Shown here in pieces: positions 1 to 64,000 of a stretch of 64,000 bases of DNA. The position numbers were made by a program, and so were the translations under genes. Source of the DNA: Bacillota bacterium (GTDB taxonomy: Bacteria > Bacillota > Clostridia > Oscillospirales > SIG627); contig JAQXGK010000073.1 in NCBI GenBank assembly GCA_029006345.1, forward strand, positions 13,822 to 77,821, in the 5' to 3' direction. The first letter of the stretch is position 1. Each line of letters opens with the position of its first letter. The notes beneath the pieces were generated by a model, which was not told the origin of the DNA, did no database searches, and worked only from the letters and a program-made list of their open reading frames with translations.

Positions 1-1512
1 TCGTCGATTTATATCAACCCCCTCACCGAAAGCGAAAAGCTCGCCAAGTTTGAGGAAAGAATGAAGACCTGCAGAATACTGGTTAATACCCCGTCTTCTC
101 ACGGCGGTATAGGCGATCTGTACAACTTCAAACTCGCGCCGTCACTCACTCTGGGCTGCGGCTCATGGGGCGGAAACTCGGTTTCCGAAAATGTCGGCAT
201 CAAACATCTTTTGAATATAAAAACAGTGGCAGAGAGGAGAGAAAACATGCTGTGGTTCCGCACTCCTTCAAAGGTATATATTAAAAAAGGCTGCCTTCCG
301 GTCGCTCTTGACGAGCTCGGCAATGTATTAAACAAAAAGAAGGTATTTATAGTAACCGATACCTTCCTGTTTGAAAACGGCTATACAAAGCCGGTGACCG
401 ATAAGCTGGACGAATTGGGCATAACACACGCGACCTTCTCTAATGTCTCCCCCGACCCGACGCTTGCCTGCGCCCGAGAGGGAGCAAAGCTGATGTCAGC
501 CTTCAAGCCCGACTGCATTATCGCCGTCGGCGGCGGCTCGGCTATGGACGCCGCCAAGATTATGTGGGTCCTGTACGAACACCCCGAGGCCGACTTTATG
601 GATATGGCTATGCGCTTTGTCGATATCCGCAAGCGCGTATATACCTTCCCGAAAATGGGCGAAAAGGCCTACTTCATAGCTGTTCCCACCTCTGCCGGAA
701 CCGGAAGCGAGGTCACACCCTTTGCGGTAATTACCGACGAGCAGACAGGCATCAAATATCCGCTCGCTGACTATGAGCTTCTCCCGAATATGGCTATAGT
801 TGACGCCGATATGATGATGAACGCACCTAAGGGACTGACCAGTGCCTCGGGTATAGACGCGGTATCTCACGCGCTTGAGGCTATTGCCTCAATGATGGCG
901 ACCGACTATACCGACAGTCTCGCCGAGCGTTCGCTCAAAATGATATTCGAATATCTTCCGAGGGCATACGACAACGGTCCCAACGACCCCGAAGCGCGCG
1001 AGAAAATGGCTAATGCCGCAACTATGGCGGGCATGGCGTTTGCAAATGCTTTTCTCGGAATCTGCCATTCAATGGCGCACAAGCTCGGTGCCTTCCATCA
1101 CCTTCCCCACGGAGTTGCCAACGCGCTTATGCTGGAGGAAGTAATTAGATTCAATTCATCGGAGGCTCCGTGCAAAATGGGCACCTTCCCGCAATACGAT
1201 CATCCGCACACACTTGCCCGCTACGCCGCCACCGCCGAGTATCTCGGATTCAAGGGTAAGAGCGACGCCGAATCTGTCGAAAATCTCATAAAGGCTGTAA
1301 ACAACCTCAAGGCAAAAGTCGGCATCAAGTCCGCCATACGCGACTACGGCGTTGATGAAAAGGACTTTCTCGACCGCCTCGACGAAATGACCGAGCAGGC
1401 TTTCGACGATCAGTGTACCGGCGCAAATCCGCGCTATCCGCTCATGAGCGAAATCAAAGAAATGTATCTCAACGCATACTACGGCAGGGACGCCCGCAAG
1501 TCAGCCGAATAA
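1..1512 (+). CDS. adhE: Bifunctional acetaldehyde-CoA/alcohol dehydrogenase AdhE, C-terminal part (5' end outside window)
   Basis: Frame 1 is open from base 1, with no stop before the ORF-track ATG at 61, so the gene is cut by the window edge. The translation shows the end of the aldehyde dehydrogenase domain ([42 protein letters not shown]). A complete iron-type alcohol dehydrogenase domain follows ([24 protein letters not shown]). Confidence 0.9.
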
Positions 1513-1534
1513 AATAAAGAAAGGGACTTCGCAT

Positions 1535-2278
1535 ATGTTTGAAAAGGTTTTGGCGCAAAGAGCTCACAAAACAATATATAAGGACGGCGACAGCGTCATA
1601 AAGGTCTTTGATGAGTGCTATTCCAAGGCGAATGTTCTGAACGAAGCTCTCAATCAGGCACGAATCGAAGAAACCGGTCTGAATATACCGAAAATCCGTG
1701 AGGTCAGCAAAATTGACGGAAAATGGGCCATTACGCTCGATTATATAGAGGGCGTTACTCTCGCTTCACTGATGGAGCAAAATCCGGATAAAACAGAAGA
1801 ATACCTCGAACGCTTTGTCTCTATCCAGTGTGAGATTCTTTCCAAGAAGTGCCGTTATCTGAATAAACTGAGAGATAAGATGACCTCTAAAATTGAAATG
1901 ACAGATCTCGACGCAACAGCAAAGTACGACCTCAACACCCGGCTCGCAGCCATGCCGAGACGCAACAAGGTGTGCCACGGTGATTTCAACCCGTCAAACA
2001 TCATAATCACACCCGACGACCGGGCATATATACTCGATTGGTCGCACGCTACGCAAGGCAATGCCTCTGCCGATGCCGCCCGCACCTATCTTCTCTTCCG
2101 TCTGGCAAATGCCGGCTACGCCGACAGATATCTTGAAATATTCTGCGCAAAACACAATATCAGCCTGAAATACGTCCAGAACTGGCTTCCCATTGTTGCC
2201 GCTTCGCAGTCCGTTAAGGGAAATGCGCACGAAAGAGAGTTTTTACAGCGTTGGATTGATGTAGTCGATTACGATTGA
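1535..2278 (+). CDS. Phosphotransferase-family (APH/choline-kinase-like) small-molecule kinase, substrate unknown
   Basis: 247-aa ORF starting 22 nt after adhE. It has the catalytic-loop motif HGDFNPSNIII and a downstream ILDWSHA, typical of the aminoglycoside/choline kinase fold. Confidence 0.7.
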   Translation: MFEKVLAQRAHKTIYKDGDSVIKVFDECYSKANVLNEALNQARIEETGLNIPKIREVSKIDGKWAITLDYIEGVTLASLMEQNPDKTEEYLERFVSIQCEILSKKCRYLNKLRDKMTSKIEMTDLDATAKYDLNTRLAAMPRRNKVCHGDFNPSNIIITPDDRAYILDWSHATQGNASADAARTYLLFRLANAGYADRYLEIFCAKHNISLKYVQNWLPIVAASQSVKGNAHEREFLQRWIDVVDYD

Positions 2279-2292
2279 AAGGATGTATAAAG

Positions 2293-2679
2293 ATGTTAGA
2301 ACCCGGAATAAAAGGCTTGTCAAAGACAGCCGTTACGGAAGATAAAACAGCAAAAGCCTATGGTAGCGGCGAGCTCAGAGTTTTTGCCACGCCTGCGATG
2401 ATCGCTCTTATGGAGCAGACCTGCTACCAAAGCGTGGCTTCATATCTCGAACAAGGCCAAGGCACCGTCGGAACAATGCTTTCGGTGGAACACACTGCTG
2501 CCACACCGGTTGGAATGACAGTTACCTGCGAGAGCGAGCTCATCGCCGTTGACGGCAGAAAGCTCACCTTCCGCGTGACCTGTTCCGACGAAAAGGGCGA
2601 GATCGGCCGCGGAACTCATGAGCGGTTTATTATCTTTAACGACCGCTTCACCGAGAAAACATACGCAAAGCTTAATTGA
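2293..2679 (+). CDS. Hotdog-fold thioesterase family protein
   Basis: The ORF-track start at 2275 is a TTG overlapping the upstream stop. The ATG at 2293 has AAAGGA 9 nt upstream and is preferred. Size (128 aa) and the pattern (FATPAMIALMEQTC...MLSVEHTAATPVGMTV) fit small hotdog thioesterases; this is a family-level call only. Confidence 0.6.
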   Translation: MLEPGIKGLSKTAVTEDKTAKAYGSGELRVFATPAMIALMEQTCYQSVASYLEQGQGTVGTMLSVEHTAATPVGMTVTCESELIAVDGRKLTFRVTCSDEKGEIGRGTHERFIIFNDRFTEKTYAKLN

Positions 2680-2697
2680 AATAACGTATAGCAAACT

Positions 2698-2733
2698 AAA
2701 AAACCGGTTGAGAATCATCTCAACCGGTTTTTT
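2698..2733. terminator. Bidirectional rho-independent terminator between convergent genes
   Basis: Perfect 10-bp stem CCGGTTGAGA (2704-2713) / TCTCAACCGG (2718-2727) with a 4-nt loop. It is flanked by A6 (2698-2703) and T6 (2728-2733), so it can terminate both the + strand unit ending at 2679 and the - strand array ending at 2732. Confidence 0.8.
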
Positions 2734-3424
2734 ATATATTCTCATCTAACCAAGCCTGAACCACCGGCTTATCGGTGCTTTCCATAAACGGGTGAAGACT
2801 ATCCGGCGCAACGGTAAGCGAACAGGAAAACTTTTCACAGAATCCGCGCACTGCCTGTTCGGATTGCAAATTATCCATTCCCGCGTACAGTATAGCGGTC
2901 GGAAATTCCCACCTTTCTACAGGATGATCAAGTGAATAACAATAGTATTTCCACGATAACAACTCGACGGGCGTTTCAATCTCACCCTCTGCCTTTAGTC
3001 TTTCGGGAGTAATGCCAAACCACTTAAACATCTGATTGACCAGATAATTCATATCAACGATAGGCGACTGGAACAAGCATTTGCGAAAATCGAGTCCGGA
3101 ATATGTATTAAGCGCAAAATATGCGCCTATACTGCATGCAAACAGCGACAGCTCACGCCATTTATCAAATGCAAAATCGGCAATCTTGTTCAAATCGCCC
3201 ATTGCGCTCCATATGTCGCATCGTTCCGGCCGGTCTTTTCTTTCTCCGTGAGCCGGCAGGTCAAAGGAAAGCGTCTGATAACCCCTTTTCTCTGCAGTTT
3301 GCGCAAAGTCCAGAGCATATTCCTTGTATCCCGATTTGCCGTGTATATAAACATATGCTTTATCAGACTCATGTCTACATATAAGCGCAGGTATTCCGCA
3401 AATCATTTCTCTTTGTATTTTCAA
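2732..3424 (-). CDS. Alpha/beta hydrolase (esterase/lipase-like)
   Basis: 230-aa ORF with a nucleophile-elbow-like FACSIGA, HG at YIHGKSG, and a C-terminal DSLHPF. The TTG start at 3424 has AAAGGGA 9 nt upstream and overlaps the GNAT stop by 4 nt; an alternative ATG lies at 3406. Confidence 0.65.
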   Translation of the reverse strand: MKIQREMICGIPALICRHESDKAYVYIHGKSGYKEYALDFAQTAEKRGYQTLSFDLPAHGERKDRPERCDIWSAMGDLNKIADFAFDKWRELSLFACSIGAYFALNTYSGLDFRKCLFQSPIVDMNYLVNQMFKWFGITPERLKAEGEIETPVELLSWKYYCYSLDHPVERWEFPTAILYAGMDNLQSEQAVRGFCEKFSCSLTVAPDSLHPFMESTDKPVVQAWLDENI

Positions 3425-3972
3425 ACATAATCATCCCTTTCCGAAAAGCATACATATGTCAGAACATCGTGATAGGTACCGTCCTTATAAACCTTATCCT
3501 TTGCTGTGCTCTCCGAATGAAAACCGCATTTTTTCAGAACCCGGGCGCTCCTTACATTTTCGCTGAACAGCTCAGCCTCAAGACGGTGAAGTCCCAGCCT
3601 GCAAAAGGCATATCTGACCGCTGCTCTTAAAGCCTCGGTTGCGTATCCTTTGCCCCATTCGCCTGAAATCAACTGATAAGCAACGCTTCCGCGTCTGTGG
3701 GTAAGAGAAGCATACAGCGAAACAGTGCCGATAAAGCGTCCGTCCCGCCTTACCGCCCAATAGGTATACTCCGGCTGGTCGCACATATCCGTGATGCTTT
3801 CGATATACTCTATTGCCTGCTGCAACGTGTCCGCACGGTACTGCATCATAAACCTGTTAACCTCGCTGTCCCGCATCAGGCAATTATAAATGACTTCCGC
3901 GTCGTTCGTATTCAGTTTGTCAAGAATAAGCCGCGTCGTTTCAATTCGCGGTGTGCCTGCAAAATCGCACAT
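3421..3972 (-). CDS. GNAT family N-acetyltransferase (RimJ/RimL-like)
   Basis: The ORF-track version (to 4269) overlaps the permease gene. The ATG at 3972 is preceded by GGAGGAAG with 7-nt spacing, giving a 183-aa protein. RLILDKL..., WAVRRDGRFIGTVSL and WGKGYATEALRAAVRYAF fit the GNAT acetyl-CoA binding core. Confidence 0.75.
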   Translation of the reverse strand: MCDFAGTPRIETTRLILDKLNTNDAEVIYNCLMRDSEVNRFMMQYRADTLQQAIEYIESITDMCDQPEYTYWAVRRDGRFIGTVSLYASLTHRRGSVAYQLISGEWGKGYATEALRAAVRYAFCRLGLHRLEAELFSENVRSARVLKKCGFHSESTAKDKVYKDGTYHDVLTYVCFSERDDYV

Positions 3973-4025
3973 AAAGCTTCCTCCGGAAATAGAAAATCCG
4001 CCGAAATTCGGCGGATTTTTCATTA

Positions 4026-5069
4026 TTAGCCAACGATACCGGAACGCTCGATACCCTGAACAAGATACTTCTGGCAGAAGCAGTACAGGATAATAAGCGG
4101 CGCGATAATCAACAGTACTGATGTGTTCTTGATAGCCGAATTGTAAAGGTCCTGTGCGACAAACGAGCTCGAAGAAAGGCTCTTGGGCACGCTGACAATG
4201 TTCGGCAGCAAGTAGGTTCCGTCTGTGGTAAAGAACATGTTTGTATAGAAAGAGTCTGTCCACTGCCACGAGAACGAGAACAGGAACACCGTGATCATCA
4301 TGGGTACTGAAAGCGGAATAATAATCTTGACGAAGGTGCGGAAGGTACCTGAACCATCGACATATGCCGCTTCCTCAAGCTCATCCGGAACACCCTTGAA
4401 GAACTGTCTGAGCATGAATATATACAAACCGTTCTTAAATGCAATTCCGCCAAAAGAGAGAATTCCAAGCGGGACGTAGGTGTTAATAAGGTTGATGCTT
4501 GACTGGCTTACTATGCCCATTTTATTCAGAAGTCCGATTATACCGAATACATCAAAGTAGCGGAACTTCATGAACATAGAAAGCATGAGAGTCTGATGAG
4601 GAACAACCATTGTAAATATTACCGCAAAGAACAATATCTTGTTGCCCTTGAATTTGAACTTTGCAAAGCCGTATGCTACCAATGTGCATATCGCCGTTTG
4701 AACGACCGCGCAAAGCAAAGACAGGGTAAAGGTATTTAAGAATGCCTTTAAGTAATTGTTCTCAACAATGATTGCCTTATAGGTTGTCAGTGTGGGATAC
4801 TTCGGAATCAGCTTGACCGTAACATCTACAAAGTCCTCAGGGCTCATGAACGAGCCTGCAATCTTCGAGATAAACGGGAAAAGGACGATGTACGAAATAC
4901 CGATAAGAAGGACAAGGCGGAATATAACAAGTACTACTTTCTTGAGAAAGAATCCCGAAAAATACTTGAGCTTCATTCTCTGGGCTTGTGTAAGCTTGCC
5001 GTCGAAATCGACCTTCATAGCTTTTCTTTCTTGCTTTCTGCCGACCTTGCCGGTTTTTGTAGAATTCAT
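4026..5069 (-). CDS. Carbohydrate-type ABC transporter permease (second pair, MalG-like)
   Basis: 347 aa with multiple TM segments and an EAA coupling loop (DELEEAAYVDGSGTFRTFVKIIIP). AAAGGAGG lies 8 nt upstream of the ATG at 5069. Confidence 0.85.
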   Translation of the reverse strand: MNSTKTGKVGRKQERKAMKVDFDGKLTQAQRMKLKYFSGFFLKKVVLVIFRLVLLIGISYIVLFPFISKIAGSFMSPEDFVDVTVKLIPKYPTLTTYKAIIVENNYLKAFLNTFTLSLLCAVVQTAICTLVAYGFAKFKFKGNKILFFAVIFTMVVPHQTLMLSMFMKFRYFDVFGIIGLLNKMGIVSQSSINLINTYVPLGILSFGGIAFKNGLYIFMLRQFFKGVPDELEEAAYVDGSGTFRTFVKIIIPLSVPMMITVFLFSFSWQWTDSFYTNMFFTTDGTYLLPNIVSVPKSLSSSSFVAQDLYNSAIKNTSVLLIIAPLIILYCFCQKYLVQGIERSGIVG

Positions 5070-5086
5070 TTCGTATACCTCCTTTC

Positions 5087-6073
5087 TTAGTCTCTGCGCT
5101 GATAGAAGACGAAGGCGGAAATAATTCCGGCTACGGCTGCTATTATGAGAATTACAAGTAAGAAGTACATCCAGGACATCGCAGACGAAAGAACATTTCC
5201 TCCGCTTTGCGTGTAAACCTCGTTGATGTAAGTCATAACCTGATTAGAGCTTGATGTGAACGAGTCGATAATGGTATAAATCGAATTTACCAATATCATC
5301 GGGCTGATCATCGGGAATGTAATCTTCCAGAAGGTTTCCCAAGCCGTCGCACCCTCTACGGTACAGGACTCGTAAATAGCCGGTGATATGGACTGTAGGC
5401 CTGCGAGGAAGATAAGCATCTGAACACCGGACTTGTTTACAATGTTGTATATGTTATTGACTATATCGACGACATAATCAACAAGGCTCTGTCCGACCTT
5501 CATATTCCTGAACAGGAGCTGGATATCGACTGACGATATAATTTCGGAAGCTTTGCTCGAGGACTCGCCTCCCGTATCTATCGACTCTCCGCTGCCGTAG
5601 TAGCTTGCGAAGGAGTTGTTCATATCGATTTTCTCAACAATACCGGTAGAAAGAATAACCGGTATGAAGAATATTGCTCTGAACAATGTTCTGCCGGCCA
5701 TCTTCTGATTAAGAAGAATAGCCATAAAGAGCGAGAAGATGACGATTGCCGGGATGTTAAACAAAAGATTCTGTATTCCCGTTACAAGCGTTTCAACATA
5801 GCTCGGGTCGACAAACAGTGCGTTTGAATAGTTATCAAAGCCAACCCAGTCAAGGTCGTATCCGCCGCCCTTAAGTATTACTATCTCATGGAAGCTGTAG
5901 TTAATGGAATTGCACACTATCGGTACATAGATAGTCAGGAAAATAATTACGAAAGGCAGGACGAACAGCCAACCCATACGAGCTTTTCTCTTGTCGAGTG
6001 ACTTTGGCTTGGTCTTTTTCTTGGGAGCCACTGCTGCGACTTTCGGTGCCTTTACTTTTGCTTCACCGTTCAT
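5087..6073 (-). CDS. Carbohydrate-type ABC transporter permease (second pair, MalF-like)
   Basis: Polytopic membrane protein with an EAA-like loop (AIYESCTVEGATAWETFWKITFP). The ORF-track GTG at 6082 abuts the SD. The ATG at 6073 sits 9 nt after GAAAGGAAAGG and is preferred. The N-terminus is lysine-rich and cytoplasmic. Confidence 0.85.
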   Translation of the reverse strand: MNGEAKVKAPKVAAVAPKKKTKPKSLDKRKARMGWLFVLPFVIIFLTIYVPIVCNSINYSFHEIVILKGGGYDLDWVGFDNYSNALFVDPSYVETLVTGIQNLLFNIPAIVIFSLFMAILLNQKMAGRTLFRAIFFIPVILSTGIVEKIDMNNSFASYYGSGESIDTGGESSSKASEIISSVDIQLLFRNMKVGQSLVDYVVDIVNNIYNIVNKSGVQMLIFLAGLQSISPAIYESCTVEGATAWETFWKITFPMISPMILVNSIYTIIDSFTSSSNQVMTYINEVYTQSGGNVLSSAMSWMYFLLVILIIAAVAGIISAFVFYQRRD

Positions 6074-6097
6074 TAGATTCACCCTTTCCTTTCATAA

Positions 6098-9025
6098 TTA
6101 TGATGCGGATGAATCCGCAGGAGCGCCGTCATCAGCTGCGGCGTCAACGTCTGCGTTTTCATCCTCAGGCTCAGGAGCCTTGATATCTGCAAATTCCTCG
6201 GCTGTGCCGACAAGATAGCCCATAGGAGCGATCTTTGTGTCGTTTCCGACTGTAACTTCTTGATTGTTATAGTTAAGAAGGAAGCATATACCATTGTCAT
6301 AGGTGACCTTGACAACGCGGTAATCGACGAACTCGTGAGCGTCTATGAGAGCATTCTTGACCTGCTTGAGATCGCTGTTTATCTCTTTGTAAATCGAGAT
6401 AAGATCATCGTACCAAATGCTGTATGCGACTGAGAAGTAATCCGAGAACTCGGTGTTCTTAAGCTCACTTGTGTTGTCGTAAGAAAGAACGAAGTACGGA
6501 TCGGCGCCGTTCTCAATAGTTTTGAGAAGCGTGGTCTTATAGTCGCCTGCAAGGTTGAGCGCCTCACCAGCAAAGTTGATGTAGCCGTGAAGCACGATAC
6601 CTACGAAAGGTACATCCTCGCTTGCAGCAAGACGTGAGCTCGATTCAAGCGGTACATCAAGAATATGAGAAGCGTATTGATATACATACGAGTTGCCGCC
6701 GGTGGTAAGGATTTCATAGCCTGCATCGTTTACTTCGCCGAGCATATCGGTAACAAGCTTTCTGGAATCCTCACGGTTGATGGGCATGTCCTCGTTGTGG
6801 TCGGTATTCAGCGAATCGCCGATGGAACCGAGTGAAATACCGGTATTTTCGAACTCGGAATAATCCTTGTTCATCTTTTCAAAGAACGAGCTGAGAACAT
6901 TTGCCGAGATTATCATGGGTCCGCGGTTGTTAAAGGTTTGAGCTATCGGATCGTAAGTCTTTCTGAGAGCTGCCTTGCCTTCAACTGTCTGAGCGGCGTC
7001 ATCCTTATAGTTGAAACCGTCGAACCACCCGTCAGACTGAACGTATGTAAAGTCAAAGTCGGGGAAGAAACCGATATTGTTTTCCTTAGTGAAATCAACA
7101 AGATCCTGGAAACCTTTGTCTCCGCCGAGCTTGCTTTCGACATCTACTTGGGTCGGAGGAGTGTAAACCATACCGCCGTTGCACCATCCGAGGTAGCGCA
7201 AATTGATGTTGGTAATTCCCTCATCCATAAGCTCGGAAAGCATTGTCTTGGCCTGTTCAAAGGTAGTAAGGGTTGTCTTGACAGTGACCGGCATACCGAT
7301 TATACGCTGGGTAGTTTCGATATCGCCGAAGGTCTCGAGATACAGCGGGATGTCCTCGCTGTCGTCGACAGTCTTGTTGATGATACCCTCTTTCTCAAGG
7401 TAATTTCTGTAGGCCTTTGCCATACCGACATAGTCAGCGTCTTCATCCTTGAGCATTACTATCTTAAGAGTGTAGTTGCCGGTATATTTTCTCTGCGCCT
7501 CAACCTCATAGGTTGCGCTGGCACCCGAAACAGTAATACCGTCGAGCGGATAACTGTCGCGCTGGCGCGGGAACACCGTCATAAATACAGACTGATATTT
7601 GTGAAGTGTACCGCCGTGCTCGCTTGTCAGCTGCGAAAGCGACGCACCCTCTTCTATTATTGCTACATAGCCCTCAGTAGATTTGGTAACTTCCTTTTCG
7701 GTCGTCCAATCATACTGCTGATTACCCTGACTGTCGAGAATCGGATTTCCTGCTTCATCAACAATTACGGTTGAAACATTCTTGGAATGTGTAACCGCGG
7801 TATCACGGATTACGCCGTATACGGGAATACGCCATGTTTCCATGTTTCCGCCGGTCACTTCGTGGAATCCGAAGTCGTTGCCGTACATCTTACCGGTGAT
7901 TGTTACCGAATTCTGTCCGACATCCTCAAAACGCACCAATGTGCCGGAGCCGTCGGGGATAAATGTATATCCGGTTTCGTCGTAGTTTCCTGCACCGAAG
8001 TAAGGAAGAATCGAAACGCTGGTAAGCTTGTAGATGGATGAGTCAAACTGAATACCGTTTGCAGGAAGTCTGACCTTTATGCCGTCCTCCTCGATGTAGT
8101 ATTCGAGAGCCATCTTAAACAAGGGAGGTGAAGTGTCCTCAAGAACATATCCCGTTTCCTCGTGGTCGGCAATCATGTCTTCCATCGTGTAATCGGTAAA
8201 TTTCTTGACGTAGCCTTCAAGAGTATCAAGTTCCTTGTCGGATATATCCGATACAAGTACGTAAACCGGCATTTCCTCTGCTATCGGATACTGCTTGAGT
8301 ATTTCATCCTTTTCCTTCTTGGTGAGTGTTTCATTGTTGATATCGATAAGCGTATAGAATGCCGTTATTTTGTTTCTTTCAAAATCGCTTGAAATTTTTG
8401 AGAGAATGTGTTCCTCAAATCTCATCTGAGAGATACATCTCGGAACCAGCTTTCTCTTGGCGGTCTTACCTATAGCGTATTCTACGCGGATACCGCCTTT
8501 GATAGCCTTGAGCTGGATCTGCGAGCTCTGAGCAGCGTGTGTAAAGCTGTTGAACTCATACTCCTTGTCGTTATCCTTGTACTTGAGGATAATCTGAGAA
8601 AGGAGGTCCGCCTTGACGCTTGCGGAAGATGCCGTGCTTCCGATGTCGTAGGGGTTTGTGAAAAGGATCTGTCCCGTAGTCGTATTCTTTACCGCGACTT
8701 CGCCTGTAAACTCATGGTAGTACAGTTCATATCCGTAGTTTGAATACTTGAGCACCATTGTCTCAAGCTTGGCTTCGGGAGTGGCATAAGCCTCAGCGGT
8801 GTAGTCGATGGCAGCTTCGCCTTCTTCGCCCTCTTCGCCGCTTTCAGCGCCTTCCGTTGTGGTGACTGTGCTGTCACCGGTGGCCGCAGACGTTGTATCG
8901 CCTGCCGCCGTTGTTGAATCTGCTGCCGTTACCTCATCTGCGTAAGAAGTCAGAACAGAAGAGCATGTAATACTGAATAGCATTACAAAAGCAAGCAAGA
9001 GTGACATGAATTTAATTTTTCTCAT
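6098..9025 (-). CDS. Secreted 975-aa protein of unknown function (DUF5696-like from memory; possible glycosidase-like barrel)
   Basis: AGGAG lies 7 nt upstream of the ATG at 9025. It has an N-terminal signal peptide (MRKIKFMSLLLAFVMLFSITCSSVLTSYA), a Thr/Ser/Gly/Glu-rich linker and an acidic C-terminal tail. No catalytic motif was recognised with certainty. The segment NINLRYLGWCNGGM...GFFPDFDF is reminiscent of (beta/alpha)8 glycosidase-like proteins. Confidence 0.55.
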   Translation of the reverse strand: MRKIKFMSLLLAFVMLFSITCSSVLTSYADEVTAADSTTAAGDTTSAATGDSTVTTTEGAESGEEGEEGEAAIDYTAEAYATPEAKLETMVLKYSNYGYELYYHEFTGEVAVKNTTTGQILFTNPYDIGSTASSASVKADLLSQIILKYKDNDKEYEFNSFTHAAQSSQIQLKAIKGGIRVEYAIGKTAKRKLVPRCISQMRFEEHILSKISSDFERNKITAFYTLIDINNETLTKKEKDEILKQYPIAEEMPVYVLVSDISDKELDTLEGYVKKFTDYTMEDMIADHEETGYVLEDTSPPLFKMALEYYIEEDGIKVRLPANGIQFDSSIYKLTSVSILPYFGAGNYDETGYTFIPDGSGTLVRFEDVGQNSVTITGKMYGNDFGFHEVTGGNMETWRIPVYGVIRDTAVTHSKNVSTVIVDEAGNPILDSQGNQQYDWTTEKEVTKSTEGYVAIIEEGASLSQLTSEHGGTLHKYQSVFMTVFPRQRDSYPLDGITVSGASATYEVEAQRKYTGNYTLKIVMLKDEDADYVGMAKAYRNYLEKEGIINKTVDDSEDIPLYLETFGDIETTQRIIGMPVTVKTTLTTFEQAKTMLSELMDEGITNINLRYLGWCNGGMVYTPPTQVDVESKLGGDKGFQDLVDFTKENNIGFFPDFDFTYVQSDGWFDGFNYKDDAAQTVEGKAALRKTYDPIAQTFNNRGPMIISANVLSSFFEKMNKDYSEFENTGISLGSIGDSLNTDHNEDMPINREDSRKLVTDMLGEVNDAGYEILTTGGNSYVYQYASHILDVPLESSSRLAASEDVPFVGIVLHGYINFAGEALNLAGDYKTTLLKTIENGADPYFVLSYDNTSELKNTEFSDYFSVAYSIWYDDLISIYKEINSDLKQVKNALIDAHEFVDYRVVKVTYDNGICFLLNYNNQEVTVGNDTKIAPMGYLVGTAEEFADIKAPEPEDENADVDAAADDGAPADSSAS

Positions 9026-9047
9026 TACTTTTCTCCTAATCTTATTT

Positions 9048-11186
9048 TTACGCTCGGTAGGACAGCTCTACGAAGATGTTGTAGACAAACGAGAACACCT
9101 TTGTAAGAAGTCCGGAGAACAAAACGCCTATGAACATAATGAACGCCATTCCGACTATTGTTCCGAGTGTCGTCAGTACATTCTTGCCGATGGTATAATC
9201 GTGGATAACCATCATTCCGAAGAACAGAAGCAAGCCCGTCCAAATATATGCAAACGATACAAGGAGCGAAATAATAGCTTGTTCGTCAAGTGAAAGCACA
9301 TTGGAAATAAGTGTTGCGGGTATTACGAGAATCGGTATAGGCAGAAGCGCATATCCGGTAGCCATAACGATATCCTTAAAGCTGCCTTCGCCGTCAAACA
9401 GAGTCGTAAGACACCAGTTCGCCACGCAGAACAGAAGGAAAGGAGTCAGTACCGAAAGCACTTGACCGAATATGGTGGATTTCGACGGGTCTGCGTTAAA
9501 TATGTACGCAGTTCCGAACGTCTGATAAATGAATGCTAAAATCGTCAGAAAAACGCAGAACAGCGAACCCTTCAGGTTGCCTCGTTTCTCGTGCTTCATA
9601 TCCCAGAAGCCGTCAAACGGATGGTAAATAATGTGGAAACCGTAAATCAACGCTTCCTTGAAGGTTCTCTTGTCCTTTGTAACCTGACCGGCCTTGTTGA
9701 CTTTGCGCGTATACTTGTTGAACTTAGAAACAAGAACAAAGAATACGATGAGTACTATCGGAATTACTACGATATACTTTTCGATCCACTGCTTTCTTAT
9801 TGCCTTGAAAGCTTCGGAGTAGCCCTCGGTATCGGTAGCATACGAGTAGTAAAGCTCAGCCTGTTCATAGTCGCCGTCGCGCTTGAGGCTGTCTGCTATA
9901 CCGATATATGACTGGTCAAAGTTCGCGTTTCTCTGGAGAATATCGGTCCAGAACCTTGCCGCATCGTCATAGTTGCGGTCTCTCGTATTCTGAAGAGCCT
10001 GGGCAATACAATCGCCGTATTCTGTTCTCTTGTAAACGGTAATGGAATCTGTCGTCTTATCAAGCACAAGTATATTCGTGCCCTTATAAGTAATTGCGTT
10101 GACATTCTGAAGATTACCGAGCTGCATACCCTTGTCGCCGAATATGAACAGCAGGTTGCCTTGCTCGTCATAGGTATAAATCTTCTGACGGTTAGCGTCG
10201 ATTATCGACCACATACCGTTCGGACCGAGAGCTACGTCAACTATCGAGGAAGCACCGGTTACCGCGTCCGGGTTAACGTTCATCGACTGAACATCTATTT
10301 CTCCCGACGGAGGATAGAAGCCGGTACGCTGCATAACGTCGTAACCGGAAGGATTAAGCTTTTTAACAGGCGCATAGTCGCCGGACTTATCCTTGCCTTC
10401 TATTGCCGACTGTTGCTTTTCGGGGTCTATCGAGTTTGTGGTAACATACACGAAGCCGGACTCGTCGATTGTAATATTGTTATACTCAGTGGGAACCAGC
10501 TTTTTGCTCTGAGCGCGCTGAGCGTCGGTCTGGAATGCTCTCCAGAAGATTTCCCAGGCAGTCGGGTTAGTCTTCTGAGCTCCGAGGAAGCCTATAAACG
10601 AACCGTCTCCGTTAAGCTGGATAACGCCGTAGTGAGTAGTAGAGGAAATTACATAAATTCTTCCGGCATTATCGACTGCCAATGCAATCGGTTTATAAAT
10701 GTGGTTTTCGGGGAATACATCGCCTGTCGGCTCTTCGATTCTCCTCTTGAAAGCGCAGGTCTTTTTATCGAATACAACTATTCGGTTGTTATCCGTATCT
10801 GCTACGAATATTTCATCATCCTTTACAAACACACCGCTGGGGGTGGCAAGCGAATCTGCGACGCCCTGGTCGTTTGTAAAGCTGTCGATAACATTTGTAA
10901 CTTTGTAGTTTGAGTCGCAAAGAATAATTCTGTTATTGCTGGAATCGGCAATATAGACATTCTCGTCCTCATCCACCTCAATATCCGACGGATCGTTGAG
11001 TGCTACAAGAAGCTTCATATCTGCGCTCGTAACCGTTCTGTCGGGAACATATGCGTGGGGAGAAGCTATTGCTTCGCCGTCGATAGTATATATATAGGTA
11101 GAATACGGAACGGCCGCAGAGGTCTGACATACAAGGAATATCGAAATAAACAGAGCTGCAAATGCAATTTTTAATAATCTTTTCAT
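9048..11186 (-). CDS. Fusion protein: signal peptide + NHL-repeat beta-propeller + TPR-like segment + TM + C-terminal Yip1-type 5-TM domain
   Basis: AAGGAGGG lies 8 nt upstream of the ATG at 11186. NHL-like blades are present (VYIADSSNNRIILCD, IFVADTDNNRIVVFD, AVDNAGRIYVIS, FVYVTT, ILVLDKTTDSITVY). A TPR-like helical region spans residues about 395-468 (NYDDAARFWTDILQRN..., GDYEQAELYYSYA), followed by a TM helix at 471-487. The hydrophobic C-terminal third (about 540-700) resembles Yip1-family membrane domains. Confidence 0.7.
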   Translation of the reverse strand: MKRLLKIAFAALFISIFLVCQTSAAVPYSTYIYTIDGEAIASPHAYVPDRTVTSADMKLLVALNDPSDIEVDEDENVYIADSSNNRIILCDSNYKVTNVIDSFTNDQGVADSLATPSGVFVKDDEIFVADTDNNRIVVFDKKTCAFKRRIEEPTGDVFPENHIYKPIALAVDNAGRIYVISSTTHYGVIQLNGDGSFIGFLGAQKTNPTAWEIFWRAFQTDAQRAQSKKLVPTEYNNITIDESGFVYVTTNSIDPEKQQSAIEGKDKSGDYAPVKKLNPSGYDVMQRTGFYPPSGEIDVQSMNVNPDAVTGASSIVDVALGPNGMWSIIDANRQKIYTYDEQGNLLFIFGDKGMQLGNLQNVNAITYKGTNILVLDKTTDSITVYKRTEYGDCIAQALQNTRDRNYDDAARFWTDILQRNANFDQSYIGIADSLKRDGDYEQAELYYSYATDTEGYSEAFKAIRKQWIEKYIVVIPIVLIVFFVLVSKFNKYTRKVNKAGQVTKDKRTFKEALIYGFHIIYHPFDGFWDMKHEKRGNLKGSLFCVFLTILAFIYQTFGTAYIFNADPSKSTIFGQVLSVLTPFLLFCVANWCLTTLFDGEGSFKDIVMATGYALLPIPILVIPATLISNVLSLDEQAIISLLVSFAYIWTGLLLFFGMMVIHDYTIGKNVLTTLGTIVGMAFIMFIGVLFSGLLTKVFSFVYNIFVELSYRA

Positions 11187-11200
11187 TCTATCAGCCCTCC

Positions 11201-12073
11201 TTAATCCTTCATACCTGAAGTAGACATAGTTTCAATGACATTGCTCTGCGAAACCACGAATACCAAAATGGGCACCATCATCATTACGACCGTGGAAGCA
11301 GCCGCAGCGCCCGCACGGGAGATGCCTTCGGATACGATCTGTTGAATAGCGTAGTTAAATGTCTTGAGCTGCTCGCTGTGTATGTAAAGCGACGAACCCA
11401 TGTTCCACAAATCCTTGAAGCAGAACATGATAAGTGTAAGCCAAGCCGGTTTAACCATCGGCATGACTATCTTCCAGAGGATTCGCCACTCACCCGCACC
11501 GTCAAGACGCGCACTTTCAAGCACCGAATCGGGAACCGATGAATCCATAAACTGCTTCATCAGGTAAAGTCCGAGGGATGTTGCAAATGCCGGTACGATG
11601 AGGGCAAGATAGGTATCTACCCAGTGGAAGGCACTCATTGTCAGGAAGTTTGTGATAGTGGTAACGGTAGCGTTGAACATAAGAGAATACTCAACGACTT
11701 TGAAAAGAAATACTCGTCCGGGGAATTTCAACTTAGAAAGAGCATATGCCGCAAAGGACGAAAGCATAACGTTTCCGAATGTACCGACCACCGATACAAA
11801 TACAGTGTTGAAAATATATCTTGAGAAAGGAACCCAAGAGGAGCCCATCAGTCTGAAGAGGTCTCCGAAGTTTTTGAAAGTCGGGTTAACAACATAGAAT
11901 CTGGGGGGATATACCCACAGCTCATCGAGCGGTTTAAGCGACTGAACGACAACATAGACCATGGGAAGAAACATAAACGCTCCGAAGATAAGAAGCACTA
12001 TGTTGATACCGAGGTCTCCTCCGAAGGAACGGTTCAGTGAGTGGTTTGACTTTTTGATTCTGAGCTTTGACAT
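11201..12073 (-). CDS. Carbohydrate-type ABC transporter permease (first pair, MalG-like)
   Basis: 290 aa and polytopic, with an EAA loop (SVLESARLDGAGEWRILWKIVMP). The ATG at 12073 lies 3 nt after the upstream stop. Confidence 0.9.
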   Translation of the reverse strand: MSKLRIKKSNHSLNRSFGGDLGINIVLLIFGAFMFLPMVYVVVQSLKPLDELWVYPPRFYVVNPTFKNFGDLFRLMGSSWVPFSRYIFNTVFVSVVGTFGNVMLSSFAAYALSKLKFPGRVFLFKVVEYSLMFNATVTTITNFLTMSAFHWVDTYLALIVPAFATSLGLYLMKQFMDSSVPDSVLESARLDGAGEWRILWKIVMPMVKPAWLTLIMFCFKDLWNMGSSLYIHSEQLKTFNYAIQQIVSEGISRAGAAAASTVVMMMVPILVFVVSQSNVIETMSTSGMKD

Positions 12074-12076
12074 GCC

Positions 12077-13033
12077 TTACTGACCTACCTTCCTCAAAAG
12101 TTTGTTGACTAGCAAGTTAGCTCCGATCATCAGTGCAAACAGCAAAACCGCTATTGCCGAAGCATAACCCATTTCAAACCTGGTGTTACCGTAGTCTTCG
12201 AGGTGATGCATGATGGTGTGAGCGCAGTAGTCCGGGCTGGGGAAGCCTACCATACCGGTAATTACGGCACCGAAGCCGAAGGACTGTGTTATAGACAGAA
12301 TAGCACCGAGCATCATCTGCGGCTTGATTGCGGGAAGCGTAACAAACCACAGCTCCTGCCAACGGTTCTTGACACCGTCGACCGCCGCCGCCTCGTACAT
12401 GCTTCGGTCAACGACCTGGTAGCCGGCTATAAACTGAAGGAACGAGGTTCCGAGTGAAGTCCACAACGCGACTATAATAACGATAGGCATTATATACGAC
12501 GGGTCTGTCAGGAATGCAATAGGCGTCGTAATGACACCCATTTCCATGAGAAGACCGTTGATAATACCGTGCTGGTCGGCGGTAAACATATACTGCCAAA
12601 TCAGGTAAGCGTTACCCGCGATACTGGGAGCGTAGAAGATAAGCGTCATTACCGCTCTGACCTTGGGTGAAAGCTCATTGATGAACCATGCCAAAATCAT
12701 TGACATCATGAACGATACAGGTCCTGTAATTGCCGCAAAAACGAAGGTGTTCTTGATAGCAAGAAGGAATATATCGTCATCCAGCAGAAGCCTTATGTAG
12801 TTGTCAAGAAAGACAAACTTTGGAGCCTCAAGCAGGTTGAACAGCGTAAAGCTGAAAAACACCGAAAGGATAACCGGCAATACCGTGAATATAAAGAAGA
12901 TGATAAAGAACGGAGCAAGAAGCAGATAAGCTATCTTGTTGTCCTTCATTTCCTTCAGCGTCCAGCGGAACTTGCTCATATCCGAACGATTAACAGGTTT
13001 TTTACTCGCCTTTACGGCGGTCGTCTTAGACAT
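12077..13033 (-). CDS. Carbohydrate-type ABC transporter permease (first pair, MalF-like)
   Basis: The ORF-track TTG at 13054 was rejected. The ATG at 13033 has AAGGAGAG 7 nt upstream. EAA loop is SMYEAAAVDGVKNRWQELWFVTLP. Confidence 0.9.
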   Translation of the reverse strand: MSKTTAVKASKKPVNRSDMSKFRWTLKEMKDNKIAYLLLAPFFIIFFIFTVLPVILSVFFSFTLFNLLEAPKFVFLDNYIRLLLDDDIFLLAIKNTFVFAAITGPVSFMMSMILAWFINELSPKVRAVMTLIFYAPSIAGNAYLIWQYMFTADQHGIINGLLMEMGVITTPIAFLTDPSYIMPIVIIVALWTSLGTSFLQFIAGYQVVDRSMYEAAAVDGVKNRWQELWFVTLPAIKPQMMLGAILSITQSFGFGAVITGMVGFPSPDYCAHTIMHHLEDYGNTRFEMGYASAIAVLLFALMIGANLLVNKLLRKVGQ

Positions 13034-13077
13034 GTATTTTCTCTCCTTAATCAATAGTATCTGTCACAAGTCCGCTG

Positions 13078-16000
13078 TTAGTTCTTCGTATTATCCGGAG
13101 TAGCAGCTGCGGTTGTTGCCGAGGTGTCCTCGGAACTTGTCGTTTCCGAGGAAGCCTCAGTTTTATCTGAAGTGTCTGCCTTATCGGCAGTTGTTGCAGT
13201 TTCCTTATCCTTATCGTCTCTGTCGGCGTAATCTTCCAATATCGGAAGGTCAAACTCCTGACGCTTCCTCGAAAGCTCTGAATTGATGTCGTCTATGTAG
13301 CCGAGCATTGTCGAGACCGGATCCTCAAGTTCGTTGTAAACTGCAAGGAATGCGAAGCTGATGTATCTTGTTACGATATAACCGCCGGGCATTTCGGGGG
13401 TATATGTCAGATGCTGGAACTGAAGCTCGAGGTTGTCGCGGTCGCTTGCCGTCCAGGGCTGAGAATTAAGCGCTTCAAGATTTGCCGTAGCGTACTGACC
13501 GGACGCACCGAGCAATGCCTTCTTTTCCTTACCGAAGGTGCTCTGAGCATCTGTGTCGGTCCACCACTTCATAAATTCCCACGCCTCATCTTTATTCTCG
13601 CAGCCGTTCATCATCATAACGCCTGTTACGGTACCTGCCGAGTCGTGATTTATGTTTCCGTCCTCATCCTTGGTTCCGGGAAGAAGTGTGAATTCCCAAA
13701 GACCTCTGATTTCGGGAGCGAATACCTGCAGCTGGTTATACATGGTATAATCGGCAACTGCTATGGGCATTTCACCGCTTCTGAAACGGTTTGCAAAATC
13801 GTATGCATACGGGAAGTTATACATTGTAAACAACTCGCACATTTCCTTGAAGCAATCAAGAGCAACGTTGGAGTCGAGGTTTATTTCCATACCGTAGGTA
13901 TAATCGATACCGTCCTCAGAAACCTCTCCGATTCCAGGCTTATAAAGCCCTTCTCCCCTCTGATAGAGGAAGATAAGCTCGCCTGCCATGGAGTTCGGGA
14001 ATCCGAACTGGAGGTTGTTGCTCTGAAGCACGGGAAGAATGTCGTAAACATCGTCCCATGTCTCCGGAACCTCCATATCAAGCTCTGCAAATACGTCCTT
14101 GCGGTAGAACAGCATTGAGAAAGTCTCGGTCTCGGGAAGAGCATAAGCAACATTGTAGAGTGTCAGCGGTCCCATAGCCGAAGCGTCGAAGCGCTTTGTA
14201 ACCTCATCGAAGCCTTCAAGGTCGGAGATAGGAAGCACTGCTGAACGGATAGCGTAGTTGATGACGTCCGCCGAAGCGTTAGACAGCGACACATCGGGTC
14301 CGGTGCCGGAAAGTGTAGCGGGAAGCAGCGTACCTACCGCAACCAGCTTTAAGTCAACATTTATTCCTGTCTTGGGAGTAAATGTATCATCGATCATCGA
14401 ACGGATTATCTGCGACTGGTCTCGAGAGGTTGCAGTCCAAACCTCAATGGGATTTGTTGTCTCCACTTCTCCGGCTTCGTTAACCTTGGTGCCCAAAGAG
14501 CTGTAGTCGCTGAAGAAGCTCATTATAAATGACTCGAACTCGAAGGCCAATGACTCGCCGAAGTTTGCATCGGCTCTCGGGATCTCTGCTTGTGCAGATT
14601 GGATGGTCATGTAGTCTATCTCGAGTGGCTGGCTCTTGGTGTTCATGATCCATGTTCCAAGGCTCGCGACCTTATCCTTCATATCCGAGAAGTTGCCCGC
14701 TATCTTGTCCTCATCGCTGCCCATTGTTTCAAGCAGCCATGCGGTGTTATCGAGTATGACCGAATCCTCGCCCTTAAGACCGACCGTTTCTTCAAGTCTG
14801 TCGGAAACCTCATAAAGTCTCTTGGATTCTTCAAGCATACCTTCGAGAACCTCAGGAAGGTTCTTCTTAAATTCGTAATCGCGGTAAATGTCGGGATTGG
14901 GACCCGTCAGCATAAGAATCTTCAGATAATAATTATTGATGGTGGTCATGGAAAGCTCGACTTCGCGGAGAATGCTTGCCATTCCTCCGAGAACGGCTTC
15001 CATGGTAAGCGTGTATTCCTCGCCGGCTTCAAAGTAGAAACGGTAAACCGTGTCCTCGCCGTCGCCCAGCAAGCAGGACTGCCAAGAGGAATCATACTTA
15101 AAGGAAAGACTCTTGGCCTCCTCAAAAGGATACTCACCGTTTATTCTGAGCGCTCTCGACGAAAACAGACCGGAATTGACATCCTGCTTGAATCTCATTC
15201 CTATCGTATAGAGACCCGACTCATTAACCTTGAATTTCCAGGAAATGGTCTGACCTGCATCCGTCCACTTGGAACCGCCGATTGTATTAAGACAGATGAG
15301 CGATGCGTCCTGAGGATCGGAAATAGGGCTTGTTCTGTCGTAAATCGGATATATAAGGTCTGTCGATGTGGAATCGGGGAACTCAGCGTCAACCTTTACC
15401 GACTGATCTGCCGAAACATCTTTATATCCTGCCGCTTCATACTCGGCGTAAACTTCCTCGTATGTCTTTGTATCTTCAGCGGCATAAAACTTTATCGATT
15501 TTATCGCTACAGGCTCCTGAACAGCCTCAAAGGTCACTATATGCTCACCTGCAGTGAGGTAAAAGTCAAAGGGCTCTGCAAAGTATCCGGTGGAATCCTT
15601 CGCAAATGTCTCGCACCATTCGGGCGTTTCGATGTTGCTCGGGCGAACCTCGTTGCCGTTGGCGTCTAGCTCGAAGCCGCGCGGAGCCGCGTTGGATATC
15701 TCCTCGTACTGGTTGCGCCATACGCCGTTCATAAATACATAACGGGCTTCCTTAAAAGGATAAGTTCCGTCCAAAAGGATAGCTCTCTCAATAGTGCTTC
15801 CTCTGCCCTTGACGGGATAATACTCTATCTTGCAGTTGTAGAGTCCCTCATCGTCAATATTGAACTTCCACGATACTCTTCCGCTGTCGGAAATGGTTAA
15901 GCAGTCAATGCCTTCGATGTTTTCCGCCACCACCTCAGCAGTGGTTGCCTCGGGAAGGTAATCGACGCCGTTGATTTCGGCGATGCTGGTTCCTTTCTCA

Positions 16001-16203
16001 TAACCTCCGTACAAAGTAACATATGTATCGTAGGTCACGGAATTCATAAGCTCCTTGATCTGCTCAAGGTTGGTCTTTTCTTCGTTCAGCTTCTCGATAG
16101 CCGCGTCAATATTGGCATCAGCCGAAACGATTACGGCGCAAGCGGACATAACGAGCGTTAAAACAAGCGTAACCGCAAGAGCCTTTGTGAGAATTCTTTT
16201 CAT
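13078..16203 (-). CDS. Giant (1041-aa) extracellular solute-binding protein with two N-terminal CBM-like beta-sandwich modules
   Basis: GGGAGGA lies upstream of the ATG at 16203, and there is a signal/lipoprotein-like N-terminus (LVLTLVMSACAV). Two internally duplicated modules are described in the findings. The C-terminal half has the family-1 sugar SBP pattern (PIEVWTATSRDQSQII..., GFPNSMAGELIFLYQRG..., WEFMKWWTDTDAQ). The tail is Ser/Thr/Asp-rich. Confidence 0.8.
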   Translation of the reverse strand: MKRILTKALAVTLVLTLVMSACAVIVSADANIDAAIEKLNEEKTNLEQIKELMNSVTYDTYVTLYGGYEKGTSIAEINGVDYLPEATTAEVVAENIEGIDCLTISDSGRVSWKFNIDDEGLYNCKIEYYPVKGRGSTIERAILLDGTYPFKEARYVFMNGVWRNQYEEISNAAPRGFELDANGNEVRPSNIETPEWCETFAKDSTGYFAEPFDFYLTAGEHIVTFEAVQEPVAIKSIKFYAAEDTKTYEEVYAEYEAAGYKDVSADQSVKVDAEFPDSTSTDLIYPIYDRTSPISDPQDASLICLNTIGGSKWTDAGQTISWKFKVNESGLYTIGMRFKQDVNSGLFSSRALRINGEYPFEEAKSLSFKYDSSWQSCLLGDGEDTVYRFYFEAGEEYTLTMEAVLGGMASILREVELSMTTINNYYLKILMLTGPNPDIYRDYEFKKNLPEVLEGMLEESKRLYEVSDRLEETVGLKGEDSVILDNTAWLLETMGSDEDKIAGNFSDMKDKVASLGTWIMNTKSQPLEIDYMTIQSAQAEIPRADANFGESLAFEFESFIMSFFSDYSSLGTKVNEAGEVETTNPIEVWTATSRDQSQIIRSMIDDTFTPKTGINVDLKLVAVGTLLPATLSGTGPDVSLSNASADVINYAIRSAVLPISDLEGFDEVTKRFDASAMGPLTLYNVAYALPETETFSMLFYRKDVFAELDMEVPETWDDVYDILPVLQSNNLQFGFPNSMAGELIFLYQRGEGLYKPGIGEVSEDGIDYTYGMEINLDSNVALDCFKEMCELFTMYNFPYAYDFANRFRSGEMPIAVADYTMYNQLQVFAPEIRGLWEFTLLPGTKDEDGNINHDSAGTVTGVMMMNGCENKDEAWEFMKWWTDTDAQSTFGKEKKALLGASGQYATANLEALNSQPWTASDRDNLELQFQHLTYTPEMPGGYIVTRYISFAFLAVYNELEDPVSTMLGYIDDINSELSRKRQEFDLPILEDYADRDDKDKETATTADKADTSDKTEASSETTSSEDTSATTAAATPDNTKN

Positions 16204-16340
16204 CGAGCTGGGTTCCTCCCTATAGAATGATTTGCGATAATCGATAAAGAATAATATGCTTATACACAGAAATCACCGCGGCGGCCTGCGCGGCGCACGC
16301 ACTAAACTGCCACGATAATTTGATGTAATTATCACCGTAG

Positions 16341-16370
16341 ATTTTAGCACAGCCAAAAAGCCTTTGTCAA
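16341..16370 (-). promoter_or_regulatory. Putative sigma-A promoter of the transporter array
   Basis: On the - strand: TTGACA (16370-16365), an 18-nt spacer, then TGcTAAAAT (extended -10, hexamer at 16346-16341). It lies about 135 nt upstream of the SBP start codon. Sequence-only prediction. Confidence 0.4.
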
Positions 16371-16813
16371 GAAATATATATATGTAGGCAACATGAAAAA
16401 CTGCGAAATACCAAGGCTTTTCACAATATACGCATCCGTGCGTTTCGTAAATCTCGATGCAAAAGCAGAACAATTATAAATTTTGTAAAACTGCACAAAA
16501 AGTCAGATAAAAGTTATAACTCTAAAAATGAGTTTTTTAATAACCCTGAAATATCAACAGTATTTGGCACCGTATTTGATTTTGAATTGTCAGAGTTATA
16601 TATTTTATTTTGCGATTATTATCAACAGCTTAATTTTCATCATTACTATTTTTCTGTCAAATTACGGCAAAAAAACAGGTCGAATTAGCGATATAACCAA
16701 GCGCATTTTGGCAATATTCGACAATTTCGACCCTTGATTTTTTGCAGTTTTAACTATATGCAAAAGCATCTATAATGATTCTGATTTTTGATTTATCTTT
16801 GTTCAATATGACG

Positions 16814-17848
16814 TCATTTTATAACTCCGCCGAAAAGCAGTCTGTCGTCGGAGTAAAATACCGCAGACTGACCGCGGGCCGAAAGCCGCGAGGGTGATAA
16901 AAGCCGCACGCTTGCCGTGCCGTCAGACACCGTCACCCGGGCGTGTGCGGGCGGCTGACGGTACCTTAGCTTGACACAGCACTCCAGCTCGCCTTCAAAC
17001 TCAGCGATTCCGGAAAAATTCAGATTTCCGACAGTAACGGCGTCGGCAATACAGTCGTCATCATATCCGAGTACAATATTTCCGCTTGCGGCGTCCACTG
17101 ACAGCACATATGCACGCCGCCCCAGGGAGATATCAAGCCCCCTGCGCTGTCCCACGGTATATCTGAATATACCTTTGTGACGTCCCAGAACCCTTCCGTT
17201 TATATCGACGAAGTTTCCTTCCCGCAATATGGGATTATCATTATCGCCGATTCGCTTTTGTATAAAAGATACATAGTCGTTATCCGGCACAAAGCATATC
17301 TCGTTGCTCTCCCTTGTATCGACAGGCACAATGTCCGAGCAAAACTGCTTTACCTCCTTCTTGACCGTTCCGGCAAGCGGAGTAAGTATGCGCGAGAGCT
17401 GCTTTTGTGTTAACTGCCAGAGAAAATACGACTGGTCCTTGGAGGCATCCTTGCCGCGCGAAACATAATATCTTCCGCTCTGTCGGTCAAACGACACTCC
17501 GGCATAATGTCCGGTGGCGACCTTATCTATACCGAGCCGGTCCGCGAAAGATATGAGAGATGCGAATTTCATGGTCCTGTTGCATCTCGCACACGGATTC
17601 GGCGTTCTGCCCTCAGTATATTCCCTGACAAAATAATCTATGACATTTCGCTCAAAATCCGCTCTGCAATCATATATGTGAAGCGGCACACCCAGCCGTT
17701 TTGCAACAATTTCCGCCCTGTCCGGGGCCGATTGGTCAAAAAACCGCAGAAAACAAGCCGTTACATCGTATCCCTCATCCATCAATATACGACAGCAGGC
17801 GGCGCTGTCAACGCCGCCCGATAGTCCGACGAGAACCGTCTTTTTCAT
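16814..17848 (-). CDS. mnmA: tRNA 2-thiouridine(34) synthase MnmA
   Basis: PP-loop VLVGLSGGVDSA, plus ATGHYA and the catalytic Cys region (NPCARCN). The ATG at 17848 (5 nt after the nifU stop) is preferred over the ORF-track TTG at 17869. Confidence 0.9.
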   Translation of the reverse strand: MKKTVLVGLSGGVDSAACCRILMDEGYDVTACFLRFFDQSAPDRAEIVAKRLGVPLHIYDCRADFERNVIDYFVREYTEGRTPNPCARCNRTMKFASLISFADRLGIDKVATGHYAGVSFDRQSGRYYVSRGKDASKDQSYFLWQLTQKQLSRILTPLAGTVKKEVKQFCSDIVPVDTRESNEICFVPDNDYVSFIQKRIGDNDNPILREGNFVDINGRVLGRHKGIFRYTVGQRRGLDISLGRRAYVLSVDAASGNIVLGYDDDCIADAVTVGNLNFSGIAEFEGELECCVKLRYRQPPAHARVTVSDGTASVRLLSPSRLSARGQSAVFYSDDRLLFGGVIK

Positions 17849-17853
17849 AGCCT

Positions 17854-18282
17854 TTACGCTTTTCCGCAATGGTCGCAGCAGCCGTCGCAGCCGGTCTCGA
17901 AATCTATTTCTCTGCCCTGCTTCTTATAATAATCCGCAAGAGCCGCCTTTATAGCCTCCTCAGCAAGCACCGAACAGTGAATCTTCTGCGGAGGAAGTCC
18001 GTCGAGAGCCTCAACAACAGCCTTGTTCGAAAGCTCAACTGCTTCCGAAACCTTCTTGCCCTTAATCAGCTCTGTCGCCATCGAACTGGTGGCTATGGCA
18101 GACGCGCAGCCGAAGGTCTTGAACTTGCAATCGACGATTACATCGTTTTCTATCTTGAGATACATCTTCATGATGTCGCCGCACTTTGCGTTGCCGACCT
18201 CTCCGATTCCGTCTGCGTCGGGAATTTCACCGACATTTCTCGGATTCATGAAGTGATCCATAACCTTTTCGGTATATTCCAT
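17854..18282 (-). CDS. nifU: Fe-S cluster assembly scaffold, NifU/IscU N-terminal-domain type
   Basis: Three conserved scaffold cysteines are in canonical context (GNAKCGD, FKTFGCASAIA, KIHCSVLAEEA). There is an extra Cys-rich C-terminal tail. Confidence 0.9.
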   Translation of the reverse strand: MEYTEKVMDHFMNPRNVGEIPDADGIGEVGNAKCGDIMKMYLKIENDVIVDCKFKTFGCASAIATSSMATELIKGKKVSEAVELSNKAVVEALDGLPPQKIHCSVLAEEAIKAALADYYKKQGREIDFETGCDGCCDHCGKA

Positions 18283-18308
18283 TTATCTTTCTCTCCTTCC
18301 GTCAGGCC

Positions 18309-19493
18309 TTATTTATTATTCTTGAGATAATCCTCATAGAGAGGACTCATCTGTCTGAGCTTGTCTACAACCTTTGCCGTGCAGTCTGCGATATACTCTA
18401 CATCCTCGTCGGTGTTATCGATATCGAGGGTGAGTCTGAGTGAGCCGTGAGCCTTTTCGTGCGGCAGTCCGATAGCCAGCAGAACGTGGGACGGATCAAG
18501 CGAAGCCGTCGAGCAGGCCGAACCGGTAGAAGCGCATATACCGAAGCTGTCGAGCCACAGAATCAGCGATTCTCCCTCAATAAATTCAAAGGAAACATTA
18601 AGGTTGCCGGGCAATCTATTGTATCTGTCGCCGTTTAATCTCGAGTTAGGTATCTTCAAAAGCAGATCGCACAGCTTGTCGCGAAGAGCGCGTATCTCCT
18701 CCCGCTTTGCCAATCCCTCCGGAGAGGTCATGTATTCAAGCGCGCGCGCCATGCCGATGGCTCCCGGAACATTCTCGGTACCGGAGCGTCTTCGGCTCTC
18801 CTGACCGCCGCCGTCGATGAGATTTGCTATCCTTGTTCCCTTTCTGATATAAAGAGCGCCTATCCCTCTCGGAGCATGTATCTTATGACCGGACATTGAC
18901 ATGAGGTCCACCCCGAGCTCGCCTACATTTATATCAACATGTGCAAGAGCCTGAACCGCGTCGGTAAAGAACACCGCTTTCCGTTCGTGCGCTATGGCTG
19001 CAAGCTCCTTTATCGGCTGAATGGTGCCGATTTCGTTGTTGGCAAACATAACAGCAACAAGTACGGTGTCGTCGCGCAGCGCCGCGCGCAAATCCTCGGG
19101 GCGCACAATGCCGTTTTCGTAAACGTCAAGATAAGTTACCTCATAGCCCTGTTTTTCAAGCGCTTTGAGCGAATTCAATACCGCCGGATGCTCTATCTTG
19201 GTGGTGATAATATGCTTGCCCTTGTTGACGTTTGCGGCGGCAACGCCCTTTATCGCCCAGTTATCGCTTTCGGTTCCTCCCGAGGTGAAGTAGAGCTCGC
19301 CCGCGTCACAGCCGATAATGTTCGCGATACGCCCTCTCGCGCTGTCCAGCGCGTGCTTTGCGTCTCTTCCCTTTCCGTAGAGACTGGACGGATTTCCGTA
19401 GCATTCCGTAAAATACGGAAGCATTTCTTGTTTAACTTCGTCGATAACGCGGGTAGTGGCCGCATTGTCGGCATATATAAATTTCTCTGCCAT
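18309..19493 (-). CDS. nifS: Cysteine desulfurase NifS (class I)
   Basis: PLP-lysine context SMSGHKIHAPRGIGALY and an active-site loop STGSACS; 394 aa. Confidence 0.9.
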   Translation of the reverse strand: MAEKFIYADNAATTRVIDEVKQEMLPYFTECYGNPSSLYGKGRDAKHALDSARGRIANIIGCDAGELYFTSGGTESDNWAIKGVAAANVNKGKHIITTKIEHPAVLNSLKALEKQGYEVTYLDVYENGIVRPEDLRAALRDDTVLVAVMFANNEIGTIQPIKELAAIAHERKAVFFTDAVQALAHVDINVGELGVDLMSMSGHKIHAPRGIGALYIRKGTRIANLIDGGGQESRRRSGTENVPGAIGMARALEYMTSPEGLAKREEIRALRDKLCDLLLKIPNSRLNGDRYNRLPGNLNVSFEFIEGESLILWLDSFGICASTGSACSTASLDPSHVLLAIGLPHEKAHGSLRLTLDIDNTDEDVEYIADCTAKVVDKLRQMSPLYEDYLKNNK

Positions 19494-19527
19494 AGCCTTG
19501 CCTTTCTAACTAAACCTATCGGTAATA

Positions 19528-19556
19528 ATTCTATACTCATTTTTCGACATATGCAA
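19528..19556 (-). promoter_or_regulatory. Putative promoter of nifS-nifU-mnmA
   Basis: On the - strand: TTGCAT (19556-19551), a 17-nt spacer, then TAGAAT (19533-19528). It sits in the 79-nt gap between rnhA and nifS. Sequence-only prediction. Confidence 0.35.
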
Positions 19557-19572
19557 GTCCCAAAACGGTATT

Positions 19573-20022
19573 TTACTGCTCCGCCGGGGAATTTTTCTTT
19601 GACTGCGCCACGGCGAGAGCGTCGCAGCGTTCGTTGTACGGATGTCCGGCGTGTCCCTTTATCCAGCAGAACTTTACATTGTGCCGCGCAAGCAGAGGAA
19701 CCAGCCGCTCCCACAGCTCTCTGTTGAGCACAGCCGACTTGTCGGACTTCCGCCATCCGTTTTTGCGCCAGCTTTCAAGCCAGCCCTTTTCTATCGCGTC
19801 AACAACATACTTGGAATCGCTTGTCAGCTCCACCTCGCAGGGCTCCTTCAGCGCTTCAAGCGCAGTGATAACGGCAGTCAGCTCCATGCGGTTGTTGGTG
19901 GTTTCCCGCTCGCCGCCCGAAAGCTCCTTTTGTATTCCGTTGTAAACAAGCACCGCTCCCCAGCCCCCGGGGCCGGGATTGCCCGAGCAGGCGCCGTCCG
20001 TATAAATATTTACCTTCTTCAT
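19573..20022 (-). CDS. rnhA: Ribonuclease HI
   Basis: [27 protein letters not shown] and [14 protein letters not shown] match the RNase H type 1 DEDD core. The start overlaps the upstream stop by 4 nt. Confidence 0.9.
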
Positions 20023-21146
20023 CTTCCGCTTCTCGTATATTCGCTTATTGCAGCATTTCCGATACGCCGTCTGAGTCTGTAGAGATCGCCGGATTCGCGC
20101 GTGAAGTGCACTCTGTTGGTCAGTATTATGAGATACATGCCTGTAGCGCGGTCAACAAAAAGCGACGTTCCGGTGAACCCGGTATGCCCGTATGAAAGAG
20201 GGCTGAAAAGCTCTCCGGTCGGGTACATCCCCTCATCCTTGAGCGCAAAGCCCAGACCGCGGTATTCCTCTCCCCATGGGGTTATGTTGGTTATCGCCGC
20301 GTCAAATGTGTTGCGGCTGAGAAAGCACCCGTTTGCAGTTGCGCCGTGATTGGCAAGCATCTCGGAAAAAATGCAGAGATCGTCAACACATGAAAAAACG
20401 CCTGCATTTGCCGATACGCCCCCTTGGAAGCGCGCGTTCTCGTCGTGAACCGTGCCGTCAATATACCTGCCGCTCGTCTCGTCATACTCCGTCGGCGCCG
20501 TCACCGAGTGAGCAAAGCGGGGATTTGTCTTGGGACAGTAGCCGGTCCTTTTCATCCCGAGCGGATCAAAAACAAGCTCTTGGGCAAGCACGTCGAGATT
20601 CTTCCCTGTTATACTCTCTATTATTTTTCCCAGCAAAATAAACCCCATACAGCTATACCGTACGTGTTCGCCGGTTTTATATTCAAGCGGCACGGATAGG
20701 ATTTTCTCCGTAACATAGGCTCCGATATCCCCGCCGGAATATCCCTTTGAAAGGTCGAAATACGGCGCTATTCCGCTCTGATGCGTCATAAGCTGCTTTA
20801 CCGAAATGCCGCCCTTGTCGTATGACTTTTCAAAAAACATATTCACAGTGTCGGACAGACAGAGCTCGCCCATTTCCACCAGTCTGAGAGCCACCATAGA
20901 GGTCGAAATAAGCTTTGACAGCGACGCCATATCATATACCGTATCAAGGGTCGCCGCAACACTTCCGTCATAACTGCGGTCCGGATGAACCCCCTTGGGC
21001 TTTACCGTGTCGGGATAATAGCGGGAAAGTCCGAAGGCCCTCTTATATATTGTTCCGCCGCAATCTCCTATTGCGATTACCGCAGAAGGGATTCCTCCCG
21101 CAGAAATGCTGTCGTTTACCAGTTTTTCAATCACCGTAAAATTCAT
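20019..21146 (-). CDS. Serine hydrolase, beta-lactamase/class C PBP-like family
   Basis: SxxK motif in [10 protein letters not shown] and a transpeptidase-fold pattern (HTGFTGTS near the C-terminus). The start is uncertain (ATGs at 21173, 21167, 21146); 21146 has AGGA 8 nt upstream. Confidence 0.75.
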
Positions 21147-21242
21147 CGTAAGAATCCTGACGTACATATTCATTCATACGCATTTTCATCGTACATTTCA
21201 GTATTGTAACACAAACAGAAGCCGAATTCAACTTGCATGCGT

Positions 21243-21300
21243 AAAAAAATGCACCGGCACAGGCCAGGTATCCCTACGGGTACTTGTCCTATGCCGGCGC
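21243..21300 (-). terminator. Rho-independent terminator downstream of the DUF624-like gene
   Basis: A roughly 24-bp imperfect hairpin (21251-21273 pairing with 21278-21300, 3 mismatches, loop CTAC). On the - strand it is followed by T7 (complement of A-run 21243-21249). Confidence 0.6.
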
Positions 21301-21390
21301 TTTTAATTGCCGATTGTTCATGAGGGTTGAAAATCATGCATAGAACCCGATTCTTTGCACTCTTTCCGCTCGCATACGATACTAAAAAAA

Positions 21391-22362
21391 TCAGCCGCGG
21401 TCAACAAATATCGGTTCCTCCTCGTCAAGGCCGGAGTCATCCTCTTCTTCGTAATACGGGTCTATCATAAATGTCTTTACCACCGGATAAGCGGCGTAGG
21501 TTGCTATAAAACAGCAAAGCCCGAAGGTCAGGATAAAGGGCAGTGCGGCGCCTATCGGAGTAATGAAGAGGAACAGAAGGTAGTTGATCACAAATACAAG
21601 CAGTATCGCAAGAGTTGCCGCGATATTGCGCTTAATGCCGACCAGCGCGAGAATAAATGAATTCTTGACTATCTTGCGGATCGAAAGCTTAAAGGTAACC
21701 AGTATCAGGTACATGTAGTACCTCATCATAAAATATATTGCCGCTATTATAAGCGCCACCCAGAAAAACGCCTGCATAAAAAAGCTCTGATTCATATTGA
21801 ACCTGAAGAAATAGACGTCGTATATCAGCAGGAACATCAAGCCTATATCTATAATGCCCATAGGCAGCGCCTGGCGCCAGTTCTTGCCGATTATTCTGAA
21901 ATAGTCTCCCACAATGTCGACGTGAGAGGCTGTAGTGTAGTTGCGCATCATATATACTATTGCCGTGCAGGATATGCCGAAGGTCAGCAGTACCAACAGG
22001 CCGAGAGCATACAGTACATATGTCGTTGTACTGGGATATCCGGAGTTCATCTCACTCCCGAAAACCCCGTAGAGAGCCATATACACGGGACTTTTGTTGC
22101 CCATTGCGGCATACATTGTCTGATACATCATGCTTGCCGGTGCTCTGAAGGGTATATCGTAGTTGCCGGTAAGACCCAGCAAAACAAAAAACACCGGAAA
22201 ATTCAAGGCAACCGTCATCAGATTGAGCGTGACTATCTGCCAGAACTTGTTCCCGAGCTGCTTGAAAAAACGCACGACGGTAAATTTTTTCTCAGCATCC
22301 GTCTTTTTTACGCCGGGACCCTCTTTTGAGTAATTGTAAAAGGCGTTAAATAATTTTCCCAA
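21391..22362 (-). CDS. Polytopic membrane protein, YesL/DUF624-like
   Basis: 323 aa with about 6 TM segments. The TTG start at 22362 has GGAG 7 nt upstream. The N-terminal pattern and size resemble the DUF624 (YesL) family; the acidic C-terminus is EEEDDSGLDEEE. Weak family-level call. Confidence 0.5.
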   Translation of the reverse strand: MGKLFNAFYNYSKEGPGVKKTDAEKKFTVVRFFKQLGNKFWQIVTLNLMTVALNFPVFFVLLGLTGNYDIPFRAPASMMYQTMYAAMGNKSPVYMALYGVFGSEMNSGYPSTTTYVLYALGLLVLLTFGISCTAIVYMMRNYTTASHVDIVGDYFRIIGKNWRQALPMGIIDIGLMFLLIYDVYFFRFNMNQSFFMQAFFWVALIIAAIYFMMRYYMYLILVTFKLSIRKIVKNSFILALVGIKRNIAATLAILLVFVINYLLFLFITPIGAALPFILTFGLCCFIATYAAYPVVKTFMIDPYYEEEDDSGLDEEEPIFVDRG

Positions 22363-22381
22363 TTTTTATCTCCGCTTCCGA

Positions 22382-23266
22382 TCAAAAGGACTTTGCCCTC
22401 GGATGATGCTTAATAAGCTCATCCTTTGATTTGACCTTCAGATATTTTATGTATTCTTTAATGGTCGCACTGCCGAGATTACCCATTATCTCCTGAACAT
22501 CCTTGGCGTCCGCACCGTTTTCAAGCAAATGCGCCGCGAATGAATGTCTCAGGGTATGGGGACTGATATTCCGGGTAATACCCGCGCTTTCCGCATAGTT
22601 CTTCAGTATTTTCCAAAAGCCCTGACGCGTCATTCTTCCGCCGTCAACATTGAGGAAAAGCGCCGTCTGGGTGTCACTGCCGTTCAAAAGATACCGGGCA
22701 GTCTCAATGTAATTTTTCAGACTCCGCGAGGCTATCGGATACAGCGCGATGGTTCGCTCCCTTTTTGCGCTTCGGCACACCACTATACCGGTCTTTGTAT
22801 TGACATCTCCCAAATCAAGCGCGAGCAGCTCGCTCACCCTCATGCCTGTCGCATACAGCATCTCGAGCATGGCTTTGTCGCGTATCCCCTTGAAATCAAA
22901 GACGCTGGGCTGTGAAAGCAGCTCCTCGACCTCACGCTTGGTCAGAATGGCAATTTCGTGGGTATCGTAGGTCTCGCTTTTGACCTTCGCAAACGGATTT
23001 GATTCGCATACGCCGCCATCTACGAGAAAAGCGTAAAAGGTGCGTAATACCGACATTCTGCGTTTTATCGTCGCGCAGGTCAGATCCTCCTTCATATCCT
23101 TCACATAGTAATTTGCATCGGAAAGCGATATCTCGCAAGGATGGTTTTTACCGCGCCGCGCGAAAAAATCACGGAAAGCAGTCAGGTCCCGCCTGTATGC
23201 CGCAATGGTATTGCCCGAGGATTTTTCGCTGCGCGATTCCAAGTATGATTCGATATATTCGTCCAT
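22382..23266 (-). CDS. xerD: Tyrosine recombinase, XerC/XerD family
   Basis: ATGMRVSEL (Arg I), HTLRHSFAAHLLENGAD (His/Arg II), a C-terminal Tyr in KEYIKY and the XerD-like end HHPRA. No phage or IS context. Confidence 0.8.
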   Translation of the reverse strand: MDEYIESYLESRSEKSSGNTIAAYRRDLTAFRDFFARRGKNHPCEISLSDANYYVKDMKEDLTCATIKRRMSVLRTFYAFLVDGGVCESNPFAKVKSETYDTHEIAILTKREVEELLSQPSVFDFKGIRDKAMLEMLYATGMRVSELLALDLGDVNTKTGIVVCRSAKRERTIALYPIASRSLKNYIETARYLLNGSDTQTALFLNVDGGRMTRQGFWKILKNYAESAGITRNISPHTLRHSFAAHLLENGADAKDVQEIMGNLGSATIKEYIKYLKVKSKDELIKHHPRAKSF

Positions 23267-23298
23267 TTTTAATGTCCGCGGCTTTCAAACCGTCCTTT

Positions 23299-23964
23299 CT
23301 AAAGAATAACGAGCAGCGCAAGCGCTGTCGGAAGATATATGATATATGCGGCAGCAACCGCAATCAAAAGCGCCGCCGTATAGCTGAAGAGAAATCGCAG
23401 ATTTACCGTGTTTCGGTACATAACGGAGTTGAACAGAAGACCTCCGAAGCACCTGCCCTCCTCATCGACATTATCTCCGGCCATAAAAAGCTTGTCGGAA
23501 TACAGTCTCAGAGACACCGTGCAGGCAAAGGCCGCGTACATCAGATATACAGCCGCCTCAAGCAGCACCGAAACGCACCATACGCACTCAGCCGGCAGTC
23601 CGGACTGGCCTGAAATCATGAGAGACAGATCTCCTCCTGCAAAAAAGCCGAGCACCGCCGCTCCGAACGCTCCCGCGGGCGGTGCCCACACCGTCACACC
23701 CAGAGCAAAAACACCGAGATAAACAAGTACTTTTTTAGACAGCAGTATCCATGCCGAGTAAAAAACGAGCTTGGCGGATATCTCGCCCCCGAAGGCCGAC
23801 GGAGAGCCGCCGTTCGGGCTCACCCTGCCCGATATTATACCCGCCGCAAATGCTGCGGCGAAAACGCACAAATATATATAAAAGCTTATCCGATACGCAC
23901 GGTATCGCCTACCGAAGCTCTCCCTTGAATAGTGCTTTACAAACGCCATACGCTCATCCTTCAC
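23299..23964 (-). CDS. Integral membrane protein, possibly SpoIIM-like
   Basis: 221 aa with about 5 TM segments, immediately upstream of the xerD-like gene (in B. subtilis, spoIIM lies near ripX/xerD). No diagnostic motif was recognised, so the function is tentative. Confidence 0.35.
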   Translation of the reverse strand: MKDERMAFVKHYSRESFGRRYRAYRISFYIYLCVFAAAFAAGIISGRVSPNGGSPSAFGGEISAKLVFYSAWILLSKKVLVYLGVFALGVTVWAPPAGAFGAAVLGFFAGGDLSLMISGQSGLPAECVWCVSVLLEAAVYLMYAAFACTVSLRLYSDKLFMAGDNVDEEGRCFGGLLFNSVMYRNTVNLRFLFSYTAALLIAVAAAYIIYLPTALALLVIL

Positions 23965-24060
23965 ACAGTTATATTAACTAATATGAAGAACCCGCCGCTT
24001 TTATTCTTGCCCGTGGCGGCGCTGACGGCAGCGACAGGCACTGTATTTATCCGCGGTAAA

Positions 24061-24861
24061 TCACTGTGCTAGCTCATCGGCACGCTTGGTGCAGGCCTTC
24101 ATGGCGTCCTTGACGGTCTGCGCAAAGTCCCGAGCCTCAAATACATCGAGAGCCGCGCGAGTGGTGCCGCCCTTGCTTGTTACCATATCAATAAGAGCCT
24201 GCGGCTGCATGCCGGTGCCCCTTATCATGGCCGCCGCGCCCTCAAGCACATCGGCCGCAAGCAAAAACGAATCGTCGGCATCAAAGCCCTGCTCTGCCGC
24301 GCCCTCCGCCATTGCCTTTGCAAGCAGAAAAGCGTACGCAGGACTTGAGCTTGTCAGGGATATAATCGCGTTCATCTGCCGCTCGTCATATTCCCTGACC
24401 GCGCCGAGGCAGGAGAATATTTTTTTTATCTTCTCATACACCTCTTTGTCGACGTCGTCGGCTCGCGAAATAGCACATATACCCTTGCCCATAAGCATCG
24501 GGGTGTTGGGCATTACCCTTACCACGCGCGCGCTTTTGCCGAGCGAACGCTTGATATATTCGGTAGATATTCCGGCCGCTATAGTGACAAATGTCTTTCC
24601 CTCAAAATTGTCTCTTCCGATATTCTTCTCAAGGGATGACAGTACATCTGGAAAGCAATTCGGCTTGACCGCGAGAAAAATAATACTTTCTCCCTTCACA
24701 AGCTCCGCCTCGGAGGTATATACCCTCGCCCCGGCAAACCGCGCCGCCTTTTCGGCAACCGGGTCATACAGTCCCAGCTCCCGTGCGGTGCAAATATTGT
24801 TTTTCAGTATTCCGGAAGCTATGGCGCCCGCCATGTTTCCTACTCCGATAAACCCGATCAT
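24061..24861 (-). CDS. proC: Pyrroline-5-carboxylate reductase
   Basis: N-terminal Rossmann IGFIGVGNMAGAI and a C-terminal dimerisation-domain pattern (SSSPAYAFLLAKAMAEGA, VTSKGGTT). AGGAG lies 9 nt upstream. Confidence 0.9.
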   Translation of the reverse strand: MIGFIGVGNMAGAIASGILKNNICTARELGLYDPVAEKAARFAGARVYTSEAELVKGESIIFLAVKPNCFPDVLSSLEKNIGRDNFEGKTFVTIAAGISTEYIKRSLGKSARVVRVMPNTPMLMGKGICAISRADDVDKEVYEKIKKIFSCLGAVREYDERQMNAIISLTSSSPAYAFLLAKAMAEGAAEQGFDADDSFLLAADVLEGAAAMIRGTGMQPQALIDMVTSKGGTTRAALDVFEARDFAQTVKDAMKACTKRADELAQ

Positions 24862-25143
24862 TTATAATATCTCCTAAGCCGAAAATGACATTCCCAAACA
24901 AAAAAAGCTCATAAACCACCGTCTCCGAAAATATGCAAAACGGCGATTTATGTAAATTCGATTTTTTTACTGTGTGTCTAATATAATACTACAAAAATCT
25001 GCTCAGTTCAATACTTTTTAAGTTCGGACGGCATTTTCGTAAAGAATAACGAAAATGCCCGACAATTCTTTTTCGAAAAGTTATGTCAACCTAAGCTCCG
25101 CGGCAACATGTTGTGTTTCGCATTGAACGGGAATACTTTATGT

Positions 25144-25179
25144 TGGAAAAATAAGCGGCGGCGCAATTAACGCCGCCGC
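25144..25179 (-). terminator. Rho-independent terminator of ligA
   Basis: 9-bp GC stem GCGGCGGCG (25155-25163) / CGCCGCCGC (25171-25179). On the - strand it is followed by TTATTTTT. Confidence 0.65.
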
Positions 25180-25238
25180 CGCAAAAATTTACAATTTTTA
25201 TTAAAACTTCACAAATTCCGCCGGCCGGCCGACGGGTG

Positions 25239-27227
<1,989 letters not shown>

Positions 27228-27319
27228 TTAGCCTTTCCGCGGGCGCTTTTGCCCCGACAGCGCTGTTTGCTTATACGCTTGATTTTATCATTTTACAAAA
27301 CCCGTGTCAACAATAACGG

Positions 27320-27348
27320 TTGCACTTTGAGTGCGGTAATGCTATAAT
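27320..27348 (+). promoter_or_regulatory. Putative sigma-A promoter of ribF
   Basis: TTGCAC (27320-27325), a 17-nt spacer, then TATAAT (27343-27348). It overlaps the ORF-track start, arguing that the real start is downstream. Confidence 0.5.
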
Positions 27349-27382
27349 GGTTATAAATATATTATTCTCCCGGAGAATCAGT

Positions 27383-28309
27383 TTGAAAACACTTGACAAT
27401 ACGAAAAATGTCAATATTTCCGCCTCCGCGGTTGCTCTCGGAAATTTCGACGGACTGCACATCGGACACATCAAGCTCATAGATGAAATACTGTACCACT
27501 CAAAGCGGGAAAATATCCCGAGCGTGGTATGGAGCTTCCGTCAGCACCCCGAGAATATGATTCGCGGCGATATCACGGTCAAACGGATAACCACTCTCGA
27601 CGAAAAAGCCGAACTGCTCTCGTCAAAGGGGGTAGACTATCTCGTGCTGGAGGATTTCAACGCCGTCCGCGACCTTTCGCCCGACGAATTCATAAAAAAT
27701 ATTCTGATAGACGGCCTGCACGCGCGCCTTGTCGTAGTCGGCTTCAATTTCCGCTTCGGCAAAAACGCCGCCGGGACCTCGGAGTATCTTTCAAACGAGC
27801 TGAAAAAATACGGCGTCACGGTTAAGATTATTCCTCCGGTAATATACGGAGACACGCTTGTCAGCTCGTCCGTGATACGCGCTCTGATAGAAAACGGCAG
27901 CATGGAACAGGCGGCTCTGTTGCTCGGGCGTCCGTTCTTCATCAGCTTTCCCGTTATTCACGGCCGAGCGTTCGGCAGAACAATCGGCATACCGACTATC
28001 AATCAGCTTTTTCCTGACGACCATATCGTTCCGGAGCGCGGCGTGTATGCGACTGCCTGCCACATTGACGGGCTCCCCTATCTCGGCGTATGCAATGTCG
28101 GCGTCCGTCCGACCGTATCGAATGCGGAAACCGTTACCTGCGAAACGCACATAATAGATTTTGTCGGCAGTCTTTACGGCCAGAATATCAGGGTGGAATT
28201 CTATAAAAAGCTGAGAAGCGAGACAAAATTTTCATCAGTAGATAAGCTACAGGATCAGATAAAGCGCGATATAGAGGAAACCAAGAGCTACTATAACTTA
28301 CATTTCTGA
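27383..28309 (+). CDS. ribF: Bifunctional riboflavin kinase / FAD synthetase
   Basis: ALGNFDGLHIGH nucleotidyltransferase motif and a C-terminal riboflavin kinase domain (GIPTINQ, GVCNVGVRPT). The TTG at 27383 has GGAG 7 nt upstream and lies downstream of the predicted promoter. Confidence 0.9.
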   Translation: MKTLDNTKNVNISASAVALGNFDGLHIGHIKLIDEILYHSKRENIPSVVWSFRQHPENMIRGDITVKRITTLDEKAELLSSKGVDYLVLEDFNAVRDLSPDEFIKNILIDGLHARLVVVGFNFRFGKNAAGTSEYLSNELKKYGVTVKIIPPVIYGDTLVSSSVIRALIENGSMEQAALLLGRPFFISFPVIHGRAFGRTIGIPTINQLFPDDHIVPERGVYATACHIDGLPYLGVCNVGVRPTVSNAETVTCETHIIDFVGSLYGQNIRVEFYKKLRSETKFSSVDKLQDQIKRDIEETKSYYNLHF

Positions 28310-28325
28310 AAAGGAATAAAGGATT

Positions 28326-29963
28326 ATGAAAACTGCCAGAAGGCTCCTGACAATGCTTATATTGACGGTCGTCCTGGTCTCGGCACTTCCCGTTTGCTCT
28401 TTTGCCACCGAGGAACCGACGCTGAATGCAAAGTACGCTCTTCTTTACAATATAGAATACAACACCATTGTTTACGAGAAGAGTATCGACACGGAAATAT
28501 ACCCCGCCTCGTTTGCAAAGATAATGACTGCCATTCTCGCCTATGAGTATAAGGCCGAGCACCCGGACGTCACCGATATAACCGTAAAAGAAAGCGTCAT
28601 ATCGGCCGCAGGCGGCGCCGGGCTGGGGCTTAGGGACGGCGAAGTCATTTCCTTCGACGACGCCCTTGCGGCGGTAGTAGTCGGCGGCGCGAACGACGCG
28701 GCTCTCGTAATAGCCGACCTTGTGGGCGGAAACGGAGACGGCTTTGTATCAATGATGAACGAAAAGGCAAAGGAGCTGGGCTGCGAAAACACATATTTCG
28801 CCAATCCCACCGGACTTCATTCCCCTCTCATGAAGACCACCCTGCGGGATGTTCTCAAGATTTGTCTCGAGGCATACAGTATAAACGATTTCATGGTCAT
28901 GTCGAGCAACTATTCCTACACCGTTGCCGCCACCAATATGTCCGATGCCCGCGAGATAACTTCAAAAAACTACCTTTTGAATGAAAAGTCGAAGCAGGGC
29001 TATTATTACGCGGAGGCAAAGGGCATGAATGCCGGCTCGACGCCCGAGGCGGGCTACTGCCTTGCGTCGGTACACAGCTCCGGCGGTCTGACGGCCCTCG
29101 CCATAGTCAGCGGCGCGGAGCTTGTCGAAAACCGCTACCGTTCCTGCACAGACGTTGCAACGCTGTTCGACAGCTTCAGCTCAAACTATAAGCTCAAGAG
29201 CGTCCTTGAAAAAGGCAGGCTTATTTGTGAGATACCGATTAGTCTCAGCTCGAATATCGATCACCTCATCCTTGTTTCGGGCGACGCCGTTCCGTTTATC
29301 GTTTCGAGCGACTACAGGGACGAGGATATGAGCTTTGACTATACACTGTCTCAAAAAGAAGCCAGCGCTCCGGTATCTCAGGGAGACGTTTTCGGCGAAA
29401 TACAGGTTTATTACAAGGGCGAAATAATCGGCACCTGCGACCTTGTGGCGCAGTCAAGCGTGGAACGCAGCACCTGGCTTCTGATAGTAAGCTATATCAA
29501 GGCTTTCTTCTCTCTCACCATTGTAAAAATCGTATTGTTCTCTCTGATAGCCATACTGATAATTTCAGTTATTCTCATGCTTGCCGTCTCTTTCCGCTCC
29601 TCCCGCCGCAAGCAATCGGCAATCAATGAGCTCGAACGAGAGTATTTCGAAACTCAGAAAATCAAGAATAAAGAATACGACGAGTTCAGACGGGCAAGGC
29701 GAAGATCGATATTTCATTCGCTTGTAAATCAAAATGCACAGCAAAAGAAAAAGCCTGTCCCGCGGCGTCGTCCCCCTCAGCGCAAAGCGCAGGACGGCAC
29801 CGGCAGACAGCAACAAACGCGCGTTCATGAGCACACAGTTCAACCGTCAGACTCCACGCCGAAGCAAAACCCTCGTTCTCGGCGCGGCACGGCTGAGACT
29901 CGGCCCGAAAAAAGCAAGCAGCGCGGCGACTCTCATTTTGAGAGCACCGACCGCCGCAGATGA
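28326..29963 (+). CDS. Serine-type D-Ala-D-Ala carboxypeptidase (PBP5/DacB-like) with TM anchor and long basic tail
   Basis: Signal peptide, SxxK motif (PASFAKIMTA), and S11 family patterns (GGANDAA, FANPTGLH). A C-terminal hydrophobic segment is followed by a 122-aa Arg/Lys/Gln-rich tail. Confidence 0.85.
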   Translation: MKTARRLLTMLILTVVLVSALPVCSFATEEPTLNAKYALLYNIEYNTIVYEKSIDTEIYPASFAKIMTAILAYEYKAEHPDVTDITVKESVISAAGGAGLGLRDGEVISFDDALAAVVVGGANDAALVIADLVGGNGDGFVSMMNEKAKELGCENTYFANPTGLHSPLMKTTLRDVLKICLEAYSINDFMVMSSNYSYTVAATNMSDAREITSKNYLLNEKSKQGYYYAEAKGMNAGSTPEAGYCLASVHSSGGLTALAIVSGAELVENRYRSCTDVATLFDSFSSNYKLKSVLEKGRLICEIPISLSSNIDHLILVSGDAVPFIVSSDYRDEDMSFDYTLSQKEASAPVSQGDVFGEIQVYYKGEIIGTCDLVAQSSVERSTWLLIVSYIKAFFSLTIVKIVLFSLIAILIISVILMLAVSFRSSRRKQSAINELEREYFETQKIKNKEYDEFRRARRRSIFHSLVNQNAQQKKKPVPRRRPPQRKAQDGTGRQQQTRVHEHTVQPSDSTPKQNPRSRRGTAETRPEKSKQRGDSHFESTDRRR

Positions 29964-29985
29964 TGTGAACTATTAATACCCTCCG

Positions 29986-30018
29986 GCGCCTGTCCCCTCC
30001 GACAGGCGCTTATTTTTT
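29986..30018 (+). terminator. Rho-independent terminator
   Basis: 9-bp stem GCGCCTGTC (29986-29994) / GACAGGCGC (30001-30009), followed by TTATTTTTT. Confidence 0.7.
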
Positions 30019-30048
30019 GTGCCTGCAAAACAATCGTCGATTTATCCA

Positions 30049-30077
30049 TAGACATTGAAAAATTTTAGTGGTACAAT
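30049..30077 (+). promoter_or_regulatory. Putative promoter of the GT2-aminotransferase-rfbA-rfbB operon
   Basis: TAGACA (30049-30054), a 17-nt spacer, then extended -10 TGgTACAAT (30069-30077). Confidence 0.45.
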
Positions 30078-30134
30078 GTCTTTAATTACATATTTCGGGA
30101 TAGTTGCAATCTCTTTCCGTACTTCGGAGGTAAA

Positions 30135-31070
30135 ATGAACCAATCAATCAAGGTCAGCATTCTCTGCGCGGCATACAATCAGGAAAACTATATCGGACAG
30201 GCACTCGACGGCTTTGTAATGCAAAAATGCGGTTTTCCCTTTGAGGCGCTTGTTCACGACGATGTATCCACCGACTCCACCGCAAGCATCATTCGCGAGT
30301 ACGAAGCAAAACACCCCGATATTATCCGCGGTATTTACGAGAAAGAGAATCTGTACTCCCGGGGCAAGCATATGATCCGCGAAATACTCAAGTACGCCAA
30401 GGGTGAATATATAGCCATCTGCGAAGGAGACGACTACTGGACGGATGAAAACAAGCTTAGACTTCAGGTCGAATATCTCGACAGTCATCCGGATTGCAGC
30501 ATCTGCTGTCACGCCTTTGCTCAGCTGGATTCGCAGACCGGCAAAGTTACTCACGCCCGCATACTCGACGGCGACGGAGATATATCCTTTGAGCGCGTCC
30601 TGAGCAATAAAAATACCCCGCATACAGCCACACTGCTCGTAAGGCGCAAGCTTATGGAACAACAACCCGAATTTTTCGATATAGATGTGACCGGCGACTA
30701 TCCGCTCAAGCTGTGGATGACGCTCAACGGCAGATTTCACTACATCGACCGGGAAATGTCCTGCTACCGTGTGATGTCGGTCGGCTCGTGGAGCTCAAAG
30801 CTCGAAAAGGACAGGCAGAGAAGGGCGTCGAGACTCGAGCGAAGGATACGCTTTCTTACAGAGCTTGACAGCTTTACAAACGGCAGATATTCCGATGAGA
30901 TAAATAATCAGCTCGACAGCTTTTGCTTCAAGGAAAACTATCTGTTGGGCAAGTATAAAGAGGCCCGCAGAAGCCCCTTGTTCAAACAGCAAAGCGCCGC
31001 AAAAAAAGCCTTCATACTGTTTGGCTCTGTTTTTCCCGGACTCGCGCTGAAGCTTCATGACAAAAGATAA
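30135..31070 (+). CDS. Glycosyltransferase family 2
   Basis: N-terminal GT-A pattern VSILCAAYNQENYIGQALDG...HDDVSTDST and a DxD-like motif EGDDYW. No TM segment is evident. Confidence 0.8.
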   Translation: MNQSIKVSILCAAYNQENYIGQALDGFVMQKCGFPFEALVHDDVSTDSTASIIREYEAKHPDIIRGIYEKENLYSRGKHMIREILKYAKGEYIAICEGDDYWTDENKLRLQVEYLDSHPDCSICCHAFAQLDSQTGKVTHARILDGDGDISFERVLSNKNTPHTATLLVRRKLMEQQPEFFDIDVTGDYPLKLWMTLNGRFHYIDREMSCYRVMSVGSWSSKLEKDRQRRASRLERRIRFLTELDSFTNGRYSDEINNQLDSFCFKENYLLGKYKEARRSPLFKQQSAAKKAFILFGSVFPGLALKLHDKR

Positions 31071-31087
31071 GATACGGAGCTTAAAAA

Positions 31088-32182
31088 ATGAATCAAAACG
31101 ATATAAAAATCAACGTTGTGCGCTCCTCGATGGCGCCGTTTGACGAATACACGGCGGAAATACGCGAGCTGTGGGATTCGCACTGGCTGACAAACAACGG
31201 CATCAAGCACCGCACGCTTACCGAAAATCTGAAAAAATACCTGTCGGCCGATAACCTTACGCTGTTTGTAAACGGCCATCTCGCACTTGAAACGCTCATC
31301 GCCGCATTCGGCTTGACCGGAGAGGTTATCACCACCCCCTTTACTTTCGTATCCACCACAAACGCCGTCACGAGAAACGGACTCAAGCCTGTTTTCTGCG
31401 ACATACGCGAGGATAACTATACCATAGACGCCGACAAGATAGAGCCGCTTATCACCGAAAAAACCTCGGCGATAATACCGGTTCATGTCTACGGCAACAT
31501 CTGCGATACCGAAAAGATTGACCGTATAGCTAAAAAATACGGCCTGAGGGTCATATATGATGCCGCCCACGCCTTCGGCGTATCCGTCGGCGGCATAAAC
31601 GCCGCGAATCTCGGGGACGCCTCCATGTACAGCTTTCACGCCACAAAGGTGTTCAACACCATTGAGGGCGGCTGCGCGACCTACCGCGATCCCGGTCTTG
31701 CACCCAGGCTCGACTGTATGAAGAATTTCGGAGTCGACAGTCCCGAAAACATCGTATATGCAGGCGGCAACGCCAAAATGAACGAATTTGCCGCCGCAAT
31801 GGGCATCTGCAATCTGCGGCATGTCGACGGCGAAATAGAAAAGCGCAGACTCGTTGACGAGCGCTACAGAAACAATCTTTCCGGCAAAGACGGTATTAAG
31901 CTCAATCCGGTGTGTGCCGACGTTAAGCGCAATTTTGCGTATTTTCCGGTCGTATTCGACGGCGCGTACAACCGCGACGATATCGCCGACCGCCTTGCCG
32001 CAAACGGAATCTTTGCCCGCAAATACTTTTATCCCCTGACAAACAACAACACCTGCTACGGCTTTGAGGGAGACCGTACTCCCGTTGCCGAGAGCATTTC
32101 GGAAAAAGTACTTTGCCTTCCCATGTACGCCGACCTTTCAGCCGACGATGTTGACAGGATTTGCAAAATAATACTCAGTTAA
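31088..32182 (+). CDS. DegT/DnrJ/EryC1/StrS-family PLP aminotransferase (NDP-keto-sugar aminotransferase)
   Basis: PLP-lysine context SFHATKVFNTIEGG, family-typical PVHVYG and DAAHAFG; 364 aa. Confidence 0.85.
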   Translation: MNQNDIKINVVRSSMAPFDEYTAEIRELWDSHWLTNNGIKHRTLTENLKKYLSADNLTLFVNGHLALETLIAAFGLTGEVITTPFTFVSTTNAVTRNGLKPVFCDIREDNYTIDADKIEPLITEKTSAIIPVHVYGNICDTEKIDRIAKKYGLRVIYDAAHAFGVSVGGINAANLGDASMYSFHATKVFNTIEGGCATYRDPGLAPRLDCMKNFGVDSPENIVYAGGNAKMNEFAAAMGICNLRHVDGEIEKRRLVDERYRNNLSGKDGIKLNPVCADVKRNFAYFPVVFDGAYNRDDIADRLAANGIFARKYFYPLTNNNTCYGFEGDRTPVAESISEKVLCLPMYADLSADDVDRICKIILS

Positions 32183-32194
32183 GGAGAACCGATT

Positions 32195-33070
32195 ATGAAA
32201 GGTATAATTCTTGCCGGCGGTAAAGGAACACGTCTTTACCCGATGACAAAAGCAGTTTCAAAGCAACTGCTGCCCATTTATGACAAGCCTCTCATTTACT
32301 ATCCCCTTTCCGTTTTATTGCTTGCCGGAATCCGCGAGATCCTTATCATCAGCACACCCGAGGATACACCGGTATATAAAAAACTGATGGGCGACGGAAA
32401 AAATATCGGCATCAGTATTTCCTACGCTGTTCAGACGAAGCCCCGCGGACTGGCCGACGCATTTATTCTCGGCGCGGATTTTATCGGAAACGACAGCGTC
32501 TGCCTCATTCTCGGCGATAATGTTTTCTACGGCCCCAATCTCACGCGCACTCTGCAAAATGCAATGTCCCGCGAGCGCGGAGCGACAATTTTCGGCTACT
32601 ATGTAAAGGACGCCCGCTCCTTCGGCGTCGTTGAATTCGATAAAGACCACAAGGTGGTTTCGATAGAGGAAAAGCCCGAGCACCCGAAGTCAAATTACGC
32701 AGTTCCCGGACTGTATTTCTACGATAACCGCGTTGTGGAAATCGCCCGAAATGTCAAGCCGTCTGCCCGCGGAGAAATCGAGATAACCTCGGTAAATAAC
32801 GCCTATCTCGAAATGGGCGAGCTTTCTGTCGAGCTTCTCGGCAGAGGAATGGCCTGGCTGGACACCGGCACTCCCGAGGGCATGCTCAAGGCGGCGGAAT
32901 ATGTTGAGGCCATCCAGTCGCGGCAGGGCTTCTATATTTCCTGCATAGAGGAAATAGCCTGGCGCAGAGGCTTCATTGATACCGCACAGCTTGAGCAAAT
33001 CGGCGAAAGCCTGAAAATGACCGACTACGGCCAGTATCTCTTATCCATAGCAAAAGAAGACCGAAAATAA
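32195..33070 (+). CDS. rfbA: Glucose-1-phosphate thymidylyltransferase
   Basis: [36 protein letters not shown] and LGDNVFYG are canonical RmlA motifs. Confidence 0.95.
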
Positions 33071-33096
33071 GCAAATCAAGAAAGGATTTGTCGTAT

Positions 33097-34146
33097 ATGA
33101 AAACCGTACTTGTGACCGGCGGCGCCGGATTTATCGGAAGCAACTTCATTCATCTGATGCTCAAAAAACACCCCGATTACAAAATAATAAACGTTGACGC
33201 CCTTACATACGCGGGCAATCTTGAAAATCTGAAATCCGTCGAAAACAACCCCAACTACACCTTTATCAAGGCGGATATCCGCGATGCCGGGACAATAGGC
33301 GCGATATTTGACAAATATCCCATAGATACCGTCGTCAATTTTGCGGCGGAAAGTCACGTCGACCGCTCGATAACCGACCCGCAGATATTTCTCACCACCA
33401 ACATTCTCGGAACCCAGGTTCTGCTGGACGCCGCAAAGGCACACTGGAAGCTTGCCCCCGACGATAAATACAGCCGCGACTACAAGGACGGCGTGCGCTT
33501 TCATCAGGTTTCGACCGACGAAGTCTACGGCGCGCTGGGTAAAACCGGTATGTTCGTGGAAACAATGCCGCTTTCGCCCAACAGCCCCTATTCTTCTTCA
33601 AAGGCGAGCGCAGACCTCATTGTGCGCGCTTATCACGAAACCTTCGGTCTGCCTGTTTCGACCACTCGCTGTTCAAACAACTACGGCCCGTATCAGTTTC
33701 CCGAAAAGCTCATACCGCTTATGATAAACAACTGCCTCACCGACAAAGCTCTGCCGGTGTACGGCGACGGTATGCAGATTCGCGACTGGCTCCATGTTGA
33801 GGACCACTGCGAAGCCATCGACACCGTTATACACAAGGGCAAGGTCGGAGAAGTATATAACGTCGGCGGAAACAACGAAAAAGCAAATATCGAGATAGTC
33901 AGACTGATAATCTCCACCATCGGCAAATCCGAGGATCTGATAAAATATGTCAAGGACCGTCCGGGACACGACCGCCGCTACGCCATAGACAACACAAAGA
34001 TCACCACACAGCTCGGCTGGAAGCCAAAGTACACCTTCGAGCAAGGTATGAAGGAAACCATCGCGTGGTATCTTGACAACCGCAAGTGGGTTGATAACAT
34101 TGTGTCCGGCTCGTATCAGAAGTACTATGCCGAGATGTATAAATAG
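33097..34146 (+). CDS. rfbB: dTDP-glucose 4,6-dehydratase
   Basis: VTGGAGFIGSNF, the YSSSKASAD catalytic YxxxK and NNYGPYQFPEKLIP. The ATG at 33097 (AAAGGA 10 nt upstream) is preferred over the ORF-track TTG at 33088. Confidence 0.95.
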   Translation: MKTVLVTGGAGFIGSNFIHLMLKKHPDYKIINVDALTYAGNLENLKSVENNPNYTFIKADIRDAGTIGAIFDKYPIDTVVNFAAESHVDRSITDPQIFLTTNILGTQVLLDAAKAHWKLAPDDKYSRDYKDGVRFHQVSTDEVYGALGKTGMFVETMPLSPNSPYSSSKASADLIVRAYHETFGLPVSTTRCSNNYGPYQFPEKLIPLMINNCLTDKALPVYGDGMQIRDWLHVEDHCEAIDTVIHKGKVGEVYNVGGNNEKANIEIVRLIISTIGKSEDLIKYVKDRPGHDRRYAIDNTKITTQLGWKPKYTFEQGMKETIAWYLDNRKWVDNIVSGSYQKYYAEMYK

Positions 34147-34260
34147 AAGTAAATCCAAAAATAAATCAGCAAGGAGTAGAGCGGGATTCTTTAGGGCGGT
34201 TATCTAAAACCGAATAAGAATCCGGCACACAGATTCCCTGCTTGAACGTTATAAGACAAA

Positions 34261-34308
34261 ACTACCCGAAGAAGAGAAAACAACCTCTTTTTCGGGTAGT
34301 ATTTTTTA
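34261..34308 (+). terminator. Rho-independent terminator downstream of rfbB
   Basis: 16-bp stem ACTACCCGAAGAAGAG (34261-34276) / CTCTTTTTCGGGTAGT (34285-34300) with one mismatch, followed by ATTTTTT. It lies 115 nt after the rfbB stop. Confidence 0.7.
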
Positions 34309-34396
34309 TGCAGTGATATTCTTTGCTGTGCAAAGAGTGACGATATTGAAACCTGCGGTTTCATGATGATTTATTCGGCCTCAAAACTGCCGAAGA

Positions 34397-34463
34397 CAAT
34401 ATAACTTGCCGCAGGGCAAATATAACTCTTTAGCAATATAACTTGCCGTAAGGCGAATAATAC
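34397..34463. repeat. Two tandem copies of a 30-nt hairpin-containing motif (37-nt period)
   Basis: The copies are CAATATAACTTGCCGCAGGGCAAATATAAC (34397-34426) and CAATATAACTTGCCGTAAGGCGAATAATAC (34434-34463), matching at 25/30 positions. Each can form a short TTGCC/GGC(A/G)A stem with a tetraloop (GCAG, GTAA). Confidence 0.5.
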
Positions 34464-34558
34464 CGGCCGTGTATCCTCACGGGTACTTGGCCTGTCGTCC
34501 TGCTGTTTTTCTTTGCCGGCGTCTAGCTTTTCCGTGTCAAACCGTCCTCACGGTCGCT

Positions 34559-35404
34559 TTATAAATAAAGCTTTAAGGTGTCTTCTATCCAATAGGAATA
34601 ACGTATTCCCGGCTTTTCCAGCTCCTTCAGCCGCCTGTATGCCGCCACTCCGTCTGTCGGGTCGTGCCATATGTCTGCAAATACAAAATCACAGTCGGAG
34701 TTTTCCGCCGCATATTCAAAAGCGTCCGCCCGCACGATTTTTATCTTGTCGCGGCGGGTAAACTGCGGCAGAATCTCGCTTTCAAAAAGCCGTATGGCTT
34801 TTTCGTCGCATTCGACCGCCGTGACGGAGCTCACCTCTGTCTTTTGGGAGCACATAAATGCAAAATATCCCAGCCCCAGACCGTAAGTAACCACACGCCC
34901 GAAGGCTTCTGAAATCGGGCGGCGCATTGTTTCTATCTCGTTGGGAGTGATCATCATCCATTCGCGGGAGTCCTGATATATGCACGGATATTCAAACTCT
35001 CTGTCAAAAAAACCTATCTGCGGCAGTATTCTTCCGTCGGTGCAGACCTTCGGGTCGTTATATACAAACGCCTCATAGGGCTTTATCCGCACTTTGTCGA
35101 TGCGCCAGTTCCCGAGAGTTTTCGGCTTGAGCGATATTTCGGAGTAATATCTGTCGCTCTCATATTGGGCAGCGTCCAGCAGTCTGAACATATGCCGCAA
35201 ATAGCCGTCTCTCATTTCCCTGTCATCATACAGTCCGAGCGCGCCGGATATCAGCGTACGAAACGCTTCCTCCCTGCCGAAGCCGCAGGATTGTGCTGTT
35301 TCGGAAACCATTTCGCAGCTGACAAAGTCGGGACAGTTGTTGAGGTATTCGGCAAGACGCGAAAAAATCAGCGTATTGCATTCTTTTATCTTTTGTGATG
35401 TCAT
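34559..35404 (-). CDS. Class I SAM-dependent methyltransferase / spermidine-synthase-like protein
   Basis: Rossmann-type VVTYGLGLGYFA, an acidic residue after beta-2 (AVECDE) and ADIWHD. The ATG at 35404 is preferred over the ORF-track TTG at 35431. Substrate unknown. Confidence 0.55.
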   Translation of the reverse strand: MTSQKIKECNTLIFSRLAEYLNNCPDFVSCEMVSETAQSCGFGREEAFRTLISGALGLYDDREMRDGYLRHMFRLLDAAQYESDRYYSEISLKPKTLGNWRIDKVRIKPYEAFVYNDPKVCTDGRILPQIGFFDREFEYPCIYQDSREWMMITPNEIETMRRPISEAFGRVVTYGLGLGYFAFMCSQKTEVSSVTAVECDEKAIRLFESEILPQFTRRDKIKIVRADAFEYAAENSDCDFVFADIWHDPTDGVAAYRRLKELEKPGIRYSYWIEDTLKLYL

Positions 35405-35480
35405 AATGCTTCCTGTTTTAGTCCCCTGCAATCCGTCCGAGCCCCGTTAAGGCTTAATGATACAGCCGAAACCCAAAGAA

Positions 35481-36881
35481 TTATTCATCCGTAATCAGCT
35501 TCAGTATCGCCTTTGCATACATTTTAGCGTCGGAAATCAGCTGATCCACGGCGATAAATTCGTCGCTTGCATGAAGCCGGTTGTCACAGCCGGGAAATAC
35601 CGGTCCGAATGCCACCCCTCCGGGCGAATGATGAACATATGTCGCTCCCCCGAGCGCACGGCAATATGCCTTCTGACCGGTTTCGTTCTGATATACCTCC
35701 TTGAGCACGCTGACAAGCCGACCCTCTTCGGGGACGTAATGCGGCTCGCTTCCCCCGCACTCGCCCAGCTTGAGAATCCCGCCTTCAAGCCGCCTCTTCA
35801 GTCTTGCCTCAAGTCCGTCAAGGCTTTCGCACACGGGAAATCTGACATCCGCTTTTGCACATACATTTCCGTCGTTAATGTTGAGAATACTGAAATTGAC
35901 CGTAAGAGCGCCCGAAATCCGGTCGGATGCGTCTATCCCCGCGCTTTCACCGGAAAATTCACCGTGCGGGAACAGCCTTGCAAGCTCTCGGACAATGCCA
36001 AGGGAGCCGTCCTCCCCTTCAAGCCCTGCTAAAAGAGAAACAAGCGCGGTCAGGGCGTTTTTCCCCAGCTCGGGAGTAGAAGCGTGCGCCGTCTCTCCCT
36101 GCGCCCTGACGCTCACCCTGTCGCCCTCCGCCTCGACCGAGAATACAATTTCACTGTCATCCCGTGCGATCAGCTCTTCAATACGCTCGGGCGAAACACC
36201 GCGCAGTACCGCCTCCGCTCTCGACGGCACCATATTGATAATGTCGCCGCCGCTAAGCCGCTCGACAGCGGATTTGCGGCTGTCGAAGCCGCCCTCAAGC
36301 GTACAGCGAAAAAGACCCTTCTCGATATTTACTATCGGGTAATCGGCGTCAGGAGAAAACAGCATGTCCGGCACTACGCCCTTGCTTTCGCAGTAGCGCA
36401 TATCGCTCGAGCCGTTTTCTTCGTTTGTACCGAGAATAACTCTCGCGCCCGTCGCGGGCTCAATTCCGCAGGACTTAACGGCAGCCAGTGCATACAGAGC
36501 GCAGACCGCCGGCCCTTTATCGTCTATCGCTCCCCTGCCGTAAAATATTCCGTCCTCTATTTCTCCGGCAAAGGGATCGTGCTTCCAGCCGTCTCCGGCA
36601 GGCACAACGTCAATATGGCACAGAACTCCGAGCCCCGTCTCTCCCGACTGTCCGCTGACATCAAAAATTCCTGCGTAATTGTCGAGATTTCTGCATTTAA
36701 GCCCGAGCTTTTCGCCGATAGACAGCGCCTCGTCAAGCGCACGGGCCACATTTATTCCAAACGGATAATCCCCCTCGCTCTGTGCCGCAACAGACGGTAT
36801 CGCAACAAGCCGTCTCAGATCCGATACCATTTCGTCCCGGTGCGAATCTATGAATTTGTCAATCGCTTTTACGCAATCCAT
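35481..36881 (-). CDS. pepV: M20-family dipeptidase, PepV/Sapep-like
   Basis: HIDVVPAGDGW, GRGAIDDKGP and TNEENGS are metal ligand contexts of the M20 family; 466 aa. AAGAGG lies 9 nt upstream. Confidence 0.85.
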   Translation of the reverse strand: MDCVKAIDKFIDSHRDEMVSDLRRLVAIPSVAAQSEGDYPFGINVARALDEALSIGEKLGLKCRNLDNYAGIFDVSGQSGETGLGVLCHIDVVPAGDGWKHDPFAGEIEDGIFYGRGAIDDKGPAVCALYALAAVKSCGIEPATGARVILGTNEENGSSDMRYCESKGVVPDMLFSPDADYPIVNIEKGLFRCTLEGGFDSRKSAVERLSGGDIINMVPSRAEAVLRGVSPERIEELIARDDSEIVFSVEAEGDRVSVRAQGETAHASTPELGKNALTALVSLLAGLEGEDGSLGIVRELARLFPHGEFSGESAGIDASDRISGALTVNFSILNINDGNVCAKADVRFPVCESLDGLEARLKRRLEGGILKLGECGGSEPHYVPEEGRLVSVLKEVYQNETGQKAYCRALGGATYVHHSPGGVAFGPVFPGCDNRLHASDEFIAVDQLISDAKMYAKAILKLITDE

Positions 36882-36897
36882 TCTTTATGACCTCTTT

Positions 36898-37830
36898 TTA
36901 TTCGGTAAACGCCGATTCCGTAAAGGTCAGCGTAGCGTTGTCCGCGTCAAGCTCCGCCTCTATTCCCATGGGGAGCGAGCCGTTGTGGAGCACATGTCCC
37001 GCAGAAAGTCCGCGCAGAATGGGCTTTTTGCAGTATGCCGCAACCTGATCTATCAGATCGTCGGTAGTATATTCACCCTCGTTCTGAATGTTGCAGTTTG
37101 AGAAGCCGCCGAACACTATTCCGGCGCACTTGTCAAAAAACTTCGCAAGCCGCATGTTGTTCAGCATTCTGTCGATACGGTAGCTTGCCTCCTCCACGTC
37201 CTCAATGAATATTATCTTGCCGGTCGGGTCAAACATATATTCACTGCCCATTAGTGCAGCGATAAGCGAAAGGTTTCCGCCTATGAACGTTCCCCTGACC
37301 TTTCCGCCGTTCATACCCGAAATTTTTTCGCCCTCGGCGTTTTCAAAAACTCCGAGCGGCTCTGACGAGCCTATCGCCCTATAGAACATTTTTTCGGTGT
37401 ACGGGTCAAAGCCGCCCACCATGCAGGTCGTCGGCATGGGAGCGTGCAGAGTAACAAGCCCCGCCTTTTGATACAGCGATATTATAAGTCCCGTAATATC
37501 ACTGAAGCCTAACAGCATTTTGGGGTTATTCTTTATGGTTTCGTAATCAAGCATATCTACAATTCTCGGAGTACCGTAGCCGCCGCGCTGGCAGATTATT
37601 CCGTCTACCGTGCTGTCGGCAAAGGCGTCGTTAATATCACGTGCTCTCATTTCGTCCGGTCCCGAAAGATATCCTTCGGTTGCGCGGCAGCTCGGGTATT
37701 CCTTTACCCTGAAGCCGACGCTTTCGAGATATTTTACCGACGCATCAACGCGGGAATGGTCTGTGCAGGGGCTGGACGGCCCGACCAGTGCGACGGTGTC
37801 GCCCTTTTTAAGCTTTTTCGGTTTGAGCAT
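36898..37830 (-). CDS. ldcA: LD-carboxypeptidase (S66 family, LdcA/MccF-like)
   Basis: Nucleophile context LGFSDITGL, plus a C-terminal GHV-type His (LSAGHVLHNGSLPMG). The ATG at 37830 has AAGGAG 8 nt upstream; the ORF-track start at 37851 was rejected. Confidence 0.8.
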   Translation of the reverse strand: MLKPKKLKKGDTVALVGPSSPCTDHSRVDASVKYLESVGFRVKEYPSCRATEGYLSGPDEMRARDINDAFADSTVDGIICQRGGYGTPRIVDMLDYETIKNNPKMLLGFSDITGLIISLYQKAGLVTLHAPMPTTCMVGGFDPYTEKMFYRAIGSSEPLGVFENAEGEKISGMNGGKVRGTFIGGNLSLIAALMGSEYMFDPTGKIIFIEDVEEASYRIDRMLNNMRLAKFFDKCAGIVFGGFSNCNIQNEGEYTTDDLIDQVAAYCKKPILRGLSAGHVLHNGSLPMGIEAELDADNATLTFTESAFTE

Positions 37831-37978
37831 TTTACTTTCTCCTTGTTTCACAGGTTTATTCGCTGTAAATATTAAGGTTAATTATACTATTGCAAAAAAT
37901 GAGTGTCAACATATTTTGCCGCAGGCTGCCGCAAGTAAAATTATTTTGTTAACTTTTGCATATTACGGAGCATTATTG

Positions 37979-38007
37979 TTTACAACCGCGAGAAAAAGTG
38001 ATATTAT
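37979..38007 (+). promoter_or_regulatory. Putative promoter of the PFOR gene
   Basis: TTTACA (37979-37984), a 17-nt spacer, then extended -10 TGaTATTAT (37999-38007). Confidence 0.45.
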
Positions 38008-38046
38008 ACTTATGTTACATTGAAAAATCAGGAGGAAAAAATTCAA

Positions 38047-41000
38047 ATGGCAAGAAAAAAGCTTTCAATGGATGGTAATACAGCTGCCGCTACCGTGTCA
38101 TATGCGTTCACGGAAGTTGCCAGCATTTACCCGATCACCCCGTCCAGCGTAATGGCCGAGCTTACCGATTCATGGTCGGCCGCAGGTCTCAAGAACATCT
38201 TCGGCGACAAGGTCAAGGTCGTAGAGATGCAGTCTGAGGCAGGCGCAGCCGGAACAGTACACGGTTCGCTTGCGGCAGGCGCGCTTACAACGACCTTTAC
38301 CGCATCTCAGGGTCTTCTTCTGATGATCCCGAACATGTATAAGATCGCCGGCGAGCTGCTTCCCTGCGTTATTCACGTTTCCGCCCGTTGCGTTGCGTCT
38401 CACGCGCTCAATATCTTCGGAGATCATTCCGACGTATATGCGTGCCGTCAGACCGGCTTCGCAATGCTCGCTGAGTCAAATCCTCAGGAAGTAATGGACC
38501 TCGGTGCAGTTGCTCACCTTTCTACCATCAAGGGCAGAGTCCCCTTCCTCAACTTCTTCGACGGCTTCAGAACAAGCCATGAGATTCAGAAGATAGAAGT
38601 ATGGGATAATGCAGACCTCGACGCCATGGTAGACAAGGAAGCGATAGCCGCTTTCCGCAAGAGAGCTATCAACCCCGAGCATCCCGTTCTCCGCGGCTCT
38701 GCTGAAAACGGAGATATCTTCTTCCAGCACCGCGAAGTTTGCAACAAGTACTACGACGAGCTTCCCGCTATCGTTGAAGACTACATGAATCAGGTCAACG
38801 CCAAGATCGGCACAGACTATAAGCTCTTCAACTACTACGGTGCTCCGGACGCCGACAGAGTCATCATTGCCATGGGCTCTATCTGCGACGTTGCTGAAGA
38901 AGTCATCGACTTCCTTAATGCACACGGCGAAAAGGTCGGTCTCGTCAAGGTCAGACTTTACCGTCCCTTCGTTGCCGAAAAGCTTATCGAAGCAATTCCC
39001 TCTACAGTCAAGAAGATCGCGGTTCTCGACAGAACAAAGGAACCCGGTTCGCTCGGCGAGCCTCTCTACCTCGATGTTGTTGCCGCACTCGCACAGAGCA
39101 GCCTGAATGCCAAGATCGTCGGCGGCCGTTACGGTCTCGGTTCAAAGGATACTCCCCCCTCAAGCATATTTGCCGTATTCAAGAACCTCAAGGCTGACGA
39201 ACCCAAGAAAAACTTCACCATCGGCATTGTCGATGACGTTACAAACCTCTCTCTCGAAGAGGAAGCTTGCCCCGACACCTCTGCTCCCAGCACAATCTCC
39301 TGCAAATTCTGGGGTCTCGGCGGTGACGGTACCGTCGGCGCCAACAAGAACTCTATTAAGATTATCGGCGACCATACCGACAAGTTCGTTCAGGCTTACT
39401 TCCAGTACGACTCCAAGAAGACCGGCGGCGTAACAATCTCCCACCTTCGTTTCGGCGATCAGCCCATCAAGAGCCCGTACTATATTACTAAGGCAAACTT
39501 CGTTGCCTGCCACAACCCCTCCTACATTGTCAAGGGCTACAAGATAGTAAATGACGTCAAGCCCGGCGGCACCTTCTTGCTCAACTGCCAGTGGACTCCC
39601 GAAGAAGTTGAGCAGCATCTCCCCGATGAAGCAAAGAAGTACATTGCCGACAACAACATCCAGTTCTACACCGTCAACGCTATAGATAAGGCGCGTGAGA
39701 TCGGCATGGGCAAGCGCACAAACACCATTCTTCAGGCCGCATTCTTCGCACTTGCAAACATCATGCCCATCGATGATGCGGTAGGCTACATGAAGGCAGC
39801 TGCCAAGAAGTCCTACCTCAAGAAGGGCGAAGCTATAGTTGAGATGAACTACAAGGCAATCGACGCCGGAGTAAACGCTATAGTTAAGTACGACGTTCCC
39901 GAAGCATGGAAGTCGATAGATGTCAAGCCGGTTGAAGAAGTTATCGAGGGCAAGCGTCCGGAACTTGTCAAGTTCGTCAAGGACATTGTCATTCCGGTCG
40001 GCAAGATGCAGGGCGATTCTCTCCCCGTATCCGCTTTCCTCGACTCGGTAGACGGCACATATCCTCAGGGTGCTGCCGCATATGAGAAGCGCGGTGTCGC
40101 CGTAGACGTTCCCGAGTGGATTCCCGAGAACTGCATACAGTGCAACCAGTGCTCATTTGTCTGCCCCCACGCAACCATCCGTCCGTTCGCTATGGATGCA
40201 AGCGAAGCCGCAAACGCTCCCGCTTCCACCAAGACCGTACAGATGAAGGGCAAGGGCTGCGAGGACTACAAGTTCACCGTCAGCATCAGCCCGCTCGATT
40301 GTATGGGCTGCGGACTCTGCGTAAAGGTCTGCCCCGCTAAGGAAAAGGCACTCAAAATGGTTCCTCAGGAGAGCCAGAGCGCACAGCAGGCAGCATTCGA
40401 TTACGCAGTTGCAAATGTTACAAAGAAGGCAACTGCATTTGCCGACACAACCATCAAGGGCAGCCAGTTCAATCAGCCCCTGCTTGAGTTCTCCGGTTCG
40501 TGCGCAGGCTGCGCAGAGACATCGTACGCTCGCCTTATCACTCAGCTGTTCGGCGAGAGAATGTATATCTCTAACGCAACAGGCTGCTCCTCTATCTGGG
40601 GCGGTTCGGCACCTGCAACACCTTACACGGTAAACCGCGACAGCGGCAAGGGTCCGGCTTGGGCTAACTCGCTGTTCGAGGACAACGCAGAGCACGGTCT
40701 CGGTATGTACCTCGGTCAGAAGACCATCCGTGACCGCACAATAGGCTATGTCGAAGAGCTTGCAGCACAGGTTCAGGACGCTGAAAAGAAGGCTGTTATC
40801 GACGAATTCCTTGCTACAAAGGATGACGGCAAGGCAAACGCCAAAGCTGCCGACAAGCTTGTTGCAATGCTTGAAAACTGCAATTGCGATTGCTGCGGCG
40901 ATCTCAAGGGCAAGATTCTTGCAAACAAGGATTACCTCTCCAAGAAGTCCGTATGGATCTTCGGCGGAGACGGTTGGGCATATGACATCGGCTTCGGCGG

Positions 41001-41598
41001 TCTCGACCACGTAATCGCAACCGGTGAGGATGTAAATATCATGGTATTCGATACCGAGGTTTACTCCAACACCGGCGGACAGGCCTCCAAGGCAAGCCAG
41101 ATCGGTCAGGTTGCTCAGTTTGCCGCAGCCGGCAAGGCTATCGGCAAAAAGGATCTCGCTCAGATCGCTATGAGCTACGGTTACGTATATGTAGCACAGA
41201 TCGCTATGGGCGCTGATATGAACCAGACCATCAAGGCTCTCGTAGAAGCAGAAGCATATCCGGGACCCTCGATCGTCATCGGCTACGCACCCTGCGAAAT
41301 GCACGGTGTTAAGGGAGGCATGACCAACTGCCAGAACGAAATGAAGCGTGCAGTTGCAGCCGGCTATTGGCAGATGTTCAGATTCAATCCGGCTCTCAAG
41401 GCAGAAGGAAAGAATCCGCTTTCGATCGATTCCAAGCCCGCTACAGAAGACTATATCGACTTCATCAAGAGCGAAACCCGTTACAGCCGTCTTGTCCAGT
41501 CGTCGCCTGAGAGAGCAGACGCCCTCTTCACAAAGGCTGCCGAAATGGCAAAGGCTAAGTACGCAAGACTTGAGAAGCTCAAGGATCTCTACGAATAA
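38047..41598 (+). CDS. nifJ: Pyruvate:ferredoxin (flavodoxin) oxidoreductase
   Basis: About 1180 aa. It has two ferredoxin-type 4Fe-4S motifs (CIQCNQCSFVCPH, CMGCGLCVKVCP) and a TPP-binding region (GGDGWAYDIGFGGLDH). AGGAGG lies upstream of the ATG at 38047. Confidence 0.95.
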   Translation: MARKKLSMDGNTAAATVSYAFTEVASIYPITPSSVMAELTDSWSAAGLKNIFGDKVKVVEMQSEAGAAGTVHGSLAAGALTTTFTASQGLLLMIPNMYKIAGELLPCVIHVSARCVASHALNIFGDHSDVYACRQTGFAMLAESNPQEVMDLGAVAHLSTIKGRVPFLNFFDGFRTSHEIQKIEVWDNADLDAMVDKEAIAAFRKRAINPEHPVLRGSAENGDIFFQHREVCNKYYDELPAIVEDYMNQVNAKIGTDYKLFNYYGAPDADRVIIAMGSICDVAEEVIDFLNAHGEKVGLVKVRLYRPFVAEKLIEAIPSTVKKIAVLDRTKEPGSLGEPLYLDVVAALAQSSLNAKIVGGRYGLGSKDTPPSSIFAVFKNLKADEPKKNFTIGIVDDVTNLSLEEEACPDTSAPSTISCKFWGLGGDGTVGANKNSIKIIGDHTDKFVQAYFQYDSKKTGGVTISHLRFGDQPIKSPYYITKANFVACHNPSYIVKGYKIVNDVKPGGTFLLNCQWTPEEVEQHLPDEAKKYIADNNIQFYTVNAIDKAREIGMGKRTNTILQAAFFALANIMPIDDAVGYMKAAAKKSYLKKGEAIVEMNYKAIDAGVNAIVKYDVPEAWKSIDVKPVEEVIEGKRPELVKFVKDIVIPVGKMQGDSLPVSAFLDSVDGTYPQGAAAYEKRGVAVDVPEWIPENCIQCNQCSFVCPHATIRPFAMDASEAANAPASTKTVQMKGKGCEDYKFTVSISPLDCMGCGLCVKVCPAKEKALKMVPQESQSAQQAAFDYAVANVTKKATAFADTTIKGSQFNQPLLEFSGSCAGCAETSYARLITQLFGERMYISNATGCSSIWGGSAPATPYTVNRDSGKGPAWANSLFEDNAEHGLGMYLGQKTIRDRTIGYVEELAAQVQDAEKKAVIDEFLATKDDGKANAKAADKLVAMLENCNCDCCGDLKGKILANKDYLSKKSVWIFGGDGWAYDIGFGGLDHVIATGEDVNIMVFDTEVYSNTGGQASKASQIGQVAQFAAAGKAIGKKDLAQIAMSYGYVYVAQIAMGADMNQTIKALVEAEAYPGPSIVIGYAPCEMHGVKGGMTNCQNEMKRAVAAGYWQMFRFNPALKAEGKNPLSIDSKPATEDYIDFIKSETRYSRLVQSSPERADALFTKAAEMAKAKYARLEKLKDLYE

Positions 41599-41640
41599 TT
41601 GATATTCCGAGAGAGTATAATATTTACCGATAGGTAATAA

Positions 41641-41680
41641 ACTAAGGGTGTGACCGTACAGTCACACCCTTAGTTTTTTT
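41641..41680 (+). terminator. Rho-independent terminator of nifJ
   Basis: 14-bp perfect stem ACTAAGGGTGTGAC (41641-41654) / GTCACACCCTTAGT (41661-41674), followed by T6. Confidence 0.85.
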
Positions 41681-41718
41681 GATATGGGTCATTATTCTTT
41701 CGAAAGGAAAAATCAAAA

Positions 41719-42030
41719 ATGAAAGCAACCATACGCATTGCCGCCTTTGTTATAGTAATGGCTGTCATATGCACGCTTTGCTTGGTTTCATGCGGCAGGA
41801 CAACCGGTAATGACATTACAGGCTCCTGGCAGTCCGACGGCTCGACCTACGACTACCGTGATGGAAATGTCTACCGCAACGGAACTAAGCTGTGGCGCTA
41901 CGAAGCAAATGACGACGGTTCCATCCGTATTTATGACGGAAAGAACGGCAATGACTATAACGACTATAATTACACGATAAAAGGCGATTCCATGACTCTG
42001 GGCGACCAAACCTACAGCCGCGCCCGATAA
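41719..42030 (+). CDS. Small lipoprotein of unknown function
   Basis: 103 aa with a signal peptide ending in a lipobox-like LVSC. The mature part is rich in G/D/N/Y. AAAGGA SD. Confidence 0.6.
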   Translation: MKATIRIAAFVIVMAVICTLCLVSCGRTTGNDITGSWQSDGSTYDYRDGNVYRNGTKLWRYEANDDGSIRIYDGKNGNDYNDYNYTIKGDSMTLGDQTYSRAR

Positions 42031-42035
42031 TGCTG

Positions 42036-42076
42036 AAAAATCCCCGTCATTTGGCGGGGATTCTTTCGTTTTTTTG
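42036..42076. terminator. Bidirectional terminator between convergent genes
   Basis: Stem AATCCCCG (42039-46) / CGGGGATT (42055-62), flanked by an A-run upstream and T-rich sequence downstream (CTTTCGTTTTTTT). Confidence 0.6.
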
Positions 42077-42150
42077 TTTTAGGCTTGTCAGGCGAAGCAG
42101 GATTGCCGAATATCCGCTCCGAAAAAAATGAGCACGGCATCTCAGCCTTT

Positions 42151-44739
42151 CTACTCGGTGTAATCCGGTACGGTTCTCTTTTTTCTTACAGCGGAGTATA
42201 TTATCAAGGCTAAATATATTATCAGAGCTCCCGCCGAAACAGCCATGCCCGCTTTAAGACCGGGAGATGTATATGACATTTCTATCTCATGGGTGCCGCG
42301 GGACATCTCAAAGCCTATAAACGCCGTGTCGGTTTCGAAGTATTCCCGCTCCTTCCCGTCAACCTTAACGGTAAAGCCGGTGTCGTAGGGTATCGTCAGA
42401 TTAAATACGCCGTCTTTTTCGGCTTCGATACTGCCGCAAATGCAGTCGCCTTCGGTGCGGCTCATATCCGCCGAAAAGCAGTCGTGCGTCTCACTTATAT
42501 TTGCAAGCGAGCTGTACGGCAGAGAATACATCTCTATGCTCTCTATATCATATACGCCCTTTGAAAACCATACGTTCAGCTCGTCTATCGGCTGATTAGC
42601 CGAAATCACATAGTCAAAAACATTGTTTCCGTTGTGATACCTCGACGAAAGAGATGTCAATTTGTTTTTGGTGCCGTTTATCGTAATAATGCGGTCCCCG
42701 GAATACTCACTTTGGCTCTTGTTCAGATTGATTCTTATAAATAATATGTCGCTCAACTCGCCCGACAGCTTGATTTTCAGCCGTCCGCCTCTTTGCGACT
42801 TTACGGTAAAGCCCTCGCCGTTTCTTTTCCAGCTTTCAAAAAGCTCGTTTTGCTCAGTGCCGCTCACCTCGGCAAAATACGGCTTTATCTCCGGCTCAAA
42901 ATCCACCTCCGGCAAGCTGTCGTCATCAACAACAATGTACTTCATAAGAGCTTCGGACGTATAAGGATAGCTCAGCTTGTCAAACTGACTTTTCGGCATC
43001 AGCTTGTCCGAGAGATACCCGACGGAATACACATCGTCGTTGCGGTACAGCCTGTACTCGCCCTGCCGCGCCACCTCTTTGTAGCCGGCAGCCGGACAGC
43101 TATTTGCGATTATATATCTCGAGCCGGTCAGCATATTGAACAAAATGTTGGAGGTCGGATTTGTAATTGAGGCGTTTCGGAAGGATATCTCGTTGTTCAT
43201 TACATCGTAGTAAAAGCGGCGGTAGTCGCTGTTGTAGGTCGAGGAATACAGCGTCGTCTGGTAGTGCTTTGCAGTATAAACTCGGTTGAGCGCGTCAAGC
43301 GCCGCGTAATATTCGTTAAGCCTGTAAAAGCCCGAATCCTCCGAAAAAGCAGTCTGCGCCAGTATCCTGGCGTCATCGGAATTGTATTTTTCGTAATACT
43401 CGGTTTCGGAAAAATCATCGGTAAAGACAAAATTCACCAGCAAGGTTGTCGAAAGTGCGGCAAGGCACAGCCATGCACCGACGATTCGCTTTTTCGGAAA
43501 GCGTGTGTAAAGCGCCAGAACCGCCGCGGTTACGGCACAGTCAACCGCAAAGAATATCAAAAACCGATAGTCCATCCTGTCAGCAAACAGCATGGTCGCT
43601 CCGCCGGCAAGTGCTGCAAATACAAATGTTGCCACTACCCTCGGTCTGATTTTTCTGTCAAGAAAAAACCACCTTAGATATTCCCCTACCATAATAAGTC
43701 CGAGGGGTAAAAGCGGAATAAATGTCTTGCCGTCTATATAAAGAAAGCCGTTTGTCGCATAGTTTATCGCCGGAATGAAAAGCACCGTGCAAAAGAAGGC
43801 GGAAAGGAATATAAGATGCTTTTTCTTGGAGAAAAAGTTGCCGACCAGCGCAATAGCCGCAATGGCAGTCAGTCCGAGCGAGCGCGGAGAATATAAAAGC
43901 GCGGTAAAGCTTAGCTTGGGTATAAGACATCCGGCAAGAGCTCCGGCACCGGAGACGTCCGTCGCACCCCGTCCTGCAAGAAGCGCAAGTGCCGTCGGTA
44001 GGAGAAAGAATGCGCTGAGCAGTATCGCCAGTCCCATATATAAGCAGGTCTTAAAGGCGTGCAGGGCAATCTCGGAAATAGGCGCGGTTTTGTGTATCTT
44101 TATATAGCGATACACGCCGAATGCAATCAGACAGATCAGAGAGCCTATCGAGTAATAAAAGCTGGTCAGTATTATCAAAAAGCTGAAAAGCACAAGCAAA
44201 GCAGGCTTTTTCTTAATAATGTACCTGTCGGTCGCGAAAAACGCCGCTATCAAAAACGGCATATAGTTTATAAACATTATGTGCTGATGCGAATGATATA
44301 TGACAGGCCCCGCAAACAGGAATAAAAGCGCCGTGATAAGCGAGGTCTCCTCCCGCTTTCCGGTTTTGCGCAGATAACAGTAAATCAGCGCGGCGGAAAC
44401 AAGCACGCTTATTATAGTAGTGCAGATGATATAGCTCTTCATCGGCACAAACGGCACAAGATACGATAAGAGAATTATCGGATTATACAGTCCGTAATAT
44501 GCGAAATTATATATATTCTGCCCGCCGCCGATATTCGCCGCAAAAGACGGAAAAAGGTCGCCGGTCTCATAAAAAAGCTTTCGGAAATAATCCGGAAGGA
44601 CAATGTGCTGATCCTCCCAGTCTGTCGCCGAGCCCCATATGTATCCGCTGCGCGTCACTATCACGACAAATGCAATAAATACGGCGCATATCGTCCCTAT
44701 AAATATGTAATCCTTTTTGGTCGCCCTCTTCATAAGCAT
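42151..44739 (-). CDS. YfhO-family polytopic membrane protein (putative extracytoplasmic glycosyltransferase)
   Basis: 862 aa with an N-terminal half of about 13 TM segments. The family-typical start is SATDWEDQHIVLPDYFRKLFYETGDLFPSF...GGGQNIYNFAYYGLYNP. The C-terminal half is a large extracytoplasmic domain followed by a final TM. Confidence 0.8.
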   Translation of the reverse strand: MLMKRATKKDYIFIGTICAVFIAFVVIVTRSGYIWGSATDWEDQHIVLPDYFRKLFYETGDLFPSFAANIGGGQNIYNFAYYGLYNPIILLSYLVPFVPMKSYIICTTIISVLVSAALIYCYLRKTGKREETSLITALLFLFAGPVIYHSHQHIMFINYMPFLIAAFFATDRYIIKKKPALLVLFSFLIILTSFYYSIGSLICLIAFGVYRYIKIHKTAPISEIALHAFKTCLYMGLAILLSAFFLLPTALALLAGRGATDVSGAGALAGCLIPKLSFTALLYSPRSLGLTAIAAIALVGNFFSKKKHLIFLSAFFCTVLFIPAINYATNGFLYIDGKTFIPLLPLGLIMVGEYLRWFFLDRKIRPRVVATFVFAALAGGATMLFADRMDYRFLIFFAVDCAVTAAVLALYTRFPKKRIVGAWLCLAALSTTLLVNFVFTDDFSETEYYEKYNSDDARILAQTAFSEDSGFYRLNEYYAALDALNRVYTAKHYQTTLYSSTYNSDYRRFYYDVMNNEISFRNASITNPTSNILFNMLTGSRYIIANSCPAAGYKEVARQGEYRLYRNDDVYSVGYLSDKLMPKSQFDKLSYPYTSEALMKYIVVDDDSLPEVDFEPEIKPYFAEVSGTEQNELFESWKRNGEGFTVKSQRGGRLKIKLSGELSDILFIRINLNKSQSEYSGDRIITINGTKNKLTSLSSRYHNGNNVFDYVISANQPIDELNVWFSKGVYDIESIEMYSLPYSSLANISETHDCFSADMSRTEGDCICGSIEAEKDGVFNLTIPYDTGFTVKVDGKEREYFETDTAFIGFEMSRGTHEIEMSYTSPGLKAGMAVSAGALIIYLALIIYSAVRKKRTVPDYTE

Positions 44740-44746
44740 CCCCGAA

Positions 44747-45886
44747 TCATCTTATTTTGATAAGCTCAGTCAGCTCTCCTGTATAGTCGTCGTCCGGCGG
44801 CTCGGTCGCGCCGACAGTATCGGTTGATTTTTCCTTTACCCCGAAAAATACATATTCGCCGTCCGGCGATAAAACAATGCGCGGATTAAAGGCGTCGCTT
44901 TCCACCGAAAAGCGCTTTAACCGTTCGCCGGTCGTCATATCGGCTATATCTATGTATCCGTCGGCGAGCTTACCGTCGGGGCTCAGGTAAAGGGCGAGCG
45001 TTCTGCCGTCCGCCGACGCGCTGTAATTATGGTAATTTACAGCCGCCCCCGGCGCATAGACGGCAGTTTCGCCGCCGTCAAAGTCGACTCGCATGAATTT
45101 CTGACCGTCATCGCCGTTTTTCACCAGCAGCAGACCGCCGTCGATAGTCAAACTGTCGTCAAATTCAAGCTCCGTTCTCCCGAGCGGCCGGTGCGAGCCG
45201 TACTCAAAGTAGGCATACCCCGTAAAGCGGTCTCCGTCGCCGGTAGCGTAATAAATGCGGCTGTTTTGCTTATCAAATCCCAAAAGGCCCGCATAATCGG
45301 GCAGTGCCGACTTTTCACACAGAACATACTGTGTCTCAAAATCCGCTCCGGCGGTCAGTATGTGCCCGCCGTTCTCATAAATGACAGCTCCGCCTTCGTC
45401 AAACAGCGCGTTATTAAAGCTCGCGCCCTCAGGCAGCTCAACCCCCTGCGTTCCGGCGCTTGAAGCGTCTATAAAAAAGCACCGTCCGTCAGCAATGAGA
45501 TACCCCGTCACGCCCGACAGCCTGTGGCAAACAGCCCCGTCCGCGCTTGAAACCGTCATTAAATTCTCGGAAAGTATTGAATTCTTCAGGTCGAAATATC
45601 CTACCGTATATCCTTCTTCACACTTCAAAAAACACAAAATTCCGTCGCCGAAGGCGAGATATCTGTTTTCCGGCAGGGTCTGCCCGTCGGCAAAGGCTGT
45701 TTTGAAAAGCCGCGTTATCTCCCCGGCCTTTATATCCGATATTTCCTTTTCGCCGGTTTCCTCGGTATTGTTTTCGGTCTCTGTACTTACGGTCTCGGCA
45801 GGATTTTCTTGCCGGCAGGAAGCCGTGCAGAAAACCAAAGCCAATATCAGTAAAACCGCAGCAAATCTTTTTTTCATATCCGCCAT
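44747..45886 (-). CDS. Lipoprotein with TolB/WD40-like beta-propeller region, unknown function
   Basis: The start was trimmed to ATG 45886 (or 45877), because the longer ORF-track N-terminus overlaps the divergent promoter. Signal and lipobox: AAVLLILALVFCTASC. SPDG-type repeats (YLSPDGKL, VLSPDGEYVFF). The stop lies 7 nt before the YfhO start. Confidence 0.55.
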   Translation of the reverse strand: MADMKKRFAAVLLILALVFCTASCRQENPAETVSTETENNTEETGEKEISDIKAGEITRLFKTAFADGQTLPENRYLAFGDGILCFLKCEEGYTVGYFDLKNSILSENLMTVSSADGAVCHRLSGVTGYLIADGRCFFIDASSAGTQGVELPEGASFNNALFDEGGAVIYENGGHILTAGADFETQYVLCEKSALPDYAGLLGFDKQNSRIYYATGDGDRFTGYAYFEYGSHRPLGRTELEFDDSLTIDGGLLLVKNGDDGQKFMRVDFDGGETAVYAPGAAVNYHNYSASADGRTLALYLSPDGKLADGYIDIADMTTGERLKRFSVESDAFNPRIVLSPDGEYVFFGVKEKSTDTVGATEPPDDDYTGELTELIKIR

Positions 45887-45965
45887 CCGCTTCGTTTTTT
45901 TACAGTATATCATAAATCGGCGTATAATCCTATCGTTTTTTGAAAAAAGAGAAGCTCTGTTTATG

Positions 45966-45995
45966 TTGACGAATTTGCCGCTCATGTTATATAAT
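45966..45995 (+). promoter_or_regulatory. Putative promoter of the cysK-like/mtnN unit
   Basis: TTGACG (45966-45971), an 18-nt spacer, then TATAAT (45990-45995), 44 nt upstream of the GTG start. Confidence 0.4.
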
Positions 45996-46038
45996 GTATA
46001 AATTAGTAAAACAAGTATGATTGTAAGAGGAAATAAAC

Positions 46039-47052
46039 GTGACCGAATCTGTTAAGGCAAAATTTGATAATCTTCAAGCCATGATCGGCAACACCCCGCT
46101 TGCCGAGATTAACTACGAATATAAAGGGGAAAAACGCCGTATTTATGCAAAAATCGAGAGCTTTAATCTCACGGGCAGTATAAAGGACAGGGTAGCCTTT
46201 TATGTTTTGAAAAAAGCTTACGAGCAGGGCGATATTCACGAGGGCGACGAGATCTGCGAAGCTACCAGCGGAAATACAGGCATATCGTTTTCCGGAGTCG
46301 GCTCTTATCTCGGTCATCATGTGGTTATCTATATGCCGGATTGGATGAGCCGCGAGCGCATCACGCTTATGCAGAGCTACGGTGCGGAGGTCAGACTGGT
46401 CTCCCACGAACAGGGCGGTTTTTTGGGCTCGATAAAGTTGGCCGACGATTACGCCGCCGAGCGCGGAAACGTGTTTCTCCCCCACCAGTTTTCAAACGAG
46501 GACAATACCGAGGCGCATATAGCCTCTACTGCCGAGGAAATCGCGCGTCAGCTGAAGCTTTTCGGCGCAAAGCCCGACTGCTTTATAGCAGGCGTCGGCA
46601 CAGGCGGCACGGTAATGGGCGTCGGCAGACGGCTCAGACGCGACTTTCCCGAGCTTACCGTTCATCCCCTCGAGCCTCTCAACTCACCCACCCTTTCTAC
46701 CGGCTGCAAGGTGGGAAACCACAGAATACAGGGCATTTCGGATGAGTTTATACCGCCTATTCTGCACATGGACGAGCTCAATGAGATAATCTCGGTTGAC
46801 GACGGCGACTCGATCATCATGGCACGTCTGCTCGCTGAGCGTCTCGGCGTCGGTGTCGGCGTTTCCTCCGGCGCAAATTTCATCGGAGCGGTCATGCTTC
46901 AGAACATGTTCGGCGGCGATAAAACCGTAGTCACCACCTTTGCCGACGACTGCAAAAAGTACCTCTCCACCGACTACTCAAATCCGCCCGAAATGCAAAA
47001 GGATTCATTGCTTCACAGCCTGAAGCTCACGGGAATGCGCACCGTCAGATAA
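46039..47052 (+). CDS. cysK: PLP-dependent cysteine synthase family protein (CysK/MccA-like)
   Basis: PLP-lysine motif TGSIKDRVA, Asn loop ATSGNTGISF and glycine loop GVGTGGTVMG. GTG start with AGAGGA SD. CysK cannot be distinguished from MccA by eye. Confidence 0.75.
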   Translation: MTESVKAKFDNLQAMIGNTPLAEINYEYKGEKRRIYAKIESFNLTGSIKDRVAFYVLKKAYEQGDIHEGDEICEATSGNTGISFSGVGSYLGHHVVIYMPDWMSRERITLMQSYGAEVRLVSHEQGGFLGSIKLADDYAAERGNVFLPHQFSNEDNTEAHIASTAEEIARQLKLFGAKPDCFIAGVGTGGTVMGVGRRLRRDFPELTVHPLEPLNSPTLSTGCKVGNHRIQGISDEFIPPILHMDELNEIISVDDGDSIIMARLLAERLGVGVGVSSGANFIGAVMLQNMFGGDKTVVTTFADDCKKYLSTDYSNPPEMQKDSLLHSLKLTGMRTVR

Positions 47053-47078
47053 CGATATAGAAAGACAGGATTAACAGA

Positions 47079-47822
47079 ATGCTGATAGGACTAATGTGCG
47101 CGACAAACGACGAAATCGCGCTTCTGAAAAAAGATATGAAGGTCACCTCCTCCGAGGAAGTCGGCGGAAGAACCTTCTACCGCGGCAAGCTATACGGCAA
47201 GAATACCGTGCTGGTTCGCTCCAATATCGGAAAGGTAGCCGCGGCTATAACCACTACCGTTCTGATAGAACGCTACTCGGTGGATGAAATTGTATTCACG
47301 GGAACCGCCGGAGGAGTAGGAAACGGACTTCACGTGGGCGACGCCATAGTTGCCGAAAGCCTCGTACAGCACGATTTCGACTGCATCGGCTGCGATCTCT
47401 TCAACGTGCCTATTCTTGACAAGACCCATTTTGAAACCGATAAGATAATATCAAAGAACGCAATGCACGCCGCACAGGATTATTTCGACAATCACATGAG
47501 GGAGGATATCTCGGAAGACATCCTAAGAAAATTTCATATCACCTCACCCAAGGCCGTCTCCGGTGTTGTCGCCTCGGGAGATGTGTTCATCCGTTCCTCG
47601 GAAAAGAAAAAATGGCTGCTCGACAATATCGACAACCTCAAGTGCGTCGAAATGGAGGGCGCCGCGGCGGCTCAGGTCGCTTACGAATACGGAGTCGCCT
47701 TTGCGGTTATCCGCATCGTATCGGATGCCGCCGACGAGCAGGGAGAATTCAACTATAACGAATTTGTAAGCGAGGCTTCCTCGCGCTTTGTCCGCGGCAT
47801 AGTAAAGTGTCTGCTGTCGTAA
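47079..47822 (+). CDS. mtnN: 5'-methylthioadenosine/S-adenosylhomocysteine nucleosidase
   Basis: GKVAAA, FTGTAGG, VEMEGAAAAQVA and RIVSDAAD match the Pfs/MtnN family pattern. Confidence 0.85.
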   Translation: MLIGLMCATNDEIALLKKDMKVTSSEEVGGRTFYRGKLYGKNTVLVRSNIGKVAAAITTTVLIERYSVDEIVFTGTAGGVGNGLHVGDAIVAESLVQHDFDCIGCDLFNVPILDKTHFETDKIISKNAMHAAQDYFDNHMREDISEDILRKFHITSPKAVSGVVASGDVFIRSSEKKKWLLDNIDNLKCVEMEGAAAAQVAYEYGVAFAVIRIVSDAADEQGEFNYNEFVSEASSRFVRGIVKCLLS

Positions 47823-47867
47823 AAGACAGCTTGTCTGCCCATGAATCACTTTACGGAATACTAAAAC

Positions 47868-47912
47868 AGAATAAGGACAGCGGTGTCGTTCGCCGCTGTC
47901 CTTTTCTCTTAT
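47868..47912. terminator. Bidirectional terminator between mtnN and copA
   Basis: 11-bp stem AAGGACAGCGG (47873-47883) / CCGCTGTCCTT (47893-47903), with T-rich sequence on both strands' downstream sides. Confidence 0.65.
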
Positions 47913-47923
47913 TGATGTGTTTT

Positions 47924-50557
47924 TTATTTTTCCGCGCTTGCCTCATAGCCGGCGTTTTTTACCGCCGCAATCAGCTCGCTTTCCATTCCGTCGCAGGCGG
48001 TATAAACCGTTGCCTTTGCGTTTTCCAGATCCACCTCGACCTTGTCTGCCCCGTTTACGGCGCCGAGCGCCTTTTCAACATGAGCCTTGCAATGTGCGCA
48101 CATCATTCCCTTAACGTTAAGTGTAACGATATTCATTTTTTTATTCTCCTTTTTAGTCTCCTGACCTTCGCTGCGAACAGTTTTGAGCTTTACCAGCCTG
48201 AGCCTAAGCGCGTTTGTAACTACGCAGACCGAGCTGAGACTCATTGCCGCGGCGCCTATCATCGGACTGAGCGTCAGCCCGAATGCCGGGAATAATACTC
48301 CCGCGGCTATCGGTATGCCGAGAACATTATAGAAAAAAGCCCAGAACAGATTCATTTTTATATTGCGCATAACCCTTCGGCTGAGCGTCATGGCACCGGC
48401 GGCGCTGATAAGGGAGCTGTTCAAAAGAATGATATCAGCACTGTCAAGTGCAATATCGGTTCCCGCGCCTATAGCCATTCCGACATCTGCGGCCGCCAGG
48501 GCGGGCGAATCGTTAATTCCGTCGCCTATCATAACCGTTCTTCTGCCTTCAGCGCGGAATTTTTGTACCTGAGCCTCCTTGTCGGCAGGAAGAATGTCGA
48601 CTACTGCCTCATCTATACCAACCTCTCGGCATACCGCCGCGGCAGATGCGCGGTTGTCGCCGGTCAGCATCACAGCCTTCATACCGAGCGCCTTTATATC
48701 AGATATCGCCTCGCGCGAATCGGCGCGCACCTTGTCGCTTATACCGATAAGCGCCTTTATTCCCTCTCCGTCCGAGAGAAATACAAGCGTCCTTCCGTCA
48801 GCCTCGAGCGCTTTGGCGGCTTTTGCCGCCTCGCCCTTATCCGTTTCGGTGCCCGCGAGCTTCATAAGAGCCGCGTTTCCGGCATAATACATCCTTCCCT
48901 CAACCTCAGCGCTTGCTCCGAGACCGCCCCTGTAGCTGAATTTTGTGCTTTCGGGAATTTCAAAATCCCCCGCCCGCTCGATTATAGCCGAAGCAATCGG
49001 ATGCGTACTTCCGCTCTCAACGGCGGCGGCTATTGAGATTGCTTTTTCCTGCGTCATGCCGTCAAAGGTAATAATGTCGCTCACCTGCGGCTTGCCTCGC
49101 GTCACCGTGCCCGTCTTGTCGAGCAGCACAGTATCTGCCTGTGCAAGAGCCTCAAGGCTTGCCGCCGACTTGATTAGTATTCCGTACTCTGCGGCCTTTC
49201 CCGTCCCTACCGTGACCGCCACAGGAGTAGCGAGTCCGAGCGCGCACGGACAGGATATTACCAGCACCGTTATGGCACGGGCAAGCGCAAATTCAAAGCC
49301 CTGTCCCGCTATCATCCATACGGCAAAGGTAACTGCCGCTATTGCCATAACGCACGGTACAAATACAGCGCTTATTTTGTCGGCAAGCCGCGCAATGGGC
49401 GCTTTGGAGTTGCCGGCCTGCTCAACCAGCCTTATTATGCCGGAAAGGGTTGTATCCTCCCCAACCCTTGTCGCCTCATACAAAAACGCGCCGTCGACGC
49501 TTTTTGTTGCCGAAATTACGCTGTCTCCGACTGTTTTCTCCACCGGCATACTCTCGCCGGTTACGGCAGATTGGTCGAGAAAAGCCTGTCCCTCAGTCAC
49601 CCGTCCGTCCGCCGGCAGAATATCTCCCGGGCGTATCGAAACAATGTCGCCCTGCCGGAGTTGGTCGAAAGCTATGCTTTCCTCTTTTCCGTCCCTGACT
49701 ACCCTGACGCTCTTTGGCGCAAGGTCAAGAAGCTTATCCACCGTGTCGGAGGTCTTGCCCTTAGAGCGCTCCTCAAGCCATTTTCCGACCGTCACCAGCG
49801 TAAGAATCATAGCCGCAGACTCAAAGTAAAGCTCGTGGGAATAATGCGCTACTGTTGCGCTGTCGCCTTCTCCGAGCGCGTAGATCATGCAAAATATCGC
49901 AAAAACGCCGTACACAAACGCCGCACCCGAGCCAATCGCAACAAGCGAGTCCATATTCGGCATACGGTGAAACAGTGCCTTAAAGCCGCGAGTAAAAAAC
50001 GCCCGGTTGACAATAATTACGCCCAGTGCAATAAACATCTGAATCAGAGCGTTTATCGGAGCGTGATTTCCGGCGCTTATGGCGTGGGGAAGCGGCAGAG
50101 ACAGCATATGTCCCATAGACAGGTACATAAGCGGCACCAGCAGTACCGCCGACACAATAAGTCTCGTTTTGAGCGCCTTTGCGGTCTCAATGTGCGGGTT
50201 TGTGCGTTTGCTTCTATCCGCACCGGGATTGCCGTGACCGCCGCCTTGCTCCCGCTTGATTTGCGCTCCGTAGCCGATGTGCCGCACCGCGTCAATGATC
50301 GCCGCCGAATCGGTTTTCGTCCGGTCAAGCCTGACCTGCATATCTCCGCTCAGCAAATTCACGCTTGCCGACCGGACGCCGTCCAGCCTTGATACGCATT
50401 TTTCAACATTTGCCTGACACGCGGCGCAGGTCATTCCGGTCACCGTAAAATCAAGCCTTTGCATATTTTCGCCGTCAGCAAGCCTTTGCTCCGTTACTGC
50501 AGCACCGATTTGAATACTGTTTTCTTCCGTAACGTCGTTTTGCGCTGTTTTTTTCAT
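47924..50557 (-). CDS. copA: Copper-translocating P1B-type ATPase with N-terminal and an additional C-terminal heavy-metal-associated domain
   Basis: N-terminal HMA (GMTCAACQ), a CPC motif in SCPCALGLATP, DKTGT phosphorylation site and GDGINDSPAL. The last 70 aa form a CopZ-like HMA domain (GMMCAHCK). Confidence 0.9.
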   Translation of the reverse strand: MKKTAQNDVTEENSIQIGAAVTEQRLADGENMQRLDFTVTGMTCAACQANVEKCVSRLDGVRSASVNLLSGDMQVRLDRTKTDSAAIIDAVRHIGYGAQIKREQGGGHGNPGADRSKRTNPHIETAKALKTRLIVSAVLLVPLMYLSMGHMLSLPLPHAISAGNHAPINALIQMFIALGVIIVNRAFFTRGFKALFHRMPNMDSLVAIGSGAAFVYGVFAIFCMIYALGEGDSATVAHYSHELYFESAAMILTLVTVGKWLEERSKGKTSDTVDKLLDLAPKSVRVVRDGKEESIAFDQLRQGDIVSIRPGDILPADGRVTEGQAFLDQSAVTGESMPVEKTVGDSVISATKSVDGAFLYEATRVGEDTTLSGIIRLVEQAGNSKAPIARLADKISAVFVPCVMAIAAVTFAVWMIAGQGFEFALARAITVLVISCPCALGLATPVAVTVGTGKAAEYGILIKSAASLEALAQADTVLLDKTGTVTRGKPQVSDIITFDGMTQEKAISIAAAVESGSTHPIASAIIERAGDFEIPESTKFSYRGGLGASAEVEGRMYYAGNAALMKLAGTETDKGEAAKAAKALEADGRTLVFLSDGEGIKALIGISDKVRADSREAISDIKALGMKAVMLTGDNRASAAAVCREVGIDEAVVDILPADKEAQVQKFRAEGRRTVMIGDGINDSPALAAADVGMAIGAGTDIALDSADIILLNSSLISAAGAMTLSRRVMRNIKMNLFWAFFYNVLGIPIAAGVLFPAFGLTLSPMIGAAAMSLSSVCVVTNALRLRLVKLKTVRSEGQETKKENKKMNIVTLNVKGMMCAHCKAHVEKALGAVNGADKVEVDLENAKATVYTACDGMESELIAAVKNAGYEASAEK

Positions 50558-51798
50558 TCGTTATCCTTCGTTTCTGTTTCCTTTCCATCGGCACCCTGAT
50601 CCCGTGCCTTCTTTTTCCTTTTTATGATTATTATAGCCGCAGCTGCCGCGATAATAACCGCCGCACCGATAATAATGCCGATTACAAGGCCGGTATTTAC
50701 GTCCTCCGTGCTGTCAGTACCCGGCTTTTTAGCAGTTGTTGCGGTCGTAATACTTCTTGAGGTAGTATTTTGAGTTAATTTAGTTGTAACAGCACTGCTT
50801 TCCGTCGAGGACGCAGAAGAGGCAGTTGTAGCGGCAGTAGGCGAAGTGGTAGTGGTTGCCGGCGGCATTTCTCCGTTCTCAAAGCCGGCGAGGTACAGCG
50901 GAATATACGAGCCGAAGTACTGCGCTCCGCCCGGGCCTATACAAGCGGTGGCAAGACCGTCGTTTAAGTAGATATCGCCGCCTATGTCGCCGGTCGCCAG
51001 GCTGATCGCGATTCCGCAGTAGCTTCCGTCTGTGCGTGCAACGGTTATGACGTTATCGCCCTTGTTGCCCTTTTTATCGGTCTTATAATCTATCCATCCC
51101 CACGGAACGCGCACCTCATATGTATCAAGCGCCTGTTCGTTCGAATGGGACACCTTGAAGAATGTAGTCGCCATCGGCAAATTCACGTCATTTGCACAGT
51201 TATACCTGATAGTGCCGCCGGAGACCGGGTCGGTATATATGTCGGATTCGGGGACATATACCGAGGTGTGCGAATAGTGAACGCCGGAAAGCTGAATTCC
51301 CGTATCGCTTGTCAGTGCAAACGACATACTGCGTCCGATAACCGACTTAAAGCCGTCCGACCAGGAAAAGTCATCGTCCAACAGATATGCAATGCAGTCC
51401 GGGTCGGTGGCGGGATTAACACTCGTTATGTTGAGCCCCATGTAGTGGCCGTCAAATATATCGTAGTCGTTCTCTCCGCCGTCCGCGACAAACACCCACT
51501 CGTTTATATGGGTTGGACAGGAAATTGTCGCGCCGATATACAGATAATTGTCATCGTAGCCCGCATAAGTATTTACCTTTGCGGCGGCGGCGTCTCCTTC
51601 GGCGTTGTCAAACAGCGTATAGGGATAGTCCTCCCCGGTCAGCTGATAATACTCGCCGTCGGAAATCACTCCGTCCAATACAGGCGCGTTTTTCAAGCGG
51701 TAAATCTTGATTTCGGCAGCGGCGTCCGCGGTCGAAAACAGCATGAGAACAGACAGGGCAAAAGCGCTGACAATGGCAGAAAACAGGCGTTTTTTCAT
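50554..51798 (-). CDS. Cell-surface protein: signal peptide, CBM9/DOMON-like ectodomain (tentative), Thr/Ser-rich stalk, C-terminal TM anchor
   Basis: AAAGGA SD and a signal peptide. APVLDGVISDGEY is typical of CBM9-like sugar-binding modules. The stalk is PATTTTSPTAATTASSASS..., and the TM anchor GLVIGIIIGAAVIIAAAAAIIII is followed by KRKKK. The stop overlaps the copA ATG (ATGA). Confidence 0.55.
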   Translation of the reverse strand: MKKRLFSAIVSAFALSVLMLFSTADAAAEIKIYRLKNAPVLDGVISDGEYYQLTGEDYPYTLFDNAEGDAAAAKVNTYAGYDDNYLYIGATISCPTHINEWVFVADGGENDYDIFDGHYMGLNITSVNPATDPDCIAYLLDDDFSWSDGFKSVIGRSMSFALTSDTGIQLSGVHYSHTSVYVPESDIYTDPVSGGTIRYNCANDVNLPMATTFFKVSHSNEQALDTYEVRVPWGWIDYKTDKKGNKGDNVITVARTDGSYCGIAISLATGDIGGDIYLNDGLATACIGPGGAQYFGSYIPLYLAGFENGEMPPATTTTSPTAATTASSASSTESSAVTTKLTQNTTSRSITTATTAKKPGTDSTEDVNTGLVIGIIIGAAVIIAAAAAIIIIKRKKKARDQGADGKETETKDNE

Positions 51799-51854
51799 GA
51801 TGTTTATCCTTTCGTTGACATGGTTTTGTGTGTTTGACCGTGTGAATTTTTATA

Positions 51855-52514
51855 TTATCCCCGTTTGAGCGTGTATCTGTCCGATTTCAGAATATCCGAG
51901 AGCATTTTTTCGTCCCTTACATCGACGTCGGTGATAATACCGCCTGTCGGCGTATGGGAATCGTAGTGGAAATCCGTGCCCGATATCATGTGAAGCCGGT
52001 ACTTGTCAGCCCACGCGGAGGCAATATCATTGCGGGAATCGTGCCCGAAGTGACCGTTATATACCTCTATTCCGAACAAATCCTCCGGATTGGTGACTAT
52101 CATCCCGTTTCTGAACGGATGCGCCTGATAAACCAGAACATTCTCGGGCTTGATAGATAAAAACTCGCCCAGAGTCAGGTCCGAGATAAGCGGTGCATGG
52201 CGGATAAAGTCCTCGTCCATTCCGAAGACAAGATAATCGTTGTGATGGTCGGCAAAGCAGCATTCGCTTGCGAAAAATACTCTCAGTCCTATCTTCTCGC
52301 CCTCCTCGCGCGCGGCGCGATAGCCCGACAGCAGGCGGTCGATCTTTCGGTCAAAACCGTCCTCGGGAAAATCCGCAAAGGTTCTGAAGCTGTAATGGTC
52401 TGTTACAGTCAGCGCGTCGTAGCCCGCCTGCTTGTATCTTCTGACCACTTCCTTGGCAGGGACTCTGGCACATCGGCTGGTCTCCGCGGTATGAGCGTGC
52501 AATTCAATAATCAT
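51855..52514 (-). CDS. PHP-domain metal-dependent phosphoesterase
   Basis: IELHAHTAETSRC at the N-terminus (PHP HxH motif), later DHY, QAHP and GTDFH. The ATG at 52514 with AAGGAA SD is preferred over the ORF-track 52562. Confidence 0.7.
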   Translation of the reverse strand: MIIELHAHTAETSRCARVPAKEVVRRYKQAGYDALTVTDHYSFRTFADFPEDGFDRKIDRLLSGYRAAREEGEKIGLRVFFASECCFADHHNDYLVFGMDEDFIRHAPLISDLTLGEFLSIKPENVLVYQAHPFRNGMIVTNPEDLFGIEVYNGHFGHDSRNDIASAWADKYRLHMISGTDFHYDSHTPTGGIITDVDVRDEKMLSDILKSDRYTLKRG

Positions 52515-52709
52515 TTTTATATTCCTTTTCAGCCGCCGTAAAGCAATCTCGCTTTCAGGCATATTTACGGACAGTATTTTACCACATTAACGCAAAAATG
52601 GCAACAAAATACGGTGCCCGATGAAAAATCCTTTTTTCGGGAAAAAGAATAAAACTCCGCCGTTTGACATACATTATTAACACCCTGAATGAGAGGCGAT
52701 TCAAATCTG

Positions 52710-53183
52710 ATGAAAAGTACAACAAAAAAGCTGATAATCTGCCTATTAATTCCCCTCGCCGTGGGCGGCCTGTCCGCTCTGCTGACAATGGGGAGTATGG
52801 AACAGTTTGAAAAGCTGAATCAACCGCCGCTCTCCCCGCCGTCGTGGCTTTTCCCGGTCGTGTGGACGATACTGTTTGTTCTGATGGGCATAGCGTCCTA
52901 TCTCGTGCTGACCTCGGGCGATAACGCGTCCGCAGTAAAAAGCACTCTGACCTTCTACGGAATACAGCTCGTTTTTAATTTCTTCTGGACAATAATCTTC
53001 TTCAATCTCCGGCTCTACCTTGTGGCCTTCGTGTGGCTTATTATTCTGTGGGTATTGATACTGACGACGCTTATCGGCTTCTTTCGCATCTCCAAGCCGG
53101 CGGGCTGGCTTATGCTGCCTTATCTTATCTGGGTCGCCTTCGCAGGCTACCTCAATATCGCGATATTCTTTCTCAACAGTTGA
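52710..53183 (+). CDS. tspO: TspO/MBR family tryptophan-rich sensory protein
   Basis: Five TM helices and Trp-rich family motifs (PPSWLFPVVWTILFVLMG, FFWTIIFF, LPYLIWVAFAGYLN). The start at 52710 is preferred. Confidence 0.8.
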   Translation: MKSTTKKLIICLLIPLAVGGLSALLTMGSMEQFEKLNQPPLSPPSWLFPVVWTILFVLMGIASYLVLTSGDNASAVKSTLTFYGIQLVFNFFWTIIFFNLRLYLVAFVWLIILWVLILTTLIGFFRISKPAGWLMLPYLIWVAFAGYLNIAIFFLNS

Positions 53184-53319
53184 AAGAGACAGCCTCCCGA
53201 ACCGGCGCATATCAGTATTGCAAGCAGCAGTCAATTCGCTTTCATGCGCCGTGGGGCACCTCCCACGGCTTTCGCTTGATCTCATTTAATTGGATTCACA
53301 TGCTCTATTCGTCCGCAGC

Positions 53320-53351
53320 AAAAAACCGGAAGTCAGCGGCTTCCGGTTTTT
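53320..53351. terminator. Bidirectional terminator between tspO and the PIG-L gene
   Basis: Stem CCGGAAG (53326-32) / CTTCCGG (53340-46), flanked by A6 and T5. Confidence 0.7.
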
Positions 53352-53398
53352 ATTATGTCATAGTGCTATGTTTTGTCACAACGCCGGAAACCGGCCTG

Positions 53399-54127
53399 TC
53401 ACCTAACCTTTATCCAATCCTCGTCGCGGAACATATGCTCAAACTTCCCCCTTGCATAGGACTGGCTTGAATACACGTCAACCAGCTCCATTTTTCTGTT
53501 ATATACATCATCGGAGAGAAGTCGGACATCAGACGGAATTGTCTCGGACGGCGAATAATATTTCGCAAAATTATAATAATCGCAGTCCAGCCCGAGATCA
53601 TCATACACGTCGGTCACCATGCTGTGTACCATCTTGTGATGCTGATGACCGTACTCGCCGTCGGAATTGTGCGTCACGACCTCCGTCCAGTTCTTATAGG
53701 AGAGAATAGTCTCTATATCGTCAGAGATATCGTCCTTCCAAAAATACCAGTTGCTGCGCTTCTTGCCGATTTTATCGGGATATGACAAAATTAGCGCCTT
53801 GTCGCCGGTAGAGGAAACCACCTTGTTGAATTCGGTGCTTCTGGTGCCGTCGTAGCCGCGGGTTATGCATACCACCAGATAGTCATCCCGCTGCAAAGCC
53901 GAGGAGCCCCAGAAGGTCTCGTCGTCCGGATGCGCTACAAACATTACCTTGTCATAGCCGTCAAGCGAAAGCGCGTCGAGCTGCTCGGCCGCAACCGGTT
54001 TTATATTGAGAAACGGCGCAACATTAATCGCAATCCGCACGGCCGGTATAAGCAAAACAAGCACAAGCACCCACAGCACCATCATGAACCTGTGGCTGTT
54101 TAGTTTTTTTGATATTTTCTTTTGCAA
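53399..54127 (-). CDS. PIG-L/LmbE-family deacetylase with N-terminal TM anchor
   Basis: VMFVAHPDDETFWG (zinc-binding PIG-L motif) and a later HQHH. There is an N-terminal hydrophobic helix, MMVLWVLVLVLLIPAV. The start is uncertain (TTG 54127 or ATG 54085). Confidence 0.7.
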   Translation of the reverse strand: MQKKISKKLNSHRFMMVLWVLVLVLLIPAVRIAINVAPFLNIKPVAAEQLDALSLDGYDKVMFVAHPDDETFWGSSALQRDDYLVVCITRGYDGTRSTEFNKVVSSTGDKALILSYPDKIGKKRSNWYFWKDDISDDIETILSYKNWTEVVTHNSDGEYGHQHHKMVHSMVTDVYDDLGLDCDYYNFAKYYSPSETIPSDVRLLSDDVYNRKMELVDVYSSQSYARGKFEHMFRDEDWIKVR

Positions 54128-54161
54128 TTAAAAAATGCTCTTTTCTTTTTTTGATAATTCG

Positions 54162-54190
54162 ATTATATTCAAAAAATCAAGCGATTTCAA
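54162..54190 (-). promoter_or_regulatory. Putative promoter of the PIG-L deacetylase gene
   Basis: On the - strand: TTGAAA (54190-54185), a 17-nt spacer, then TATAAT (54167-54162). Confidence 0.4.
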
Positions 54191-54207
54191 GCAAAGTGAC
54201 AGAATCG

Positions 54208-55947
54208 TCACGCAGTGTAGCTGACCGTGCCGCTTTCCGCGTCGACCAGTACATAAGCGCCGGATTTAAGTATCTTGGTAGCATTTTCCGCATTTATTAT
54301 AACCGGAATATCAAGACTTAGTCCGACTGTAGACGCATGACAGTCAACCGTCGGCGATTCGCAGATTATGGCGCGGGCCTTCTTGAGATACGGCAGCATG
54401 GTGTTGTCAGTAGAACGCGCCACTATTATATCGCCGTCGCAGAAGCTCTCAAGAGACTTCTGATTCTGTACGACGCAGAGATTGCCGCCGATACGCTTAG
54501 AACCTATGCCTGTGCCCCTGAGCAAAACGTGCCCCGCAACATGCACCTTCATAAGGTTGGTGGTGCCGGAAACGCGAAGGGGCACTCCGGCGGTGATTAC
54601 CACCAGCTCGCCCGGCTTAACAAGCCCGCTTCTCTCAGCTCCGTCTACCGCAAGGTTAAAAAGTTCGTCAGTCGATGAAGCCTCCTCGATAAGCAGCGGC
54701 GTAACTCCCCACGAAAGATTGAGCTGGCGGCAGACATGAGCCTGCGTAGTACAGCCGATAATCCTGCAGGCAGGCCTGTATTTGGAAATCATCCGCGCGG
54801 TCTTGCCCGCCATAGTCACCGTTATGACAGCCGACGCGCCTAAGTCGTGCGCCGTTGTGCAGGTTGCGTGGGATATGGCGTTTGTGATATCGGGCGACGC
54901 CTCGACCTCGCGGCTGCGGAAGCGCTTCCTGTAGTCAATATCCTTCTCGGTACAGCGTGCGATACGTGCCATAGTCTCGACCGCCTCGACGGGATAATCG
55001 CCCATAGCCGTCTCCCCCGAGAGCATGATTGCGCTGGTGCCGTCGTAAATGGCATTTGCCACATCGGTCGCCTCGGCTCTCGTCGGACGCGGGTTATGAA
55101 TCATTGACTCAAGCATCTGTGTTGCCGTAATCACCTGTTTGCCGGCGTTATAGCCCTTGGTGATGAGCTTTTTCTGAAGAATAGGCACTTCCTCAAAGGG
55201 AATTTCCACGCCCATATCGCCGCGCGCGACCATAATACCGTCGCTCACTGCAATAATCTTGTCAATGTTTTCAACACCCTGACGGTTCTCGATTTTCGCT
55301 ATAATATTTATCGTATTGCACTTCTTTTCGGCAAGCACGCGGCGAATATCCATTACATCCTCCGCGCTTCTGACAAAGCTCGCCGCTATAAAGTCAAAGC
55401 CGGTATCTGCGGCGAATTCGATGTCCTTTCTGTCCTTTTCGCTGATATACGGCATCGAAAGCGCTGCTCCGGGGACATTTACACCCTTGTGGTCGGAAAC
55501 CTTGCCGCCGTTGTGCACACGGCACACGATCTCGGTGTCGCGGACCTCCTCCACGCGTGTCTCAATCAGTCCGTCGTCGATAAGAATCCGGTCGCCTCTG
55601 CCCACATCCTTCGGCAGTCCGGCGTAGCTTATCGGCAAAAGGCTGTCGTTTCCTTCGACATTTTGAGTTGTAAATACGACGCTCTGTCCCTTTTTGAGCG
55701 TCACGCTCCCGCCTGCAAGCGAGCCAATGCGTATTTCCGGCCCCTTTGTATCAAGGATTGTCGGTATATTGAGAGCTAACTTTTCACGGCATCGAACCAC
55801 CTTGTCAAACATCGATTTGTGCCACTCATATGTACCGTGAGAAAAATTAAACCTCGCGGCGTCCATTCCGGACAGCATAAGCTGGTTTAACACCTTTTCA
55901 TTCTCGGTAGCGGGTCCCATAGTACAAACTATTTTTGTTTTTCTCAT
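54208..55947 (-). CDS. pyk: Pyruvate kinase with C-terminal PEP-utiliser mobile domain
   Basis: MRKTKIVCTMGPA, MVARGDMGVEIP, and a C-terminal extra domain of about 90 aa with a His-containing loop (DCHAS), as in Bacillus/Geobacillus-type PK. Confidence 0.95.
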   Translation of the reverse strand: MRKTKIVCTMGPATENEKVLNQLMLSGMDAARFNFSHGTYEWHKSMFDKVVRCREKLALNIPTILDTKGPEIRIGSLAGGSVTLKKGQSVVFTTQNVEGNDSLLPISYAGLPKDVGRGDRILIDDGLIETRVEEVRDTEIVCRVHNGGKVSDHKGVNVPGAALSMPYISEKDRKDIEFAADTGFDFIAASFVRSAEDVMDIRRVLAEKKCNTINIIAKIENRQGVENIDKIIAVSDGIMVARGDMGVEIPFEEVPILQKKLITKGYNAGKQVITATQMLESMIHNPRPTRAEATDVANAIYDGTSAIMLSGETAMGDYPVEAVETMARIARCTEKDIDYRKRFRSREVEASPDITNAISHATCTTAHDLGASAVITVTMAGKTARMISKYRPACRIIGCTTQAHVCRQLNLSWGVTPLLIEEASSTDELFNLAVDGAERSGLVKPGELVVITAGVPLRVSGTTNLMKVHVAGHVLLRGTGIGSKRIGGNLCVVQNQKSLESFCDGDIIVARSTDNTMLPYLKKARAIICESPTVDCHASTVGLSLDIPVIINAENATKILKSGAYVLVDAESGTVSYTA

Positions 55948-56033
55948 AATTGTTGAAATGCCTTGCCTTTCGAATATTCAAAATCTTTCCTGTTTATCAT
56001 AATATCACACAATTTTCCACTAAGCAATCATAA

Positions 56034-57197
56034 TTATCCACAAAGAAACAGATTTTTTACGAGCAAAATCAGGTAATCGGAGAAGCCGAGCCTTCTTACC
56101 CCCTCGGTACAGATTATCGGCGTCTCGCTGACCGTGTCGTCGCCCGAACGGCAAACCACGCGTCCTATCTCGGCGCCCTCCTCAATCGGAGCGTACAGCT
56201 CGTCCGGAAGCTCCACCTCGCACTTCATACCGGGAAGCGCGGTCTTTTCGACCAGAATACCCTCAAAGCTCAGCTTGGGCGTCACCGTTTTTTTGTCGCC
56301 TCCCAGAACATTGAGCGATTGCGGTATTTCGGTCTCGGGACGGTACACGGCGTAATTGGCAAAACCGAAATCCAACAGCATCTTTGCCGATAAGAAACGG
56401 TTGTCGCTGGAATCCGCTCCGAGAACCACCGCGATAAGCTCCATGCCGTCGCGCTTTGCCGAAGCGCTCAGGCAGTATTTCGCCTTTGATGTAGAGCCGG
56501 TCTTGAGTCCGGTGGCACCGTTGTAAAAGCGAATCAGCTTGTTTGTGTTTGATAATCCAAACGCGCCGTTTCGTATGGTGTCCATCCAGATTGTTGTGTA
56601 GTTGCGTATTACATCGTGCTTCAGCAGCTCCCTTGAAATGACCGCCACATCGCGCGCGCTCAGCACATGACATTCATCGTCGTCAAGACCTGTCGGGTTT
56701 ACAAAGCAGATATCGGAAAGCCCGAGCTCCGCCGCCCTTGAATTCATGAGCGAAACAAAGCCCTCCTCGCTTCCCGCAATATGCTCCGCCAGAGCAACAG
56801 CACCGTCGTTACAGCTTGAAACGACCACCGCCTTGAGCATCTCATCTGCGCTTAATTGCTCGCCCGGCTCCATGTACGCCTGACTTCCTCCCATCGAAGC
56901 GGCATTGTCGCTTACTGTAACCATGTCGCTAAGGCCGAGGGTGCCGTTGTCTATCGCCTCGCAAACCAACAACAGCGTCATAACCTTTGTTACCGAAGCT
57001 ATCGGCATTTTTTCATCGGCATTCTGTTCAAACAGCACCTCTCCCGTCGATTGCTCGATGAGTATCGCTCCCTTACACAGCGGACTCAGCTTCGCCTCAA
57101 CCGCCGTCAAAACACTCCCCTGCCCGGCTTCGTCTGCTCTCGCGGTCACAGGCGCGCAAAGCGCAAGACAAACAAGAAGGGCGATTAGTTTTTTCAT
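56034..57197 (-). CDS. Serine-type D-Ala-D-Ala carboxypeptidase (S11, DacA/DacB-like)
   Basis: Signal peptide, SxxK (PIASVTKVMT), SSCNDGA and KTGST motifs. The ATG at 57197 has AAAGGAA 8 nt upstream. Confidence 0.85.
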   Translation of the reverse strand: MKKLIALLVCLALCAPVTARADEAGQGSVLTAVEAKLSPLCKGAILIEQSTGEVLFEQNADEKMPIASVTKVMTLLLVCEAIDNGTLGLSDMVTVSDNAASMGGSQAYMEPGEQLSADEMLKAVVVSSCNDGAVALAEHIAGSEEGFVSLMNSRAAELGLSDICFVNPTGLDDDECHVLSARDVAVISRELLKHDVIRNYTTIWMDTIRNGAFGLSNTNKLIRFYNGATGLKTGSTSKAKYCLSASAKRDGMELIAVVLGADSSDNRFLSAKMLLDFGFANYAVYRPETEIPQSLNVLGGDKKTVTPKLSFEGILVEKTALPGMKCEVELPDELYAPIEEGAEIGRVVCRSGDDTVSETPIICTEGVRRLGFSDYLILLVKNLFLCG

Positions 57198-57274
57198 AAT
57201 TACCATTCCTTTCGGCACATAAAAGCTTTTTTATAAATATATGCCGACACCTTCGGGGATATGATTTAACGGCT

Positions 57275-57305
57275 AACAGAAAACCGGAGCGCTTTCGCAC
57301 CCCGG
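57275..57305 (-). terminator. Rho-independent terminator of spoVG
   Basis: On the - strand, a 9-bp stem (including 2 G-U pairs) CCGGGGTGC / GCGCTCCGG with a GAAA loop, followed by TTTTCTGTT. Confidence 0.6.
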
Positions 57306-57402
57306 CCTTCTGCCATGAAAAAATTATCTTAAATTCTCGCCCTTTGCCGACGCAAAAAAGCATTGCAAAGCATTTTACATTAGTTTATAATGGTTATATG
57401 CT

Positions 57403-57690
57403 TTATAGCGTTTCCTCGATAGCGACCTTTTGAGCCGCGAGTGCGTCAAAATATGCGTCAAGCACGGTCTTTTCTATCTCCTCGCGGAAATCCGCATTTA
57501 TCGGATGTGCAATATCGCGGAAGGTTCCGTCGGATTTTTTCCGCGAAGGCATTACAATAAAATATTTATCGCCGGCATATATTACCTTGATATCATGTAC
57601 GGCAAACTGATCGTCAAAGGTCACGGAAACGACGGCGCGCATCGGACCTTCCTCGAATGTTTTTCTGATTTTTACATCGGTGATTTGCAT
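57403..57690 (-). CDS. spoVG: Septation/sporulation regulator SpoVG
   Basis: MQITDVKIRK...RAVVSVTFDDQFAVHDIKVI...FIVMPSRK is near-canonical SpoVG. The ATG at 57690 with AAAGGAAAA SD is used; the ORF-track N-terminal extension was rejected. Confidence 0.9.
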   Translation of the reverse strand: MQITDVKIRKTFEEGPMRAVVSVTFDDQFAVHDIKVIYAGDKYFIVMPSRKKSDGTFRDIAHPINADFREEIEKTVLDAYFDALAAQKVAIEETL

Positions 57691-57786
57691 TTCATTTTTC
57701 CTTTCTTCGAATAAACTGCGGTTGTTTATCTCTCTCGGTGCTTTGATTTTAGCGGACCAATGTGACGGCATTGTGTTCAAATGTAG

Positions 57787-59151
57787 GTGATTTTATTGAA
57801 TATAGCGAAAAACAAAAGAATACTGTTTTTGGGTATCGGCGGTATAAGTATGTCCGCTCTCGCAGAAATTATGCTCGACCGCGGCTATACCGTCTCGGGC
57901 TATGACCTGCACAAAAGCGAACTCTGCGACCGGCTGAATTCCCTCGGAATACCGATTTATTACGAGTTTGACGAAAATATGTATAAAGACATCGACCTCG
58001 TGGTCTGCACAAACGCGATTCACGGGGACGATATCATACGGAAATATCCGGAACAGCACGGCATCGAGTGCGTCTCTCGCGGCGAATTCTTAGGCGAGCT
58101 TATGAAGCTCTCGAAAAACCGCATCGGCATCGCCGGCACCCACGGCAAATCCACTACCACCGGAATGATCTCGGAAATCTTTCTGACTGCCCGCCGTGAC
58201 CCTACCATTCTGGTCGGCGCGGTGTTGCCGGAGATAGATTCCACCTTCCGTATCGGAGGCGGAGATGACTTTATTTTCGAGTCCTGCGAATATATGGACT
58301 CGTTTCTCTCCTTCTTCCCGACTGTCTCGGTGGTTCTGAATGTTGAGCATGACCATGTGGACTATTTCCCCACCGTCGACGATGTAATAGCGAGCTTTCA
58401 CCGCTATATCTGCATACCGGGCAAGGACGGCTATGCCGTCGTAAATGCCGACAGCGAGCACGCAATGAAGGCGCTTGAGAACTGCGACGTACACGCAGTC
58501 ACATATTCCGCGCTCGGCGCAGACGCCGAGATAACTGCAGCAAATATATCCGTCAGCGGCGGCTTTCCCGAATTTGACGTATATGTTAAGGGCGAGTTCT
58601 TCACTCACATAAGGCTGTCTGTTCCGGGAAGATTCAATGTCGGCAACGCGCTTGCGGCTATCGCCGTCGGCAGGATATACTCCATTGAGCCGGATGTTAT
58701 CAGAGACGGAATAGCGCGCTACAAGGGCGTAAAGCGCAGATTTGAGATTCGCGGCAGGCTCGGCGACGCAACCGTGGTTGACGACTACGCTCACCATCCC
58801 GATGAGATAAAGGCGACCATGTCCAGCGCGCTCGACTCCGGTATCCGCCCGATAACGGTAGTGTTCCAGTCTCATACCTTCACCCGTACTAAGGCCCTTT
58901 TCTCCGAATTCTGCACCGCCTTCACAGGGGCGGACGAGGTAGTGTTCGCAGATATTTATCCCGCCCGCGAACAGCCTATAGAGGGCGTGACGGCAGAGGC
59001 TCTTGCCAAAGCAACGCCAAACGGAAAGTATGTCGGCAGCTTTGATGACATAGCGGATTATCTCAAGCGCAATGTACGAGAGGGAATGATAATTGTCATG
59101 GGTGCGGGCGACGTCATAGAAATTACCGACAAGCTACTGGAGGATAAATGA
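57787..59151 (+). CDS. murC: UDP-N-acetylmuramate--L-alanine ligase
   Basis: FLGIGGISMSALA and GIAGTHGKSTTT (P-loop), with a Mur ligase central and C-terminal pattern (DDYAHHP). The start is GTG 57787 or in-frame TTG 57796, the latter 5 nt after AGGTGA. Confidence 0.9.
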   Translation: MILLNIAKNKRILFLGIGGISMSALAEIMLDRGYTVSGYDLHKSELCDRLNSLGIPIYYEFDENMYKDIDLVVCTNAIHGDDIIRKYPEQHGIECVSRGEFLGELMKLSKNRIGIAGTHGKSTTTGMISEIFLTARRDPTILVGAVLPEIDSTFRIGGGDDFIFESCEYMDSFLSFFPTVSVVLNVEHDHVDYFPTVDDVIASFHRYICIPGKDGYAVVNADSEHAMKALENCDVHAVTYSALGADAEITAANISVSGGFPEFDVYVKGEFFTHIRLSVPGRFNVGNALAAIAVGRIYSIEPDVIRDGIARYKGVKRRFEIRGRLGDATVVDDYAHHPDEIKATMSSALDSGIRPITVVFQSHTFTRTKALFSEFCTAFTGADEVVFADIYPAREQPIEGVTAEALAKATPNGKYVGSFDDIADYLKRNVREGMIIVMGAGDVIEITDKLLEDK

Positions 59152-59888
59152 GCACAGCGGAGAAAATTACGGTTTTTGCGATACTCGGTGTCTGTCTTAT
59201 CATACTTGTCGTCATTCTTTTTGACCGTATAAAAACACGCAAAAAGAGCGAAGAGGTCCGGCACTACGGCGACAACGCCGAAAAGCTTGTCAGAAGCTAC
59301 ATAGCCGAGGCTTTCCCCGGCGCGGTGCTTATGAACAATATCTATCTGAAAACCGGGTACGGCCTGACTCAGCTCGACCATATTCTCATTTGCCGCTGGG
59401 GCGTATATGCCATAGAGACAAAGAGCCACAACGGAAAAATCGACATCGGAGAGCAGAAGTGGGTACAGCATTACCGCGATAAAACCATTTCTTTTCACAG
59501 CCCGATAAAGCAGAATGAGATACACAAAAAAGCTCTCGCCTATGCCATCGGCAGTGACCGCAGGCTCAAGAACATCCCGGTCAACGGAATAATAGTTTTC
59601 ACTTCAAAAAATGTCTACTTCAGCCGCCGGGTCAAGGGCGTCATCCGTCTCGACGAGCTCAACGGGTATATTAAAAAGGGCGTTGCATTCCGGGAAAACT
59701 ACCGCAAAAGCAACAGGAAAAAGCAAGCCGAAATTACGGCTCAGAAGTTCCCGTCAAAAAGATTGCTGGACTCCGATACCATCGCCTCACTCGCAAAGCT
59801 CATTGAGAAAAAGAGCGTAACCGATAAGCGCCTGCAGGAACAGCACCGCAAGCGCATCCACAACTATATTTTCGAACACAAGAAATAA
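59148..59888 (+). CDS. NERD (nuclease-related domain) protein with N-terminal TM helix
   Basis: The ATG overlaps the murC stop (ATGA), with GGAGGA just upstream. The NERD core is GEKLV-like ...LTQLDHILICRWGVYAIETKSHNGKI. The C-terminal region is basic. Confidence 0.75.
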   Translation: MSTAEKITVFAILGVCLIILVVILFDRIKTRKKSEEVRHYGDNAEKLVRSYIAEAFPGAVLMNNIYLKTGYGLTQLDHILICRWGVYAIETKSHNGKIDIGEQKWVQHYRDKTISFHSPIKQNEIHKKALAYAIGSDRRLKNIPVNGIIVFTSKNVYFSRRVKGVIRLDELNGYIKKGVAFRENYRKSNRKKQAEITAQKFPSKRLLDSDTIASLAKLIEKKSVTDKRLQEQHRKRIHNYIFEHKK

Positions 59889-59915
59889 AAAAAAGCCGCA
59901 GTAGCGGCTTTTTTT
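59887..59915. terminator. Bidirectional terminator between the NERD gene and the MurD-like gene
   Basis: Stem AGCCGC (59894-99) / GCGGCT (59904-09) with loop AGTA, flanked by an A-run (59887-59894) and a T-run (59909-59915). Confidence 0.7.
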
Positions 59916-59925
59916 ATTTCTCTGT

Positions 59926-61209
59926 TCAAGTGTCAGCGAATACCAGCTCGCGGAAACGGTCTCCCCGCTCCTCAAAGTTCTTGAAATAGCCGTAGCTTGC
60001 AGAGGCAGGCGACAAAATGCACGCCTTGCCCGGGGGAGTCAGTCTGCGGGCGAGAGCAACCGCCGAATTCAAATCCTCGCAATAGTGCAGTCGCGGCAAA
60101 ACATCCCTTCTCTGCGAAAGCAGGTCGAAAATGCGCTTGCCGGATTTATACATACAAATAACGTCCTGCAGACGGCTCCCTGCGACAAAATTAATCAGCT
60201 TTCCGTACTCTATACCTCTGTCCATGCCGCCCAACAGCAGCGTCGAAGCATTTTTAATGCTCTCGACCGCGCTTATGGCGGATTCCGCCGTTGTCGAAAT
60301 CGAATCGTCGAAATAATCCACTCCGTCCACGTTTCCTATCAGCTCGAGACGGTGCCGAAGCGGCTCGAAAGAAATAAGCGACGACATAAACTGCCCGTCG
60401 GTTATCCCGAAGGTTTTTGCAACATCATATACAAAGGCGCAATTCTTCAGATTGTGCTCTCCGCGCAGCTTTACGCCGTCAAGCTCGTCAAAAGACGGGA
60501 ACGGCAGGTCGCTTCGTCTGACGATGACGGTGCGGGAAACGCGTTCTGCCCCCGTCGGTTCGACGCTTTTGTCGCAGTACAAAACATCGAGCGGATGCTG
60601 ATTGAGATATATATTCTTTTTGGCGCGCGCATACTTTTCCGCCGTGCCGTAATGATCCAGGTGATCCTCATATATGTTAAGAAGCACCGAAACGGCCGGC
60701 GAATACGCGCAGTATTCGAGCTGATGACACGAAAGCTCGACCACTGCAACAGTGTTCGGCGAGAGCTTGTCCGCAATTTCAAATACCGGGATACCGATAT
60801 TCCCCGCGAGCAGACACGGCACTCCGTTTGAGCTCAGAATGTGATACATGAGCTTGGACACGGTACTCTTGCCCTTTGTACCGGTAATGCCTATCACCTG
60901 ACGGTTATACAGACGCAGGAAAAGCTCGGTCTGCGAGGTAATATAGCAGGAATATTCGTCTCTCGGCCGCGGAAGCACGACTCCGGGACTTTTGAAAGCT
61001 ATGTCAAACTCATCAATTCGGACAAGGTACCCTTCGCCGGAAAGAATCTCCGCGTCCTCAACACCCTGTGCCGGCTTTATGTCAGCCACCGCAAGCGAGC
61101 GGTACTCTCGCTTTTCTGTCAGCAGACGGTATGTAGCCTGTCCCTCTCTGCCGAAGCCGATTATGAGCACCCGCCTGCCGCGGGTAAGTGAGCTCAGCAA
61201 TTCACGCAT
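59926..61209 (-). CDS. murD: MurD-family UDP-MurNAc-L-Ala--glutamate ligase with non-canonical amino-acid-site motif (possible MurD2-type)
   Basis: IIGFGREG Rossmann-like N-terminus, P-loop GITGTKGKST, a candidate carbamylated-Lys context ARAKKNIY, and a C-terminal SPASASYGYFKNFEERG like MurD. The usual NDSKATN motif reads DDSISTT. Confidence 0.8.
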   Translation of the reverse strand: MRELLSSLTRGRRVLIIGFGREGQATYRLLTEKREYRSLAVADIKPAQGVEDAEILSGEGYLVRIDEFDIAFKSPGVVLPRPRDEYSCYITSQTELFLRLYNRQVIGITGTKGKSTVSKLMYHILSSNGVPCLLAGNIGIPVFEIADKLSPNTVAVVELSCHQLEYCAYSPAVSVLLNIYEDHLDHYGTAEKYARAKKNIYLNQHPLDVLYCDKSVEPTGAERVSRTVIVRRSDLPFPSFDELDGVKLRGEHNLKNCAFVYDVAKTFGITDGQFMSSLISFEPLRHRLELIGNVDGVDYFDDSISTTAESAISAVESIKNASTLLLGGMDRGIEYGKLINFVAGSRLQDVICMYKSGKRIFDLLSQRRDVLPRLHYCEDLNSAVALARRLTPPGKACILSPASASYGYFKNFEERGDRFRELVFADT

Positions 61210-61236
61210 TTGTTCAGCCTTTCGGTAATTTATTAA

Positions 61237-62610
61237 TCAAAAGTTTTTCAGCTTATCCTTTATTACGCCGACAAACCTCTGCGGCACGCAGTTGTTTGTA
61301 TCAAAGGCGCGGGTAAGAGCGCCGATATCCTCAGCCTTGGGACGGTTGAGACTCTTGTAGTACCTGAGCAAAGCCGGAAGCGGCCGGTCCCCGTATCGGC
61401 GGATAAGCTCGGACAGCGCCGAATTTACCTCATCGCGGCTGCCGACGCATTCGAAGGGCTTTTCCGGCTCGATCCCGGTCAGCTTGTCAAAAATCGGCTT
61501 GAGCGCAATATCGTCAAGCATATCCCTGCCGAAAATTCTCACCGTCTCGCTTTTGTCAAGAAACGGCGACAGAATTATATATACAAAGAGACACTTCGGG
61601 CAGGCGGCGCACCAGACATTTTGCTTGCTGCCTGCGTTACAGCTGCGGAATATCGGATGGTATTCCGTAAGCCCGGCAAAAATACGCGCTATCGATATCT
61701 CGGCTATCGGCCGCAAAAGGCTGAAATAGCTCACTCCCGAATCAATATATTGCTTCTGATAAGCGATAAAGTCCCGCTCAAACTCAAGACTCTTTGAATA
61801 CTGATGGTTGATGTCCGTTCCCGCAACCGTGGATTCATTAGCGCTCGATTCGTTGGAAAGCGCCACAAAGCTTATCCCTCTGATATACGATGCTATTACG
61901 GAAGAAAACGCAACCAATGCAGAAAACGGAGTATGGCCGTTCAAAAAGCCCTGTTTGTTAAGCTCTATCATGTTGCGGTCGAGCGTCCTGTTTGCGATAA
62001 TCACCCGGTCGTCCGGTATGCGCCCTACGCGCACGGTATCAAGCGTCGCGCCGCGCGGATTGATGATATAGCAGTATCTGTCCGCTTTTCCGCGCAGAAG
62101 CTCAAGCGTCACGGCGCTGTCCTTGCCTCCGCCTATCGGTATAAGCACCTTGTCATTTTCCGTGCTCAATGCGGGGCCGCTCGGCAGACCGAGACTCTCC
62201 CCCTCCGAAACAAGCGTCATAAAGCCGTCGTCCGGCGTAATGCCGTTAGTATAGAAAAATTCCCCCAAGCCCTTTTTATACAGCTTTTTCCACCATTCTG
62301 TCTGTCGGGCGTCAAGACCTGCACAGCTTATCCTGACTGTCGGCGGGCAGGCAATCTTCCAGTAGCTGACAAGCTCCACCATGCCCAGCGAAAATGCGAG
62401 CCTTTTGAGTGTTATGTCGTTTATATCCGTTTGCTTTTCCCCGCCGCGTGCAATACTCCAGTGCGGAGTGAATTTTGCAAGACCTGTTATCGAAAACTCA
62501 AAATCCAGCTCCAATGTATCTTGAGTCAGCGACAGCTTATAACCCGAATAGACAAATTCGGGGTATTGAGCTCTGAGTGAGCAGTATAAGTCCTGATTGT
62601 GTTTATCCAT
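61237..62610 (-). CDS. PP-loop ATP-utilising protein with QueC-like Cys4 cluster, unknown function (possible MurL-like partner)
   Basis: The start was trimmed to ATG 62610 (AGGGAAGG SD). PP-loop VLIPIGGGKDSAV (residues 155-167). Cys cluster C-x9-C-x2-C-x2-C (CNAGSKQNVWCAACPKC). There is an N-terminal domain of about 150 aa of unknown type. The stop lies 27 nt before the MurD-like start. Confidence 0.6.
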   Translation of the reverse strand: MDKHNQDLYCSLRAQYPEFVYSGYKLSLTQDTLELDFEFSITGLAKFTPHWSIARGGEKQTDINDITLKRLAFSLGMVELVSYWKIACPPTVRISCAGLDARQTEWWKKLYKKGLGEFFYTNGITPDDGFMTLVSEGESLGLPSGPALSTENDKVLIPIGGGKDSAVTLELLRGKADRYCYIINPRGATLDTVRVGRIPDDRVIIANRTLDRNMIELNKQGFLNGHTPFSALVAFSSVIASYIRGISFVALSNESSANESTVAGTDINHQYSKSLEFERDFIAYQKQYIDSGVSYFSLLRPIAEISIARIFAGLTEYHPIFRSCNAGSKQNVWCAACPKCLFVYIILSPFLDKSETVRIFGRDMLDDIALKPIFDKLTGIEPEKPFECVGSRDEVNSALSELIRRYGDRPLPALLRYYKSLNRPKAEDIGALTRAFDTNNCVPQRFVGVIKDKLKNF

Positions 62611-62834
62611 GTCGGACGCCTTCCCTTGTCTCATTTGCACCTTCAAAATGCTGATAAATACCGTGGTTCTATATCTATAATATGATACAACATTCACTCA
62701 TGTTTTGTCAATTGCACCGATAGTGCGCGGCGGTTCGGTTGTCAGGAAAAATTACTCTCCCGCACTATTGAAAAAGCGGCTGATATCTGCTATAATGTAT
62801 GGACATATTATTTTCGTAAATATATTGTAAGGAG

Positions 62835-63830
62835 ATGCCCGTCCTTATCGACGGACTCATAAAGAAAATGCGAGTATCAATTCTCGGCTGCGGAAGATGG
62901 GGCAGTTACATAGCCTGGTATATCAATCATATCGGAAACGACACCTTGGTTTGGGGTATGAAGGGCGATCCGCTGATAAACCGCCTTATGTCCGAAAGAA
63001 AAAACGATATGCTGTCGTTTGACGATTCGGTCAGAATCACCGATGACCTCGACGAGGCTATGGAATACGGTGAAATGTTCATCATTTCTATCAGCTCTCA
63101 GCATCTCAGAAGCTTCTGCGGCGACCTCAAAAAGTACGATTTCGGCGACCGTCCTCTCATCCTTTGCATGAAGGGCATCGAGGAAACGACCGGCAAGCGT
63201 CTGACCGAGATAATCAACGAGTGTCTGACGGTTAAAAACCTTGCTGTATGGGTCGGCCCCGGACATCCGCAGGACTATCTTGCAGGCATTCCCAACTGCA
63301 TGGTCATCGACTCGCAATCGCGCGAGCTCAAGGAACGCCTCACCAGACAGCTTTCCAGCGAACTCATCCGCTTCTACATCGGCGAAGACCTTATCGGCAA
63401 CGAAGTGGGCGCGGCTTCAAAAAATGTCATCGGAATCGCCGCCGGTATGCTCGACGGTCTCAAGCTCTCAAGCCTCAAGGGCGCGCTCATGTCCAGGGGC
63501 ACGCGTGAGATTTCCCGGCTTATAGAAAAAATGGGAGGCAATGAGCTTTCGGCATACGGTCTCTGCCATTTGGGCGACTACGAGGCCACCGTTTTCAGTC
63601 AGCACAGCCATAACCGCAAGTACGGCGAGTCATTTGTCACCGGCGAGAAGTATTCTCTGCTTGCCGAGGGCGTAGCCACCAGTAAGGCTATGCATCTTTT
63701 GGGCGAAAAGTACTCGGTGGACCTTCCGATCTGCAACGCCGTCTACGAGATTCTCTATCTCGACAAGGACCCGAAACAGGCGCTCAACGAAATGTTCAAG
63801 CGAAGCCTGACAAGTGAATTCTACAAATAA
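62835..63830 (+). CDS. gpsA: NAD(P)H-dependent glycerol-3-phosphate dehydrogenase
   Basis: ILGCGRWGSYIA dinucleotide-binding motif, and GpsA family patterns (KGIE..T, GPGHPQD, NEVGAASKNVIGIAAG). The start is either 62835 or the in-frame ATG at 62868. Confidence 0.85.
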   Translation: MPVLIDGLIKKMRVSILGCGRWGSYIAWYINHIGNDTLVWGMKGDPLINRLMSERKNDMLSFDDSVRITDDLDEAMEYGEMFIISISSQHLRSFCGDLKKYDFGDRPLILCMKGIEETTGKRLTEIINECLTVKNLAVWVGPGHPQDYLAGIPNCMVIDSQSRELKERLTRQLSSELIRFYIGEDLIGNEVGAASKNVIGIAAGMLDGLKLSSLKGALMSRGTREISRLIEKMGGNELSAYGLCHLGDYEATVFSQHSHNRKYGESFVTGEKYSLLAEGVATSKAMHLLGEKYSVDLPICNAVYEILYLDKDPKQALNEMFKRSLTSEFYK

Positions 63831-63845
63831 TACAGTTGCTGTTTT

Positions 63846-63877
63846 GCCGGCGGATAAATCCGCCGGCATTTTATTTT
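63846..63877 (+). terminator. Rho-independent terminator of gpsA
   Basis: 9-bp stem GCCGGCGGA (63846-54) / TCCGCCGGC (63859-67) with loop TAAA, followed by ATTTTATTTT. Confidence 0.8.
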
Positions 63878-64000
63878 CTCCCGGTCATATATTTTAATCG
63901 GGGACTTTTCCGACGGCCCCGGCAGCAAAACATACCGTCATGCCGAAAGGAGTGGTCATATATTGAAAAACAAAAAAACGGAATATCCCGAAGAATCCGT

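Follow-up and report, generated by a model that had tools for sequence, protein, structure and literature searches.

Operon layout and boundaries

Seven genes run on the minus strand from position 16203 down to 4026 of the window, which is the whole 64-kb stretch of DNA that was analysed. The first gene encodes a giant solute-binding protein (SBP) of 1041 aa (13078–16203), delineated from its open reading frame, Pfam, an AF2 model and Foldseek. It is followed by a MalF/UgpA-like permease, P1 (12077–13054), and a MalG/UgpE-like permease, P2 (11201–12073). Next come the genes for a membrane-anchored accessory protein of 712 aa with Pfam NHL and Yip1 domains (9048–11186) and a DUF5696 protein of 975 aa (6098–9025), and the array is completed by a second MalF/UgpA-like permease, P3 (5087–6082), and a MalG-like permease, P4 (4026–5069). 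The intergenic gaps are 23, 3, 14, 22, 15 and 17 nt in this order. The same-strand arrangement, the gap lengths and the Shine-Dalgarno sites of the seven genes, as given in an earlier sequence-only reading, were all reproduced, and a profile-HMM search with Pfam agreed with its domain calls (SBP_bac_1, four copies of BPD_transp_1, NHL, Yip1 and DUF5696). The true start of P1 is more likely the ATG at 13033, which is preceded by the Shine-Dalgarno site AAGGAGAG and gives a protein of 318 aa, the same as the call in a related locus (L089); with this start, the first gap becomes 44 nt.

At the upstream end, a sigma-70-type promoter-like site (TTGACA, 18 nt, TAAAAT, with a TG extension) is found at 16341–16370 on the minus strand, with 11 of 12 positions matching. 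It is located within the 610 nt that separate mnmA from the first gene of the cassette. Promoter-like sites in the region are not enriched over shuffled sequences (20 found, 22 expected), so that the weight of this site, proposed earlier as a consensus-like promoter and indeed present, comes from its position in the upstream spacer. The 5' leader contains a long stem-loop followed by a U-rich stretch (16270–16322, minus strand), in which a terminator-like site was flagged at 16295–16274. The leader folds at −40.4 kcal/mol (z −2.2), and an Rfam search of it returned no family match. This stem-loop may be an attenuator.

At the downstream end, an intrinsic terminator was identified from its stem and folding at 3987–4020 on the minus strand (AAAAAUCCGCCG-AAU-UUCGGCGGAUUUU, then CUAUUU), which begins 6 nt past the stop codon of P4. 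It has a perfect 8-bp GC-rich stem (12 bp including the flanking A/U pairs), followed by UUUUCUAUUU. The 54-nt stretch that contains it (3975–4028) folds at −19.6 kcal/mol with a z of −3.05, and only one of 200 shuffles folds as well. The earlier statement that there is no hairpin terminator until 2698–2733 was therefore wrong, as was the extent of the transcription unit drawn from it; a simple scanner had missed the site because the A/U extension of the stem consumed the T-tract. With a strong terminator directly after P4, the operon has exactly seven genes. The GNAT gene further downstream is served by a GGAGGA site of its own, with its ATG at 3972. The seven genes are one real, sharply bounded operon.

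Conservation, hosts and genomic surroundings

The order SBP-P1-P2-NHL/Yip1-DUF5696-P3-P4 and the strand are identical in 85 of 85 related loci from MAGs of uncultured Clostridia, of which 14 are cut by contig ends; the cassette is complete and in the same order in all 71 of the others. The Clostridia that carry it live in the gut or rumen, and the genes that flank it are unrelated between the MAG loci, except for mnmA. Orthologous cassettes were also found in two cultured hosts, Butyrivibrio fibrisolvens (pNP243) and Paenibacillus cellulosilyticus (on a plasmid). In both, the best match of every part is at the syntenic position and the order is unchanged, with proteins 25–57% identical to those of the window. 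The gene set and its order are therefore kept across dozens of species and two classes of Bacillota.

Identical order and strand in every related locus examined place the arrangement far beyond chance. It could be argued that the cassette consists of two transport units and two surface proteins that have nothing to do with one another and merely lie adjacent and co-oriented, as P1 and P2 are only distantly related to P3 and P4. However, this is scarcely credible when the 71 complete loci, from different species and with different flanking genes, all agree, when the order holds at the identity levels of the Butyrivibrio and Paenibacillus proteins, and when gaps of 3–23 nt (44 nt before P1 if ATG 13033 is used) are enclosed by one promoter-like site and one terminator. 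The conservation data effectively refute it. The neighbourhood comparison thus bears out the earlier proposal that the seven genes form one functional unit.

The Butyrivibrio locus differs in several details. NHL and YIP1 are split genes there, and two ordinary SBP genes, which might serve P3–P4 in this organism, lie downstream of P4. A histidine kinase gene, a response regulator gene and a GH43_24-like gene are found near the cassette; the latter encodes an exo-beta-1,3-galactanase-like protein and overlaps the cassette start, which is the sole hint at a substrate from the genomic context and points to type II arabinogalactan for that one locus. Searches of all 85 MAG loci for genes of a histidine kinase, a response regulator, GH43 or a UgpC-type ATPase near the cassette gave none. 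Neither in the window nor in the MAG loci does a regulator, a cytoplasmic glycosidase or an ATPase adjoin the cassette, which is unusual for a nutrient-utilisation locus and counts against a role in glycan uptake.

The gene calls around the MAG cassettes were inspected for three loci (L001, L003 and L005). In these and in the window, housekeeping genes surround the cassette (mnmA, nifU/nifS, ribosomal proteins, tRNA synthetases). Elsewhere in the window, wall-related genes are present, namely PBP5, LD-carboxypeptidase, RmlA/RmlB-like genes, GT2 and YfhO. Such surroundings, together with the missing sensors, GH43 and ATPase of the MAG loci, would suit a housekeeping cell-envelope system that recycles or remodels wall polysaccharide or capsule fragments of the cell itself, or scavenges such material from the community, and this would explain the constitutive-looking position among core genes. 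This explanation is nevertheless improbable: the wall genes are 12–30 kb distant and are not conserved neighbours, the Butyrivibrio cassette has an enzyme for plant glycans and a sugar-sensing two-component system beside it, and the CBM35-like modules and MalE-like fold described below are typical of dietary glycan capture.

The encoded proteins

A MalF/UgpA-type and MalG/UgpE-type pair of BPD_transp_1 proteins with EAA loops occurs twice in the cassette, as P1–P2 and as P3–P4. All four loops listed earlier were found: YEAAAVDG in P1, LESARLDG in P2, and the EAA-type loops YESCTVEG and EEAAYVDG in the second pair. P1 and P3 share 23% identity, and P2 and P4 share 24%, which indicates ancient, distinct paralogous pairs. 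From their sequences, P1–P2 and P3–P4 are assigned as separate heterodimers, both of the type-I (CUT1-like) class of ABC importer permeases. Between TM3 and TM4, P3 carries a loop of some 65 aa that is predicted to be extracytoplasmic, and P4 has an insertion relative to P2.

The ATPase for these permeases is not encoded nearby. A motif scan of the 64-kb window found no Walker A/LSGGQ pair, and tblastn of the window found no match with a UgpC/MsmX-type ATPase and nothing with an ABC2-type nucleotide-binding domain (NBD; best E 0.33), in agreement with the earlier observation. NBDs are likewise missing near the MAG cassettes, except for rare unlinked cases. In Paenibacillus cellulosilyticus, a ugpC/MsmX-type ATPase gene lies directly upstream of the cassette. 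These findings support the earlier suggestion of a CUT1-type importer that borrows its ATPase.

The 1041-aa binding protein (AF2 model, pLDDT 86.1) starts with a signal/anchor helix and two CBM35-like beta-sandwiches (about residues 75–240 and 268–404), followed by a four-helix bundle (408–523), a MalE-like class-1 SBP domain (586–983) and a disordered acidic Ser/Thr tail. The Pfam SBP_bac_1 match (E 6e-20) is confined to residues 597–887. Foldseek related the SBP domain to the oligosaccharide SBPs 5ci5, 9xf5 and 5ysb, with TM-scores, normalised to target length, of 0.72–0.81. The N-terminal assignment relies on the family: the window's protein alone gives only a sub-threshold Pfam match to Golvesin_C, the homologues P0142 and P0182 pass the CBM_35 cut-off, and the family profile of the N-terminal region matches the CBM35 of the CITase 5x7g (E 4.8e-6). 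Fusion of CBM35-like modules to a MalE-like oligosaccharide-binding fold fits the capture of a polymeric glycan that had been proposed. This is the only class-1 SBP for two permease pairs, as was also noted before; no second recognisable binding protein for the second importer was found in the window or in any MAG locus.

The 712-aa protein has, in order, a signal peptide, an NHL beta-propeller on the extracytoplasmic side, a helical region resembling TPRs, one TM helix, a conserved motif in the cytoplasm (HPFDGFWDxKxEKRG) and a Yip1 domain with five TM segments. Residues 61–205 match NHL propellers in the PDB. The Yip1 (PF04893) match covers residues 518–685 and scores 58.5 bits (gathering threshold 28.6), with five hydrophobic segments found at 542–694. 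This architecture was derived from the TM segments and from aligning the protein with its orthologues, among them the products of the separate NHL and YIP1 genes into which it is split in Butyrivibrio.

The DUF5696 protein scores 539 bits on the Pfam family (PF18952; gathering cut-off 25.6, E 1.7e-161). The protein begins with a signal peptide and a low-complexity linker, and its AF2 model (pLDDT 85.4) has a beta-sandwich on either side of a (beta/alpha)8 barrel, one N-terminal and the other C-terminal. Foldseek matched the model to 5opq (E 5e-28) and 5wzn (E 4e-23), with TM-scores normalised to target length of 0.68–0.74 overall and 0.72–0.74 for 5wzn. The order of sandwich, barrel and sandwich is shared with NagBb (5WZN), a GH129 alpha-N-acetylgalactosaminidase, and with DagB/ZgGH129 (5OPQ, 8RZK), a GH129-like 3,6-anhydro-D-galactosidase (PMC5698469). 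The DUF5696 profile found NagBb among PDB sequences (E 3e-4), hhalign aligned DUF5696 with GH129 over 430 columns with a probability of 94.7%, and a NagBb-like sequence scored 61 bits on Pfam DUF5696, which is above the threshold of that model, and 31.8 bits on PF11308. In a tblastn search of 72,556 plasmids with a NagBb-like fragment, the Paenibacillus cassette gene was the only match. The Pfam models Glyco_hydro_129 (PF11308) and Glyco_hydro_101 did not match the window protein even at E 10. Several barrel motifs can be aligned with GH129, namely GW...G, FD(A/G), (T/N)R(R/E), VP..(V/L)(Y/L)H and NG(G/A). By predicted fold and by profile, DUF5696 is a remote homologue of the GH129/GH101 glycosidases, with the GH101 endo-alpha-N-acetylgalactosaminidases being more distant relatives than GH129. 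The sequence-only reading, which saw no known hydrolase in the array, was inaccurate in this respect, and its statement that the 975-aa protein has no characterised function was overstated. DUF5696 is not mentioned in the literature searched, consistent with the gap that the same reading had indicated.

The active-site positions were then compared with those of NagBb. Its acid/base is taken here to be Glu478, a residue number reportedly from Sato et al. 2017. Counted from Trp398 of NagBb (PMC8106489), Glu478 is the first Glu of SSSEE. Asp435, which lies at the end of beta4, is a catalytic residue of NagBb (PMC5698469); its counterpart in ZgGH129 is Asp486. According to hhalign and MAFFT, which agree and which represent a sequence/profile alignment to a composite NagBb-like sequence from frameshifted metagenome fragments rather than a structural superposition, the nucleophile Asp435 is replaced by Ser731 in the window protein and the acid/base by Gly777, and the beta7 His-Asp of NagBb aligns with His-Gly. 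Of 87 loci, 80 have Ser at the nucleophile position, four have Ala, one has Gly and one has Asp; at the acid/base position, 84 have Gly and three have Ala.

An ordinary Gram-positive polysaccharide-utilisation locus is a possible, less favoured explanation of these data. DUF5696 would then be an active secreted exo-/endo-glycosidase of a new GH129-related family with relocated catalytic residues, the permease pairs would import two classes of product, and NHL/Yip1 would be an extra binding or anchoring protein. The fold and the detectable homology agree with this, as do about ten invariant polar residues (including E308, D358, D384, D669 and E838), three of them acidic residues of the N-terminal domain. 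ZgGH129 sets a precedent by which DUF5696 could still be an enzyme, since it lacks the NagBb acid/base position, has its second catalytic residue at another place, and depends on an Asp that the N-domain of the partner subunit contributes (PMC5698469). The nucleophile Asp is retained in the Butyrivibrio and Paenibacillus proteins, and the GH43_24-like gene and two-component genes of Butyrivibrio resemble a classical utilisation locus. On the other hand, Ser, Ala or Gly at the beta4 nucleophile position indicates no catalytic constraint there in this clade, all 87 loci have Gly or Ala in place of the acid/base, the beta7 Asp is replaced, and the second importer lacks a second binding protein in the window and the MAG loci. 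The "processing" step of the earlier proposal is accordingly not secured. As the nucleophile is lost, DUF5696 in this clade is more likely, from its sequence, to be a glycan-holding receptor or gate than a classical retaining hydrolase.

A proposed capture-and-import system and its known relatives

Taken together, the cassette probably encodes a self-contained and so far unstudied CUT1-class system for the capture and import of a sugar polymer, in which a pair of translocons is joined by two accessory proteins at the surface. The apparatus would be situated, on balance, at the cell surface of a Gram-positive anaerobe, where a complex glycan is captured and its oligosaccharides are imported. 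The polymer would be retained at the surface by the CBM35-like modules, with the MalE-like domain delivering oligosaccharides to P1–P2. DUF5696 fills the slot in the gene order where a second binding protein is expected; it may bind the glycan, possibly trim it via a non-canonical active site, and hand it to P3–P4 with their enlarged outward loops. The NHL propeller, tethered by the Yip1 domain, could act as a scaffold for assembly or as another surface for glycan binding, and so hold the soluble parts at both translocons, analogous to YknW with YknXYZ. Both translocons would draw their energy from a common MsmX/UgpC-type ATPase whose gene would lie elsewhere in the genome. Physical association of the seven products is suggested by gene linkage only.

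The closest known systems are compared as follows. Among the CUT1 importers of Firmicutes, those that rely on a common MsmX/MsmK ATPase, such as MalEFG-MsmX and the Bacillus subtilis systems for maltodextrin/arabinan, also have EAA-loop permeases, a class-1 MalE-like domain and an ATPase outside the operon, and in Paenibacillus a ugpC/MsmX-type gene is attached. In contrast, the cassette has two permease heterodimers for one recognisable binding protein, which is about 2.4 times the normal size and carries CBM35-like modules and a helical bundle, and it has the conserved NHL/Yip1 and DUF5696 genes between the permease pairs. The gpPULs of Lachnospiraceae and Ruminococcaceae, as the concept is generally understood, likewise combine a carbohydrate ABC transporter with a glycosidase-family protein in gut and rumen Clostridia. 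However, gpPULs are typically mosaic, whereas the content and order of the cassette are fixed, and most of its copies are without a regulator or a canonical CAZyme.

The GH129/GH101 genes, unlike that of DUF5696, are not known to be embedded in an ABC transporter operon. For the Yip1 domain, the likeness is to the YknWXYZ system of Bacillus subtilis. Its membrane protein YknW belongs to the Yip1 family, is encoded with the YknXYZ ABC transporter, modulates or organises its assembly and is needed for the complex (PMC4887032). This likeness concerns the Yip1 domain. YknW has no NHL propeller, and YknYZ is a MacB-type exporter, whereas the permeases of the cassette are of the type-I importer class.

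The seven-gene unit and its surroundings

The cassette consists of seven minus-strand genes running from 16203 to 4026: a giant substrate-binding protein (SBP, 1041 aa, 13078-16203), the permeases P1 (12077-13054) and P2 (11201-12073), an NHL/Yip1 protein (712 aa, 9048-11186), a DUF5696 protein (975 aa, 6098-9025) and the permeases P3 (5087-6082) and P4 (4026-5069). The positions of these ORFs agree with the sequence-only reading, as do the intergenic gaps of 23, 3, 14, 22, 15 and 17 nt, the four EAA loops and the Shine-Dalgarno sites, and all of its domain calls were upheld by Pfam. The start of P1 is probably ATG 13033, which is preceded by AAGGAGAG, and not TTG 13054. The window stems from a metagenome-assembled genome (MAG) in NCBI (proteins MDD6312793.1 and MDD6312794.1).

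It had been claimed that no hairpin terminator occurs until 2698-2733, which was found to be wrong. An intrinsic terminator, a perfect GC-rich hairpin with a U-tract, is located at 4020-3987, 6 nt past the P4 stop. The 54-nt stretch that bears it has a folding energy of -19.6 kcal/mol (z -3.05). Since the GNAT gene downstream of this terminator has its own ribosome-binding site (GGAGGA, ATG 3972), the predicted transcription unit comprises exactly seven genes, about 12.3 kb, with a promoter-like site and a terminator. The promoter-like site at 16370-16341, read as consensus-like from the sequence, does match 11/12 positions and has a TG extension, but shuffled sequence yields such sites at least as often, and its credibility comes mainly from its position.

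The gene for the GNAT acetyltransferase and one for a small alpha/beta-hydrolase make up a unit of their own (2732-3972, minus strand), flanked by the cassette terminator and by a strong bidirectional terminator at 2697-2734. The pair was considered as an esterase/acetyltransferase part of the cassette and rejected, because a terminator separates it from P4 and because the two genes were found beside the cassette in none of the 85 related MAG loci searched.

On the other side, the spacer between mnmA and the cassette (16204-16813) is unusually long, at 610 nt, and AT-rich; a second promoter-like site is present in it at 16660-16633. The cassette leader contains a long stem-loop at about 16322-16270 with a U-rich tail, which could be an attenuator. 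A search of the 5' leader and the upstream spacer against Rfam matched no family. A mnmA-nifU-nifS block (16814-19493) lies directly upstream, and a tyrosine recombinase (Phage_integrase with a SAM-like N-domain, probably XerC/D-like) is encoded at 22382-23266 on the minus strand. Cell-envelope glycan genes, encoding a GT2, a DegT-type aminotransferase, an RmlA-like nucleotidyltransferase, an RmlB-like dehydratase and a YfhO-family membrane protein, are present at 30135-34146 and 42151-44739; by position they are unrelated to the cassette.

The window was also inspected for the missing ATPase. Neither a Walker A/signature pair nor a tblastn match to two NBD types was found, and Pfam scans of 20 of the other larger window ORFs returned housekeeping genes and no part of an ABC transporter. 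After these searches the idea that the window hides an ATPase was rejected, and the claim that none is encoded there stands.

Conservation and origin of the cassette

Three homologue neighbourhoods were found to hold the identical seven genes. In a scan of species representatives (one genome per species), a DUF5696 relative was detected in at least 563 genomes, from which the best 80 loci were retained. All seven window proteins were then compared by tblastn with 85 related loci. The arrangement SBP-P1-P2-NHL/Yip1-DUF5696-P3-P4 was found in one order and on one strand in 71 of them. The remaining 14 end at contig edges and each shows a contiguous stretch of the cassette order; none of the 85 deviates from it. 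The gene combination picked out in the sequence-only reading is therefore conserved, and chance adjacency of its genes is excluded by these data. The permeases are the best-conserved parts (52-81% identity); the SBP and the DUF5696 protein are at about 38-59%.

Orthologous cassettes are also present on large plasmids of two cultured organisms, Butyrivibrio fibrisolvens D1 (pNP243) and Paenibacillus cellulosilyticus KACC 14175. In either organism the best match of each window protein is the gene in the corresponding position of the cassette, with 25-57% identity; the cassette is therefore an old unit that has been retained intact in Clostridia and Bacilli. The Butyrivibrio cassette is preceded by genes for a histidine kinase, a response regulator and a GH43 enzyme, and two extra SBP genes of ordinary size follow its last permease. 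In Paenibacillus a ugpC ATPase gene lies immediately upstream of the cassette. Four of the 85 MAG loci (L005, L023, L036 and L048) have ABC ATPase-like genes no more than 10 kb from the cassette, in L023 at 15617-16372, about 700 nt beyond P4; these genes match MsmX/UgpC weakly (26-29% identity).

The flanks of the cassette vary among loci. mnmA is found upstream in 21 related loci (e.g., L001, L010 and L012-L016), a sign that part of the clade has inherited the cassette vertically at a fixed place in the chromosome. In some other loci, genes for ribosomal proteins, tRNA synthetases or sporulation are near the cassette. This housekeeping neighbourhood is the sole hint that the cassette might serve in the recycling of the cell's own envelope as a housekeeping function, a role that we consider very improbable.

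The DUF5696 family is very large: 6,096 clusters at 50% identity were counted at E <= 0.001, and at least 3,614 at E <= 1e-30. The best matches are mostly from rumen and gut Clostridia. Every member examined lies within the same seven-gene cassette, which ties the function of the family to this unusual ABC importer.

A glycosidase-like protein with altered catalytic positions

The 975-aa product is matched by Pfam DUF5696 with an E-value of 1.7e-161. An AlphaFold2 model built from 55 homologues (pLDDT 85.4, pTM 0.81) has a (beta/alpha)8 barrel set between one beta-sandwich and a second, C-terminal one. Using this model, a Foldseek search of the PDB ranked the GH129-like 3,6-anhydro-D-galactosidase of Zobellia (5opq, E 5e-28) first; GH101 enzymes, the Flavonifractor galactosaminidase and GH36, GH31 and GH13 enzymes followed at lower ranks. 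A direct PDB sequence search with the protein gave no match. The family profile retrieved NagBb, a GH129 alpha-N-acetylgalactosaminidase, from all PDB sequences (E 3e-4), and NagBb-like metagenome fragments carry precomputed Pfam matches to DUF5696 and GH101. NagBb (5wzn) is matched by fold as well, with a Foldseek E-value of 4e-23. When a NagBb-like fragment was searched against 72,556 plasmids, the sole match was the DUF5696 gene of the Paenibacillus cassette. As a search with a 140-aa NagBb fragment gave short frameshifted fragments alone, a composite GH129 sequence was made from these and from three reading frames of contig L088. This composite scores 61 bits against DUF5696, 39 against Glyco_hydro_101 and 32 against Glyco_hydro_129 in Pfam, and hhalign aligned it to the DUF5696 family alignment with a probability of 94.7% over 430 columns. 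The predicted fold and the agreeing sequence evidence thus place the protein in the GH129/GH101 superfamily, and the earlier description of the cassette as having no known hydrolase is inaccurate.

In many DUF5696 proteins, a long Ala/Glu/Lys-rich predicted coiled coil, stalk-like in appearance, is inserted ahead of the C-terminal beta-sandwich. Its length ranges from tens to more than 800 aa (examples are L061 9992-15265, encoding 1757 aa, and the homologues P0086, P0102, P0111 and P0120), and the proteins reach about 2,500 aa; the window protein is without it.

The catalytic residues were mapped with the composite NagBb-like sequence as the reference. Since hmmsearch and hmmalign covered the first part of the barrel only, the catalytic region was aligned by hhalign and, independently, by MAFFT --add, and the two concur. 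The NagBb nucleophile Asp435 (in AYLDVF) is aligned to Ser731, the acid/base Glu478 (in SSSEE) to Gly777, and the His-Asp of VYHD to His813-Gly814. Among 87 loci, position 731 is Ser in 80, Ala in four, Gly in one and Asp in one, with one alignment gap; position 777 is Gly in 84 and Ala in three. Judged from these alignments, the GH129 catalytic machinery is not retained, and the beta4 nucleophile is lost in this clade. In multiple alignments, both Butyrivibrio and Paenibacillus have Asp at position 731. Asp435 of NagBb is catalytic and is conserved as Asp486 in the Zobellia enzyme, ZgGH129, which is without the second NagBb catalytic position and relies on an N-domain Asp of the partner subunit (PMC5698469). 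In the DUF5696 family, E308, D358 and D384 of the N-terminal domain and D669, R751, N778, H813, N824 and E838 of the barrel are invariant, which suggests that a functional pocket is conserved. The sequence data are compatible with two readings of the protein, as a glycosidase derivative that binds glycans or as an enzyme whose site has been remodelled. If the latter applies, the cassette could be an ordinary utilisation locus with an active non-canonical glycosidase. The conserved pocket is compatible with this possibility and the replaced nucleophile speaks against it; we hold it to be quite possible, though the less likely reading.

A proposed importer with two translocons

In the SBP, Pfam SBP_bac_1 covers residues 597-887 only. 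The predicted model (pLDDT 86.1) opens with a hydrophobic helix at the N terminus. Beta-sandwiches follow at about 75-240 and 268-404, then four long helices packed in a bundle (408-523), the entire SBP fold (586-983) and, last, an acidic tail that is disordered. Oligosaccharide-binding proteins match the SBP half at TM-scores of 0.72-0.81 (normalised to target length), among them Thermotoga 5ci5 and proteins that bind cycloisomaltooligosaccharides, sophoro-oligosaccharides, maltodextrins and cycloalternan. The MalE-like half dominates a Foldseek search with the full model, which leaves the N-terminal half uncovered. For the N-terminal sandwiches, the window SBP alone gives a sub-threshold match only. 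The homologues P0142 and P0182 have CBM_35 above the Pfam cut-off, and a profile of the N-terminal region retrieves the CBM35 domain of cycloisomaltooligosaccharide glucanotransferase (E 4.8e-6), with weaker matches to further CBM35 structures. The sandwiches are therefore probably CBM35-like. Residues 1-30 of both the SBP and the DUF5696 protein look like type-I signal peptides with a conserved small-x-Ala site, at which Ala28 is invariant in the SBP family and Ala29 nearly invariant in the DUF5696 family. No clear lipobox, LPXTG motif or C-terminal anchor was found in either window protein.

The 712-aa protein, for which Pfam reports NHL repeats and a Yip1 domain, starts with a signal peptide, followed by the NHL propeller, a TPR-like segment, one TM helix, the strongly conserved motif HPFDGFWDxKxEKRG, which we infer to be cytoplasmic, and a five-TM Yip1 domain with a conserved ANWC(L/T)T(T/S)L..GEG. 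In Butyrivibrio (L086, 9729-11824), two overlapping genes stand in place of the fusion, one for the propeller and a TM helix of its own and one for YIP1, which shows that the parts need not be fused. YknW, a bacterial Yip1 protein, modulates the assembly of the YknXYZ ABC transporter (PMC4887032); no other functional precedent for a bacterial Yip1 protein was found. All four permeases carry BPD_transp_1 (Pfam). According to NCBIfam, P1 and P3 are of the UgpA/MalF type and P2 and P4 of the UgpE/MalG type. P1/P3 and P2/P4 share 23-24% identity only, which argues that the two pairs are ancient and distinct. P3 and P4 have insertions between TM3 and TM4 that would be extracytoplasmic.

The cassette would be a CUT1-type glycan importer of unusual composition, and its parts are consistent with an apparatus at the cell surface that handles a complex glycan. 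The data show which domains are present, where the operon begins and ends, that it is conserved and that a ugpC gene is attached to it in Paenibacillus; how such a machine may be assembled, how its labour may be divided and in which direction substrate would be handed on is what we infer. The polymer would be captured by the CBM35-like modules, and oligosaccharides would be passed by the MalE-like domain to P1-P2. The DUF5696 protein, whose slot in the gene order is where a second binding protein would sit, may hold or trim the glycan for P3-P4. The Yip1-anchored propeller would organise the assembly, and both translocons would be powered by a shared ATPase of the MsmX/UgpC type. The sole clue to the substrate comes from one locus. 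The Butyrivibrio GH43 gene is closest to GH43_24 exo-beta-1,3-galactanases (6eug, E 5e-60; 3vsf; 7bys), which suggests type II arabinogalactan as the substrate there. That gene (L086, 3846-4955) and the start of the giant SBP gene share 11 nt. No such GH43 neighbour was found near the MAG cassettes.

The components are of known kinds and bear generic RefSeq annotations. No published description was found of their combination, with two permease pairs, a CBM-bearing giant SBP, an NHL/Yip1 protein and an altered GH129-like protein, and the DUF5696 family is not mentioned in the literature searched. Solving the cassette would assign a function to thousands of genes in uncultured Oscillospiraceae that degrade fibre or host glycans, and would explain how a type-I importer uses two translocons with one binding protein. 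It would also give a first nutrient-uptake role for a bacterial Yip1/NHL protein, and would define a new family of enzymes related to GH129 or, alternatively, a glycosidase that has become a receptor. The cassette is directly testable in the cultured Butyrivibrio fibrisolvens D1 and Paenibacillus cellulosilyticus KACC 14175. A bolder reading, which we put forward as a speculation and rate as unlikely, is that of a new class of ABC import machine, in which two different type-I translocons are joined in a supercomplex by the Yip1-anchored beta-propeller and one of them is fed by a GH129-derived pseudo-glycosidase acting as receptor or gate, not by a classical binding protein. If this were true, the machine would let Gram-positive bacteria take up oligosaccharides of unusual size or branching and would be the functional counterpart of SusC/D.

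Follow-up and report, generated by a model that had tools for sequence, protein, structure and literature searches.

Eukaryotic Yip1 (YIPF) proteins have five predicted transmembrane (TM) helices behind a cytoplasmic N-terminal segment, and a 2019 review reported no function for the prokaryotic members of the family (PMC6682643). The closest precedent for the protein described here is YknW of B. subtilis, which is the accessory protein of the YknWXYZ exporter (Yamada et al. 2012, J Bacteriol 194:4386, as cited in PMC4887032). YknW reportedly modulates how the transporter complex is assembled while itself transporting nothing. Yip1 genes also occur in circular and leaderless bacteriocin ABC clusters (PMC10707071). 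We analysed a gene at positions 9048–11186 (minus strand) of a 64,000-nucleotide stretch of DNA from a Bacillota bacterium, the whole of which we call the window. Like YknW, the product (NHL/TPR/Yip1) is a bacterial five-helix Yip1-family membrane protein encoded within an ABC-transporter operon. YknW stands alone, has about 220 aa and serves a MacB-type exporter with a membrane-fusion protein, whereas the Yip1 domain here is fused or translationally coupled to an extracellular NHL propeller and a TPR stack and lies beside two CUT1 permease pairs, an SBP and a GH129-like protein. The cassette encodes no MacB/FtsX or HlyD protein, its partners being MalF/MalG-type permeases and an SBP. The original prediction, made from the letters of the window, held that a Yip1 domain inside an ABC importer operon goes unexplained by current transporter models; YknW now supplies a precedent with an ABC exporter, and what stands of that claim is that the link with a type I importer appears to be new. 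With the eukaryotic proteins the domain shares its Pfam family, its five predicted helices and a cytoplasmic segment ahead of the bundle, but the sequence relationship is distant, and bacteria have neither the vesicle trafficking nor the Rab GTPase partners to which the eukaryotic function relates.

The CUT1 oligosaccharide importers of Gram-positive polysaccharide-utilisation loci (gpPULs), such as those of Roseburia and Eubacterium, are of the MalEFGK2/MsmEFGK types and use a common MsmX/MsmK ATPase (PMC5320581). The cassette resembles them in combining SBP_bac_1 with MalF/MalG-type pairs and in having its ATPase outside the operon, as one unlinked MalK-type protein. CAZyme and LacI neighbours occur beside the cassettes of more distant relatives but are absent in the window and its closest relatives. 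It differs in carrying two complete permease pairs in one fixed operon, in its giant SBP of about 1000 aa, and in three extra conserved components (NHL-TPR, Yip1 and DUF5696) that have no counterpart in the described CUT1 systems. The propeller belongs to the same repeat family, and has the same six-bladed fold, as those of PknD of M. tuberculosis (1rwi), TRIM71, Brat and Thin. As in PknD, it lies outside the cell with a single helix linking it to the membrane; unlike PknD, the protein has no kinase or known output domain, contains two family-specific inserts and continues into a TPR stack and a Yip1 domain.

The gene is an uninterrupted open reading frame of 712 aa, with a ribosome-binding site (GGAGGG) 8 nt 5′ of its ATG. 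It is real, and its product tethers a surface propeller to a membrane domain of the Yip1 family, in the order signal peptide, six-bladed NHL propeller, short TPR stack, anchor helix, basic cytoplasmic linker and five-helix Yip1 domain. An AlphaFold2 model (pLDDT 82.9) comprises a propeller (residues 30–387), five TPR-like helices (389–470), a long helix (474–500) and a helical bundle (538–711), and hydropathy gives a signal peptide (1–24), TM1 (469–489), a cytoplasmic linker that contains 13 K/R, and a further five TM helices. Pfam, profile searches, the model and hydropathy thus bear out the series of signal peptide, NHL repeats, TPR, one TM helix, basic linker and Yip1 domain that the original prediction had proposed. 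All four motifs that it cited are found in the protein, and the two Pfam families that it had suggested searching for, PF04893 and PF01436, both match above cut-off.

The signal peptide (residues 1–24, ending CQTSA/AVPY; 11115–11186, minus strand), with a hydropathy peak at residues 4–22 and a model helix at 2–19, varies more across the family than any other segment. The extracellular six-bladed NHL β-propeller that follows (residues 25–388; 10023–11114, minus strand) was identified by Pfam, PDB profile and Foldseek. Pfam NHL (PF01436) matched with E=2e-13 and 50.1 bits against a cut-off of 20, and Pfam SBBP β-propeller repeats matched at 5e-08. The family profile matched solved NHL propellers at 1e-17 to 1e-34, with the PknD sensor domain as the closest bacterial NHL structure, and the best Foldseek matches were the NHL domains of TRIM71, Thin and the PknD-derived Pizza (E about 1e-15, target TM-score 0.70–0.79). 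Matches to NCBIfam ScyF and CIS12 fell far under their cut-offs and reflect NHL repeats only. The two conserved inserts specific to the family lie at residues 203–232 and 253–313 (PVKKLNxxGxDVMxRTGFxPPSGE).

Predicted to sit directly on the outer membrane face, the TPR-like helical stack (residues 389–466; 9789–10022, minus strand) is supported by profile, Pfam matches of homologues and model: the family profile aligns residues 401–457 to consensus TPR proteins (E down to 6e-18), several homologues have precomputed matches to the TPR families PF00515, PF07719 and PF13432, and the model helices span 389–402, 406–419, 424–436, 440–449 and 453–470. Next come the anchor helix TM1 (469–489, hydropathy 2.72) and a basic cytoplasmic linker to residue 516 (9639–9788, minus strand), assigned by hydropathy and conservation, with 13 K/R within residues 488–545. 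Apart from the signal peptide this tether is the least conserved part of the family, and it is where the split forms of other lineages end and restart. The Yip1 domain (residues 517–712; 9051–9638, minus strand) was assigned by Pfam, hydropathy and model. Pfam Yip1 (PF04893, clan CL0112) matched with E=1e-15 and 58.5 bits (cut-off 28.6), residues 518–685 covering positions 2–170 of the 173 in the profile, and the family is precomputed in 120 of the 120 best homologues. Five hydrophobic segments are predicted between residues 541 and 700, after the basic linker, and the model has helices across 538–711; in a Foldseek search with the whole model propeller matches dominated and nothing was returned for the Yip1 bundle. 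Two cytoplasmic segments of the domain are conserved, a lead-in (HPFDGFWDxKHExRG) and a loop (LFDGEGSFKD), and these, together with the two non-canonical propeller inserts, are the best-conserved parts of the family.

The gene is the fourth in a cassette that is made up of seven genes, or of eight where NHL and Yip1 are split. All are on the minus strand, with intergenic gaps of 23, 3, 14, 22, 15 and 17 nt, and NHL/TPR/Yip1, placed between the two permease pairs, is separated from the adjoining genes by 14 nt and 22 nt. A promoter-like site, TTGACA-18 nt-TG-n-TAAAAT (16341–16370, minus strand), stands about 135 nt upstream of the first start codon; a pattern match only, it agrees with the consensus at 11 of 12 positions, has an extended -10 and is the best such match of the region. 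The first gene encodes the giant SBP of 1041 aa (13078–16203), in which a non-SBP region of about 560 aa with only weak Golvesin_C and DUF5077 matches precedes the SBP_bac_1 core (6e-20 at residues 597–887). Permease A (12077–13054; BPD_transp_1, NCBIfam UgpA/GlcT) is of the UgpA/MalF type and permease B (11201–12073; BPD_transp_1, NCBIfam UgpE/GlcU/MalG) of the UgpE/MalG type, both CUT1. Downstream of NHL/TPR/Yip1 are the DUF5696 gene (6098–9025), the UgpA/MalF-type permease C (5087–6082) and the MalG/UgpE-type permease D (4026–5069; BPD_transp_1 6.5e-14, MalG 2.9e-20), the last conserved gene of the cassette. In permease C, BPD_transp_1 matches at residues 222–328 only and UgpA in two stretches, and an additional extracellular loop of about 65 aa lies between TM3 and TM4. 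The gene is therefore flanked by two ABC modules, as originally proposed: an SBP with two BPD_transp_1 proteins upstream, and DUF5696 with two BPD_transp_1 proteins downstream. The operon has no ATPase, and the genome's single MalK/MsmX-type ATPase (OB_MalK, 370 aa) is encoded on another contig.

The DUF5696 protein (975 aa; PF18952, 1.7e-161) has a signal or anchor helix, a disordered linker rich in Ser/Thr/Gly/Glu and a GH129/GH101-like fold. Its profile matched GH129 NagBb (5wzn) with E=1.4e-4, in an alignment that ends before the GH129 catalytic residues, and its model (pLDDT 85.6) matched 5opq at 3.5e-28, 5wzn at 3e-22 and GH101 at 1e-13 in Foldseek. In a broad alignment, only the positions D358, D384 and E838 are acidic in 90% or more of the sequences. 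Judging from the model, DUF5696 is the predicted enzyme-shaped component of the operon, with a GH129/GH101 fold. A literature search returned nothing under the name DUF5696.

NHL/TPR/Yip1 belongs to a large family. At E≤1e-30 it matched 1544 clusters (50% identity), of which the best 150 are nearly all full length, down to 32% identity; the best 120 homologues all have 700–730 aa and all combine Yip1 with NHL. Relatives are encoded by at least 593 species genomes, NHL/Yip1 was found in 84 of 400 sampled Clostridia genomes and 49 of 217 genera (about a fifth), and the cassette is also present in cultured Paenibacillus, Thermoanaerobacterium, Thermoclostridium and Mahella. The original prediction had suggested surveying how often the fusion co-occurs with its neighbours: the order SBP, permease A, permease B, NHL/TPR/Yip1, DUF5696, permease C, permease D was identical in 67 of 67 loci, that is, in all those long enough to judge the seven genes, and copies that are split or distant, with identities as low as 26%, retain it. 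DUF5696 is the next gene downstream of NHL/Yip1 in each locus that we examined and is present in 82 of the 84 positive genomes, the two exceptions having their NHL/Yip1 gene at a contig end. The smallest module that we observed consists of NHL/Yip1, DUF5696, permease C and permease D. We show by this comparison an obligate linkage of NHL/Yip1 with DUF5696 and permeases C and D. Across 76 orthologous loci, the median identity was 58% for the Yip1 domain, 55% for the propeller and 53% for the TPR stack, between that of the permeases (60–70%; A 65%, B 70%) and that of the SBP and DUF5696 (40–48%), a position that we count in favour of a scaffold over a specificity element. Some genomes of 2.2–2.4 Mb carry three or four paralogous cassettes.

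In many lineages the protein is encoded by two abutting genes, one for NHL-TPR-anchor (about 500 aa) and one for Yip1 (about 215 aa), which overlap or lie at most 20 nt apart in 12 of the 13 loci examined and 110 nt apart in the remaining one. A tree places at least six changes between the fused and split forms, five of them on well-supported branches. These repeated switches, found by comparing gene structures, show that the NHL-TPR and Yip1 halves work as one functional unit. The fusion, which the original prediction had called unusual, is not rare: it belongs to a large, ancient family and alternates with a two-gene form.

Clustering of flanking genes detected no CAZyme or regulator near the cassette in the window or in 80 close relatives. 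Its flanks in the window and in the closest relatives consist of the housekeeping genes mnmA, iscU, nifS and rnhA, so this clade gives no clue to the substrate. Other, more distant genomes show the cassette in a carbohydrate context, with genes for GH26 (three genomes), GH130, GH51, GH31, an apiosidase-like enzyme, CBM35, a LacI regulator and extra SBPs as neighbours. In Thermoclostridium stercorarium the cassette is followed by genes for an SBP, a GH26 mannanase and a GH130 phosphorylase, and the GH26/CBM35 gene corresponds in position to Man26A (PMC6106730). Thermoanaerobacterium saccharolyticum JW/SL-YS485 also has a GH26-linked cassette. Papers on C. stercorarium omics and enzymes make no mention of NHL or Yip1, and no account of the cassette turned up in a literature search that combined Yip1, NHL, permease, SBP and GH129 with the names of carrier organisms.

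On these grounds we put at about even the chance that NHL/TPR/Yip1 is an accessory subunit made of two parts, here fused into one protein, and belongs to a double CUT1-type ABC glycan-import cassette, and we infer that it serves as an accessory scaffold of a glycan-import machine. The five-helix Yip1 domain would dock in the membrane beside the permeases, with its conserved cytoplasmic segments touching the permease or ATPase side, and its action would resemble that of YknW in modulating assembly of the YknXYZ exporter. TM1 and the TPR stack would keep the six-bladed propeller just above the membrane, where it could act as a docking platform for DUF5696, the giant SBP or both, or for the glycan chain itself, so that captured glycan would be trimmed and then passed to the two translocons at one site. 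The whole would be powered by the common, unlinked MsmX/MalK-type ATPase. Counted against this proposal are the housekeeping flanks in this clade, the small number of positions in DUF5696 that stay acidic, the divergence of paralogous copies described below, and the fact that YknW serves a MacB-type exporter, not a type I importer. If the proposal is correct, models of Gram-positive sugar importers, which consist of an SBP, two permeases and a common ATPase, miss three conserved components, in a system present in about 20% of sampled Clostridia genomes. Prokaryotic Yip1 proteins would gain a testable function, and organization of ABC transporters would suggest itself as a common theme of bacterial Yip1, since YknW and the Yip1 genes of bacteriocin clusters point the same way. 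Because it pairs with different CAZymes, the cassette may be one of the main routes by which gut and biomass-degrading Firmicutes take up fibre oligosaccharides, which would be relevant to microbiome nutrition and to the engineering of thermophilic biofuel strains.

A more tentative extension, which we would not expect to hold but take seriously, is that NHL-TPR/Yip1 physically bridges the two ABC translocons and holds DUF5696 and the giant SBP over them, forming a previously unrecognized multi-subunit glycan-import machine of monoderms. Such an assembly would fill, in Gram-positive bacteria, the role of the Sus apparatus, and bacterial Yip1 proteins would be intramembrane organizers of ABC transporters, importers and exporters alike. 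The likeness to SusC/D/E/F of Bacteroidota concerns function only, namely surface glycan-binding and -processing proteins genetically locked to a transporter and accompanied by varying CAZymes; there is no homology, and Sus is a TonB-dependent outer-membrane system, whereas the cassette encodes an ABC importer of the cytoplasmic membrane.

The scaffold reading has to be weighed first against one in which the propeller/TPR ectodomain is a glycan receptor, lectin-like or standing in for an SBP, that feeds permeases C and D, with Yip1 as a membrane anchor only. β-Propellers bind ligands at bacterial surfaces, and the cobalamin-binding BtuG lipoproteins are among the Foldseek matches to the propeller. 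Permease pair C/D has no SBP gene of its own within the window, and the minimal module of NHL/Yip1, DUF5696 and these two permeases is consistent with a receptor role; in reduced modules and several full cassettes, however, ordinary SBP genes (430–514 aa) lie beside permeases C and D. Propeller paralogues within one genome share 30–46% identity, as expected if their ligands differ, but between orthologues the propeller is better conserved than the SBP or DUF5696, and conservation in it peaks in inserts common to the whole family and not in variable pockets. Paralogous propeller/Yip1 copies within a genome diverge about as much as DUF5696 (27–52% identity), a divergence that fits a substrate-specific role as well as it would fit cassette-specific protein contacts. 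Five helices and invariant cytoplasmic motifs also exceed the needs of an anchor, and TM1 already anchors the split form. We consider a receptor unlikely.

Less probable still is a transmembrane sensor or regulator, in which binding to the propeller would be relayed through Yip1 to the cytoplasmic loops, gating the shared ATPase or signalling to a regulator. The cytoplasmic location of the most conserved Yip1 segments, the need for a single MsmX-type ATPase to serve several importers and the proximity of the propeller to the PknD sensor domain are all consistent with it. Against it, no kinase, HTH, cyclase or other known output domain was found by Pfam or NCBIfam, the cassette has no conserved regulator gene beside it, and strict one-per-cassette stoichiometry with co-divergence from paralogue to paralogue alongside the transport genes looks like a structural subunit. 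The original prediction had offered a sensor or an assembly factor physically coupled to the ABC permeases; the comparative data favour the assembly factor, and the sensor half loses ground for want of an output domain or a conserved regulator.

That the propeller is an enzyme acting before import, a lyase, lactonase or depolymerase in the manner of Vgb, SGL or PAL, seems very improbable. Some databases call homologues 'gluconolactonase' or 'sugar lactone lactonase YvrE', but these are automatic annotations, and virginiamycin B lyase appears among the weaker Foldseek matches (E about 4e-9), whereas the best structural matches are non-enzymatic NHL domains. Histidines are among the catalytic or metal-binding residues of PAL- and SGL-type sites, and residues 25–388 contain no histidine that is invariant even among 55 homologues at 55–77% identity. 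Across the broad family, conservation above 95% is confined to structural residues of the NHL blades (D, G, P, Y and F). This is a weak test, drawing on sequence only. The same type of propeller is also kept beside very different CAZymes (GH26, GH51 and GH31). We rejected the enzyme reading for its lack of conserved catalytic-type residues, as read from the alignments, and the depolymerising unit first suggested for this protein finds no support, the conserved aspartates being structural ones of NHL blades.

Finally, although related genomes have a stop codon and restart at the junction, we rejected as having almost no chance of being right the idea that an assembly or sequencing artefact or chance read-through joined two genes, because the uninterrupted fused form is found in hundreds of independent genomes and assemblies, including the complete genomes of cultured Mahella australiensis and Thermoclostridium stercorarium, an identical protein is recorded in a cluster of five member sequences, and fused and split forms each form coherent clades. 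The original prediction would have taken a stop codon in relatives, with no conserved fusion, as a sign of such an artefact; stops do occur, yet the fusion is conserved, and given the alternation within the family the stop represents a natural split variant. The family is already labelled 'YIP1 family protein' at NCBI.

The NHL/TPR/Yip1 protein is encoded by the fourth of seven minus-strand genes that run from position 16203 to 4026 of the window, with gaps of 23, 3, 14, 22, 15 and 17 nt. The first gene (13078–16203) encodes a giant binding protein (SBP) of 1041 aa, with an SBP_bac_1 core at residues 597–887 behind a long N-terminal region. It is followed by a UgpA/MalF-type and then a UgpE/MalG-type permease (A and B), the NHL/TPR/Yip1 protein (9048–11186), a 975-aa DUF5696 protein (6098–9025; PF18952, 1.7e-161) and a second MalF-type plus MalG-type pair (permeases C and D). 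By pattern match, the best promoter-like site in the region (TTGACA-18 nt-TG-n-TAAAAT) lies ~135 nt 5′ of the first gene, and a hairpin at 2697–2734 is the sole strong terminator-like structure on the cassette strand. No ATPase gene lies within the seven-gene operon. The source genome (1.66 Mb) encodes a single MalK/MsmX-type ATPase (OB_MalK domain, 370 aa; contig C74, locus L109, 618–1730), presumably shared by the two permease pairs and any further CUT1 importer. It is unlinked to the cassette, as is usual for CUT1 importers of Firmicutes. The N-terminal ~560 residues of the binding protein gave just weak Golvesin_C and DUF5077 (β-sandwich) matches, and a Ser/Thr/Asp-rich disordered tail follows its core. 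Permease C (5087–6082, minus strand) carries a partly Ser/Gly-rich insert of ~65 aa between TM3 and TM4 (residues about 153–218), predicted to be extracellular and located where MalF has its P2 loop, which contacts the binding protein; this insert could be a docking site for accessory proteins. Genes for a GNAT acetyltransferase and an α/β hydrolase (2732–3972, minus strand), between permease D and the hairpin, are not kept beside the cassette in 80 related loci and so probably stand outside the system.

The NHL/TPR/Yip1 reading frame comprises 712 uninterrupted codons with a GGAGGG ribosome-binding site 8 nt 5′ of the ATG, and starts 14 nt past the permease B stop codon. Pfam profiles for both predicted families matched: Yip1 (PF04893) at residues 518–685 (E = 1e-15; 58.5 bits versus a cut-off of 28.6), covering the model almost entirely, and NHL (PF01436) at 2e-13, together with SBBP propeller repeats. 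A family profile made from 55 homologues matched solved NHL propellers, including the extracellular sensor domain of PknD, at 1e-17 to 1e-34, and residues 401–457 resembled consensus TPR proteins. The AlphaFold2 model (mean pLDDT 82.9) consists of a six-bladed propeller (residues 30–387), five TPR-like helices (389–470), a long helix (474–500) and a helical bundle (538–711); its top Foldseek matches were NHL domains (E about 1e-15, target TM-scores 0.7–0.79). Hydropathy placed a signal peptide at residues 1–24 and an anchor helix (TM1) at 469–489, followed by a linker that contains 13 Lys/Arg residues and then by five further hydrophobic helices. From these segments we predict that the propeller and TPR lie outside, the Yip1 lead-in inside and the C-terminus outside. 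The domain description in the original prediction was right wherever these approaches could check it, and by sequence the protein genuinely belongs to the Yip1, NHL and TPR families.

Many genomes divide the NHL/TPR/Yip1 sequence between two neighbouring genes, one for an NHL-TPR protein of ~500 aa that ends just past the anchor helix and one for a Yip1 protein of ~215 aa that starts at the cytoplasmic lead-in. The split point falls in the least conserved stretch of the protein, TM1 plus linker. In 12 of 13 split loci examined the two genes overlap, frequently by 4 nt, or lie no more than 20 nt apart (the gap in the 13th is 110 nt), an arrangement that indicates translational coupling. Both forms can coexist in one genome. 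On a maximum-likelihood tree of 46 units, the protein must have switched between fused and split states six times or more, and well-supported branches force five of these switches. Such repeated fusion and fission argues strongly, on comparative grounds, for the two halves acting as one physical unit, and it excludes an artefact in which two genes were wrongly joined. The original prediction had named a stop codon in relatives as the mark of such an artefact; a stop and restart is found, but as the natural split form.

The fusion is genuine, ancient and common. A word-indexed search returned more than 3,000 relatives, of which the best 120 were every one 700–730 aa long with Yip1 and NHL, under the database names ‘YIP1 family protein’, ‘hypothetical protein’ and, once, ‘sugar lactone lactonase YvrE’. 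An exhaustive search yielded 1,544 clusters at E ≤ 1e-30 (representatives at 50% identity); almost all of the best 150 were full length, with identity down to 32%. At least 593 species in a one-genome-per-species collection encode a relative, and the best 80 of these matches come without exception from Clostridia MAGs of gut or rumen origin (Oscillospiraceae, ‘Ruminococcus’, Ca. Flemingiibacterium and others). Even sampling detected the protein in 84 of 400 class genomes (49 of 217 genera) and 22 of 301 phylum genomes, and some 2.2–2.4 Mb genomes carry three or four copies. Cultured carriers, from exact-sequence identification, are Mahella australiensis, Thermoclostridium stercorarium, Thermoanaerobacterium saccharolyticum, T. 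aotearoense, Paenibacillus odorifer and the P. pabuli, P. xylanexedens, P. amylolyticus group. The predicted fusion therefore stands, but not its description as unusual: it is widespread, one state of a two-part subunit.

With the seven cassette proteins of the window as tblastn queries against 80 related loci, the 67 loci of sufficient length all showed the same gene order, and the shorter loci were all consistent with it. This order also persists in split copies and in highly divergent ones with identity as low as 26%. Domain HMMs placed an NHL/TPR(+Yip1) gene immediately 5′ of every long-form DUF5696 gene looked at. DUF5696 also occurs in 82 of the 84 class-sample genomes with NHL/Yip1; the other two have the gene right at the edge of a short contig. 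The 27 class-sample genomes with DUF5696 and without NHL/Yip1 nearly always carry a shorter paralogue of about 570 aa, which its different gene context marks as a separate subfamily; examples at L104 and L105 match profile positions about 190–612. The smallest module seen comprises NHL/Yip1, DUF5696 and permeases C and D, with ordinary SBP genes nearby. Since this module keeps just these genes, the closest ties of NHL/TPR/Yip1 by gene content are with DUF5696 and permeases C and D. Reduced four-gene modules in one 2.4-Mb genome (L091–L093) are without the giant SBP and permeases A and B. Three tandem paralogous binding-protein-like genes (~430 aa each) lie 3′ of one, and a similar 432-aa gene beside another has zero Pfam matches, so all of these genes are read as putative SBPs by sequence appearance. 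Another module has GH31 and an apiosidase-like gene on its flanks. A second T. stercorarium locus (L086) has no permease B, a truncated SBP, and an NHL/Yip1 that begins at residue 198; DUF5696, which contains a single in-frame TGA, and permease C are both broken in two. This degenerate-looking copy is probably a paralogue in decay. Flanking the cassette on its 5′ side in the window are the housekeeping genes mnmA, iscU, nifS and rnhA (16814–20022), which recur in 9–15 of the 80 loci, and close relatives also have PFOR and alaS. Since the same neighbours recur, the cassette holds a stable core-genome position in the source clade rather than lying in a variable island.

The DUF5696 profile weakly matched the GH129 α-N-acetylgalactosaminidase NagBb (E = 1.4e-4). 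Its AlphaFold2 model (pLDDT 85.6) matched GH129 enzymes in Foldseek (5opq, E = 3.5e-28; 5wzn, about 3e-22; target TM-scores 0.67–0.74) and GH101 enzymes (about 1e-13). Acidic residues are kept in 90% or more of the sequences of a broad alignment (24–57% identity) at just three positions, D358, D384 and E838; DUF5696 may thus be an unusual glycosidase or a binding module without catalytic activity. At the N-terminus of the protein is a signal or anchor helix, and both a Ser/Thr/Gly/Glu-rich linker (~45 aa) and the acidic tail are disordered. There is no CAZyme near the cassette in the window or its close relatives. Cassettes of cultured carriers adjoin GH26 (two genomes, one copy with CBM35), GH51, GH31 and an apiosidase-like enzyme, as well as a ricin-lectin protein, LacI and extra SBP_bac_1 proteins. 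The T. stercorarium cassette is followed by a 514-aa SBP, GH26+CBM35 and a GH130 β-1,4-mannooligosaccharide phosphorylase; the GH26/CBM35 gene corresponds by accession order to Man26A (AGC68130.1), listed among the hemicellulolytic enzymes of this organism (PMC6106730). On the 46-unit tree the GH26-adjacent copies of T. stercorarium, Thermoanaerobacterium and Paenibacillus form one clade. The modelled DUF5696 fold and the CAZyme and regulator neighbours make glycan import, with a substrate that differs between copies, a well-supported role.

The cassette is an ABC importer with new accessory subunits: although it is a CUT1 importer locus, described CUT1 systems lack three of its components. 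We found no publication on it in a set of 8.4 million texts that has most subscription journals outside it, and ‘DUF5696’ occurs in none of these texts. The notable object is this conserved, unstudied double-importer cassette rather than the fusion itself. The one studied precedent for bacterial Yip1 proteins is YknW, described in a passage citing Yamada et al. 2012 as modulating assembly of the YknXYZ ABC exporter (PMC4887032), and Yip1 genes recur in bacteriocin clusters with ABC exporter genes (PMC10707071). By analogy, our best guess is that NHL/TPR/Yip1 works like YknW. It lies outside that system, however, because its partner is a type I importer, whereas that of YknW is a MacB-type exporter with a membrane-fusion protein.

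We favour an accessory scaffold of the importer, which partly supports the original interpretation of a capturing, depolymerising, sensing or assembly unit, recast as a two-part subunit of a conserved cassette. Yip1 would dock in the membrane beside the permeases with its cytoplasmic motifs facing the permease or ATPase side, and the TPR stack and propeller would sit just above the membrane, docking DUF5696, the giant SBP or glycan; we infer these contacts. The best-conserved stretches, the lead-in HPFDGFWDxKHExRG (522–536) and the loop LFDGEGSFKD (596–605), are both predicted to be cytoplasmic; the non-canonical propeller inserts 203–232 and 253–313 are likewise highly conserved. Median identities to orthologues in the 80 loci were 60–70% for the permeases, 58% for Yip1, 55% for the propeller, 53% for TPR, 48% for the SBP core, 47% for TM1 plus linker, 41–42% for DUF5696 and 40% for the SBP N-terminal region, the fastest-evolving piece of the cassette. 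On these values NHL/TPR/Yip1 is under tighter constraint than the two likeliest determinants of substrate specificity. That the ectodomain is instead a glycan receptor is doubtful, and a sensor or gating protein, a reading that the PknD match would suit, we consider unlikely. An enzymatic propeller, suggested by a lactonase name, is highly improbable: the conserved blade aspartates are the structural NHL aspartates, and no histidine of the propeller is invariant. Paralogous cassettes within one genome each have their own NHL/TPR/Yip1 copy, with all parts diverging together.
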